DNA from: a virus
Virus record (IMG/VR): IMGVR_UViG_3300045988_161129
DNA: 40,999 nucleotides
Direction: 5' to 3' (one strand)
The notes beneath the pieces are model-generated. The model ran no database searches and was not told where the DNA came from. It saw only the letters and a program-made list of their open reading frames with translations. Shown one piece after another: positions 1 through 40,999 of the stretch. Each line of letters starts with the position of its first letter. Positions within the stretch are counted from its first letter, which is position 1. Position numbers and translations under genes: made by a program.

Positions 1-55
1 TTCTTTGGCTCTCTTTTCCTGGTTTGCGTCCTCGTCGGCGGAGTCCCTCCATTTT
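1..55. repeat. Terminal overlap copy 1 (identical to 40945-40999)
   Basis: Direct comparison shows ttctttggctctcttttcctggtttgcgtcctcgtcggcggagtccctccatttt at both ends. Confidence 0.95.
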
Positions 56-3000
56 TCAAGAGTGTCATCGAGATTATCATACAGCCCGGTAAGACTCAGT
101 TTTGTTTTTATTTCCGCAACTGTTTTGGTGTCTTTGTTCCGATAGGCCTGTTTGTATTTATCCCGATATTCGTTTGAAAACTTGTTTCTGACATTCTGCT
201 TTGCCTCAAGGGTGACTTTGTTCTGTCCTTTGGAATTGACCGCATATTGGTCGGCGCCGTTTTCAAGAAGCTTTTGTTTTTCTTCTTCAATCATTGTACG
301 AACGGCCTCTTTGGCGGCGGAGGAGTCGGCTTTTGCATATGCGGCGTTGTATTTATCCATGTTCTTTTTCGAACTTGTGCCCGTCTTTTGATTTTCTCCG
401 CTTGAAAGCAGGCTTTCTCCTTCGGCGATTTTATCGCCCAAGCTTACCATGCCTTCGACAAGCTTTCCGATGTTTGCAACGGGAACGCCGGTAAGGGTGC
501 CGGTTATTTTTGCAAGGTTGAGCCCCGATTTTCCCAAATCCTCTAAGTCGCCCTCGCCATTTACATATTTCGAAAAAGAGTCTCCGAACTTTTCGAGGTA
601 AACGGTAAAGTCGTTGATCGTTTCCACGCCGCCTATGGTTATAAAATCGTCGGCATTGCGACTGGAAAAACTGCCGTCATAAATTTGGTAGGCCGCTTTT
701 GCGATTTTCAGCATTTCGCTTCCGAAAAGGAGGTTTGACACAAAGCTATCGAGGAAGTTATATCCCACGTTGCCCCAAAACGACTCGGGGGTTATATCGT
801 CGTCGGGATCTCTGTACGCATAAAGACTCTGAAGCAGAATGTCCACTATTGTTTTCATGGCGGTAAGCGTGGTGGTAGCGACAATCTGTGAGAAAACTGC
901 TCGGCCGAATTCGTTCCTTGCCGTCTTTACATCCTCTGCGGTGACATCGCCCGAAGGATTGTTTTTATAGCTTTCGGAATAACTTCTCATTCTCGAAAAT
1001 GCGTCGTACAAAATACTGACATTTTGGAGGCGCTGCGTGTAGAACATGGTCATCGAACGAATAAGGTCTTTGTCAGACCGAAGTACGGCGGGACGCTGCA
1101 TGGTGGTGTAGTTGGGCTGTGTTCGCTCTACTACTCGATTGAACACCTTTGCAACTTCGTTGTAATAGTCGTCCTTTGCCTTTTGGAATTGCTCGTCGGA
1201 TATGGAATTTGCCTTGTGTTCGGCCGTCGCTTTGTCAAATGCTGCTTTCAGCTGAGAGTTGTTGTCATCAACATAAAATTGCGACGCATACCAAAGCCGT
1301 CCCACCGTGGCTCCGTCGATTTGGGTAATCCAATTCATAAGCCATGCGGTGTTTTTGAGGACTTTGTTTTGAGTCTTTCCCAAGTCCTTAATGTTTCCGA
1401 TTTCGGGATTTGAATACCCCGCCATACGGTAGGCAAGAAGGGGAGAGTATTCGGCAATAAGAGCCTTGTCGGCTTTTTTGAGTCCCATACCAAGAGCTTT
1501 GGTAAGAGGTTTCCACCCGATTTCCGCCGCTGCCGTGGGATAGGAGGCCGCCTGTGAGAGTGCGACTCTTGCATTGACCGAAAGGGTGGCTTGAGCCATG
1601 TTGCCGCGAATTCTGTTAAAAAAAGCGCTGCCGGACTTTTGCCTTGAGCCGGTTATATCTCCGAGAAGGTCGGAAATATACTTTCGTCCCTGTGTTCCGA
1701 ATTTTTCTCTGAGAGCGTTCTGCACCGATGTAAGCCCGTTTTCGTCGGTCATATTCTTGCCGTAAACCTTTTGAAACTCTCTGACCGAAGGCATAAGCCC
1801 CGCATAATTTGCAATGTCGTCGATATGTCCGTTGATTACGTCGGTAAGACCTTCAAGCATTATCGGGCTTCCCGAAAAGACACGCTCTTTTGTAAAGCCC
1901 ATGTTTTCAAGATTTGCCGCCTTTTGAATTACACCGAAATCCTCATTGCGGAAAGCCGAATCGGTATGAATCGGGAAGTAGTTTTCAATTCTCGCCTTTT
2001 CAAATCCGTAAACCATAAGCGTAACGGCGTTCATTTGGTCACGGCTGAATCCGTCGAAAAATTCCTTTGCCTTTGCAATCCACGCCCTGTCATAGTCGGT
2101 CATTTGTTCCGCAATTTTGTTTTTGATTTCCGCCGCTTTCGAATACGCCTGTGCAACAAGCAAATCGCGTTTTTCGTAAAGCTCGTCAAGCTGTTCGGCC
2201 TTATCGGCGGCATTTGAGTCCTTAACGGTTTCTATCCGCTCTCTTATGCGGTGGATTTCATCGACAAATTTGCCCTGCATAATTTCGGCTCTGACAGCGC
2301 CTTTACCGAAGGCTTCATTCTTTCCTTTGTAATATCCCTTTAAATCGGGAACGGTGAGACCGCCGTAAATAAGGTGTCGGGTGTTATCCTCGTTTTCGAG
2401 CATCATGTAAACGGCGTTCATCATGTCTCGGGTTATCTTTACAGAGTTTCCGTCGGAATCCACAAGGCCTATGTCGACCAAATCTTTTTCGTTAATGGAA
2501 ATAAGGCTGTCGACATTCTTCTTGTTTTTGCCCTCCACAAGCTCGTTGAACATCCGTTTCCCCTCGATAAGGATTGACGTCTTCTTAAGCTGTCCGTCGT
2601 TGAGCAGCGTGTACATCTTTTGCCATGCGCTGTTCTTTGCAAAACCTCCGAACCGTTCAAATACAGCCTCCGGGCGGGATTGTGCAAAGGTGTATTTTTG
2701 AGACAGCCGACCCATGTCCTTTGCCTGTCTCGTTTCTTTTATAAGCTGCTTGCTGAATTCCTTTGCGTTATGTTCCTCGCCCGCAATTTTAACCTTGATT
2801 GCGTCCTTGCAGAGCTTGTCCACGGCTTTGAGCGTATCGTAAATATACTCAAGGTTTTCCTTTGAAACCGCCGTAAACTTTCCGCTCGATTTTTCCACAA
2901 GGTTTTGTATCATGTCGGCAACGGTCGAATCATAAGCGCTTTGGTACTTTTCGCTTTTCTGAATCGCCTCATATGCCGATTTGAGGACTGAAAACTTTTG

Positions 3001-6000
3001 CGAAAGAGCGGCGCTTTTTCCGCTGTCAAGGTTGATTGCATTAAGCACTCCCGCAACGCTGCTCATAAGCTCTCGGGGGATATACTCATTCTTTTTGGGA
3101 TAGAGCAGCCGCCTGTTCATGTCGGCGGTAAGCGCCTTTATTTTATGACGTAAAGCCGTTCGGCTGCTGCGTTCTCTGCGCTTTTGGTTCTGCTGTCTAA
3201 AGCTTTCCTTGAGCTCGGATATTTTAGTGTCCCTCTGTTCTCTGAGCTTTTTAAGTGCCTCTTGCTTGTCGGCCTTGAGCTCGGAAATTTTTTGTTCCCG
3301 GATATTGACCTGCTGTTGTGCTCTGTCGGCAAAGGTCGTGTCGGGGCTTATTTCGTAAAATCTCTCGAGAATGTCCGCGCCGAGCACCGCTGCCGATTGT
3401 TCGGCCGACAGCTCGTCATTGCCGAGATACGGGTTAAATCCGCTTTTCTCATCAAGGCTATCCCTCACCTCGATAAGATTTCGCCACATATCCTGAGTGC
3501 TTTGCGCGTCCTTGTCGAGCAAGGGAACGGCGGCGCAAAGGTCATCCCAAATCTCGTCGATGTGAACGGCGTTTTCGGTTCCCTGCGCCCGCATGTTAAG
3601 TTTTTTGCCATATTGTCTGTATGCCGCGCCGAAGGTGCCGAACATGGCCGTCATTTCGGCCACGTCGTCAAGGTTCGGAATAAGCCGATGACTTCTCAGC
3701 TCTTTTTTATAGCTTTCAAAGGTTTCGGGAGTGATGTCCACAAAGGACTGTGCAATGACCGATTTTGCGATGTTGTTTGCCGCCTGCACGGCGTATGCAT
3801 AGTCCCAAGAGTTCTTCTCGCTGTTTGCGATAAACCCGTAAAGCCCCGTCAGCTCGTCTTTAAGATCATAAAAATTTATTTCGCTGGAATATTCGCCTAT
3901 AATGTTTCGGGCGACACGGTTAATGTCGGTCTGCACAAGGCGGTTTGCGCCTTTCCCGCCCATTCTCTTTGACTTGACAAATTCGCCTTTCAGCCTCTCA
4001 ATCTCGGCCTTGTAGTCGGCATTGCTCCGCATGAGGGAGGAAAGCTCCGCGTCGTCGGTCAGCCTCATTCCCGCGTCGGATATAGAGGCCTTTGTCTCGT
4101 CGGAAAGTTCAAAGCTTTTATATTTGTTCGAATTAGACAAATATTCCTTGTCGTTTTGTGCATAATATTTGTTGACAGTTTCTCTGTATTGTGATAAACT
4201 GTTAGAGTAATCGGCAGTAAATGCATGGTCGGGGAATTGGACCCCGGGTCTGCTTTTACCAAGCCGATTATTTTTTTCGGACGCATAAAGAATGCGTCCT
4301 TCTTTTTTTGCATTAAGCACATAGTTTAAAACATTGCTCTTTCCGTAACCGCTCAACATAACATTGCTGTCAAGGGTCATGTTATAAAGCTTGCCCTTGC
4401 CGTCCGGCTCAATGGCCGCAACAACATTGACACCGTTTTTGTCGGTGAGGCTTGTGACCGCTATAATGCGAAGGTCGTTTTGCTTTGCAGAGGATTTGAT
4501 TAAGAAAAGGGGCTTTTCAAGGGCTTTGGGGAGACCGAGCAGAATGTCTTTGCCAAGGTCATGATAATTCCGCCCTTTAACATATCTGCCGTCGGCTTTT
4601 GCCTGCGCCTCGCTCACCGTCATTGTGTATACATGGGTGGGAGTTATGAGCATGGGGCGGTTTTGCAGATGGAGAATACTCTGAAGGGAATTCGGAGTGT
4701 TTCCCATGTAGATGTGATTATTCTTGTCGAATGTGTTGTTAAGCACACCGTCAACCTGTTCTTCAAAGCTTTCGCTTACACTATATCTGAATTCTCCGTA
4801 TTCCGATTCATATACCGGCACGGTGCCGCTTTCAAAGAATTCGTTTATGTCGGACAGTATTTTTGAGGTTGCGGTTCCTTTGGGATAGGTTACGCTTCCG
4901 GCGGAATATCCGTTCTTTTTGGAAAAATCAACGCTGAATTCGTCGTTGTCTTTCATTATTTCGGGGATAACATCGCGGAGTCTGCTTATCTGCTCGGCAT
5001 TCGGAGCGGCGGATATATCTATTCCGTAGGTCTGCATTCGGATGTTGCCCATATTCATGAAATAAATAAGGCTGTCGGAATATTCGGCGCTGTCTGGCAT
5101 ATCGAGAATTTCCGAAATTTCTCTGTGGTCTTTGACACGGTAGCCCTGTCCGTCGGAAAAGTCAAGCATTTCACCGTTCGTGAGAATGTATGAGGCCAAA
5201 TCCACTCTTTCGGTAGTGCCGAAGGTGTCAACCGCCTTTTGTGCGTATTCGGCCTTTTGCCTGTCGGTGAGGTCGTCTACCGTCCGCATAAATTCATCTC
5301 TTGACTGTTCTTTTGCGCTGTCAATTCGCGCACGGAGATCCTTTTGTTCTCCCGTGATTTCCGACATACGTTTTGAGGCGGCATAAAGACCGCTGCTGTG
5401 TGTAAATTTTCCGTATTCTTTGATTGCCTCGTCGAGATCATCGCCTGCTCCCGTTGAGATAATGTCAAGCAGCCTTTTGTATTCGTCGCTTGATTTTATA
5501 CTGTCAACCTTTTTTTCGAGTTCTCGGTATTCACTCTGCAATTCGTTGAGACGGTCGCTGTCGCTTGTGCTGTATCTCACATCGGGATTATCGGTGGGAT
5601 TTTTGTTGTCAATCAATTTTGCTTGCTCGGAATTGAACGCAACATAAACATTAGAAGTTCCGTCTTTGTGTTCCCATTCCGCTATCATTCCGTCGTAACC
5701 GGTAGAATCGGTGAGCACGTTGTAAAATTCTTTTACAAGCATCGGATCATAGCCCCGGCCGTCGGCCACGGCAATTTCATAAACGAGATCGGAGTCGTTG
5801 TCGTTTGTGGAAAATAATTGATCAACAAATTCTCTGACGGCATTTGCTCTTGACGTACTGTAAGTGTCGACATAGTTTGAAAGAAACGAGTCTTGCCATG
5901 TAAGACCTTCATCAGCATACTTTTCTATGTCGAAATCAATTAAAGCATTGGCCAATTTTTTTATTTCATTTTTATTTACCGTAATTTGATTGTTGTACAA

Positions 6001-9000
6001 AGGCTTTGTAATATTCAAATAAAACTCTTTTTGAATATTACCGTATTTTTCGGTTATCTCGGGATCGTTGCTGAAATAAAATCCATAACCTTCTTGAGCT
6101 CCGTTTTTGCCTGCTTTTGAAAAATCAAAGATATTAAATTCATTGTTGGTTCCGTGCTTAACGACAAGAAGGTTTCCATCTTTGTTTCTCACCTTACTGT
6201 TGGCAAAATATTTCTGCTGGTTTTCGGAAAGTTGATTTCCATTGCTGTCGGAAACCGAAAAAGACGAATTATTTTTTGGATTTTGCATAGAATGGGTATT
6301 GACATTACCGTCTTTTTGTGGTACGGTGAAGTCGGCGGAAGGTTTATTGCTTTCCGTGTTTGAACCGGAACTACGGTTGGCTAACGGCAATTTGAGCCTA
6401 TTCAGCTTCAACCAGTTATCGGTTCTTTTTTTATCTTGATAAATAATATCACTTGTGTTTATAAAACGCTGCAAAGCAACATCTTTCCCGTATGCACTTG
6501 CCACCTTGATAAGATTAAGAGACTTTCCGTTGTTTGAGGTTGGATTGAGCTCTAAAACAGCCAAAACGGGTGCTCCGTTTGCGTCATAGACTTCACCGAA
6601 AAGCGTTAATCTGCCGGAAACAGTTTTGGAATTCATTATTAAAATGGGCGTTTCAAGAATATTCGGGATTTGTTTTATCACTTCGTCGGTCATTGCGGGG
6701 TGATTTTCTTTTATTTTAAGGATTTTTGATGCATCCCAACGAATATTTGCGTCCCTGACTCCCACAGATTTAAGAACGGATGAGGTTCTACCGAGCAAAA
6801 AACTGAAACGGGAGCTCTTTTTGTCCCATTTATCGTATTCGCTTTCAAACTTGGGGTTTACAGAATACTTCGTCTCCACGTTCTCCGCACCGACACCGAA
6901 ACGGTAATTCTCCGCCGCCTCGTCAACGCCCGTCCAAAGCATATCGGCTATTTTGTTCATATAGTCAACATCGCTCATAACCGAGTTTCGGATATATGCG
7001 TTGTCGTGAACAAAATACTTGTCAAAGGCATTGTTTATCATGGCGACGAATTCCCTGATAAAATCTTTGATTTTCTCGGCAATGCTCTTGTGCTCGCCGG
7101 CGAATTTTTCCCATTGCTCCTTGTTGGTCAGCGCCTCAAAGCAATGCTCGGCAACAATCTCCTCCTCGATTTTGGCCTTAAAGTTCTCGTCATTTGCATA
7201 AGCTCTGCCGTAACGTCGCGCATAGTCGTTAAATACCGACTCATATTGTCCCGCCTCTTTAAGGTGATCTATAACAAAAGCCGTGAAATCTTCGGCATAT
7301 TCCGCCGCAAGGTTCTTTATCATGTGGAAAAGCTCGTGCCCTGCCGTGGAAGTCAGCATATTTTTACCGTCAAGAGCGATTACTATAACGTTTCCGCCCG
7401 CATATTGACCGTTTATAATTTGGCCTTCAAGCTTCAGCTTTTCCGCAAGACTTCCCACAACTCGGATAACAACGCCTTTTTGCTTTGCCCATTCGTCAAG
7501 CAAACGGAGCTGACCGCGCTGATTTTTGTTAACCTTTCTGTCGGCCGAATAATCTCGGACAACACCGCCCGTCTTTTCAGCCTTTGTATTAGCCTCTGTG
7601 CGGGCTTCAGAGCGATTTTTATATTCATCCGTCTGTCTATATTGGATTTGTCTTTTCGTCTCGGCTTTGGCAGCCTTTCTGCCCGCCTCGTAAATCCTGC
7701 GTGCGCTGTCGCCTTTAATATCTCTCGTCGAGCGTTTAATGTCGGCAAAGGACGTTCCTTTTTTGCCCGCTTCGTAATACTTAGTGAAAGCTCGGTCATA
7801 GCTCGAGGCGGCAAGGTAATTGTTGCCGTTAAGATATTCGGTTGCATAAAGCGTCCTTGCCTCTGCCGGTTTTGCCGTCGCACGATTTATAACCGCTGCG
7901 CTTTCGCTGCCGATGTTTGCGGCAAAAGGAGAGAGATTTTCTCCGTTTTTTGTTGTGACATATGCGGCCACACCGTCGCGGGTGTTCTTGAAAGAGACGT
8001 TTGTTACTTTGTCGTAGTTGCTTTCGGCCAAAATATCGTCGGTGCGGGTGTCGAGGGAGTCTTTAAGAATAGCGGTAATATCTTTGCCTGCTCCATTTGA
8101 AAGCTCCTTAAAAACCTCCTGTGCCTCCTCTACCGTGTTTGCAGATAAAAAGCGGTCGGCTATTTCGGTTTCTACTGCCGTCTGAAGGTCTATTGCCGAG
8201 TCGAGGTCGGTTTTTCCTTCCGCAAGGTCGGCGGCCTCCTGTAAAAAGCCGTTGTTTCTGCCTTGCTCTTTGGCATAGTTAAGGAGCTGTTCTCTCCCGG
8301 CGGTTGAATAAGCGAGAGTAAGCCTGTCAGCGCTTTCGGCAGCCGTTGTCTGAGCAGTTCGGTATTCGTTGTAAACCGCCATTGCGTCGGCATTGTGAGT
8401 AAGCGCGGTTCTTTCCTGTCCTTTTACCGAGTCAATGCCCTCATTAAAAGCCTTTGCAATGGTTTCCGAAAGACTGTTTGCGTTCTCAACGCCTTTTGCC
8501 TCAAGCTTTGTTTTGATTTCGTTTCGGTCGACGGTATACGCATTTTCGAATTGATTTGATACTTCATCGGAAAGGAGCTTTCCAAGCTTTCTTGCCGATA
8601 CCTTTTCGCCCTTTTCGATTGCCGCTTTTGCCTCTATGGCTTGTGTGTTTTCGGGGTTTGCCTTGATAATTTCATCGAGGGCGGTTATAACGCTGTCGGA
8701 GGTCTTGAGTCTGTTTCCGACTTGAATTTGTTTTATGCCTCTTTTTGCGCTTTCGTTTATTTCCACGGCCTTTGCCATGTTATAGTTGCCGCCCGTCATA
8801 ACAAGGCCGGAGAGTGCTCCGCCGAGTCCCGCCGAGAGGTCGTCTCCGAGAATTTCCGTAATTGTTTTTGCGGAGGCTTCGGAAGGGGAGAGACCTTCGT
8901 TTATATAGCCGTAGTATTCCTGCATAACCTCCGATTGGTCGGCATTTACAAGAACATCAACAGCACGGTTGAGAATGTTTGAGGAGATTTCTTCGCTTCC

Positions 9001-11010
9001 TTCGGCGATAAGGGATTTTCCGAGCGTGCCGATAAAGCTTTTCGGGTCTTTAAGAACCTTTTCCACCGACCATATTTCGGTTATAGCCTCGATTGCGCCG
9101 GAAGTAAAGCCCATTGCAAGAGCCTTGCCGTCCGAAAGGCCTTTCTCTTTTGCGTCAATAATGGTTTGGGAGGCTACTTGGCTGCCCATAAGGGTAAAGT
9201 CAATGGTCTCAAGAGCGGCTTTGGATATGCCTTCACCGCCGCCCGCCGCCGCGCCTATGCCTTTGGTTACTGCCATTCTTGCAACGTTGTCCATGATACT
9301 TTCGGCGGTTTCTTTCGCAAAAAGACCCAAAGAACGATAATTGCCGTTTTCGTCCCGTCCGGCAAGCGCAAATTTTGTGTTCCAAACGCTGTCGGGGTTT
9401 TTCTTAAGGTAGTCCTCAAGCATTTGTGAGGTGGTTCCTCTGACTGTGCTTGTATAATGTGAAAGAAGATGAGACGGGGAATTCGTATCAATCCCTTTGC
9501 CGGTCATCCCGTTCCATGTGTCCTCAACAGAGCTTATTCCGCTTGTGAGATTGGAAAGAACCGCCAAAGCGCTGTGCATATAGGGGTTGTCCTGCGTGTC
9601 CTCTTGGGCGACTTGGGTAATGGTATCGGTCATTCTTTTGTTTAAAATGGGCGTAAGCTCATCAAGAAATTCCGCAGCCCTGTTTTTATCGGTGTTGTAA
9701 AGCCCGTAAAACACAGAGCGTTCCTTGTCCGTCATTTTGACGTTATACATATTGGCGGGATTGTTGTATACGTCTGCCGTGTTGTCTGCACCGAAATACA
9801 CATCGGATTCCTTGTCTTTTTCAACTTCGCTGTGCTTCAAAAACTCGGGATCGTCAAGCAGCGGCATATATTTATCATAAATCTCCTGCTGCAATTTCTC
9901 GAGCTGTTCGTCTGCTTTACGCTCATTGTAATAATTGCGTAATGTAGATGCGGCCGCTTCATATCTTACGGCTTTATCGTTTGCAGCCGCTTTTTCCTCA
10001 TCCGAATAAGGGTCGTGGTTATATAAATCTCCGCTGTCCTCAGGCGACCCCATTTCTTGATTTTCTTGCGCGAATTTTCTTATGCGATTGCTTTCATCCC
10101 TTGCATTTTTCGCCTGCCCCTCTTTAAGCGCAAGCTCATTTTCAAGTTCTTCTGTGGTGGCATAATGCTTTTTGTTGTTCTTTAACCATGCAAGCTCTCT
10201 TTTTTCGCTGTCCGAAAGCTCATATTCCCTTACGGCGAGTTTATGTTCCGCAAGGGAAAGGGTTTTATAATCGGCACCGTCGTATTTTAATGAAAAAGGA
10301 TTTCCGTCATCGTCATAATCGGCGCGGTTATTTTCCCAATCAAGCTTCAGCTGTTTGAGACGTTCAAGCTCGGATTTTGCGGAATTTATTTTTTCTTTGT
10401 TTTCTTTGGAAATGTTTTTGGCCGTGCTGCTTGACTTTCCTCTAAAACCGTAACGTAGTTTGTTGTTGCGGTTATAGTTATCATACTTTTCCTGTGCCGC
10501 CGCTATAAGGCTGTCAAGCTTTTGACCTTCGCCGTTTGTCATGTCGGTGGCGGCATCATAGCTTTCGGCGCTGTCATACTCGGCGAAAGAGTCCCTGCGC
10601 CGCGAAAGCTCATCCCAAAGCCCCTGGTCGGAATATACAGCAGAGGCCTTTGAAATATAGTCCTCCATTTGTTTTACGGCATCGGCACCGTAAACACGTT
10701 CATATGCTGCACGGTTTTTCTCGAGTCTCTCTCTGTAATCCTTAAGGCTTGCCATGGAGGAGTTGAGATAATCGCTTGCGGCGGTGTAGTCATCGGCGGT
10801 TTTGAAACCCTGCGAATAATATTTATTAAAAGCATTTTCTCCGACTGCGTTTTTTCGGAAGGCGGCAATGTCGTCAAAAAGTGTGTCTTTTCCGCTGCGA
10901 ATGTTGCTTATGGGCTTCATCTCGGAATAGGTCATGGGCTTTTCGTATTTGTCGACCGTCTGCTCCCTCTCAAGCGCCTTTCGATTTCTTTTCATTTCAG
11001 AATACGTCAT
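1..11010 (-). CDS. Giant multidomain virion (polyvalent, ejected-effector type) protein. In-window part is 3,670 codons; the gene continues across the junction to the stop at 40924-40926, total 3,676 aa
   Basis: ATG at 11010 lies 9 nt after a GAGGAGAG RBS. I hand-translated the minus frame (codon low coordinate = 1 mod 3) from 11010 to 1 and found no stop. No fragment of this frame appears in the ORF track, as expected for an ORF that lacks a stop inside the window. N-terminus is MTYSEMKRNRKALEREQTVDKYEKP; in-window C-terminus is ...LEKWRDSADEDANQEKRAKE. Confidence 0.85.
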   Translation of the reverse strand, partial: MTYSEMKRNRKALEREQTVDKYEKPMTYSEMKPISNIRSGKDTLFDDIAAFRKNAVGENAFNKYYSQGFKTADDYTAASDYLNSSMASLKDYRERLEKNRAAYERVYGADAVKQMEDYISKASAVYSDQGLWDELSRRRDSFAEYDSAESYDAATDMTNGEGQKLDSLIAAAQEKYDNYNRNNKLRYGFRGKSSSTAKNISKENKEKINSAKSELERLKQLKLDWENNRADYDDDGNPFSLKYDGADYKTLSLAEHKLAVREYELSDSEKRELAWLKNNKKHYATTEELENELALKEGQAKNARDESNRIRKFAQENQEMGSPEDSGDLYNHDPYSDEEKAAANDKAVRYEAAASTLRNYYNERKADEQLEKLQQEIYDKYMPLLDDPEFLKHSEVEKDKESDVYFGADNTADVYNNPANMYNVKMTDKERSVFYGLYNTDKNRAAEFLDELTPILNKRMTDTITQVAQEDTQDNPYMHSALAVLSNLTSGISSVEDTWNGMTGKGIDTNSPSHLLSHYTSTVRGTTSQMLEDYLKKNPDSVWNTKFALAGRDENGNYRSLGLFAKETAESIMDNVARMAVTKGIGAAAGGGEGISKAALETIDFTLMGSQVASQTIIDAKEKGLSDGKALAMGFTSGAIEAITEIWSVEKVLKDPKSFIGTLGKSLIAEGSEEISSNILNRAVDVLVNADQSEVMQEYYGYINEGLSPSEASAKTITEILGDDLSAGLGGALSGLVMTGGNYNMAKAVEINESAKRGIKQIQVGNRLKTSDSVITALDEIIKANPENTQAIEAKAAIEKGEKVSARKLGKLLSDEVSNQFENAYTVDRNEIKTKLEAKGVENANSLSETIAKAFNEGIDSVKGQERTALTHNADAMAVYNEYRTAQTTAAESADRLTLAYSTAGREQLLNYAKEQGRNNGFLQEAADLAEGKTDLDSAIDLQTAVETEIADRFLSANTVEEAQEVFKELSNGAGKDITAILKDSLDTRTDDILAESNYDKVTNVSFKNTRDGVAAYVTTKNGENLSPFAANIGSESAAVINRATAKPAEARTLYATEYLNGNNYLAASSYDRAFTKYYEAGKKGTSFADIKRSTRDIKGDSARRIYEAGRKAAKAETKRQIQYRQTDEYKNRSEARTEANTKAEKTGGVVRDYSADRKVNKNQRGQLRLLDEWAKQKGVVIRVVGSLAEKLKLEGQIINGQYAGGNVIVIALDGKNMLTSTAGHELFHMIKNLAAEYAEDFTAFVIDHLKEAGQYESVFNDYARRYGRAYANDENFKAKIEEEIVAEHCFEALTNKEQWEKFAGEHKSIAEKIKDFIREFVAMINNAFDKYFVHDNAYIRNSVMSDVDYMNKIADMLWTGVDEAAENYRFGVGAENVETKYSVNPKFESEYDKWDKKSSRFSFLLGRTSSVLKSVGVRDANIRWDASKILKIKENHPAMTDEVIKQIPNILETPILIMNSKTVSGRLTLFGEVYDANGAPVLAVLELNPTSNNGKSLNLIKVASAYGKDVALQRFINTSDIIYQDKKRTDNWLKLNRLKLPLANRSSGSNTESNKPSADFTVPQKDGNVNTHSMQNPKNNSSFSVSDSNGNQLSENQQKYFANSKVRNKDGNLLVVKHGTNNEFNIFDFSKAGKNGAQEGYGFYFSNDPEITEKYGNIQKEFYLNITKPLYNNQITVNKNEIKKLANALIDFDIEKYADEGLTWQDSFLSNYVDTYSTSRANAVREFVDQLFSTNDNDSDLVYEIAVADGRGYDPMLVKEFYNVLTDSTGYDGMIAEWEHKDGTSNVYVAFNSEQAKLIDNKNPTDNPDVRYSTSDSDRLNELQSEYRELEKKVDSIKSSDEYKRLLDIISTGAGDDLDEAIKEYGKFTHSSGLYAASKRMSEITGEQKDLRARIDSAKEQSRDEFMRTVDDLTDRQKAEYAQKAVDTFGTTERVDLASYILTNGEMLDFSDGQGYRVKDHREISEILDMPDSAEYSDSLIYFMNMGNIRMQTYGIDISAAPNAEQISRLRDVIPEIMKDNDEFSVDFSKKNGYSAGSVTYPKGTATSKILSDINEFFESGTVPVYESEYGEFRYSVSESFEEQVDGVLNNTFDKNNHIYMGNTPNSLQSILHLQNRPMLITPTHVYTMTVSEAQAKADGRYVKGRNYHDLGKDILLGLPKALEKPLFLIKSSAKQNDLRIIAVTSLTDKNGVNVVAAIEPDGKGKLYNMTLDSNVMLSGYGKSNVLNYVLNAKKEGRILYASEKNNRLGKSRPGVQFPDHAFTADYSNSLSQYRETVNKYYAQNDKEYLSNSNKYKSFELSDETKASISDAGMRLTDDAELSSLMRSNADYKAEIERLKGEFVKSKRMGGKGANRLVQTDINRVARNIIGEYSSEINFYDLKDELTGLYGFIANSEKNSWDYAYAVQAANNIAKSVIAQSFVDITPETFESYKKELRSHRLIPNLDDVAEMTAMFGTFGAAYRQYGKKLNMRAQGTENAVHIDEIWDDLCAAVPLLDKDAQSTQDMWRNLIEVRDSLDEKSGFNPYLGNDELSAEQSAAVLGADILERFYEISPDTTFADRAQQQVNIREQKISELKADKQEALKKLREQRDTKISELKESFRQQNQKRRERSSRTALRHKIKALTADMNRRLLYPKKNEYIPRELMSSVAGVLNAINLDSGKSAALSQKFSVLKSAYEAIQKSEKYQSAYDSTVADMIQNLVEKSSGKFTAVSKENLEYIYDTLKAVDKLCKDAIKVKIAGEEHNAKEFSKQLIKETRQAKDMGRLSQKYTFAQSRPEAVFERFGGFAKNSAWQKMYTLLNDGQLKKTSILIEGKRMFNELVEGKNKKNVDSLISINEKDLVDIGLVDSDGNSVKITRDMMNAVYMMLENEDNTRHLIYGGLTVPDLKGYYKGKNEAFGKGAVRAEIMQGKFVDEIHRIRERIETVKDSNAADKAEQLDELYEKRDLLVAQAYSKAAEIKNKIAEQMTDYDRAWIAKAKEFFDGFSRDQMNAVTLMVYGFEKARIENYFPIHTDSAFRNEDFGVIQKAANLENMGFTKERVFSGSPIMLEGLTDVINGHIDDIANYAGLMPSVREFQKVYGKNMTDENGLTSVQNALREKFGTQGRKYISDLLGDITGSRQKSGSAFFNRIRGNMAQATLSVNARVALSQAASYPTAAAEIGWKPLTKALGMGLKKADKALIAEYSPLLAYRMAGYSNPEIGNIKDLGKTQNKVLKNTAWLMNWITQIDGATVGRLWYASQFYVDDNNSQLKAAFDKATAEHKANSISDEQFQKAKDDYYNEVAKVFNRVVERTQPNYTTMQRPAVLRSDKDLIRSMTMFYTQRLQNVSILYDAFSRMRSYSESYKNNPSGDVTAEDVKTARNEFGRAVFSQIVATTTLTAMKTIVDILLQSLYAYRDPDDDITPESFWGNVGYNFLDSFVSNLLFGSEMLKIAKAAYQIYDGSFSSRNADDFITIGGVETINDFTVYLEKFGDSFSKYVNGEGDLEDLGKSGLNLAKITGTLTGVPVANIGKLVEGMVSLGDKIAEGESLLSSGENQKTGTSSKKNMDKYNAAYAKADSSAAKEAVRTMIEEEKQKLLENGADQYAVNSKGQNKVTLEAKQNVRNKFSNEYRDKYKQAYRNKDTKTVAEIKTKLSLTGLYDNLDDTLEKWRDSADEDANQEKRAKE

Positions 11011-11021
11011 GGTATCTCTCC

Positions 11022-12029
11022 TCATCTGTATCTGCTGTCTCGTTTTTTCAGTTCTTCTCCGTACTTATCCATAAAATCATCTCCGTAACCGAGCTCATTT
11101 GCAATTTCATCAACAATGTCCACATAATCGCTGCCGGAATAACCGTAAGGATTGCTGTTGAGATAACCGTAAACTGTATCTTTCAAGGTAGTCGGGTCTT
11201 CGATTTTTTTAAGCTTTGCCTTAAGTGTGTTGGTCATTTTGGTTTTAATGCTGTCGCTTTGCTGATTTTTGGCCTCAAGCTGTGCCTTAAGGCTCGATAT
11301 CGCCGCCGACTGGTCGTTGTTTTTCTTGGTTTCGTTCATCTGCTCCCGCCACTGTGCGTCCGAAACGCTGTCACGCTCTCGTTGATAGGCCATTTTGTCG
11401 TTATACTCGTCGGCACTCATTTTGGCGTTTGCATTGTTCCATTGATTTTGAATGTTGCTGTCGTATTTGCTCTTTTCACGATTGTAGGTGTTCTCGTACA
11501 TACTCTGCGCCATGCTTGCAAGGGTTCCTTGCTGCTCAAATCCAGTTGCCCACCGACTGTAATCGGTGTTGTCAAGGTTCTGATAAAGGCTCGCAAGGTT
11601 AAGCAGGTCTTGTCCTTCCTGCTGATACCGTTCGTAGGCCAACTGTTCAAGCTCGGGTATTTTGCTGTTGAGGTCGTTCATGTAATTGTTGAACACCTGT
11701 TGGCCTGCGGTTTGGCCGTAAGAAGAACCATAGCCCCCCGTAAGCGCCGCCGCTTTGCCCTGCGTGTCCTCCATGGCCTGTTTTCCGTTACGGGTATATT
11801 GCTCCTTATATAAACCGTAAAGCGCGTCCTCAGCCGTATTGTATGAAAATTTATCACGGTTCTTTATGGCATCTACCGTTGAATTGAGGTCGTTTTGATA
11901 TTTGCCGTTGTATGAGCCGTAATTTGCAAGGCGGTTAAATTGAAAATCCGCCTGCTGCTTTTTTCTTTTTGCGTCCTCCGACTCGGAAAAATTATAATTT
12001 ATGGGGTTAAAGCTTAATGCCATTTTCAA
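11022..12029 (-). CDS. Virion structural protein, function unknown (335 aa, Gln/Asn/Tyr-rich)
   Basis: ORF with an AAGGAGAG RBS. It lies between the tail-type genes and the giant gene. No family recognised. Confidence 0.5.
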   Translation of the reverse strand: MKMALSFNPINYNFSESEDAKRKKQQADFQFNRLANYGSYNGKYQNDLNSTVDAIKNRDKFSYNTAEDALYGLYKEQYTRNGKQAMEDTQGKAAALTGGYGSSYGQTAGQQVFNNYMNDLNSKIPELEQLAYERYQQEGQDLLNLASLYQNLDNTDYSRWATGFEQQGTLASMAQSMYENTYNREKSKYDSNIQNQWNNANAKMSADEYNDKMAYQRERDSVSDAQWREQMNETKKNNDQSAAISSLKAQLEAKNQQSDSIKTKMTNTLKAKLKKIEDPTTLKDTVYGYLNSNPYGYSGSDYVDIVDEIANELGYGDDFMDKYGEELKKRDSRYR

Positions 12030-12041
12030 ACTCTCCTTTCA

Positions 12042-12632
12042 TTAAACCGTTCCTATTGCAAGCCATGACACAGGAACCGAAAAATTGTTGTCATCAACGA
12101 AAAATCCCACGGCCATAATGCGGCTTTTTATGTAAAACCCGCTGTTCTTTGGGTCGCAAACCGAAAAATCATAGAGACAGTAGTCGGTTTTGCCTTGAAT
12201 ATAATCATCGGGCGCAATAAATATCTGCGGTGCCGATTTATATTCGGTGGGAAAAGCAATTTCTGGTGCGGTGTATACAAGCTGACGCAAGGCAAATGTT
12301 CCCACTTCGGTTTCTGCGCTTGTCCTTTTTGTAACCGAAACAGTTTGAGGCAACGACCAATCCGCACTTGATAAGTCTCCAAAACCGATATTTGTTTTTC
12401 CGCTCTGAATAAGCGTGTCTCCGATTTGAAAAGATACCACCCCTGCGGTTTGCTTTTTTACCGATATTTTGGCCGTGCCGTTTTCGTCATCGTTATTACA
12501 TTCGATTGCTTCTTTTGCCCGCATAAGGTCGACAAGCTTGTAAAGATATTCATTTATCTGTGCGATTTGCTGATATGGATTTCCCGAAAGGGTAGGAGGG
12601 AGTCCATAATCGTATTTGTTTTTGTTGCTCAT
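12042..12632 (-). CDS. Virion structural protein, function unknown (196 aa)
   Basis: ORF in the structural operon; its start overlaps the stop of the upstream gene by 4 nt. Confidence 0.5.
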   Translation of the reverse strand: MSNKNKYDYGLPPTLSGNPYQQIAQINEYLYKLVDLMRAKEAIECNNDDENGTAKISVKKQTAGVVSFQIGDTLIQSGKTNIGFGDLSSADWSLPQTVSVTKRTSAETEVGTFALRQLVYTAPEIAFPTEYKSAPQIFIAPDDYIQGKTDYCLYDFSVCDPKNSGFYIKSRIMAVGFFVDDNNFSVPVSWLAIGTV

Positions 12633-14770
12633 CGTCTGCTCCCGTATTTATACATCTTTGAAATGCCGAAAAGGGAAAATGCGCCCTTTCCCGATACTTT
12701 TATTCTTACATGATCGCACCGGCGGGGGACAATCGGTATATTTACCGTTGCCATTCGTACAGTAGGATTTACCGTTCTGTACTCCTGCCATGTTCCCGAC
12801 GAGTCATACATGAGCGACACCGTAAGACTTGCGCCTTTTTCAAGCTTAAGTCTCATCATAAAGCGGGAAAGACTCTTTTTGTCGGGGCTCTCAAGCCCCA
12901 ACTCTCCCGTTTCAAAGAACCACCCGAAAGGACTTTCCTCTTTGGGAACAAAAGGATTCATTCCCACATTGCCGTAGATGCTTTCGGACGAAAGATTGAG
13001 TTTTCCTTTTGTTCCGTTAACGGTTTTGATTTTTCCGTCGTCTCCGTCAAGGAAAAACATATCTCCGTCGCACTCACAGCAAAATCTCATATATGTGTCT
13101 TGCTCTTTTGTCCATATCCCTGTTTGTGTGTCGTACACAAACAGTTTATGAACGCCGAGTCCGTCTTTCATAGAACAATAAAGCTTTTTCCCGCACGTTC
13201 CGAAAACAGCTTCGTAATATATTTCATGGCCGAGCGGAGAGGAGATTTTTTGCGGAATACTGCCCGTATATGAATAAATACCGTCGGAGGCCTTGTAGTA
13301 AAGCACACCGTCAATAATTGCAATGCCTTTGTAACTGCCCTTTTGTACTCCTTTAACGTCAAGAGTGACCGAAGTATAGGGCGTGTAGTCTCCGTAAACC
13401 TTGTGTATACATTCCTCTTTAAAAAAGAGAATTTGTCCGTTCCATGCAACGCAGCCGGTAAAAACTCCGTCGGTGCCGACCGTGATTGCTTCCGCGTCGG
13501 TACTTATTCCTTCATAGGCATACCAATTGTCGGGGTCTCCGAGCTTGGTACAATAAATTTCGTGGCCGTCCTCTGAGCAGCCCCAAAGGCGATTGTTATA
13601 TTCGGTAACATAGGCAAGGTCGGGAACGCTCCGGCAAATGGCAAAGCTGAGAAAATTTGAAGAATATTCGAGGGAAACGGTTTCGGGGCCGGTAACCTTA
13701 AAGGTGAACGGCTCAAGCTGAATGTCGAGAACAATTCCGCCCATGCCGTTAAGCTCGCCTATAATTTTGTAGCCACGCGAAACGTATTTATAAAAGCTCT
13801 TTTTGGTTATTTCGGTAAGATAAGTTTCCTGATTAACCTTTATGTCGCTTGTATAGTCTCCGTTGTCAGAACGTTCAAGGGGAGTGTCGTTTGAGGTGGT
13901 ATCATCGGTAAAATAAAAGTCCACAACGTCGCCGGTTTTAAGCCCGGTGAAAAGATATGAGCCGAAATCATCCTTGACGGCCGTTTTCCAATCGTACACT
14001 TGATTCCATGAGGCTTTTTCGTTTCTGTAACTGAGTCGGAAAAGCACGGCCGACTCTCCGTATTTTTTGTTGTTATCGGAATTTGTTTTGTCGGGAACGT
14101 AAAGCCAATACTTTCCGTTATCGTCGCTGTCGATATTTTCGGTGGTTGAGGAGGGCTTTTTGGTGGGTTCGTCGTGCTGCTTCCATGACAGCTCATATAT
14201 ATTACCTTCACCGTCGCAGGGGACGAAATTCACATTTGTATAGCGATAAGAACCGCTTGTTGAAACATTTCCTGTCGGCAGCTCGCCTCTGAATATCTCC
14301 ATAAGGTTCCATGTCTTAATTATGTTGACTTCTTCTCCGTCATCCCACTCGGTTTCAAACCATATTTTATCGGGGAAAATACAAACCTTGCTCCCGAGCT
14401 TAATCATCTGTCGGTCTTTTGTGCCGGCATTTTGTATAAAGAGTCCGCCGCTCGTTGAGGCTTGCTGTTGCTTTCTGCCGTTGTCATAAATCCAAAGGGG
14501 AGGGGAGGTTCTTGTGTCTGAAGGGTCGGTGTCAAGCCACATAGGATGTTCAAACCCTTTTGACACCATGCCGCGGCAAGAGGATGTCTGAGCCACCTCG
14601 TACCTGCGTTTGCGTGTGGATATAACGGGATAATCGTCACAAGACAGGTTCTCCATGTCAAAGAATTCCGAAGAACCTATTCTTAAGCTGTGATTATATC
14701 CCTTGAATTCCTGTATATACTCCTGCGTCCTCCCGAGTGAATTAAGCGTGGGATAATTCAAAAAAATCAC
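12629..14770 (-). CDS. Large tail-type structural protein with propeller-like repeats (713 aa; possible tail tube or nozzle protein of a podovirus)
   Basis: Long ORF with recurring DG-x-[IL]Y / G-x-[IV]W type beta-strand repeats (GVLYYKASDGIYSY, KLFVYDTQTGIWTKE, DMFFLDGDDGKIKTV). The GTG at 14770 has a weak RBS; the TTG at 14761 after AGGTGA may be the true start. Confidence 0.5.
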   Translation of the reverse strand: MIFLNYPTLNSLGRTQEYIQEFKGYNHSLRIGSSEFFDMENLSCDDYPVISTRKRRYEVAQTSSCRGMVSKGFEHPMWLDTDPSDTRTSPPLWIYDNGRKQQQASTSGGLFIQNAGTKDRQMIKLGSKVCIFPDKIWFETEWDDGEEVNIIKTWNLMEIFRGELPTGNVSTSGSYRYTNVNFVPCDGEGNIYELSWKQHDEPTKKPSSTTENIDSDDNGKYWLYVPDKTNSDNNKKYGESAVLFRLSYRNEKASWNQVYDWKTAVKDDFGSYLFTGLKTGDVVDFYFTDDTTSNDTPLERSDNGDYTSDIKVNQETYLTEITKKSFYKYVSRGYKIIGELNGMGGIVLDIQLEPFTFKVTGPETVSLEYSSNFLSFAICRSVPDLAYVTEYNNRLWGCSEDGHEIYCTKLGDPDNWYAYEGISTDAEAITVGTDGVFTGCVAWNGQILFFKEECIHKVYGDYTPYTSVTLDVKGVQKGSYKGIAIIDGVLYYKASDGIYSYTGSIPQKISSPLGHEIYYEAVFGTCGKKLYCSMKDGLGVHKLFVYDTQTGIWTKEQDTYMRFCCECDGDMFFLDGDDGKIKTVNGTKGKLNLSSESIYGNVGMNPFVPKEESPFGWFFETGELGLESPDKKSLSRFMMRLKLEKGASLTVSLMYDSSGTWQEYRTVNPTVRMATVNIPIVPRRCDHVRIKVSGKGAFSLFGISKMYKYGSRR

Positions 14771-15142
14771 CTACCATAAGATTATCTTATTTGTCCCGTC
14801 TGCCGTGGCTTTTGGGAGGTGTGTACTGTTCCAATAATTTCGAAATTCCGAAACAAGACTCTGACACATACTCATTGCGTTGTTATACTCGTCCACTTCC
14901 GAATTTATAAGACAGCTTTGTGCCTGTATGAACCAACTGTATGCCTCGTTGTAAGGAGGCGGCATAATAAGAGTGCTGTCGCTTGAATAGCTATCGGGTA
15001 TGTCAATCGGTGTATCGTGCGTATCTATAACAGATTGCTTTATTTGAAGGTCAAGGTTGTGCAGCCACACCCACTTGTCCGAATCGTCAAATTGATCGTC
15101 ACACATGATTTTTGCGTTGTCTATCGCGTCTTGAACTGTCAT
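14771..15142 (-). CDS. Small structural protein (123 aa; possible head-tail adaptor)
   Basis: ORF with a GGAGGG RBS, positioned between the capsid and tail genes. It ends in TAG. Confidence 0.4.
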   Translation of the reverse strand: MTVQDAIDNAKIMCDDQFDDSDKWVWLHNLDLQIKQSVIDTHDTPIDIPDSYSSDSTLIMPPPYNEAYSWFIQAQSCLINSEVDEYNNAMSMCQSLVSEFRNYWNSTHLPKATADGTNKIILW

Positions 15143-15162
15143 TTATATCCCTCCATACGAAT

Positions 15163-15190
15163 ATAGGGCGGAAGTTTCCTCCCGCCCTAT
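15163..15190. other. Stem-loop (9-bp stem atagggcgg / ccgccctat)
   Basis: Perfect inverted repeat in the 59-nt gap after the small capsid-adjacent gene. The T-rich tract lies on the plus-strand side only. Confidence 0.4.
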
Positions 15191-15201
15191 TTCTCTTTGG
15201 C

Positions 15202-15459
15202 TTAGTTCTGCGCTAAGCTCTCCATAATGTCGTCAGCAGCTTCCTGCTGGGTGAATGCGTTTGCGATAACTTCGGCCACGGGCTTGGGAACACTGCATTT
15301 TATTCCGCGTGGAACAAAATATGTTTTCCCGTTAATTCCCACCTGTATCGGCTCCTTTTTGAGGATAGGATCGGAGGGAATTTTAACCTCAACAAACTCA
15401 AACATAGGATTAACGACCTTGGCCTCTTCGGCCTTTTCGGTGTTTACTTCTTTAGCCAT
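15202..15459 (-). CDS. Small capsid-adjacent protein (85 aa; possible decoration or head protein)
   Basis: ORF with an AAGGAGAA RBS, immediately downstream of the major capsid gene. Confidence 0.4.
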   Translation of the reverse strand: MAKEVNTEKAEEAKVVNPMFEFVEVKIPSDPILKKEPIQVGINGKTYFVPRGIKCSVPKPVAEVIANAFTQQEAADDIMESLAQN

Positions 15460-15471
15460 ATGCTTTTCTCC

Positions 15472-16728
15472 TTAGTTCTCACTTATTTTTGTGCTGTACT
15501 CGTTGATGGACTCGATACGAACCATATAGAAGTCATTAAGAATAATGGCCGCTTTGGTTGCCTTCCATCCGGACGAACTTCTCTGATTAAGAGGATCGTC
15601 GCCGTAACCGAGCTGTTTGACGATGTGCTGAAGACCGCCGCCCGAAAGCTCGGTAGTGGCATATGCATTAGAACCGAGCACAATGGTGCTGAATACGGCT
15701 CCGGCGGTTTTCGATGCACCCTTTCCGCAAATGACCGACCCTGCAGGAACAACGGCCGCAAGAGCAGTACCAAGGGTGATGGTGGAAGTGCCGGTACTGG
15801 TATCTGCGGAAACGCCGGTGATGGTGTTGGCTACACCGTTAACATATACCTGAGCGGTAGCGGTTGATTTCTCAAAAATACCGTTGACCTTGACGGTGGT
15901 ATTAGAAGCCGCCGCATCAGCCGAAACAACGGCTGAATTTTCTCCGCCTTTAAAGATTGCACCGGGAAGGAACACCTTTGCTTCGGTGGATTCTACAAAA
16001 CGGACTCCGCCGATGGATCCAATCTCTCCCTCGAATATCTTGGTGGCGTTGCTGTATTTGTTAACATCGATCCACTCGTCGTCAAACGACATTATGTCAT
16101 ATGCGGTGAAAGGATGGATGATGGCAACATACTTGCCGTCAATGGTGGGTGCATTCTTAGCTTTAAGGGTTGCGGCCGCACGGAAGATCTCATCAAGGGT
16201 AATATGGCAGTCGGCGGTCAGATCACCACGGCTGTAAATAGGAGTTTTGCTGTTACCCGAAACCTTGTGGGCGTACTGAACATTGGTGCCTCCGTTGATG
16301 ACCTCACGGGTGATGGTGTCAAGGGTTCTGCCGGCCTGACTTCCCAGCACCTTAGTGCGTTCGTCAAGAATGGGATCAATGGTAGTGAGCTGGAGCAGGT
16401 CGGATGACTGAATCCATCCGCCGTACTGTTTAATGGTGGTGGTGATCGCAGAAACGCTCAGGTTCTGTCCCTTGGGGGTCTTCGCTTCGGTAAGTGCGGT
16501 CAGTGCCTTAGGCAGCGCGGCAGTTCTGCGGAATTCAATGGTTTTGCCGGACCCCGGAGGAATGGGTTTCTTTACGGCAAACTGGTCATGAATGAGCAGG
16601 GGCTCTGCACTTCTGAGCAGTTGGCGATCGTAATAAGTCTTCATCTCGGCCGACATGCCGGGCGAATCGGTGGTATCGGGGGTGGTAGATCCGTCAAACA
16701 GATTAAGTATGATTTTAATAAGTTTCAT
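15472..16728 (-). CDS. Major capsid protein, N4-gp56-like family, with an N-terminal leader
   Basis: 418 aa following the scaffold gene. The segment GSGKTIEFRRTAALPKALTALTEAKTPKG...IKQYGGWIQSSDLLQLTTIDPILDERTKVLGSQAGRTLDTITREV matches my memory of the N4 gp56-type capsid signature. The leader is MKLIKIILNLFDG. Confidence 0.8.
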   Translation of the reverse strand: MKLIKIILNLFDGSTTPDTTDSPGMSAEMKTYYDRQLLRSAEPLLIHDQFAVKKPIPPGSGKTIEFRRTAALPKALTALTEAKTPKGQNLSVSAITTTIKQYGGWIQSSDLLQLTTIDPILDERTKVLGSQAGRTLDTITREVINGGTNVQYAHKVSGNSKTPIYSRGDLTADCHITLDEIFRAAATLKAKNAPTIDGKYVAIIHPFTAYDIMSFDDEWIDVNKYSNATKIFEGEIGSIGGVRFVESTEAKVFLPGAIFKGGENSAVVSADAAASNTTVKVNGIFEKSTATAQVYVNGVANTITGVSADTSTGTSTITLGTALAAVVPAGSVICGKGASKTAGAVFSTIVLGSNAYATTELSGGGLQHIVKQLGYGDDPLNQRSSSGWKATKAAIILNDFYMVRIESINEYSTKISEN

Positions 16729-16770
16729 TTTTTTATCTCCCTTCTTTTTTAAACGGGGAGATGTCAGAGT

Positions 16771-17616
16771 TTAAAGTTTTATTTTTTCTCCCCGTTGGAC
16801 ACGTCGGGACACATCCTCAAGTTCTTCTTTCGACCATGAGGACGGGTCGCTCTTTGTCTTGGCAGGGGCCGAACCGTTCATAGCGCTTTCTTTCGGGCGT
16901 TGTCCGTTCGCCTTTACGCTGTCTGCAACGGCTTTTTGTGCTTTCTGCTCCACAAACTGAGTGTAAGCGGGCATAATCTCATCGCGATGGATAAGCTCGT
17001 ATGCATCGCGCACGGTTACACCCGGAGTCTGGAGCAATGACCTAAAACGATCGCTTTTCAGTTCTTCATTGAGGTTGAGCTGCGGATAGATACGCTGTGC
17101 GTCCTGCGCCTGCTTCATCCATTCGGAGACCTGTTTGTCAATCGTTTCCTGTCGCTGTCTTTCGGCCATTTCTCTTTTAAGAGCCTCGTTTTCCCTAAGG
17201 AGAGCTTTGCTGTGTTTAAGCTCATCCACGGGCATACCTTTTTTCATAGCCTCTTCTTCATAAAAGCTGTCGTCTTCATCAAGGGCTTTTAAAATGGCGT
17301 TCGGGTCGTTTGCGTCCACTCCGTATTTTTCGGAAAGGCGCTGACCGACGGAGGAAAAGGCTTTGAGCTGTTTCTCCGTTTCCTTTGATTTTTTAAGACG
17401 ATCGCTTAAGATACCTTTGACCTCAGCGTCAAAGATGTCTTTGAAGTCGGCTTTGAACTTGCTGTATTGTTCGGCTCTCGACGGTTCATCGGCACCTGCC
17501 GTGCCGTTGTTTGCAGGAGAGGTCTGCGCAGATACGCTCTCTGAGGCTCCGCCTTCGGAGCCGCCGCCCTCACCGTCAAAGAGATTGAGGACGATAGGAA
17601 TAAATTTTTCGAGCAT
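16771..17616 (-). CDS. Scaffolding protein (281 aa from ATG 17616; the track's TTG start at 17652 lies inside a regulatory repeat)
   Basis: Acidic, coiled-coil-rich ORF between the Prp and capsid genes. An AAAGGAG RBS sits 7 nt before ATG 17616. The leader is MLEKFIPIVLNLFDG. Confidence 0.7.
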   Translation of the reverse strand: MLEKFIPIVLNLFDGEGGGSEGGASESVSAQTSPANNGTAGADEPSRAEQYSKFKADFKDIFDAEVKGILSDRLKKSKETEKQLKAFSSVGQRLSEKYGVDANDPNAILKALDEDDSFYEEEAMKKGMPVDELKHSKALLRENEALKREMAERQRQETIDKQVSEWMKQAQDAQRIYPQLNLNEELKSDRFRSLLQTPGVTVRDAYELIHRDEIMPAYTQFVEQKAQKAVADSVKANGQRPKESAMNGSAPAKTKSDPSSWSKEELEDVSRRVQRGEKIKL

Positions 17617-17628
17617 AAAAAGCTCCTT

Positions 17629-17680
17629 TCTCGTGTCTTTCCACGGCGTCAAAAAATCTCGTGTCTTTCCACGGCGTCAA
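17629..17680 (-). promoter_or_regulatory. Two tandem copies (17629-17652, 17657-17680) of the 24-nt motif TCTCGTGTCTTTCCACGGCGTCAA (minus strand: TTGACGCCGTGGAAAGACACGAGA)
   Basis: Exact repeats spaced 28 bp apart, directly 5-prime of the scaffold RBS. A third copy lies at 21859-21881. Confidence 0.6.
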
Positions 17681-17698
17681 ATTAAAACGGAGGTGAGC

Positions 17699-18028
17699 TT
17701 AAAACTCATCTCCGTTAAATTCAATTAAATCTGGAAACTGTGCCTGCATTTGTCTAAAGCACATATCAAAGACCATAAACAGGTGAATGACTGTGCCCTC
17801 GTGTGCTTTTTTCGGCTTGCAGCTTATTTTTGCGCTGCCTTCCGAAAGCTTTATAACGGCCGTTCGCTTAATCTGTCCCATGTCTTCGCAAAAACAGACG
17901 TTTTGAGCAAGCCCCGATACAAGCGCGGATATTCCCGCGCACACAAGAGGATTGTTGTCCTTACCGTTAGTTGCGTGCCCAGTCACAGTTACCGTATGTT
18001 TTAATACACTTGATTGAATTTTTATCAT
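17699..18028 (-). CDS. prp: Prp-type (ribosomal-processing cysteine protease, DUF464-like) protease
   Basis: 109 aa containing GHATNGKDNNPLVCAGISALVSG, the His...Cys dyad signature of Prp. It lies between the portal and scaffold genes. Confidence 0.7.
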   Translation of the reverse strand: MIKIQSSVLKHTVTVTGHATNGKDNNPLVCAGISALVSGLAQNVCFCEDMGQIKRTAVIKLSEGSAKISCKPKKAHEGTVIHLFMVFDMCFRQMQAQFPDLIEFNGDEF

Positions 18029-18037
18029 ATATCCTCC

Positions 18038-19981
18038 TTATGCGGGACTTGAGGCATCGTTAGCTCTCTGTCTCGCCTTTTTAACCTGTGTGTTTTCGGT
18101 ATTGCTGCTGTCAAGATTTATGCTTTCCGAACCTCCCGACGGCATAGGCTGTTCCTCAATTCCGAATTGCTGTGCAATTGTGGGGAGGTAACTTGTCCCG
18201 AGCTCGCTGTCCGTAAACTGTGCAAGGCTCAAAAGCTGCTGCTGCAAAATCTGTATTTTTTGGAACATAAGGCCGTTTTGCTGAACCTTTTGCATAAGCG
18301 AATCTTTGTGCGTAAAGTCCATTACGTCGAGAAGCGCAAGCGCTTGGTCGGCCATTTGGGGATTGAGAATTCCGAGCTGATAAAGCTGAAGCATAAGCTC
18401 ATTGTTTGCAAGCTTGGTGTAAGGCGATGCCTTTTCGGCCGTGACTTCTATATCGAATTCGGGCACTCGATAGCCCTCTCCACCACCAAATCCCATTTCA
18501 AAGCTTTGCGCGGCCAAATTTGCATTGCTGTAAGACACAAATTGCTCGGCTCCGAGCTCTCCGACAATGCGGAAGGTGCGGGGAACGTCGTAAAACTGCC
18601 GTATGCGCTCGATACACTTTTGAATAATCCTTTTATAAACCCTGTAAGAGGCCTTAATCATATCTCTCGACAGCTTACCGCCCTGCTCCTGCAAGGCAGC
18701 GATGCCCGACGCGGCAGTTACTCCCGATACGCTCCCGCCGTTGTTGACATCTCGGTTTCCCGAAGTTTCTTTCATTTCGTCAATGCGCATATTGACGGTG
18801 TTAAGAACATTGGAGCCGATAGGGGAAACGGTAATCTGCCTTATATCATCGTCGGTAATGCCCGAGCCCACATGGACAAGCGGGTTTTTCCAATTCAAAA
18901 ACTCCTCTTTGTTGATTTGGCCGTCTTCCTTTATGAAAAAACGGGGAGTGGAGGCCATGAGAGTATTTGCGGCAATGGCCTTATTTATCATATCAATGTA
19001 TCTTTGAGGGTTCTTGCAAACATCAACATATCCAAAGGCATCAAGGGTTCCCTCCTCGCAAAAGAGCCTGTCAAGCTCAAAGGGATATTCCCCGTCGGCA
19101 TAGAGTCCTTTCTCTGCAAGCGGTTCACCGATGATGTTCCCCTCCTCGTCAACAATGGGGTCTGTTTCGTTTTCGGTCGCATAAAGCACTTCATCGTTTG
19201 CGAATTTGCAATATTGCAGCACGGTTTTTCCGTCCACGACGGTTTTGTAATACCAATCCACCACGGCCGTCTTGTTCGTCGTGTCCACACTATCGTCGTG
19301 GGCATACTCTTTAACCGTTATGGCGGGATTTGACAGCTTTCCCATAAGCTGTGGGTACTGTTGTGTGAGAGTCTCATTATCCACAAGAGTGACCACAAAT
19401 ATATCTTTGCTGTTTTGCAGGTCGGTAATGCCCGGCTCCCAAAACAGATTTAAAATGTCAACTTTCGATATTGCAACATCACCGAGCCCGTTGTGTTTTG
19501 ACGAGTCCCAAAACACGCCGTAACAGGCTATACCGTTTTTAAGCTTATAGTCCCATGCCGCCGAGTAGGTGTCCTCGAAATCATTCCAATCGAGGAGGGT
19601 AGGCATGATTGAGGTCAAAATTGTGGCCTCCTGCTTATCGTTCTCCTCATGGGGGCGTATGTTAAATTCGGGATATGCATCCATTGCGTCCGCGTGCTTT
19701 GAAATAATGCAGTTAAAGAGCCATGCGGAGTTTGAAATTTGGTCGTTGTCACCGCCCGTGTGGCTGTGTCTGAGCCTCCACCATTGCTCGTTTTCAATAA
19801 TGCGGTTTTCAAGCTGTGCTTTACCGTTTCGATATTTTTCAAGACGCTGTCTCGCTGCGCGTATCTGCTCAACACCGATTTGCTTTACCACTTTTTCCGC
19901 CCCAACGGCGGTTTCTGCGTTAAAATCGGTGCCTTCTTCAGTTTCATTGTTATTCTTTTTGAACCTATCAAAAAAGGACAT
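18038..19981 (-). CDS. Portal protein
   Basis: 647-aa ORF immediately downstream of, and overlapping, the large terminase stop. Size and position are typical of a portal. No motif was verified. Confidence 0.7.
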   Translation of the reverse strand: MSFFDRFKKNNNETEEGTDFNAETAVGAEKVVKQIGVEQIRAARQRLEKYRNGKAQLENRIIENEQWWRLRHSHTGGDNDQISNSAWLFNCIISKHADAMDAYPEFNIRPHEENDKQEATILTSIMPTLLDWNDFEDTYSAAWDYKLKNGIACYGVFWDSSKHNGLGDVAISKVDILNLFWEPGITDLQNSKDIFVVTLVDNETLTQQYPQLMGKLSNPAITVKEYAHDDSVDTTNKTAVVDWYYKTVVDGKTVLQYCKFANDEVLYATENETDPIVDEEGNIIGEPLAEKGLYADGEYPFELDRLFCEEGTLDAFGYVDVCKNPQRYIDMINKAIAANTLMASTPRFFIKEDGQINKEEFLNWKNPLVHVGSGITDDDIRQITVSPIGSNVLNTVNMRIDEMKETSGNRDVNNGGSVSGVTAASGIAALQEQGGKLSRDMIKASYRVYKRIIQKCIERIRQFYDVPRTFRIVGELGAEQFVSYSNANLAAQSFEMGFGGGEGYRVPEFDIEVTAEKASPYTKLANNELMLQLYQLGILNPQMADQALALLDVMDFTHKDSLMQKVQQNGLMFQKIQILQQQLLSLAQFTDSELGTSYLPTIAQQFGIEEQPMPSGGSESINLDSSNTENTQVKKARQRANDASSPA

Positions 19982-21402
19982 TAAAACACCTCTATTTTGC
20001 GATAATATTTGTTCACGTCAGGCTGAAGGTCGAGAGGATCATCAAAGACCGGCTGCTTATGTTTTTTGATAACCGGCTTAATCGGCCGAGCCATACACAT
20101 GTACCTTGTTTCGTCGGCGATATGGTCTTCAAGCTCGGTGTCAAGGTCTTCCGGCTTTGTCTCGGAATATATAAGCGTCGGAATGGTGCGTATAAAGTGT
20201 TTGCAGCTGTCAAAGACGTACATCATCGGATAGCCGTTTTCGTCAAATGCAAAGCGGTAATGCATTTGCATCCAACCGGGAATACGTGCGTTAACTCCGG
20301 GAGTAAAATATATACCATATCGCTTGGCAACATCGGCCGTTGATACGCCTTTTGAGCCGTCCCAAATGGAAGGGTCGGCCACCCCGTGAATAACCTTGCC
20401 CTTGAGCCATGGATGCTCATGCTCAATCCGTGAAATTTCGGCAAATTGTTCTTCGGGAGTCCATTTAACTCCCGTGTCGGGCTCGTTTTTAACACAGCCG
20501 TAAAGCTCGAGTATGCGATAAAGCCGCCCGTCATAATCAACAGCCCACCATCCGCATGAGAAGGGGTCGGAATAACCAAAGTCATAGGAGCGATATATTT
20601 TCCAATCGGCAGGCGGTTCAAAGCCCTTAATGACGTTCGTATACTGCCTGTCCTCATAGTGGTTTGGATTATCCACAAAATCCTCAAAAAACTGACCTTC
20701 AAAGATATTCCAATCGCCGTCAAGCCAGGCTTTTTTTAACTTTCCCGTCAGCCCTTCAAGCTGTTGCACATAATCGGGCTGATTTTCCATAAGGGGCTTA
20801 TTATCTTTAACTTTTGCTTGAATAAAGACATAATCATCGGGGTTTTCCGTTTCTTTAAAACGTCTGTCAATAAAGAGCCTTTTTACCCACGCATGACCCT
20901 GTCCGCCGGGATTGCAGGTCAGATACATTCGTTTTGGAAAGTTATTAACGCCGCGAAGGCAGGCGCGGAGCACTTCAAACTGATGTTCGGAAAGCTGTGT
21001 CGCCTCGTCGAGAAAGATACAGTCATATTCCGAGCCTTGAAAATTGTCCAAATCGCTATCCTTTGCGCAGTAACGAAAGGAAATGGTACTGCCGTTTCCG
21101 AAAGTAAACATTTTCTCTTGCTTATTATATTTTGCAATGCCCGCAAGCTCGACGCGGAGCACATCAATGTGGTTTGCGGTAAGCTCCGGATAACTCCGTC
21201 GAACGATAAGCACCTTTATTCCGTCATAATTAAGACATAGAAGCTTTGACTTGGTTCTAACCGCCCACGACTTTCCGCCGCCTCGTGCGCCGCCGTATCC
21301 TATATACTTCTTCTCAGACTCCAAAAAGAGCTTTTGCTTTTCATTTATATATGGAATCGAAATTACACTACTGTTACTTTGCATACTTTTCACCGCCGCC
21401 AA
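19981..21402 (-). CDS. terL: Terminase large subunit
   Basis: Walker A-like YGGARGGGKS, Walker B-like CIFLDEATQL, and a C-terminal nuclease-type region. The likely true start is ATG 21384 (MQSNSS...), overlapping the TerS stop. Confidence 0.9.
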   Translation of the reverse strand: MAAVKSMQSNSSVISIPYINEKQKLFLESEKKYIGYGGARGGGKSWAVRTKSKLLCLNYDGIKVLIVRRSYPELTANHIDVLRVELAGIAKYNKQEKMFTFGNGSTISFRYCAKDSDLDNFQGSEYDCIFLDEATQLSEHQFEVLRACLRGVNNFPKRMYLTCNPGGQGHAWVKRLFIDRRFKETENPDDYVFIQAKVKDNKPLMENQPDYVQQLEGLTGKLKKAWLDGDWNIFEGQFFEDFVDNPNHYEDRQYTNVIKGFEPPADWKIYRSYDFGYSDPFSCGWWAVDYDGRLYRILELYGCVKNEPDTGVKWTPEEQFAEISRIEHEHPWLKGKVIHGVADPSIWDGSKGVSTADVAKRYGIYFTPGVNARIPGWMQMHYRFAFDENGYPMMYVFDSCKHFIRTIPTLIYSETKPEDLDTELEDHIADETRYMCMARPIKPVIKKHKQPVFDDPLDLQPDVNKYYRKIEVF

Positions 21403-21835
21403 AGTCGACTTTTATCTCGGTGGCCGCATTTTCTTCCGTGGTCAGCTCTTTTATGTCCTTAAGTGAGGAAACAATCTGACGGAGCTTTTGCGTGTCCACA
21501 TATCCCGTCTGCTGCATTTGGCCGTCTTGTGTCAAAAAAACATCGAGCTGGTTTATCGCCAACTCGATTTTTTCTGTAAGCTTATCCGAAAGATTGAAAA
21601 TCCGCTCTTGTCTGTTGACATAATCGTTTGCCGCCCGTTCGGTGATTTTTTCTGCGGTTTTTTCAGCTAACATTTTCTCGATTTTAGGGGCCTGCTCCCG
21701 TTTTTTCTCACCCCACCGCTCTTTGTGAGCATGATATTTTACTGTAGAGTAAGGAATGCCGTGCTTCTCGGCCAGCTTTTCGTAGCTTATATTTCCGTTA
21801 ATATATTCATTTTTTACTTTCTTCCAATCTAACAT
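21374..21835 (-). CDS. terS: Terminase small subunit (N-terminal HTH)
   Basis: 153 aa with the HTH-like segment ISYEKLAEKHGIPYSTVKYHAHKERW followed by coiled coil. It lies directly upstream of TerL. Confidence 0.65.
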   Translation of the reverse strand: MLDWKKVKNEYINGNISYEKLAEKHGIPYSTVKYHAHKERWGEKKREQAPKIEKMLAEKTAEKITERAANDYVNRQERIFNLSDKLTEKIELAINQLDVFLTQDGQMQQTGYVDTQKLRQIVSSLKDIKELTTEENAATEIKVDFGGGEKYAK

Positions 21836-21858
21836 TTTTAATTACTCCGAAAATCGGA

Positions 21859-21881
21859 CTCGTGTCTTTCCACGGCGTCAA
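21859..21881 (-). promoter_or_regulatory. Third copy of the motif CTCGTGTCTTTCCACGGCGTCAA, 24 nt upstream of the terS start
   Basis: Exact 23-nt match to the two copies at 17629-17680. It lies in the 206-nt gap between the late-regulator gene and terS. Confidence 0.6.
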
Positions 21882-22041
21882 TCCCCACTCAAAGAAAGGG
21901 GCGGTTACAACGCCACCGCCGGGGCTATATAAAATAAGGAGGAGGACAGACGACAGGCACGGCGGCGAGTGAAATGTTCCGCCGTTCTTTTCTTGTCGCC
22001 AATATCATGTTAAAACAAAAAAAGTAACAAAAGTAACAAGG

Positions 22042-22464
22042 TTATTTTTTTTCGCCTTTTATGTAACGATAACAGGTCATCTTAACGCTACTCGCCGTGT
22101 TCCCGCCGCCGACCTTATACGCGACCTTTCCCCATGAAAACCCGTCAACGAACCGAAAGGACATAATCATCCGCGTCCTACTGTCGGGAATGGAGGCTAT
22201 GTACCGCTCAAGACGGCTCTGCTCATGAACGCATTGCGTGATTTTGCTGTCGACGATGGCCTCGAGGTCTGCAATCTCAAGGGCGAGGTTTTCAACCGCA
22301 CTTTGACCGCTGCCGGCAGAGGAGGGGAGACCGTTAAGCTTTGGGGACGATGCAACCCCTCTCCGTGCTCTGAGCCGTGCAAGCCGCTCCCGATCGTGCT
22401 CGATTTCCCGCTTTAGGTGGTAAAGCTGGGATAATTCTTTAAGGGTCATTCTTTCATTTTCCAT
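22042..22464 (-). CDS. Late-gene transcriptional regulator candidate (DUF1492 / RinA-ArpU-like, sigma region-4-type C-terminus)
   Basis: 140 aa. The C-terminus IPDSRTRMIMSFRFVDGFSWGKVAYKVGGGNTASSVKMTCYRYI resembles phage DUF1492 regulators. The position just upstream of terS is classic for such regulators. Confidence 0.5.
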   Translation of the reverse strand: MENERMTLKELSQLYHLKREIEHDRERLARLRARRGVASSPKLNGLPSSAGSGQSAVENLALEIADLEAIVDSKITQCVHEQSRLERYIASIPDSRTRMIMSFRFVDGFSWGKVAYKVGGGNTASSVKMTCYRYIKGEKK

Positions 22465-22567
22465 TTAAACCTCCTGCATTTCCTGCCCATTGCTCGGCCA
22501 TGGCTGCAGCCACACCGGGAAATGTCTTGCTGCGGATTTTTGCTCTTTCCTCTTTAGGCAAATACTA
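22454..22567 (-). other. In-frame TAG (22565-22567) followed by 36 open codons (YLPKEERAKIRSKTFPGVAAAMAEQWAGNAGGLNGK) ending at TGA 22454-22456
   Basis: Codon-by-codon check confirms the same frame as the upstream ORF. The extension ends overlapping the next gene's ATG (22464). Without it, an atypical 100-nt gap remains in a tightly packed operon. Confidence 0.7.
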
Positions 22568-23146
22568 TGCCTCGTCATACCATGCGGGCATTGTCTTTCC
22601 GCTGCTGTACCGTTTGCGCGGAGGAACGTCCACAATATTTGTGGGATTTAATTCGGGCAAGCCCTTCAACCAAAGACAGGTTTTCTTTTCAAAAGGGTCT
22701 CCGAACTGATAAGGGTTAATGATTTGGTTGGGCTTCCGCCATTCGCTGCTCATTATTCCGACAGGGTTTTCAATGGCGATTTTATCGCAATCAGCGTTTG
22801 CGAACGCCATGAAGAATTTAATGGCCTTTTCACGGTCTTTATATCGCTGAATTGCTTTGTCTCCGTACCGTTCTATATTGAACCACCTATTCCCCGTCAC
22901 GGTTAAAAAGGTGCACGGCGGAAAGGCGATGATCATATCCCAACGCCCGTCAACGGAGTGTTCCGCGCCGTCGGCGGTTTGAAATTTCGCAAACCCGTTA
23001 AGCAGCGGGAGCACATCACTTTGTATATGCCACTCCGGGTGTCCGCCGGAGCAGGGGATTATATCACAGCTGTAAGCGGTGTGCCCGAGTCTCCGCAGCT
23101 CAATTGTGACTGCTTGGCTTTCCTCGCAAGCAACAAGTATGTTCAC
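22565..23146 (-). CDS. DNA cytosine-C5 methyltransferase-like protein, interrupted by an in-frame TAG (see 22454-22567)
   Basis: FPPCTFLTVTG (PC motif IV-like) and IAIENPVG (ENV motif VI-like). The N-terminus NILVACEESQAV is typical of a short phage MTase-like family. Confidence 0.55.
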   Translation of the reverse strand: MNILVACEESQAVTIELRRLGHTAYSCDIIPCSGGHPEWHIQSDVLPLLNGFAKFQTADGAEHSVDGRWDMIIAFPPCTFLTVTGNRWFNIERYGDKAIQRYKDREKAIKFFMAFANADCDKIAIENPVGIMSSEWRKPNQIINPYQFGDPFEKKTCLWLKGLPELNPTNIVDVPPRKRYSSGKTMPAWYDEA

Positions 23147-23679
23147 AAATCCACCTCATTTCCCCATACGTCCCACCCGGGTGTTTTTTGACGGGCAAAC
23201 AGCTCAATGCGGGGGAGGTCTCCCATAAGCTCGATGATTTTGTCTCTTGTAACATCCGGCTTTTTAGAATGTGCTATTAAAGGCGCAAAAACAAGTTGAC
23301 TGACGCTATTACTCTCCCTGTGTGGTTTGCCCTTAACAGCAATGAGACAAGGCTCTGTGTTGCCCCTTGTCCACCGTCCAAGGCCGAAAAAATAACCGTT
23401 CCCGCTGCGGTTTTGCTTGACCCATTGGAAACCGATACTTTTATACTTAAAGCCCCAAGCCTCAATTACTTTCAATGCCTCTTTGAGCATAGGGTAAGTT
23501 GTCCAAAGGAAAAGCACACAATTATCCGCAGCCAGATTCTGCACCGGCAGACCGCATATATCTTCAACTCGCATCGTGGGGTAGTGGTCGGCGGCATTGC
23601 CGTTGCACCTTTTGTCTTGATAGCTCCACGGCGGGTCGGCATAAATGATGTTGTATTTCTTGTTCGGAAAAGGTATCAT
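23143..23679 (-). CDS. MT-A70-family N6-adenine DNA methyltransferase
   Basis: IIYADPPWSY (DPPW catalytic motif), a 178-aa compact phage-type enzyme. Confidence 0.85.
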   Translation of the reverse strand: MIPFPNKKYNIIYADPPWSYQDKRCNGNAADHYPTMRVEDICGLPVQNLAADNCVLFLWTTYPMLKEALKVIEAWGFKYKSIGFQWVKQNRSGNGYFFGLGRWTRGNTEPCLIAVKGKPHRESNSVSQLVFAPLIAHSKKPDVTRDKIIELMGDLPRIELFARQKTPGWDVWGNEVDL

Positions 23680-23692
23680 TTTATATCCTCCC

Positions 23693-23866
23693 TTATTTCA
23701 TGCCATATGCGCCCTTAACTACAAAGAAAAGCCCCGTGGCAAGAAGCAACGTGCCGAGTATGAATTTAAACGCGCTTATGTAAATAAACCCTTGTGACAT
23801 CACGAACCCGGAAAGACCGCATATCGCATATCCCGATATAAGCTCAATTATTTTTCTCTTTTTCAT
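23693..23866 (-). CDS. Small membrane protein (57 aa from MKKRKII)
   Basis: Two hydrophobic helices. ATGA start/stop overlap with the upstream gene. Confidence 0.45.
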   Translation of the reverse strand: MKKRKIIELISGYAICGLSGFVMSQGFIYISAFKFILGTLLLATGLFFVVKGAYGMK

Positions 23867-24021
23867 TTTTGTCCTCCTCTTTTTATTCCGCAAAACATAT
23901 CTTTAATATCATTCCACTCCGCAGCGAACCACTCTTTCCACCTCTGGCAGTTGCTGTAGTTGCAATCGGTCTTATTTCTCGGGCAGCACTTGCAGGGCCG
24001 CTCCCGCTTTTGTCGTTTCAT
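23863..24021 (-). CDS. Small Cys-rich protein (52 aa from MKRQKRERPCKCC)
   Basis: ATGA overlap with the upstream stop. Contains a CxxC...CxxxxC pattern. Confidence 0.4.
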   Translation of the reverse strand: MKRQKRERPCKCCPRNKTDCNYSNCQRWKEWFAAEWNDIKDMFCGIKRGGQK

Positions 24022-24251
24022 TTGATTGTCACCCCGTATTCCTGGTATAAAACCGCCTTGCAATCATCAAGGGACATACGCCCCTCCGCAAGCATATCGA
24101 ACACCTTTTCAATCTGCCGTAAGGTCTGCTGCACTTTTACTTTTCCGAAATGGAGCTTGTCCGTCAGCACGTTTGCCACAGCCACATACATAACCTGCGC
24201 CATATCCTCAATGGCTCTTTCCCGTGCCTTTTTGGTTGAATAACAGTTCAT
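24018..24251 (-). CDS. Hypothetical early protein (77 aa)
   Basis: ORF in the translationally coupled chain. Confidence 0.45.
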   Translation of the reverse strand: MNCYSTKKARERAIEDMAQVMYVAVANVLTDKLHFGKVKVQQTLRQIEKVFDMLAEGRMSLDDCKAVLYQEYGVTIK

Positions 24252-24494
24252 TCACCATTTTTCCTCCTTAAATTCTCTACATTCTTTTTGCAGTTTGTTC
24301 CAGTCTTTTAAGGCGAGATATGCCGACTTAAATTGAAAGATTCCTCCCCTGCCACACACGGGGCAAAATATTTCAAAGAATGTGTCAGGTTTTCCTCCGC
24401 AAACCTTTAATTGAGGCATTCCGTAATATACGCTATCCCCACTGTTCGGTTCGTGGTCGCAACAGACGCACGGCAAAATTTTGTCTACTTTCAT
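24252..24494 (-). CDS. Lar-like zinc-ribbon protein (restriction-alleviation family candidate)
   Basis: ILPCVCC...FEIFCPVCGRGGIFQFKSAYLALKDWNKLQ fits the Lar-family pattern CxxC...CxxCG...A...WN. Confidence 0.4.
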   Translation of the reverse strand: MKVDKILPCVCCDHEPNSGDSVYYGMPQLKVCGGKPDTFFEIFCPVCGRGGIFQFKSAYLALKDWNKLQKECREFKEEKW

Positions 24495-24730
24495 TCTTCT
24501 GCCTCCGAATTAAGCCATTTGGCAACAACTTGTTTCTCTTCGCTTTCGGTTTTGCAAACACAAAAACTGTAGCTCATTTCACAGCTATAAGAGTTATACG
24601 GGCAATAATCACATACATCAGAGGAAATGCCTTTCAAAATATTTTCTGCCATTTCCTCAACGCTCATTGCCTTTATATGCTCATAGTTTGTCACATTCTC
24701 ACACCTTTCTGCGTTTATATATTTACTCAT
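24491..24730 (-). CDS. Cys-rich hypothetical protein (79 aa)
   Basis: ORF; its 5-prime and 3-prime ends overlap the neighbouring genes. Confidence 0.45.
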   Translation of the reverse strand: MSKYINAERCENVTNYEHIKAMSVEEMAENILKGISSDVCDYCPYNSYSCEMSYSFCVCKTESEEKQVVAKWLNSEAEE

Positions 24731-24888
24731 TACTCAAAATCCTTTCTGAAAAACCTAATGCAAAATTGATATTTCAGCCACAAAAAACCAATGGCAAATT
24801 TGCAATTACACGACCCCCAAGTAATACCGACCGTGGGAATGATTGCAAACTGCTTTGCTTTATTTAGCTCCGTTCTTCTTGCCTTCAT
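24730..24888 (-). CDS. Small hydrophobic protein (52 aa from MKARRTELNKAKQF)
   Basis: ATGA overlap with the VRR-NUC stop and TAATG overlap with the next start. The longer track ORF (to 24990) overlaps VRR-NUC and is unlikely to be real. Confidence 0.35.
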   Translation of the reverse strand: MKARRTELNKAKQFAIIPTVGITWGSCNCKFAIGFLWLKYQFCIRFFRKDFE

Positions 24889-25253
24889 GATTTTTCTCCC
24901 TTCAAATATTCGCAAATAGCTTTCTTTGCCTCGACCCAGCCATAGCACACCATAGCACAGTACCCCTGCTTTGATAATGCCGACAGCCATTTGTCTTGAT
25001 TTTTCGATGTTTTGTTTTTTCCGAATTTAAGCTCTATGTAAAGTCCGTGGTATCCGCCCCGTGCTACGGGCAGAAAAAGGTCGGGCACACCCGCTTTAAC
25101 TCCCTGCCGTTTAAGGTTCGCTGCCTCCGCCTTGTTCCTGCTGCCGCCGTTCGGAATGTGGTATAGGAGATTAAGCTCGGGCATTGTTCCGGCCGCAAAG
25201 TTCGCCCATCGGAAAAGAGCTTCCTGCTCCCGCGCTTCGTGCTGTATGCTCAT
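24885..25253 (-). CDS. VRR-NUC domain nuclease (PD-(D/E)xK fold)
   Basis: GVPDLFLPVARGGYHGLYIELKFGKNKTSKNQDKWL contains the D...ExK signature of VRR-NUC proteins. Confidence 0.7.
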   Translation of the reverse strand: MSIQHEAREQEALFRWANFAAGTMPELNLLYHIPNGGSRNKAEAANLKRQGVKAGVPDLFLPVARGGYHGLYIELKFGKNKTSKNQDKWLSALSKQGYCAMVCYGWVEAKKAICEYLKGEKS

Positions 25254-25262
25254 ATTGCCTCC

Positions 25263-25691
25263 TTAAAACGGCAGATCGTCATCGTCTGCGGGCTCGTTAA
25301 AATTCGAATAGCTCGCATCGGCCGCCTGCGGTGCTTCGTACTGCGGCGCCGAAGGTGCTCCGCCGTAGCTGTCCTTTTTGGCGTCGGCAAAATCCACCCC
25401 GCTTGCGATGACATAAACCGATGTGCGGTTGTTGCCGTCACGGTCTTTGTATTTGGAGGTCTGTATCTGTCCGGTAACGCCCACTCGGGCACCCTTGACA
25501 AAATACTTGCACACAAACTCGGCCGTGTGCCTCCATGCCTGTATCTGAATAAAGTCGGTGGGATATTCGCCGTTTTGGTCTTTGTAGTCACGGGGCACAG
25601 CGATTGTAAAATTAACAACCGCCGTCCCGCTTTGAGTTTGCCGCATTTCGGGGGTTTCGGTAAGCCTGCCGATAAGATTAACACTGTTCAT
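25263..25691 (-). CDS. ssb: Single-stranded DNA-binding protein
   Basis: N-terminal OB fold (MNSVNLIGRLTETPEMRQTQSGTAVVNFTIAV), a Gly/Pro/Gln-rich linker, and the acidic tail DDDDLPF. Confidence 0.9.
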   Translation of the reverse strand: MNSVNLIGRLTETPEMRQTQSGTAVVNFTIAVPRDYKDQNGEYPTDFIQIQAWRHTAEFVCKYFVKGARVGVTGQIQTSKYKDRDGNNRTSVYVIASGVDFADAKKDSYGGAPSAPQYEAPQAADASYSNFNEPADDDDLPF

Positions 25692-25993
25692 TTGCTCTTT
25701 TTCTCCTTTGCCTTTCTTATTTTCTCAAGGGTACGGTTGATTTTGTAATTCCGCTCGGTTGCAAGCTCTTTTTCGCCGATGCCGAACATGACTTTCAGTT
25801 GGTCGGTCATGATTTCCACGTCGGCGATCTCCTCCACAAGCCCGAACACCGTTCCTTTCTTGTGCCGGAGCTTTTTTGTGATCTCCTGTTGCAGCTCGGC
25901 AAGCTCCTCAATGGCAACCACCATTTGCGCCTCTTTGCCGAATGTCTCGATAATGGTCTCAAAATTTCCTCTGTCCTGTTCTGTCATATACAT
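25688..25993 (-). CDS. MazG-like all-alpha nucleotide pyrophosphohydrolase candidate
   Basis: AIEELAELQQEITK ... LVEEIADVEIM resembles the paired EExxE/D metal-binding helices of small MazG-like proteins. Confidence 0.45.
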   Translation of the reverse strand: MYMTEQDRGNFETIIETFGKEAQMVVAIEELAELQQEITKKLRHKKGTVFGLVEEIADVEIMTDQLKVMFGIGEKELATERNYKINRTLEKIRKAKEKKSK

Positions 25994-26223
25994 CCTCCTG
26001 TATGTTCTAAAAGTTCAACCTTATCAGCATTGGTGCGAATAAGGGTTTTGGTTTTGCTCTCGATAACATCGACCGATTTTCTCAGCTCGTTATAGCGGTC
26101 GATCCACAGCACATAAGCTGTTATGCGGTCACATTTGACCGTTGACACCTGTCCGCCGGATGTGACCTCCGCCGTTATGGGAAGTCTCAACCGAATGGCG
26201 CGGATTATTTCTTCGCTGCTCAT
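25984..26223 (-). CDS. Hypothetical protein (79 aa)
   Basis: ORF overlapping both neighbours by 4-10 nt. Confidence 0.45.
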   Translation of the reverse strand: MSSEEIIRAIRLRLPITAEVTSGGQVSTVKCDRITAYVLWIDRYNELRKSVDVIESKTKTLIRTNADKVELLEHTGGCI

Positions 26224-27050
26224 GTCAGCATCTCCTTAACCTTGTTAAGGTCGTAGGATTTATTCGGTTCGTTCTTTTGCGAACACTCGCCGTAGTTACC
26301 GTCAAGGACTTTTGCAAAGTTACTGTCCTTCATGAGCCAATCGAAATTAGCCACCCAATCCCTGTTGTTTTTGCCTTTTAGAAAGTCTGATGATTCGGCA
26401 ATCTCAAACAGCCTTTTGAACTGCTCCCCGTTGTACTGCTTCATTCGGGCTTTTATTGCCGCCTTTCTCCTTTCCGATATGGCCGTTACATGTGGGAACG
26501 AAACGCAAATTTCGTTAAACATATCAACGATAAGTTGATATGTTAATATTTCTCCTTCTTCTTCTCTTTCTATTCTGTCGGCGTTACATTGCGTTACATC
26601 AGCGTTACAAGTAACGTTACAGTCGGCGTTACATTGCGTTACATCAGCGTTAAAATCCGATATTGATTTTTGCTTTTCTCTATGCTTTTGAACCCGCTGT
26701 TTTGTTTTTGCTCTTGCTTGTTCCAATCGGTCAAGGTTCTGATGCTTTTCCCAATTTGGAATTGTGTATGTTCCGTTTACAACCTCAATCATTCCGAACT
26801 GTTCAAAGACCTCAAGAGCGCTTTTCACAATGTTGACGGGTCTGTGAAAGATTGTGGCAAGCATTTTGTCCGTGTACGGCGTTTTTTCGTTAAGCATGAA
26901 CACACCGTCATTGTTTTGTTTGCCCGCCATGCAAAGGAGCTTGAACCAAATTACAAGCAGTGAATCGGCTTTCGGCATGCTTTCGATGAGTAGTATCTTA
27001 TCGTCATCGAAAATATCGGTGCACACCTTTATCCATTTGACCTCTGCCAT
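26220..27050 (-). CDS. Phage replisome organizer (N-terminal phage_rep_org-type domain) with internal origin-like repeats
   Basis: MAEVKWIKVCTDIFDDDKILLIESMPKADSLLVIWFKLLCMAGKQNNDGVFML is a typical replisome-organizer N-terminus. The middle segment is encoded by DNA iterons. Confidence 0.7.
   Translation of the reverse strand: MAEVKWIKVCTDIFDDDKILLIESMPKADSLLVIWFKLLCMAGKQNNDGVFMLNEKTPYTDKMLATIFHRPVNIVKSALEVFEQFGMIEVVNGTYTIPNWEKHQNLDRLEQARAKTKQRVQKHREKQKSISDFNADVTQCNADCNVTCNADVTQCNADRIEREEEGEILTYQLIVDMFNEICVSFPHVTAISERRKAAIKARMKQYNGEQFKRLFEIAESSDFLKGKNNRDWVANFDWLMKDSNFAKVLDGNYGECSQKNEPNKSYDLNKVKEMLT
26577..26652. repeat. Iteron cluster: the 31-nt block GTCGGCGTTACATTGCGTTACATCAGCGTTA occurs twice (26577-26607, 26622-26652); six CGTTACA heptamers plus one degenerate CGTTAAA
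   Basis: Direct reading. The cluster is translated as NADVTQCNADCNVTCNADVTQCNAD inside the organizer gene. An AT-rich stretch lies at 26521-26550. Confidence 0.7.
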
Positions 27051-27374
27051 TTATAAACCCTCTCCTCTCGGAGTGCTTGCAATCACTTTGTGTTTTGCCG
27101 TGACTGCGGCCCTTGCATTTTCTCGGTTTTCCCGCGCCCTCGCAAACTCTTTGCTTGCGTATCGCTCAAGCTCGTGGATGTTCTCGGCCACGAAATAGCC
27201 TTTGTTTGATGAGATTATCATTTTATAAGGGTCTGCGCCCTCTCTCGTCTCGGCTTTAAGCAGCCGTGTAATTCGGGGAGAAAAGCCGAGTGCCGCTTGT
27301 ATCTTCTTTGCCGAAACGGCGTTTTTTTCACCAACTCCCACAAACTTAAGGAGTCTTTGTGCCTTTTCCGTCAT
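27051..27374 (-). CDS. Hypothetical protein, possibly winged-helix (107 aa)
   Basis: ORF abutting the organizer gene start. No firm motif. Confidence 0.4.
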   Translation of the reverse strand: MTEKAQRLLKFVGVGEKNAVSAKKIQAALGFSPRITRLLKAETREGADPYKMIISSNKGYFVAENIHELERYASKEFARARENRENARAAVTAKHKVIASTPRGEGL

Positions 27375-27378
27375 GTCA

Positions 27379-27912
27379 TTACCTCCATTCTTCTTTCAAA
27401 AGTGCCAGTTTCTCGGGCGGCAGGGTCTCAATCCCCACCGCCTTGCAATCTTCAATTATGCTGTCGATAAGCGCGCTCATCTGCGCTGTGTCATATTCCG
27501 ACGAACCGAAAAAAAGCGTAAGATTTGAGCAGCCTTCAAACAAAGCGTCATCCATAATTGCCTGTCGACCAAGATGACTTCCGTCGTCCCAACTTTCGGC
27601 AAGCCGTTCAGCGGCTTTTGTGGGCAAGCAGAAGCTTTCCGACACACCGCCTATGTTTTTTATGGCGTTTCTGTAAATCTCGCTTTTCTTCTTGTGCAGA
27701 GCCGCCGACAGCTTGTCTATGAGTACCCATGCGTAGGCATTCGCATCAAGGCTCCTATGCTCTCGGTGCTGCTTGACAGTGAGGTCATATTTTTTGTTCT
27801 GCAAAAGCTTTTCGCAAAGCTTTTTTGCCTCTCCGTCCTTGACGTTGATCATGAGCCATTCACCGGCGCTGTCAGTTTGCCATTTGGCCGACGTAAAGGA
27901 AAGCTTATCCAT
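27379..27912 (-). CDS. NinB/Orf-like recombination mediator candidate
   Basis: HRSLDANAYAWVLIDKL parallels lambda NinB RSLDQNRKLWACLGD. It lies adjacent to the annealase gene. Confidence 0.5.
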   Translation of the reverse strand: MDKLSFTSAKWQTDSAGEWLMINVKDGEAKKLCEKLLQNKKYDLTVKQHREHRSLDANAYAWVLIDKLSAALHKKKSEIYRNAIKNIGGVSESFCLPTKAAERLAESWDDGSHLGRQAIMDDALFEGCSNLTLFFGSSEYDTAQMSALIDSIIEDCKAVGIETLPPEKLALLKEEWR

Positions 27913-28561
27913 TGTTCATTCCCTGCGCCACTTGCCACCCTGCGAGGCACTCTCCCGAGCAAACGGCTACGCCGTATTTGTTCTTTGACTTTGCGGCAAA
28001 ATCCGCTCCAAGGGGCTTTCCGCACATGGCGCAGGGAACGGTAGCAGGGGAGGAGGGGGCTTTCTGTCCCGGTCTTTGATTTTGCGTGGGAGGAGTTTCA
28101 AAATTTCGCTCGGCATATTTATTGTCGGCATCCTCTTCAAAATAGACATCGGCTGCAACGCCTATGTTTTTGCAAGCGTAGGACAGCGCGTCCGACCGAG
28201 CCATTTTAAAGGCCTCGTCTGATGTATACTTTCCGCTCCGTTCAAGCGATACATAAGCAGCTCCGCCGCAGCCCTCTATTGCCTCGCTCCATTCTCCGTC
28301 AACACGAATGTACAGGTTGAGGTTGCAATGTGCTGTTACTGCGCCGTCGGCTCCTTGCTCAAGCCACTCTTTTGTGACTACCGTTTTCCACCCAATCCCG
28401 CAGGGCCCGAATTGCTCGGTCAAAGCCTTGATGCGCCACATGGTGTTGATGTTGGTGAAGCCTTTAAGCCGCCCGGCTGCGATTTTCCTCTTGGCACTTT
28501 CCGGGACGGAACGGAGAGCGTTGTATATCTCCATGTTTTCCTCTTTGCTCATATTTTCCAC
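27905..28561 (-). CDS. Rad52-type single-strand annealing protein candidate with a C-terminal zinc ribbon
   Basis: GRLKGFTNINTMWRIKALTEQFGPCGIGWK ... DEAFKMARSDALSYACKNIGVAADVY resembles Rad52/Sak-type SSAPs. The C-terminus has CAMCG...CSGEC. Confidence 0.5.
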   Translation of the reverse strand: MENMSKEENMEIYNALRSVPESAKRKIAAGRLKGFTNINTMWRIKALTEQFGPCGIGWKTVVTKEWLEQGADGAVTAHCNLNLYIRVDGEWSEAIEGCGGAAYVSLERSGKYTSDEAFKMARSDALSYACKNIGVAADVYFEEDADNKYAERNFETPPTQNQRPGQKAPSSPATVPCAMCGKPLGADFAAKSKNKYGVAVCSGECLAGWQVAQGMNNG

Positions 28562-28564
28562 TCC

Positions 28565-29053
28565 TTACTTAACCGTCATGTTGATTCGTTCCTCGAGCTC
28601 TGCGCAGGGGATTTTCTTGCCGTCTATAAGCGCCGCTTTGATTGCCGTTCGGTCGGGGACAGGGTCTTTTGAAATAACATATTCCTTATGCCTTTTCGCC
28701 CAATCGTTAAAGGCTGCCGTGTCGATGATTACGCCCGTTGACTTGCGGAAAGAACAGCTGCATTTTGCCGTTTCAAAAGCTTGTCCCGCAAGCTCGTTTT
28801 CGAGCACTTTTTTTAGTCTTTCGGCTGTCTTTTCGTGTCTGCGCCGTCTCTCGGCAAGCTCTTTCTCCTCCGCTCTGATGAGAGCCGCTTCGGCCGTTTT
28901 GTTTTTGATGACCAAAGCAATGGCTTCAAGCTTTTCCTCCCTTTTGAGTTGAATTTCGGCCAAGGCCTCAATGTCGGTGATCTCGCCTGTTTCCGGGTCA
29001 ATAATCCTCGACAGAACCTCGTCCATCTCCTTGTTTATTTCGTACAATGTCAT
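28565..29053 (-). CDS. Siphovirus Gp157-like protein
   Basis: MTLYEINKEMDEVLSRIIDPETGEITD...EEKLEAIALVIKNKTAEAALIRAEEKELAERRRRHEK...AIKAALIDGKKIPCAELEE follows the Gp157-family layout. Confidence 0.6.
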   Translation of the reverse strand: MTLYEINKEMDEVLSRIIDPETGEITDIEALAEIQLKREEKLEAIALVIKNKTAEAALIRAEEKELAERRRRHEKTAERLKKVLENELAGQAFETAKCSCSFRKSTGVIIDTAAFNDWAKRHKEYVISKDPVPDRTAIKAALIDGKKIPCAELEERINMTVK

Positions 29054-29155
29054 TTTCTGTGTCCTCCTTAAAATAAAGCTCCTCGCATGGGTGTCCGAGA
29101 ACGCCTGTTGTTACTTGCTCTTCGTCCGGGATAAAGTGGTATAACTGCTCTGCAA

Positions 29156-29440
29156 TCATTCGAACACCTTCTCCGCCTCTTCAAGCTCCCTTTGCTCTTT
29201 TACCGCTTCGGCGAAAACCTCCTCCATTTCGGGGATAAGGTCTTTTGTGTCAAAAATCATGCACTTAAGCGCCTCGAGCTCGTCCGAATTGAATGAATAT
29301 GTTGAAAGCACCGTGTCGAGAGCGGTTGTGAATTCCTCGCAAAGGTTGTCTCGGCACCTTTCGCAAACTACGTTAAAGCAGCTGTATTCATCGTCATTGC
29401 GCTCCCCGCACAATGGGCATATGCTTGTGTATCTTTCCAC
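29156..29440 (-). CDS. Cys-rich (zinc-ribbon-like) hypothetical protein (94 aa, GTG start)
   Basis: CPLCG...CERC pattern at the N-terminus. Confidence 0.4.
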   Translation of the reverse strand: MERYTSICPLCGERNDDEYSCFNVVCERCRDNLCEEFTTALDTVLSTYSFNSDELEALKCMIFDTKDLIPEMEEVFAEAVKEQRELEEAEKVFE

Positions 29441-29525
29441 TTGACTTTTCTCTTCCTTTCATGTATACTATTTATAGTGTTATTTTCTGTGCCCTTCCGA
29501 GCGTCTCCTCGCCGGTGGGCACTTT

Positions 29526-30200
29526 TTATTTTACTTCTACGAAAACGCCGTCTTTAACGGTGTAGTATGTGTCGGCTTTGATTTTTTTGCCGTCCACAAT
29601 CGCCGAGCAAATGGCTTTTATGGGGTATGATTTTCCGTCATATTCGCCTCGCTCAACTACAACAATTGCACTACCGAGAGAAGCTTTTGCCTTGCTTTGA
29701 TAACCGGTAACTATCGCCACGCTGTTTTTACCTTCAACGGTGGCCGCTGAATAGTTGCCCGTGTTGGTGGCCGCTGACTGGTCGCCCGTGTTGGTGGCTG
29801 CTGACTGGTAGCCCGTGTTGGTGGCCGCTGAACGGTTGCCCGTGTTGGTGGCCGCTGAACGGTCGCCCGTGTTGGACTCCTTAGCGTTTTTAAAATCAAC
29901 CTTTTCAAGGATGAATTTTACCCCGGCACGGATTAACCCCGACAGTCCGATTTCCGCCCCAATTTTAATTTTTGACGAGGCAACCTTGCTGTCTCCGCCG
30001 TCTTTGCTAAGTTCACCGCTCTGCTCAACCTCACAATATCTGCTGTCGGCAGGCGGATAATAAGAAAAAACATCAAGCGGGTTTTCGCAAGCGTGAAAGC
30101 CTTTTTCGCAAACCTTAACATCACTCTCTTCATATTCCTTGCCGACTTCATATTGAAATCCCCTGCATTTGAGGTCCTTATCGAATCCCTTGTAATTCAT
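29526..30200 (-). CDS. Repeat-containing protein of unknown function (N-terminal GFHACENPLDVFSYY domain, five SAATNTG-type nonapeptide repeats)
   Basis: 224-aa ORF. The repeat is encoded by a 27-bp tandem DNA repeat. It resembles a widespread uncharacterised phage protein family. Confidence 0.6.
   Translation of the reverse strand: MNYKGFDKDLKCRGFQYEVGKEYEESDVKVCEKGFHACENPLDVFSYYPPADSRYCEVEQSGELSKDGGDSKVASSKIKIGAEIGLSGLIRAGVKFILEKVDFKNAKESNTGDRSAATNTGNRSAATNTGYQSAATNTGDQSAATNTGNYSAATVEGKNSVAIVTGYQSKAKASLGSAIVVVERGEYDGKSYPIKAICSAIVDGKKIKADTYYTVKDGVFVEVK
29740..29874. repeat. 5 x 27-bp tandem repeat (GTGGCCGCTGAnnGnTnGCCCGTGTTG)
   Basis: Units at 29740, 29767, 29794, 29821 and 29848. Variation is confined to 3-4 positions, and the repeat is in frame within the CDS. 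Confidence 0.9.
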
Positions 30201-30424
30201 AATTTCACCTCGATTTCCTCAAAAACATAGTCGACTTTTTTGTCCTCCGGCTCGTAAAGAGCGGCGGTCAGAAAGCTTTCGATTGAATTCCTCCGAAGTC
30301 TCCTCAGCTCGGCTCTGCGCCGGGCTTTTTTCTTTGCCTTGATTTTTTCGGCAATCTCACCGACACCCCCGCCGATGATAAGTCCTCCGAAAGCGCATAC
30401 GATAAAAGCGGTTTCGATGCTCAT
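30197..30424 (-). CDS. Small membrane protein with a basic coiled tail (75 aa)
   Basis: N-terminal hydrophobic helix FIVCAFGGLIIGGGVG followed by KKKARRRAELRRLRR. Confidence 0.45.
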   Translation of the reverse strand: MSIETAFIVCAFGGLIIGGGVGEIAEKIKAKKKARRRAELRRLRRNSIESFLTAALYEPEDKKVDYVFEEIEVKL

Positions 30425-30436
30425 TATGTTTCCTCC

Positions 30437-30715
30437 TTAATTTTTAAACTTGTCCGTCTCGACAACTCCGATGACGATTCCCGCCGCAACGCAGCATTTA
30501 ATAAGATTTTCGCATTTGAGCGAGAACGGACGCTTTTTAAAGGCCGTGACGGTGTTTATTCCGACACCCGCCTTGTCTTTAAATTCAAGGTCTTTGAAGT
30601 GGTTTTCCGCCCATTTCTCCTGAATGACCGCCCGAAGCGTTCGTTCCTGGTTGCGAAACTCCCGTTCGATAGCCGCCTGTCGTTTTTCTGCAAGCGACAT
30701 ATAAATTTTCGGCAT
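30437..30715 (-). CDS. Early protein with a possible HTH (92 aa from MPKIYMS)
   Basis: An AAGGAG RBS precedes ATG 30715. The segment KAGVGINTVTAFKKRPFSLKCENLIKCCVAAG is XRE-HTH-like. Confidence 0.35.
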   Translation of the reverse strand: MPKIYMSLAEKRQAAIEREFRNQERTLRAVIQEKWAENHFKDLEFKDKAGVGINTVTAFKKRPFSLKCENLIKCCVAAGIVIGVVETDKFKN

Positions 30716-30720
30716 ACATC

Positions 30721-30897
30721 TCACTCCTTACTTGCAAAGCTATCGTCAATAAATTTCTTGAGAGCCGTGTCCTCAATTCGATAATTTTTACCGAGTCTGA
30801 CCGCCTCGAGCTTCCCGGTGCGTATCCATCTCCACACCGTAGCCCTCTTCACATTAAACAGGCGTGCCACCTCGTCGCACTTATTCCATTTTTTCAA
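30721..30897 (-). CDS. Excisionase/MerR-type HTH DNA-binding protein (58 aa, TTG start); first gene of the leftward early operon (Cro- or Xis-like role)
   Basis: Absent from the track because it is under 60 aa. AGGAGG RBS, then TTG at 30897. Translation is KKWNKCDEVARLFNVKRATVWRWIRTGKLEAVRLGKNYRIEDTALKKFIDDSF, a typical excisionase-family HTH. Confidence 0.6.
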   Translation of the reverse strand: MKKWNKCDEVARLFNVKRATVWRWIRTGKLEAVRLGKNYRIEDTALKKFIDDSFASKE

Positions 30898-31106
30898 AAT
30901 ATCGCCTCCTTTTTTCTTATTTTTGGTTGATTTTTGTTGCGTTTAGTGTTATTGTGTAAGTGCAATAGAAAAACAACAGAATATATTGACCTCTCTGATC
31001 GACCGTTTCTCTGTTGTGTTGAGTTTAGTTTATCACGGTTTGCCGTTAGTGTCAAATAGATTTTAACTGTATTCCGTTAATTTGTGCGATTGCACAAACG
31101 CTGGGG
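30898..31106. promoter_or_regulatory. Divergent regulatory region between the early operon and the repressor-type gene. The palindrome TTTGTGC-N4-GCACAAA lies just beyond its right edge at 31081-31098, with related sites inside it at 30952-30965 and 31014-31019
   Basis: AT-rich 209-nt non-coding gap. The palindrome has perfect 7+7 arms. TTGTGTAAGTGCAA shares 11 of 16 positions with it. Confidence 0.5.
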
Positions 31107-31418
31107 GTGATTTTTGTGTATAATTCACAATCGACAGCGCAAAGGATTAAAGAGCAGGCGAAGCTCCAAAATAAGCAAATCAAAAATATGCTCTCTGAAT
31201 GTGGTTTAGGTATAAATGCGCTCTCTCAATTCGCCAAAGGACAGCATCTTTCCTCATTCAGCCTTGCAAAAATCGCCGATTACCTCAACTGTTCGGTCGA
31301 CTACCTTTTAGGCCGAACCAACAACCCCGATATGTCCTCCCGCCTCCCGGAACTGACCAAAGAGGAGTGGGATAAGATAGAGCTTTTCGCTCAAGGTCTG
31401 ATTGCAAGCAGAAAGTAG
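31107..31418 (+). CDS. XRE-family HTH repressor candidate (CI-like)
   Basis: IKNMLSECGLGINALSQFAKGQHLSSFSLAKIADYLNCSVDYLLGRT is a canonical XRE HTH. The more likely start is GTG 31116, 8 nt after GGGGGTGA. Confidence 0.7.
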   Translation: MIFVYNSQSTAQRIKEQAKLQNKQIKNMLSECGLGINALSQFAKGQHLSSFSLAKIADYLNCSVDYLLGRTNNPDMSSRLPELTKEEWDKIELFAQGLIASRK

Positions 31419-31430
31419 GGGAGATAGGCT

Positions 31431-31718
31431 GTGTTGAGCAACACTCAATTGAAACTCCTAAAATCAATTTCAAACCGAAAAATCATTCGGATAGATAAAA
31501 ACAACGAGGACTTGGATTACCTTTACTCTCTCGGTTACATTGAGATGACACAGGTTGACAAACCGGGTGATTATTACTGTGAACCTTATATCATCGAAAG
31601 AGGAAGGTCGGCTCTTTATGAGGAGCGGCAAAACCGTTTCGACCGTATCTTTACAAGAACCGTTTCGGTAATCGCCCTTCTGTTATCTCTTTTTTCCCTT
31701 TTTATGCAGCTTCTGTAA
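31431..31718 (+). CDS. Small protein with a C-terminal membrane anchor, co-transcribed with the repressor candidate
   Basis: GTG start after a GGGGAG RBS. The C-terminus is VSVIALLLSLFSLFMQLL. Confidence 0.45.
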   Translation: MLSNTQLKLLKSISNRKIIRIDKNNEDLDYLYSLGYIEMTQVDKPGDYYCEPYIIERGRSALYEERQNRFDRIFTRTVSVIALLLSLFSLFMQLL

Positions 31719-31928
31719 TGCTTCCGCATACTTCACAAGCTCGTTTGATAAAAGGTCGATTTCTTCAAGTGTTGCCCGGTGCTTTTCCGTCCCCGGCTCA
31801 TACTTTGGAAGAACTTCTGTAATTGCCTTACCGATTCTTTCGGTTATGTCCGCTCCGCACGATTTAAGACACAATGCAAAGAAGTCATCAATAGTATCAA
31901 AACAGGCATTTCGGATATTGTCCTTCAT
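31683..31928 (-). CDS. Hypothetical protein (81 aa)
   Basis: ORF whose 3-prime end overlaps the convergent plus-strand gene by 36 nt. Confidence 0.4.
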   Translation of the reverse strand: MKDNIRNACFDTIDDFFALCLKSCGADITERIGKAITEVLPKYEPGTEKHRATLEEIDLLSNELVKYAEALQKLHKKGKKR

Positions 31929-31932
31929 TTCC

Positions 31933-32235
31933 TCACCTCCCTTTGTCTTTTAAAAAAGAGTTCCAATCATAATTCGGATCAAGTAGTGGGTCATCACCGA
32001 AACCAGTATATTTTCTCGGTTTCTGCCGTTCGTCAACCCTCTTGCCCTCACGATCCGTTGTCGGAAGAAGGCCGTTGACCTTCGGATTAAACTTGATACG
32101 GTCAAGCTTAGTAAAGAGCAAATCTCCTTCTTCCGTCCAATATTGATACATTGCGTGGAACATTTCGGGCTCGTCCTCACATCGTCCGCCGATTTCCAGT
32201 GTCTTTATAACCTTGATTACTTCCACACCGTGCAT
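31933..32235 (-). CDS. Hypothetical protein (100 aa from MHGVEVIKV)
   Basis: A GGAGGTGAGG RBS precedes ATG 32235. The longer track ORF (to 32325) lacks an RBS. Confidence 0.45.
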   Translation of the reverse strand: MHGVEVIKVIKTLEIGGRCEDEPEMFHAMYQYWTEEGDLLFTKLDRIKFNPKVNGLLPTTDREGKRVDERQKPRKYTGFGDDPLLDPNYDWNSFLKDKGR

Positions 32236-32428
32236 TTCCTCACCTCCATTTGTTATGTTGAGTTGACTTTTGTTTATTGTGTGATATAATACTTTATGAA
32301 AGAAACAACCAACAGCAGGAAACAAAAGTAAAACATATTCGCTTTAGTGTCGTTTGTTGTATTATAGTTCACTTTTGTTTCTTTGTCAAGTGTTTTTTAT
32401 CAAAAAGTTTCTTTGGGAGGCAAAAGCC

Positions 32429-32752
32429 GTGACTCTATATGAAAAAATACAGGTATTGTGTAAGAAAAACGGTTTTGAGATTTCCAACTTGGGAGAAAAA
32501 ATCGGAATAAAAATTGCCAAAAGTTCGATAAGCAAATGGAAGCATGGTTCAATGCCAAGGGCAAGTACCATTAAAGCAATAGCCGACTACTTCGGCGTAC
32601 CCATTGAATATTTCACCGGAGAAGAGCAGACAGCCCCCGAAGAACGGGAGCTGTCCGAAAATGAGGAGCTGTTTAGGATTTTTTCCTCCCTCCCGGAGGA
32701 TCAGCAGAAAAGCATTGCCGACCTGATTCGCAGTCTTTCAAAAGGTCTTTGA
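32429..32752 (+). CDS. XRE-family HTH regulator (107 aa from GTG 32429)
   Basis: A GGGAGG RBS lies 8 nt before the GTG. LYEKIQVLCKKNGFEISNLGEKIGIKIAKSSISKWKHGSMPRASTIKAIADYFGVPIEYF is a canonical XRE HTH. Confidence 0.7.
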   Translation: MTLYEKIQVLCKKNGFEISNLGEKIGIKIAKSSISKWKHGSMPRASTIKAIADYFGVPIEYFTGEEQTAPEERELSENEELFRIFSSLPEDQQKSIADLIRSLSKGL

Positions 32753-32834
32753 TTTTTCTGTACTCGTCCCTTTTAAGCCTCGACAGCTTGTCCATTCGTC
32801 CCATAAATTCCTTTTTTGACATTTTCTTTTCCAT
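32673..32834 (-). CDS. Possible small basic protein (53 aa, MEKKMSKKEFMGRMDKLSRLKRDEYRK...) convergently overlapping the XRE gene by 80 nt
   Basis: An AAGGAGAG RBS lies 9 nt before ATG 32834. Only the first 27 codons lie outside the overlap. Confidence 0.3.
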   Translation of the reverse strand: MEKKMSKKEFMGRMDKLSRLKRDEYRKIKDLLKDCESGRQCFSADPPGGRKKS

Positions 32835-33028
32835 TACGGTTACACTCTCCTTTTTTCTACCCTTGGCAGATTGTGTAAACCGTAACACATTTTCACCCTG
32901 TTGACCATTGTGCAGATTTTTGTTTGTCCTGTAAGCCTTCTGTTTTTATTGTTTGCTTTCGTCCCGATTATTCTGTTAAAGTATAACAAAAACCGCCGTG
33001 ACAAGCGGTTTGAAGGGGAGTAGTAATT

Positions 33029-33427
33029 TTGCTTTTGTGCGAATATCTTCAAGGGCTTAAAAAGAGCCGACAGATGTCCACAAAGGACATTGCCGACCGT
33101 TGTGGCCTGCCTTCCGAGACGGTAAGAAGTATTATCGGGGGTAAAACACCCGACCCGAGACTCAGCACCGTGACGTGTATAGTCAACGCCTTGGGCGGAA
33201 GTCTTGACGAAATAGGGGAGGGGATAAAGCCCGAAGAACAAAATACGTCCGAATCGGTCATAGAATTGTACGAACAGCGTTTAAAGGACAAGGACGAGCG
33301 TATAAAGGCGGTCATCCGTGACAAGCGGATTTATATGATAACCGTCGGCGTACTCGTGCTTATTCTTATCGGCTTTTTTGTCGTTGATATTCTCATCGGC
33401 TCCGAAGGCTGGATTGTTTATAAATAA
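33029..33427 (+). CDS. Membrane-anchored XRE-type HTH protein
   Basis: TTG start after AAGGGGAG. It has the HTH KKSRQMSTKDIADRCGLPSETVRSIIGGKTPDPRLSTVTCIVNALGGSLDEI and the C-terminal TM helix IYMITVGVLVLILIGFFVVDILIG. Confidence 0.65.
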   Translation: MLLCEYLQGLKKSRQMSTKDIADRCGLPSETVRSIIGGKTPDPRLSTVTCIVNALGGSLDEIGEGIKPEEQNTSESVIELYEQRLKDKDERIKAVIRDKRIYMITVGVLVLILIGFFVVDILIGSEGWIVYK

Positions 33428-33442
33428 AAATGAGGTGAGTGT

Positions 33443-34510
33443 ATGGCTAAAAATCAAGACTATCCGTTAGGTCTCAAATGGTACAAATTTTATACTTCGT
33501 TTTATCTTCCTGTTTTTTCATTTTTTTCCGGCCTTGCTTTGTTCGGTGATATATCAGCTCTGTTTGTTCAAAAAAGCTATTCCTATTACCCCTTATCGGA
33601 GCTTTATACATATGTTTTTTTGGGCTTAATATTAGAATTGATAACCTTTTGCTTTCAAATAGCCGCCCTTATCCGTTTAAGGAGAGACGATGACAAAAGC
33701 TTTGCCACCAACAATGCCTACCTGATTTTTCTTTGCATATTCAGCGCATATAAGGCCGCATTGTTTCAGGTCAGATTTGATAAATATAGCTCATTTAGCA
33801 ATCGAGTAGTCATTGATACCTCTTCGGTGATTCCGGCGTTTGGATTTGTGTTTGCACTGTTGTTTTTTGTATGGTTCCTGCCGAATTATTTTTATTTAAA
33901 AAAGAGGCTGGATTATTTGTGCGGCACTTATATAAGACCGCCGAGTCAAGATATATTGAGTATGTTTGACGAAATAAAGGAAAATCCGCAGGCCGTAAAG
34001 GAAAAGGCGAACGAGCTTCACAGTGCCGGCAAGGTAGACTTATACGAATATCAGTACATAATTAGAAACTATGTCGACTATTTAAACGGTGACACTACCG
34101 TTACAACCGTCAGCCCGGCCGAAGATCATAAAGAAAATAACGCTTCTTCCGTAAACGGAGAAGTTAATGCGGACAAAAAAGAAAGTCAGTTTGATAAAGA
34201 TATAGATGCGCACCCAGTACTTTCTTATGTTTTGTTGGGCTTTGGACCGATTCTGTGGTTAGCGGCGATTGCAATGCTTTTTTCCAGTGGCAACGCCGCT
34301 TTGGGTGCAATATTGCTTATAGTTGTGCCGTTAGTTGTTATACTATGGCTTAATCGGAACAAATTAAAATCTAAAACAACCGGGCAGTCTGCTTGGAAAC
34401 AGACCCCCGTGTTTCGTTCCGAGCAAGATGCGCCGTGTTGTAAGCACTGCGGGGCAAAACTGATTGAGGGTGCGTCCTTCTGTAATAAATGCGGTCAAAA
34501 AACAGACTAA
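33443..34510 (+). CDS. Polytopic membrane protein with a C-terminal zinc ribbon
   Basis: 355 aa with at least 6 hydrophobic helices. The C-terminus is CCKHCGAKLIEGASFCNKCGQKTD. GAGGTGAG RBS. Confidence 0.6.
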   Translation: MAKNQDYPLGLKWYKFYTSFYLPVFSFFSGLALFGDISALFVQKSYSYYPLSELYTYVFLGLILELITFCFQIAALIRLRRDDDKSFATNNAYLIFLCIFSAYKAALFQVRFDKYSSFSNRVVIDTSSVIPAFGFVFALLFFVWFLPNYFYLKKRLDYLCGTYIRPPSQDILSMFDEIKENPQAVKEKANELHSAGKVDLYEYQYIIRNYVDYLNGDTTVTTVSPAEDHKENNASSVNGEVNADKKESQFDKDIDAHPVLSYVLLGFGPILWLAAIAMLFSSGNAALGAILLIVVPLVVILWLNRNKLKSKTTGQSAWKQTPVFRSEQDAPCCKHCGAKLIEGASFCNKCGQKTD

Positions 34511-34523
34511 AGGAGAAATAAAT

Positions 34524-34820
34524 ATGTTTTGTGAAAAATGCGGAAAAGAAATTCCCGAAAACAGTAATTGGTGTCCTTTTTGCGGAAAAAAGAACGAGGA
34601 AGTAATAACAAGATATTTCCGAATTGCAATAGGTATAATTGGCGCACTTGCTGTGATATTTTTATTTACAAGTGCCTGTTTCGGCTTTGAACAAATGGGA
34701 AACCCCGAAACACGGGGATATAATTGGTCTTTGATTTCTCTGTTTTCATTCCTGTCGCTCGGCTTCTCGGTACTCTCCGCCGCCGTCACCGTCTATTTTA
34801 TCTTCAAAACAAAAAAATAA
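34524..34820 (+). CDS. Zinc-ribbon membrane protein (98 aa from MFCEKCGKEIP)
   Basis: An AAAGGAGA RBS precedes ATG 34524. It has an N-terminal CxxC-x11-CxxC motif and two TM helices. Confidence 0.6.
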   Translation: MFCEKCGKEIPENSNWCPFCGKKNEEVITRYFRIAIGIIGALAVIFLFTSACFGFEQMGNPETRGYNWSLISLFSFLSLGFSVLSAAVTVYFIFKTKK

Positions 34821-34821
34821 A

Positions 34822-34845
34822 CCCCGCCTTTCGGCGGGGCTCTTC
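34822..34845 (+). terminator. Rho-independent terminator candidate (ccccgcc tttc ggcgggg)
   Basis: Perfect 7-bp GC stem directly after the stop codon, followed by ctcttcg. Confidence 0.55.
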
Positions 34846-34985
34846 GTGGCCGGCGTTCTTACATAACACTTAAACCAAAGGATTCGGTTACACGAATATA
34901 CAGCGCATTTCTGCCTGCGAATCAATTATATCATATTTTTTCAAAAAATGCAATAAAGCAAAATCTTAAAAGGGGAGGTGCTTAT

Positions 34986-36020
34986 ATGGCAAAGGCAAAA
35001 AGGCTTCCGAGCGGAAACTGGCGTGTCCAGGTGAGCGTTACAACGGAAGGAAAGAAAATTAGAAAATCATTTACCGATTCCGACAAAAAGCAAGCTGAAA
35101 TGGCGGCGCTTGAGTGGCAAAGTAAGATGTTTAAATACAATGAACAATCATCTGAAATAACACTTGGCGAAGCGATAAACAAATATATTGACAGTCGTCG
35201 CAATATTCTTTCTCCGGTCAGCATAGCGACATATGAAAAAATAAAAAGGAATTATTTTGTTGAGCTTCAGCAAAGAAAGCTATCAAATATCAGTCAAAAT
35301 ATGTTGCAAGCGGAAATAAATAATTTGAGCGGTAGATTGTCACCTAAAAGCGTTCGGAGTATTTGGGGGCTGATTTCGGCTACAATTAAACACTGTACCA
35401 ACGAATCCGTGACTGTTGTTCTTCCGCAAAAGAAAAAAATAATATATTCAACCCCCGACCTACAGACCTCTCTTAAGATCTTACAAGCTTGTAAAAATAC
35501 TGAAATAGAACTCCCTGTTACCCTTGCATTGCGGTTGGGACTCAGGGTATCTGAAATATGTGGCCTTAAATGGTCGGCCGTTTATGATGATTATATTGTT
35601 GTTGACAATGTTATTGTCTCATATGGTAAAGAGCAATATGAGAAAAGTCCAAAGTCCGCAGCCGGCAACAGAAAGATACCTCTGCCGGCAGATATTAAAG
35701 AAATGATAAATGCACAACCGAAAATTAACGAGTATGTGATTCAAAAAAGCGCAAAGTCGATCGGCGCAATGTTCAGAAGGATTTTAAAAAACAATAATAT
35801 TCCGCATTGTCGTTTTCACGACCTTCGTCACGCTATGGCGTCGGCAATGGCGTTGTTAAATATCCCGGATAGATATGCTATGAAAATTGGCGGATGGGAC
35901 AGCCCCGATATTCTCCATTCAATTTATCAACAAACCTTTACCAAAGAGGAACTCGCTTTTTCAAAGCTGATAAGTGATTTTTTTACTGAAAATTCACACG
36001 AAAATGCACACGAAAATTAA
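34986..36020 (+). CDS. int: Tyrosine recombinase (phage integrase)
   Basis: LRLGLRVSEICGLKW (Arg I), CRFHDLRHAMAS (HxxR) and GGWDSPDILHSIYQQT (catalytic Tyr region). AGGGGAGG RBS. Confidence 0.9.
   Translation: MAKAKRLPSGNWRVQVSVTTEGKKIRKSFTDSDKKQAEMAALEWQSKMFKYNEQSSEITLGEAINKYIDSRRNILSPVSIATYEKIKRNYFVELQQRKLSNISQNMLQAEINNLSGRLSPKSVRSIWGLISATIKHCTNESVTVVLPQKKKIIYSTPDLQTSLKILQACKNTEIELPVTLALRLGLRVSEICGLKWSAVYDDYIVVDNVIVSYGKEQYEKSPKSAAGNRKIPLPADIKEMINAQPKINEYVIQKSAKSIGAMFRRILKNNNIPHCRFHDLRHAMASAMALLNIPDRYAMKIGGWDSPDILHSIYQQTFTKEELAFSKLISDFFTENSHENAHEN
35993..36016 (+). repeat. Tandem 12-mers TTCACACGAAAA / TGCACACGAAAA (candidate integrase arm-type sites, left arm)
   Basis: Direct reading. 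They lie in the last codons of int, 42 nt before the tRNA-like core. Confidence 0.5.
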
Positions 36021-36057
36021 AAAACCACGTGTTTATGCGCCTTTTGGGCGATTTTCA

Positions 36058-36085
36058 GAGAGTTCGAGTCTCTCCTTCTCCGCCA
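36058..36085 (+). other. attP core candidate: 3-prime fragment of a tRNA (T-arm plus acceptor 3-prime strand plus GCCA; Ser-like)
   Basis: GAGAG-TTCGAGT-CTCTC-CTTCTCC-G-CCA has the canonical T-stem/T-loop (G53, TTCGAGT, C61), a 7-nt acceptor strand, discriminator G and CCA. No D-arm or anticodon arm lies upstream. Confidence 0.6.
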
Positions 36086-36090
36086 TTTGA

Positions 36091-36119
36091 AAAGCCGCTA
36101 AAGCAGCGGCTTTTCTTTT
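36091..36119 (+). terminator. Rho-independent terminator (gccgct aaagc agcggc followed by ttttctttt)
   Basis: 6-bp stem 36094-36099 / 36105-36110 flanked by an A-run and a T-run. It lies immediately after the tRNA-like CCA end and downstream of int. Confidence 0.7.
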
Positions 36120-36200
36120 GTTTATGCGGGTTTCAGCGGTTTTATCAGTATGAATTATATTGCCAAAACAATATGATTATTGCACACATAATGAAAAAAA

Positions 36201-36236
36201 TGCACACGAAAGTTCACACGAAATTCCACACTACAT
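36201..36236 (+). repeat. Tandem 12-mers TGCACACGAAAG / TTCACACGAAAT / TCCACACTACAT (candidate arm-type sites, right arm); a related TGCACACATAAT lies at 36181
   Basis: Same orientation and consensus T(G/T)CACACGAAA as the left-arm copies. Confidence 0.5.
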
Positions 36237-36530
36237 CGACAGCATTTGCCGAACCCACGCTACACGCTCAACATATTCTTTATGAGCGTGATTCCACTTG
36301 TCAAGCATTTCAACAGGCGGAGAGTAAACTTTCTCAAGTTCTGCAATGTCTTTTGTTGCAAAATCATGTATATATGAGGCGTGTTTTAATTCGTCCCCGG
36401 ACATTTCCCGATATTTATTCGCATCGGTCATATTACCTTTTGCTTTTTGTTCAACATAACATTCGGCATAGTTTTTGGCGTCCTCGATTTCTTCGTTGAT
36501 TCTCTCAACGTATTCTTTGATTTTTTTCAT
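36231..36530 (-). CDS. Hypothetical helical protein (99 aa)
   Basis: Last gene of the minus-strand programme, next to attP. No family recognised. Confidence 0.45.
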   Translation of the reverse strand: MKKIKEYVERINEEIEDAKNYAECYVEQKAKGNMTDANKYREMSGDELKHASYIHDFATKDIAELEKVYSPPVEMLDKWNHAHKEYVERVAWVRQMLSM

Positions 36531-36534
36531 ATCG

Positions 36535-36870
36535 TCACTCCGTTATCGTGGAATAGAGATTATCAATGTCCGACGGAGAAAATTTAAATGTGCCGAAAAG
36601 AGGGATCGTTATTTCGATTTTCCCCTTGCTCACAACCTGTTCTTTCAAATCCGCATAAAGTCCGTCGACATCTATTGTTCCGTTTTCATCGGATATTGCA
36701 AAGCTGCGAAGAAAAGGATTTTCACATAAGGACTTTTTCAAATTTTCGCTGTTCCTCATGACTCTTGCCACAGCAATTCGGGCGGCTATTTCCTGCCAGC
36801 TGTTCATCCTTGAGTAAACTTCCTTGTCCATGTATTTTAAAATGCCGTTAAGCACTCTTTCAAATTCCAT
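36535..36870 (-). CDS. Hypothetical protein (111 aa)
   Basis: ORF 4 nt upstream of the next gene. Confidence 0.45.
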   Translation of the reverse strand: MEFERVLNGILKYMDKEVYSRMNSWQEIAARIAVARVMRNSENLKKSLCENPFLRSFAISDENGTIDVDGLYADLKEQVVSKGKIEITIPLFGTFKFSPSDIDNLYSTITE

Positions 36871-36879
36871 ATAAATTTC

Positions 36880-36913
36880 CTTTCAAAAATCAAGGGGCAG
36901 CGATTGCCGCCCC
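36880..36913 (-). terminator. Terminator/attenuator hairpin (ggggcagc gatt gccgcccc) followed on the minus strand by TTGATTTTTG
   Basis: 8-bp stem with one mismatch at 36894-36913, with T-runs on both sides. Confidence 0.5.
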
Positions 36914-36919
36914 TCTTTG

Positions 36920-37414
36920 TCATTTTGCATTAACCGCCTGAGCGGCCGCCGCTGTGGGAGCTGTCCAGCTGTTGTAACGCTTCATCGGTTCGGGGCAAAC
37001 GTTGTCGATCGGAATGACCGTTTTTGTAAGTCCCTGAAGAGCTGCAACGGTGTTTTGCATACAGGAAAGATTTGCCGCAACCTGAGCATTGACAACACTC
37101 TGCTGACAGAGCTGTGCTTCAACCGTATTAAACTTTCCGTCAATGTACTTGTACATATCCAGCATTTTTTGATCGGTATAGGTGTTTGCGTCTCTCAGCT
37201 TTACTTCGGTTTCAAGCTCGGCTATTCTTGCTGACTGCTCGGATTCGTATCTGTTGACAAAGTGGTCCTCACTGCAAGTGCCGTTTGCCGTTCGGCCGAA
37301 AAGACCGTTGCCGTTAAGACCTCCGGCAAGCACTCCAAGCGCTGTTCCGGCAATTCCGAGTCCAAGCCCGGTACCGGCAATCCCTTTAGAAGCGTATCTG
37401 TTTTCGTATTCCAT
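36920..37414 (-). CDS. Gly-rich membrane helix plus coiled-coil protein (164 aa from MEYENRYASKG), moron-like unit
   Basis: An AAGGAGA RBS precedes ATG 37414. GIAGTGLGLGIAGTALGVLAGGL is followed by heptad-rich sequence. Terminators lie on both sides. Confidence 0.5.
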   Translation of the reverse strand: MEYENRYASKGIAGTGLGLGIAGTALGVLAGGLNGNGLFGRTANGTCSEDHFVNRYESEQSARIAELETEVKLRDANTYTDQKMLDMYKYIDGKFNTVEAQLCQQSVVNAQVAANLSCMQNTVAALQGLTKTVIPIDNVCPEPMKRYNSWTAPTAAAAQAVNAK

Positions 37415-37525
37415 AACAATCTCCTTAATTTTATTTATAAATCGCTCTCTGTGCACCGAAAGCAATTTATATTCTGTAATTATCATACAACACAAAAGAC
37501 ATTCTTGTGGTTCGTTTACAGCTCA

Positions 37526-37568
37526 AAAAAAGGTCAAAAAAATACCCGTCCCCAAAAAATGAGGACGG
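37526..37568 (-). terminator. Rho-independent terminator (ccgtcc N11 ggacgg, then GTATTTTTTTGACCTTTTTTT on the minus strand)
   Basis: Stem 37546-37551 / 37563-37568. A long T-run follows on the transcribed strand, 20 nt after the stop at 37589. Confidence 0.65.
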
Positions 37569-37588
37569 ATAAATTATAAATTCGGTGT

Positions 37589-37789
37589 TCAATTGTAAAT
37601 GCAGTCGATTATTTTCAAATAAATGCGCTTAATTCGTCTTTTTAGCGTAGACAGGGAAACACACAGCTCCGCCGCAATATCAGCTTGCGCCCACCCTCTC
37701 CTTAAAAATTTGACTATTTCAAGCTCATCATCGGTAAACCCGCAATGAGATATGTATTTTTCCCATTCGCTGTTATAAAACCGAAGCAT
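37589..37789 (-). CDS. Small LuxR / sigma-70 region-4-type HTH protein (66 aa)
   Basis: GWAQADIAAELCVSLSTLKRRIKRIYLKI is a region-4-type HTH. Confidence 0.5.
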   Translation of the reverse strand: MLRFYNSEWEKYISHCGFTDDELEIVKFLRRGWAQADIAAELCVSLSTLKRRIKRIYLKIIDCIYN

Positions 37790-37807
37790 GTGTCACACCT
37801 CCCGAAA

Positions 37808-38089
37808 TTACTGTCCTTTGCATTTCGGTTTTTCGTATGTAAGCGCGTTAACGCTGTCGGAAATGCCGGAGGTAGTGGGATCAATAACGGCGTTCCACAC
37901 GCTGACAAGCACCGAGAAAACCACATACGGATTAAGGACGGCTGCTTTGAGGGTGGAAAAGAATATTCCCCACGAGGTTATATCCGAGCCGGTTATACCG
38001 TAATATGCCCCGACGGGCACCACCACGGCAAGAATAACCGAGAACCACCACTGCGGATTTTTAATTCGTACAAGCCAATTGATTTTCAT
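37808..38089 (-). CDS. Holin (phi-LC3 / LL-H-like family)
   Basis: KNPQWWFSVILAVVVPVGAYYGITGSDITSWG...LNPYVVFSVLVSVWNAVIDPTTSGISDSVNALTYEKP matches the DPTT-x-G-x-SDS holin signature. An AAGGAG RBS precedes ATG 38089. Confidence 0.75.
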   Translation of the reverse strand: MKINWLVRIKNPQWWFSVILAVVVPVGAYYGITGSDITSWGIFFSTLKAAVLNPYVVFSVLVSVWNAVIDPTTSGISDSVNALTYEKPKCKGQ

Positions 38090-38105
38090 AATTTTTTTCT
38101 CCTTT

Positions 38106-38417
38106 CTATTCATGCGCCTTTTGGTTCAAATGCTTGTCCAGCTTGTCTTTGGCAAGGGGGACAGTATGGTTGCACCCCTGTTGGATAAGACCGTCAAGAC
38201 AGGCGGAAAGACCATAGCATATAAGGGTGTTTTCATCTTTTATTGCTTTAAATTCGTTTTCGGTATGGTCTCTCAGTTCCTTTATATCCTTGGCCGCCTT
38301 GTCATCTTTGTTTTTGACGTTCGCAAGCCAGCGGAAAACAGCAAACAGACCGCCGATTATTCCGGCAATAACGGTTATCCCGGTGCAGATTTCAAATACA
38401 ATTCTCAATGTTTCCAT
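38106..38417 (-). CDS. Membrane-anchored lysis-cassette protein (holin-like or holin partner; 103 aa)
   Basis: Single N-terminal TM helix ICTGITVIAGIIGGLFAVF followed by a charged coiled region. It lies between the endolysin and holin genes. Confidence 0.45.
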   Translation of the reverse strand: METLRIVFEICTGITVIAGIIGGLFAVFRWLANVKNKDDKAAKDIKELRDHTENEFKAIKDENTLICYGLSACLDGLIQQGCNHTVPLAKDKLDKHLNQKAHE

Positions 38418-38429
38418 GTTATAGCCCCC

Positions 38430-39356
38430 TTATTTAACCGCAGCCTGTAGAATGACAAGTACGTCTTTGACGGTCACACGGCCGTCACCGTCCGCGTCAA
38501 GCCTCTTGCTCTGCTCGTCGGTCAGTTCGACTTTACCGACCGCTGCCTGTAAAGCAATAAGCGCGTCGTTGGGGGTGTACTTGACCGTCTCGGGAGTGGG
38601 TGCGGGCTGTTCCGCTTTTCTCAGTCCGAGTGCTTCGAGCCAGCACTCCTCACCCCAAACGCCGTCAACGGTCAGTCCGTGGTTTTTCTGCCATGCTTTG
38701 ACTTTCTCGGCGGTGGAATTGCCGAAATATCCGTCAATAGGCGCGCCGACCGTGTGCTGAATGATTTTGACCACGTTGGAGTATTCCTTTGAGGGCTTTA
38801 CAACGGAATTTTTGAGAACGTCACGGAACTCCTCATCGTCTCCGCTCCATGTCAGCCCATGCTGCGGGAATGACCAGCCGTCGGTCATGTGGGTCAAACG
38901 GACATTCCACACATTGCACTCACAAGAGGGGAGATTTTCGAAAGTCGGTACGGGGGTGACCGTCTGATTTTTCCAAAAAAACGGCTGCTTGCGGCTGTCT
39001 ATATGTACAAAACCGTCGTCGTAGTAACAGCCGATTCCGTTTATCCAAAGCCCCTGCGCATAATGCGCCACATCGTAAGGCGATACACCGTTAACCACAA
39101 TGTCAAAAGCACGTCCCTTGACGTGGTAAGAGTCGGAAGTGCCGCCGATTTTCTTGTTATAACTCGGGGAGCGATAGCCGGAGGTAATGGTTATTGCCTT
39201 TCCGAAATGCTGTCGGATGTCCTCAAGCTTGAAAGCAAGGTCAATGTCAATAGGAACATTGTCCGAGCCGTCGTGACAGGCGAACTCCGACACACGAAAA
39301 TGCTCTGTCACCTTTTTGTTTCCGTCTTTTTTTACCGAAAAATTGTATACAGCCAT
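38430..39356 (-). CDS. Endolysin: peptidase M15 (YcbK/M15A-type) domain plus PG_binding_1-like domain plus C-terminal dockerin-like module
   Basis: TSGYRSPSYNKKIGGTSDSYHVKGRAFDIVV...GFVHIDSR (zinc-ligand H/D/H pattern). GYFGNSTAEKVKAWQKNHGLTVDGVWG (PG-binding). DADGDGRVTVKDVLVILQAAV (dockerin-type Ca loop plus helix). Confidence 0.8.
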   Translation of the reverse strand: MAVYNFSVKKDGNKKVTEHFRVSEFACHDGSDNVPIDIDLAFKLEDIRQHFGKAITITSGYRSPSYNKKIGGTSDSYHVKGRAFDIVVNGVSPYDVAHYAQGLWINGIGCYYDDGFVHIDSRKQPFFWKNQTVTPVPTFENLPSCECNVWNVRLTHMTDGWSFPQHGLTWSGDDEEFRDVLKNSVVKPSKEYSNVVKIIQHTVGAPIDGYFGNSTAEKVKAWQKNHGLTVDGVWGEECWLEALGLRKAEQPAPTPETVKYTPNDALIALQAAVGKVELTDEQSKRLDADGDGRVTVKDVLVILQAAVK

Positions 39357-39370
39357 GATTTAAAACTCCT

Positions 39371-40870
39371 TTATTTCGATTTTACGTTAAATATTTCAAG
39401 GTCAAGCGTCCATTTGTTGGCCGTGCCGCTCCATACGGCTGTACCCCTGTGCATTGCTCCTGCGGCGCATGAAGTATTACCGCCCATGCCCATGTTATTT
39501 GAGATGATAGGCAGATTTGAGGTGGTGGAGCTCTCGGTACACCATTGCGCTGTCAAACCCGCCGTACCGGCGTTGTAATACTCGACCTCGATTTTGTCCC
39601 CATCGTTTGCCGTGTCGGGCAACTTAAGGGTTATTGCCGCCGTTGCGGATATTTTATAGTGCTTTCCCACCTCAAGCACGGAGGGGAGAGTGGTTGCAAC
39701 AGGTAGGTGAGCCGAATCATAATTGAGCCATACAAGGGCACGGTTTTTAATGACGAAGATCATCGGAATGTCGGCATTGATTACACCCGCCGCAAAGCTT
39801 ATAACAGTTTTACCTCCGACATATGCAGCGAGTGTAAATTCCGCGCTGCCGCCCGATGCTTTGACTTTGACCGTCCCTGCGGTGTTGGTTCCTCTTGCGA
39901 GTTTTATAGAGAAAATCCCGCTTGCGTTATATCCGCTCGGAGGGGTAAAGGTAATAACATTGTTGCTTATTGCGCCCGAATAGGGAATAAGCGCGTCATC
40001 GAGTGTTTTTACCGTGCCGTTATTTGCAACGCTAAGGCCTTTACTTGTCTTAAGCTTGTTGTTTTCGTCAAAGCTGTCCGAGCTTGTTCGAATAAAAACA
40101 TCGTTGTCAAACGCATTTATCCAAATCGCCGTTTCGGAGGATATAAGCCAAAGACAAACAAGCTGCCCGTTGCGAATACGCCTGAGCGAAACGTCATCCG
40201 CAAAACTTCCGTCGGGATTTACCGTCTTGACCTTAACAAAACCACCGTCGGCAAAATACAGAGTTAATTCTCCATTGCCTGAGGCCTCCGTTTTGCCCGA
40301 TTTGGGGTTTATCCATATAACTTTATTACTGACGGTGCTTTTGCTTGCTATGGCTACTGTCAGCGCGTCAGGGGTACCGTTTGAGTCCTCCCAAACGCGG
40401 TTATAAAACTCGGCCGTTGCGGCAGCGTCGACAAGTGCCTTGAATTCGTCTGCCGAAGTTACCGTTCCGGGAGTTGTCCCCGTTTCAACGGTTTGAATTA
40501 TGAAGGGTGCCGACTCAAGCTTGTAAGAGAGTGCAGAACCTTCACCGCCGTTGCTTTGATACAAAATTACCGTTCCTTCATAAGCGGAGACATTTGTTTT
40601 CATGAACACGGGAATTTCTGCGACAAACTTCCCGTTGACATATTCACAGCTTACCGTTGCGATAACATTTTTTGCTCCGCCGGATGTGTAGGATATGATC
40701 ATTAAAGCGTTTGTATCGTCATCGAACGTCAACGACACGCCTCCGCTTTTTGGTGTCATCACAAACATTCTGCTATCTGTGTCGGTCGAAATAAGATTTA
40801 TAACGGGAGCGGTGCTTGCCGTGCCTTTAAAATCAATGTCAAACCGATAAATGACCTTTTTTTCTTCCAT
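39371..40870 (-). CDS. Receptor-binding / tail fibre-type protein candidate (499 aa)
   Basis: Beta-rich ORF at the start of the unit that contains the lysis genes. The N-terminus FDIDFKGTASTAPVINLISTDTDSRMFVMTPKSGGVSL resembles BppU-type N-domains. Confidence 0.45.
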   Translation of the reverse strand: MEEKKVIYRFDIDFKGTASTAPVINLISTDTDSRMFVMTPKSGGVSLTFDDDTNALMIISYTSGGAKNVIATVSCEYVNGKFVAEIPVFMKTNVSAYEGTVILYQSNGGEGSALSYKLESAPFIIQTVETGTTPGTVTSADEFKALVDAAATAEFYNRVWEDSNGTPDALTVAIASKSTVSNKVIWINPKSGKTEASGNGELTLYFADGGFVKVKTVNPDGSFADDVSLRRIRNGQLVCLWLISSETAIWINAFDNDVFIRTSSDSFDENNKLKTSKGLSVANNGTVKTLDDALIPYSGAISNNVITFTPPSGYNASGIFSIKLARGTNTAGTVKVKASGGSAEFTLAAYVGGKTVISFAAGVINADIPMIFVIKNRALVWLNYDSAHLPVATTLPSVLEVGKHYKISATAAITLKLPDTANDGDKIEVEYYNAGTAGLTAQWCTESSTTSNLPIISNNMGMGGNTSCAAGAMHRGTAVWSGTANKWTLDLEIFNVKSK

Positions 40871-40892
40871 TTTTCATCACCTCGTTATATTA

Positions 40893-40919
40893 AAAGGGAA
40901 CCTTTTTTAGGTTCCCTTT
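40893..40919 (-). terminator. Stem-loop (10-bp perfect stem aaagggaacc / ggttcccttt, 7-nt loop) directly after the giant gene stop
   Basis: Perfect inverted repeat 40893-40902 / 40910-40919. On the minus strand the stem ends in TTT followed by TAATAT. It sits in the 54-nt gap before the next gene. Confidence 0.6.
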
Positions 40920-40923
40920 AAAA

Positions 40924-40999
40924 CTATTTTTGCCTTTCGGCGTATTCTTTGGCTCTCTTTTCCTGGTTTGCGTCCTCGTCGGCGGAGTCCCTCCATTTT
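40924..40999 (-). CDS. 3-prime end of the giant gene after wrap-around (...EKRAKE-YAERQK-stop). Bases 40945-40999 duplicate 1-55
   Basis: Continuing the frame from position 1 into 40944 gives tac gcc gaa agg caa aaa TAG (stop at 40924-40926). A hairpin follows immediately. Confidence 0.75.
   Translation of the reverse strand, partial: KWRDSADEDANQEKRAKEYAERQK
40945..40999. repeat. Terminal overlap copy 2 (identical to 1-55)
   Basis: The same 55-mer as bases 1-55. This is typical of a circular contig closed by a k-mer overlap, though a short genuine terminal repeat cannot be excluded. Confidence 0.95.

Follow-up and report, generated by a model that had tools for sequence, protein, structure and literature searches.

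Polyvalent proteins of phages are multidomain proteins for which packaging in the virion and injection were deduced from the late-operon context of their genes, and an injected multidomain protein is the literature's reading of such an architecture (Iyer et al., PMC5512222). In the same study, the virion RNA polymerase (vRNAP) of coliphage N4 was classed among them and the MuF-C domain was equated with PBECR (PMC5512222). The temperate podovirus phi24B encodes a polyvalent protein of 2,807-2,811 aa, gp47 (vb_24B_48), that carries a MuF-C domain; proteomics identified it in purified virions whereas the cryo-EM map did not show it, and the authors proposed an ejection role for it, with formation of a trans-envelope conduit (bioRxiv 10.64898/2026.04.10.717836). 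Furthermore, prophages phi1 and phi4 of Clostridium clostridioforme LM41 carry unusually large ORFs of 8 kb (almost 20% of the genome), the large ORF being read as a polyvalent protein by the authors (PMC11318856). The giant gene described here belongs to this known and very common class of phage polyvalent proteins.

A single giant gene crosses the circular junction

The window, i.e. the whole stretch of DNA analyzed (40,999 nt), has an exact direct overlap of 55 nt common to both ends, bases 40945-40999 being a repeat of bases 1-55, and circularizes to 40,944 bp. When machine-translated, the reverse complement of positions 1-11010 gives 3,670 codons without any stop, starting with an ATG at 11010-11008, and in the circularized sequence the frame extends past the junction by six codons to a TAG at 40924-40926 (last codons and stop, 40924-40944, minus strand), in agreement with the original prediction. 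The gene, located on the minus strand as are all features described below, is 11,031 nt long (26.9% of the circularized genome) and encodes a protein of 3,676 aa (412 kDa). It is absent from the mechanical ORF list only because ORFs extending beyond an end are excluded from this list. The chance of so long an open frame, calculated from base composition, is ~1e-93.

The expected ribosome-binding site was recovered by sequence reading as a Shine-Dalgarno-like GAGGAGAG located 5 nt 5' of the ATG (11016-11023), which, according to the ORF ends, shares bases with the stop codon of the 335-aa gene located upstream. A hairpin, initially described with a 10-bp stem, is present 3' of the giant-gene stop (40893-40919; 11-bp stem, 5-nt loop, dG -16.6 kcal/mol, z = -3.7). 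It was not called a terminator by a simple consensus terminator scan and is possibly a weak terminator or an attenuator ahead of the 499-aa gene.

A 1,000-nt piece spanning the junction aligns to a single continuous segment of an independent contig of 41,258 bp (L033) with 99.7% identity, and the junction is likewise unbroken in L036, an IMG/VR contig. The L033 counterpart (P0016, 3,646 aa) has the same C-terminal end (...EYAERQK). Since the giant gene is intact and internal in these two independent sister assemblies, the junction is real, which settles the concern that it could be an assembly artefact. Moreover, the two conserved arms of the gene show dN/dS ratios of 0.075 and 0.067 in comparison with L033, indicating purifying selection. 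This is a genuine single gene that crosses the circular junction.

A conserved backbone surrounds effector-like domains

The conserved backbone consists of three parts, an N-terminal module, an HExxH domain and an all-helical C-terminal module of roughly 1,100 aa. It is preceded by a charged, helical and, judging from family and relative coverage, poorly conserved region (aa 1-420, 9751-11010), in which the sequence MTYSEMK found at aa 1 is repeated at aa 26; this region has no family match and is not covered by the relatives from genome assemblies. The N-terminal module (aa ~420-800, 8611-9753), predicted to be helical, matches PHROG 22978 (E = 8.8e-43), is covered by up to 141 of the 150 top representatives and displays the family motifs MGSxVA...KEKGxSD...TEKxSIE...AEGSEE in conserved columns of alignment A3.

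The second part (aa ~1140-1380, 6871-7593) is a putative zincin-like metallopeptidase, as suggested by the motif and by sub-threshold matches to MPTase-PolyVal, DUF885 and DUF6782. Its HELFH motif lies at aa 1225-1229 (7324-7338) with E1284 as candidate third ligand, and the H, E, H and E residues of HExxH...E show no variation in alignments A3 and A5. The model of this domain predicts a beta-sheet plus the motif helix, with no significant match in PDB by fold or sequence.

The C-terminal module (aa ~2350-3550, 361-3963) is conserved among relatives, carries the motifs NYFPIHTD, AQAASYPTAAAE, TQPNYTxMQRP, MFxTQRLQN and YRDPDDD, and is all-alpha in an AF2 model (pLDDT 71.6, pTM 0.62). This model has no PDB match and 47 BFVD matches, the best being C-terminal pieces of giant phage proteins; weak fold matches to phage proteins of ~1,250 aa, among which one bears an SLT transglycosylase domain, were also obtained (E about 1e-3 to 1e-4, TM about 0.2). 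Colinear matches to PHROG 22978 (a 3,513-position profile of unknown function) at aa 425-790, 1171-1533, 2290-2650 and 2605-3420 extend over most of the protein and indicate that known phage and prophage proteins had already been clustered into this family. The backbone has no relative in Pfam, NCBIfam or PDB, and its role is therefore deduced solely from conservation and position.

Between the HExxH domain and the C-terminal module, the effector-like modules announced by the original prediction were identified by Pfam. They include a first MuF_C (PBECR RNase-like) domain (aa 1430-1531, 6418-6723; PF18819, E = 1.5e-36 at the protein level), an ART-PolyVal ADP-ribosyltransferase domain with motifs HGT ... 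GYGFYFS (aa 1609-1806, 5593-6186; PF18760, E = 1.4e-15) and a second MuF_C (PBECR-like) domain (aa ~2147-2246, 4273-4572; PF18819, E = 5.1e-13) that is 22% identical to the first one in a pairwise alignment. The combination of two MuF_C/PBECR domains, an ART-PolyVal domain and an invariant HExxH...E motif corresponds to the polyvalent-protein architecture of Iyer and Aravind. Segments that have no assigned domain (aa 1-420, 800-1140, 1830-2100 and 2300-2350) are short, swapped between sister phages, or both. Family searches detected no peptidoglycan hydrolase domain in the protein, and neither a hydrophobic segment nor a secretion-related domain was found. Pfam did not reveal any fusion to MuF (Phage_Mu_F) or to a portal protein; such a fusion is the usual virion anchor among phage polyvalent proteins.

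The gene belongs to the virion module of a temperate phage

The phage is a temperate, podovirus-like phage of gut Clostridia and, as had been noticed, it possesses an integrase, of the tyrosine type. The annotation of the neighbors agrees with the gene order that had been read from the sequence, with the giant gene right behind the portal, scaffold, capsid and structural genes: TerL, P22-like portal, scaffold-like gene, capsid, genes encoding 713, 196 and 335 aa, the giant gene, a 499-aa gene and the endolysin, the M15 lysin being encoded by a separate gene. The giant gene begins 11 nt past the preceding gene and has the same orientation as the late morphogenesis operon. The 713-aa virion gene (12629-14770), syntenic with the giant gene, matches PHROG 511 'internal virion protein' (E = 1.3e-58). 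The 335-aa gene immediately upstream (11022-12029) is a conserved partner by synteny, a homologue being found at most a few hundred bases upstream of the giant gene in eight loci (L002, L003, L012, L013, L019, L020, L024 and L028); its product has no match in families or PDB. In relatives, the giant gene always lies within the virion module, for instance in a portal-to-scaffold position in L020 or next to TerL in L022. A scan of the region near the 3' junction revealed no promoter-like site on that side.

The cargo is exchanged among sister phages and the backbone is widespread

The backbone is 95-100% identical among near-identical sister phages that have exchanged the central region (aa ~1372-2301, 4107-6896), a hypervariable region with effector cassettes delimited by comparison with L033 and L036. 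This region has no nucleotide similarity to that of L036, whereas the flanks are 94-99% identical, and two of its sub-cassettes are replaced in L033. Amino-acid identity between sister phages is only 15-43% in the cargo region versus 95-100% in the arms. Furthermore, L033 has an LPD3-like domain in the slot of the first MuF_C copy, and the ART-PolyVal alleles of both L033 and L036 differ from that of the giant protein. Constant arms and a swapped center in three sister phages fit a delivery chassis with an arms-race cargo.

Backbone relatives were found in prophages of Clostridia and in gut viromes by the database search that the original prediction had proposed. The backbone is common to about 1,280 protein clusters (50% identity), mostly of 2,000-4,200 aa, so that, within its group, the gene is not unusual as first supposed. 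Bacterial genome assemblies, mainly MAGs but including two isolates, provided 30 loci with the backbone and IMG/VR provided 24, in which the gene accounts for 16-28% of contigs of 38-44 kb, and dozens of relatives have it as a full-length single ORF. All 28 giant ORFs taken from genome assemblies for comparison contain the C-terminal module, which also occurs in 14 database proteins, the 24 IMG/VR loci and 93 of the 124 large representatives. Other canonical polyvalent modules, i.e. PBECR5, LPD3, RadC and PriCT_1, are found in relatives with the shared backbone.

Proposed role and alternative explanations

We consider it likely that the gene encodes a polyvalent protein that is made late, packed in the capsid and expelled into the next host, with a fixed chassis and an exchangeable cargo. 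We infer that the 412-kDa protein would be synthesized together with the virion proteins, that a few copies would be packed within the capsid, and that they would leave through the portal and tail to enter the next host cell, with or just before the DNA. The N-terminal module, the HExxH domain and the C-terminal module are proposed to be the chassis for capsid entry and exit, the C-terminal module being the proposed element for virion incorporation and ejection; this chassis may also contribute to the ejection conduit. The giant polypeptide is probably cleaved by the HExxH peptidase, which would thus free its parts. Within the first minutes of an infection, the swappable cargo, with its two PBECR-type RNase-like domains, its ADP-ribosyltransferase and its unassigned segments, would act on RNA and proteins of the host, leading to blunted defence or cell takeover.

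The protein could instead be a structural part of the tail or ejectosome (channel, needle or tape-measure-like) whose enzymatic domains would help to penetrate the thick Gram-positive wall. Its gene has presumed tail genes (713, 196, 335 and 499 aa) as neighbors in a genome with few other candidates for tail parts, its backbone is long and helical, the weak fold matches of the C-terminal module include the SLT-bearing protein and 'structural protein' entries, and the conduit proposed for phi24B points in the same direction. However, ART and PBECR domains target intracellular proteins or RNA, not cell walls, in all studied relatives (PMC5512222), the giant protein showed no peptidoglycan hydrolase domain, the M15 lysin being a separate gene, and a center swapped among near-identical phages would be unusual for a load-bearing part. 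This reading is rather unlikely, and it overlaps with that of a polyvalent protein because chassis and cargo could both hold. A non-virion factor expressed from the prophage (toxin, superinfection-exclusion weapon or host-fitness factor) is less probable still: hosts may capture polyvalent proteins against incoming elements (Iyer et al., PMC5512222), the giant ORF is at one prophage end in some integrated relatives (PMC11318856; phi24B layout) and ART and RNase domains are frequent in toxins, but the late-operon orientation, the start close behind the preceding gene with its own Shine-Dalgarno sequence, the conserved place within the morphogenesis cluster and the lack of a promoter-like site near the 3' junction region, of a hydrophobic segment and of any secretion-related domain argue against it.

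The size and the general place behind structural genes, close to those of N4 gp50 (3,500 aa), and the inclusion of N4 vRNAP among polyvalent proteins by Iyer et al. could suggest a virion RNA polymerase that would be injected to transcribe the early genes. This is very improbable and already largely refuted, since Pfam, PHROGs and NCBIfam gave no polymerase family match and no NADFDGD or DxDGD-type motif was found, as the original prediction had stated. PDB gave no sequence match although it should include virion RNA polymerases of the N4 and crAss types, the two conserved modules reached <1% probability against gp50 in hhalign, and the domain-free stretches are short, swapped between sister phages, or both. 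Hence, the N4-like layout that had been put forward is an analogy only; the portal is P22-like. Finally, the crossing of the record ends by the ORF is the sole point in favor of a chance frame, several fused genes or a contig-end chimera, an explanation with practically no probability left and already refuted by the probability of about 1e-93, the dN/dS of about 0.07, the internal full-length ORF of both sister assemblies and the dozens of relatives with a full-length single ORF.

Comparison with known systems

Like the polyvalent proteins described by Iyer et al. (PMC5512222), the giant protein is a huge single chain with unrelated activities, the product of a gene located among late virion genes in a portal-terminase phage and predicted to be delivered with DNA, and its relatives swap LPD3, PBECR5, RadC and PriCT_1. 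It differs from them in that about three-quarters of the protein, including the whole backbone, lie outside the Pfam models derived from that study, in that no MuF or portal fusion is present and in that the gene occupies 27% of the genome. N4 gp50 is also giant, virion-packaged, injected and encoded beside structural genes; however, it shares no sequence or profile similarity and no polymerase motif with the giant protein, whose cargo consists of RNase-like and ART domains in a temperate phage with a P22-like portal. Ejection proteins of the T7 gp16 and P22 types have a long helical body, travel inside the capsid and are expelled to span the envelope, gp16 having an SLT domain. The likeness of the C-terminal module to gp16 consists of the weak BFVD fold matches (TM about 0.2), one to an SLT-domain protein, with none significant in PDB, and the giant protein is about three times larger, with effector domains of intracellular type. 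The ORFs of C. clostridioforme LM41, compared by description only, are shorter than the giant gene. PHROG 22978 has neither annotation nor study, and its central cargo differs from that of the giant protein.

The protein resembles gp47 of the Stx phage phi24B as a giant MuF_C-bearing polyvalent protein of a temperate short-tailed phage. This similarity is confined to the MuF_C domains (BLASTP E = 7e-8 and 7e-6), hhalign showing no relation between gp47 and the backbone modules (probability <2%), and phi24B differs by its Gram-negative host and by a gp47 gene that makes up about 15% of its genome. Nevertheless, gp47 is the closest experimental precedent and the only close analogue with experimental support.

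A single gene across the circular junction

The two ends of the window share an exact direct repeat of 55 nt, indicating that the record is a circular sequence of 40,944 bp opened at an arbitrary point. Translation of the reverse complement of 1..11010 gives 3,670 residues with zero stops and, after circularisation, the frame runs on to a TAG at 40924-40926. The resulting giant protein has 3,676 aa (412.5 kDa, pI 5.4) and its gene accounts for 26.9% of the genome. From sequence composition, the probability of a random open frame of this length is ~1e-93. The sequence GAGGAGAG lies 5 nt upstream of the ATG at 11010 and overlaps the stop codon of the preceding 335-aa gene. Beyond the stop codon of the giant gene lies a hairpin with a stem of 11 bp (-16.6 kcal/mol, z = -3.7); a consensus terminator scan did not score it as a terminator.

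The junction is genuine and the giant gene is one real gene on which purifying selection acts. An exhaustive search retrieved P0016, a protein of 3,646 aa that is 98% identical to the giant protein over aa 1-1384 and shares its C-terminus (...EYAERQK). The gene of P0016 is internal in an independent sister contig of 41,258 bp (L033), where gene order is as in the window. A piece of 1,000 nt across the window junction forms a single block in L033 (99.7%), and a second sister, the IMG/VR contig L036 (42,008 bp), is likewise uninterrupted over the junction. Measured against L033, aa 1-1384 have a dN/dS of 0.075 and the last 1,850 aa one of 0.067. The original prediction of a 3,676-aa gene crossing the junction is thus fully confirmed, with no stop on machine translation and a contiguous junction in both sisters. 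Its remark that the ORF track lacks this gene is explained by the mechanical list, which discards ORFs running off an end. When an assembly is linearised inside this gene, gene callers and ORF tracks miss it and a quarter of the genome resembles junk, which circular-aware annotation remedies.

The heptapeptide MTYSEMK is duplicated at aa 1 and aa 26 (window 10933-11010, minus strand, aa 1-33), each copy being followed by a basic stretch, and the duplication is also kept in P0016 and L036. Met26 could be an alternative start.

Genomic context of the giant gene

Upstream of the giant gene and on the same strand lie, in this order, an HTH small-terminase-like gene, TerL, a P22-like portal gene, a 109-aa gene (17699-18028), a scaffold-like gene (16771-17652), the major capsid gene (15472-16728), genes of 85 and 123 aa, the gene of a 713-aa protein belonging to PHROG 511 ('internal virion protein') and genes of 196 and 335 aa. 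Downstream, over the junction, are a 499-aa gene and an M15 endolysin with a peptidoglycan-binding domain, plus a holin in L033. The window also encodes a tyrosine integrase (34986-36020), a replisome organiser and a stand-alone adenine methyltransferase of the MT-A70 family (23143-23679, minus strand, E = 4e-29); a tRNA search of the window found none. This gene content (virion genes, integrase, methylase and replisome organiser) indicates a temperate phage of short-tailed type. The MT-A70 methylase presumably serves anti-restriction self-methylation, which would complement an injected anti-defence protein.

The synteny of the giant gene with virion genes is maintained in relatives. Furthermore, at least eight related loci encode a homologue of the 335-aa protein (11022-12029, minus strand) no more than a few hundred bases upstream of the giant gene, and this partner stays adjacent even in locus L020, where the giant gene has moved beside the portal gene. 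The 335-aa protein has no family match, and PDB searches with it and with the 713-aa protein returned nothing.

The orthologue of the 109-aa protein in L033 matches Peptidase_Prp (PF04327), and (I/V)LNLFDG occurs near the N-terminus of both the scaffold-like protein and the major capsid protein. We take this sequence to resemble the motif that Prp cleaves in ribosomal protein L27 and in the capsid and scaffold proteins of staphylococcal phage 80alpha. These sequence features suggest that the phage encodes a maturation protease of Prp type; the cleavage motif was sought in the giant protein and is absent from it.

The integrase region (33440-36059) has no nucleotide similarity to L033 or L036, whereas its flanks are 97-99% identical, and the integrase has 344 aa in the window versus 353 aa in L033. 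The integration module looks like it has been exchanged, perhaps for one directed to a different attachment site.

Domains and predicted structure of the giant protein

Pfam searches identified two MuF_C domains, at aa 1430-1531 (E = 1.5e-36) and aa ~2147-2246 (E = 5.1e-13), and an ART-PolyVal domain between them (aa 1609-1806, E = 1.4e-15). The ART region contains the sequences HGT and GYGFYFS, which resemble H-Y-E class motifs. MuF-C is the RNase-like PBECR domain of Iyer et al. (PMC5512222). Neither a Phage_Mu_F or portal domain nor an SLT domain was found with Pfam, only MuF_C (PBECR) being present, and the protein has no hydrophobic segment of transmembrane grade. NCBIfam, and PDB by sequence, returned nothing for the whole protein; outside the domains described here, it has no match in Pfam, NCBIfam or PDB.

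A domain at aa ~1140-1380 contains the only HExxH of the protein (aa 1225-1229). In family alignments of 31 and 14 sequences, both this motif and a Glu ~55 residues further on are invariant, and the AF2 model places the motif on a helix beside a small sheet. MPTase-PolyVal (PF18818) is matched by two of the 14 family members below threshold (best E = 0.018), other sub-threshold matches being DUF885 (1e-5) and DUF6782 (0.0037), and Foldseek reaches anthrax lethal factor only at E ~1. This domain is a candidate zincin-like peptidase, for which support beyond the motif and its place in the model is sub-threshold.

The AF2 model of aa 380-1420, which include the N-module (aa ~420-800), is mostly helical (pLDDT 72.5) and that of the C-module (aa ~2350-3550) is all-helical (pLDDT 71.6, pTM 0.62). 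Foldseek against PDB found no significant match for the former and nothing significant for the latter (best E = 0.13); PDB profile searches with the C-module and the HExxH domain gave coiled-coil or designed-helix noise only. In BFVD, the C-module fold has 47 matches at E <= 1e-3. The best ones come from the C-terminal parts of giant proteins of uncultured phages, named in UniProt for their ART-PolyVal, LPD or MuF_C domains. At the end of the list, weak matches (E = 8e-4 to 4e-3, TM ~0.2) include phage proteins of ~1,250 aa, one with an SLT transglycosylase domain, an architecture that presumably recalls T7 gp16.

The C-module also carries an acidic cluster, YRDPDDD (window 808-828, aa 3395-3401), which is conserved in the wide family with the consensus YRDxDxE or RDDD and may bind metal or serve as a cleavage site.

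Exchange of cargo between sister phages

The DNA of the window and that of L033 are ~97% identical except for two blocks within the giant gene that have no nucleotide similarity, at 6865-6327 (aa ~1383-1561) and 6173-5637 (aa ~1613-1791). L033 has an LPD3-like domain in place of MuF_C in the first slot and a different ART-PolyVal allele in the second. Compared with L036, the entire stretch 6896-4107 (aa ~1372-2301) is replaced; the centre of the L036 protein again encodes ART-PolyVal and MuF_C, highly divergent from those of the window. In 100-aa windows against both sisters, the arms (the conserved parts on either side of the centre) are mostly 95-100% identical, whereas identity in the centre falls to 15-43%. 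The N-terminal end of the L036 protein shows two dips, to 61-79%. The three sister genomes provide an unusually clean view of cargo exchange within a fixed backbone and separate chassis from weaponry.

A large family of giant proteins in gut phages

The giant protein gives five colinear matches to the unannotated PHROG 22978 (E 8.8e-43 to 3e-13), which extend over most of its length and cover positions 249-3070 of this 3,513-position profile. An exhaustive HMMER search with aa 380-1420 retrieved 1,280 clusters (50% identity) at E <= 1e-3, 730 of them at <= 1e-10. Among the top 150 clusters, the median length is 2,935 aa and the maximum 4,239 aa, with 65 of 3,000 aa or more; the C-terminal core is also present in 93 of 124 large members. 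A large protein database contains 14 relatives of the last ~1,100 aa. These shared modules define a fixed architecture: N-module, HExxH domain, variable centre and C-module. Relatives carry PBECR5, ART-PolyVal, LPD3, RadC and PriCT_1 domains, and ~75% of each family protein has no assigned domain.

Scans with a trimmed core (aa 3000-3340) detected 30 loci in GTDB genome assemblies, nearly all Clostridia-type, and 24 loci in IMG/VR. The open frames surrounding the core range from 1,864 to >4,114 aa, and the giant frames occupy 16-28% of viral contigs of 38-44 kb. The relatives in Papillibacter cinnamivorans DSM 12816 and Pseudoflavonifractor phocaeensis are on contigs of 0.5 Mb and are therefore integrated prophages. 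Three other loci (L004, L016 and L020) were binned in MAGs assigned to Paludibacteraceae, Muribaculaceae or Bacteroidales. Their contigs measure 32-44 kb, the size of a whole phage, and probably represent free phage genomes placed wrongly in Bacteroidota bins, not evidence of that host range.

Megablast against 50,697 phage records gave no match and tblastn recovered nothing but fragments of uncultured human-faecal origin and isolated matches to ART or MuF_C, the backbone being found in no cultured phage of this collection. Gut metagenomes thus contain a very large family (~1,280 clusters, with hosts nearly all Clostridia-type) that has no studied member.

In two ENA contigs, a relative of the giant gene is called as a shorter protein (L001 2-5190 and L002 3424-10001). 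The shortened call is preceded by an other-frame fragment at the contig end in L001 and by ~6.5 kb with a single opposite-strand gene call in L002. These short calls may result from frameshifts, contig-end splits or miscalls, and suggest that annotation frequently goes wrong for the giant genes of this family. In L002, a HicA/HicB toxin-antitoxin pair (13562-14305) is located immediately 3' of the giant gene.

Proposed role and alternative explanations

The giant protein would be expressed late, alongside the virion genes. A few copies would then enter the capsid via the conserved arms, possibly aided by the 335-aa partner, which is always encoded next to it, and by the 713-aa internal protein, and would be expelled at infection. 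The HExxH domain would cleave the polypeptide, and the RNase-like and ART cargo would act on host RNA and proteins. We infer all steps after expression from domain content, gene position and the precedents of phi24B and Iyer et al. The injection of a multidomain protein, as originally predicted, is a reasonable idea; the accompanying comparison with N4 holds only at the functional level.

A virion RNA polymerase like N4 gp50 is effectively excluded: the giant protein has no polymerase family match, no polymerase motif (as the original prediction had stated) and no PDB sequence match, and the hhalign probability against gp50 is <1%. An artefact is also effectively excluded given the intact counterparts in the sister contigs. 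We also considered, as less likely, that the protein is mainly a structural part of the tail or ejectosome, which would suit its long helical backbone and its neighbours but not the exchange of its centre between near-identical phages. A weapon expressed in lysogeny was considered too, as unlikely; it would suit the ART and RNase-like domains, less so the place of the gene within the virion genes.

Returning to delivery with the virion, our tentative reading, to which we give somewhat less than even credence, is that the backbone and its 335-aa partner may form a chassis for protein delivery, not defined before, in podovirus-like phages of Clostridia, unrelated to MuF, T7/P22 ejection proteins and N4 gp50. 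It would have a plug-in cargo bay of ~900 aa, with cassettes exchanged between otherwise near-identical phages. If true, this would be a natural, programmable system injecting megadalton-scale protein cargo into gut anaerobes. By marking the boundary between chassis and cargo, the sister genomes also suggest how anti-defence or the early takeover of the host could be studied in these difficult bacteria.

Relation to known systems

In architecture and context, the giant protein agrees with the polyvalent proteins described by Iyer et al. 2017 (PMC5512222). These combine at least two disparate activities per polypeptide, as do here two MuF_C/PBECR domains, ART-PolyVal and HExxH...E. Their phage members are located among late portal-terminase virion genes; here TerL, portal, capsid, 'internal virion protein' and endolysin genes flank the giant gene on the same strand. 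Their architecture is variable and recombining, as are the sister cassettes and the PBECR5, LPD3, RadC and PriCT_1 domains of farther relatives. Fusion to MuF (Phage_Mu_F) or portal is frequent, not obligatory, in phage polyvalent proteins, and the giant protein has neither. Zincin-like metallopeptidases (MPTase) are a common, non-obligatory theme of the class, likely as processing modules, and the same authors predicted head packaging and injection with DNA and counted N4 vRNAP in the class (PMC5512222). The gene, originally described as unusual, is instead typical of a large, already named class.

The best experimental precedent, and the only support for packaging and delivery with the DNA, which is by analogy, is the giant protein of phi24B. 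Proteomics showed it to be abundant in virions, the cryo-EM map does not reveal it, and a role in ejection has been proposed for it (bioRxiv 10.64898/2026.04.10.717836). This gp47/933W-type protein (PHROG 616) aligns with the giant protein in MuF_C domains only; backbone homology was rejected, as the backbone profiles do not align. As for T7 gp16-like ejection proteins, there are only the weak BFVD matches and no significant PDB match, and the giant protein lacks the SLT domain of gp16 type. Prophages of C. clostridioforme carry a giant 8-kb ORF that makes up almost 20% of the genome and has been read as polyvalent (PMC11318856). Earlier publications thus cover the class, the role predicted for it and even the occurrence of a giant ORF in a small Clostridia prophage, and no concept is changed. 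The interest lies in the size of an unstudied gut-phage family, in its undefined backbone and in the clean border between chassis and cargo that sister genomes reveal.
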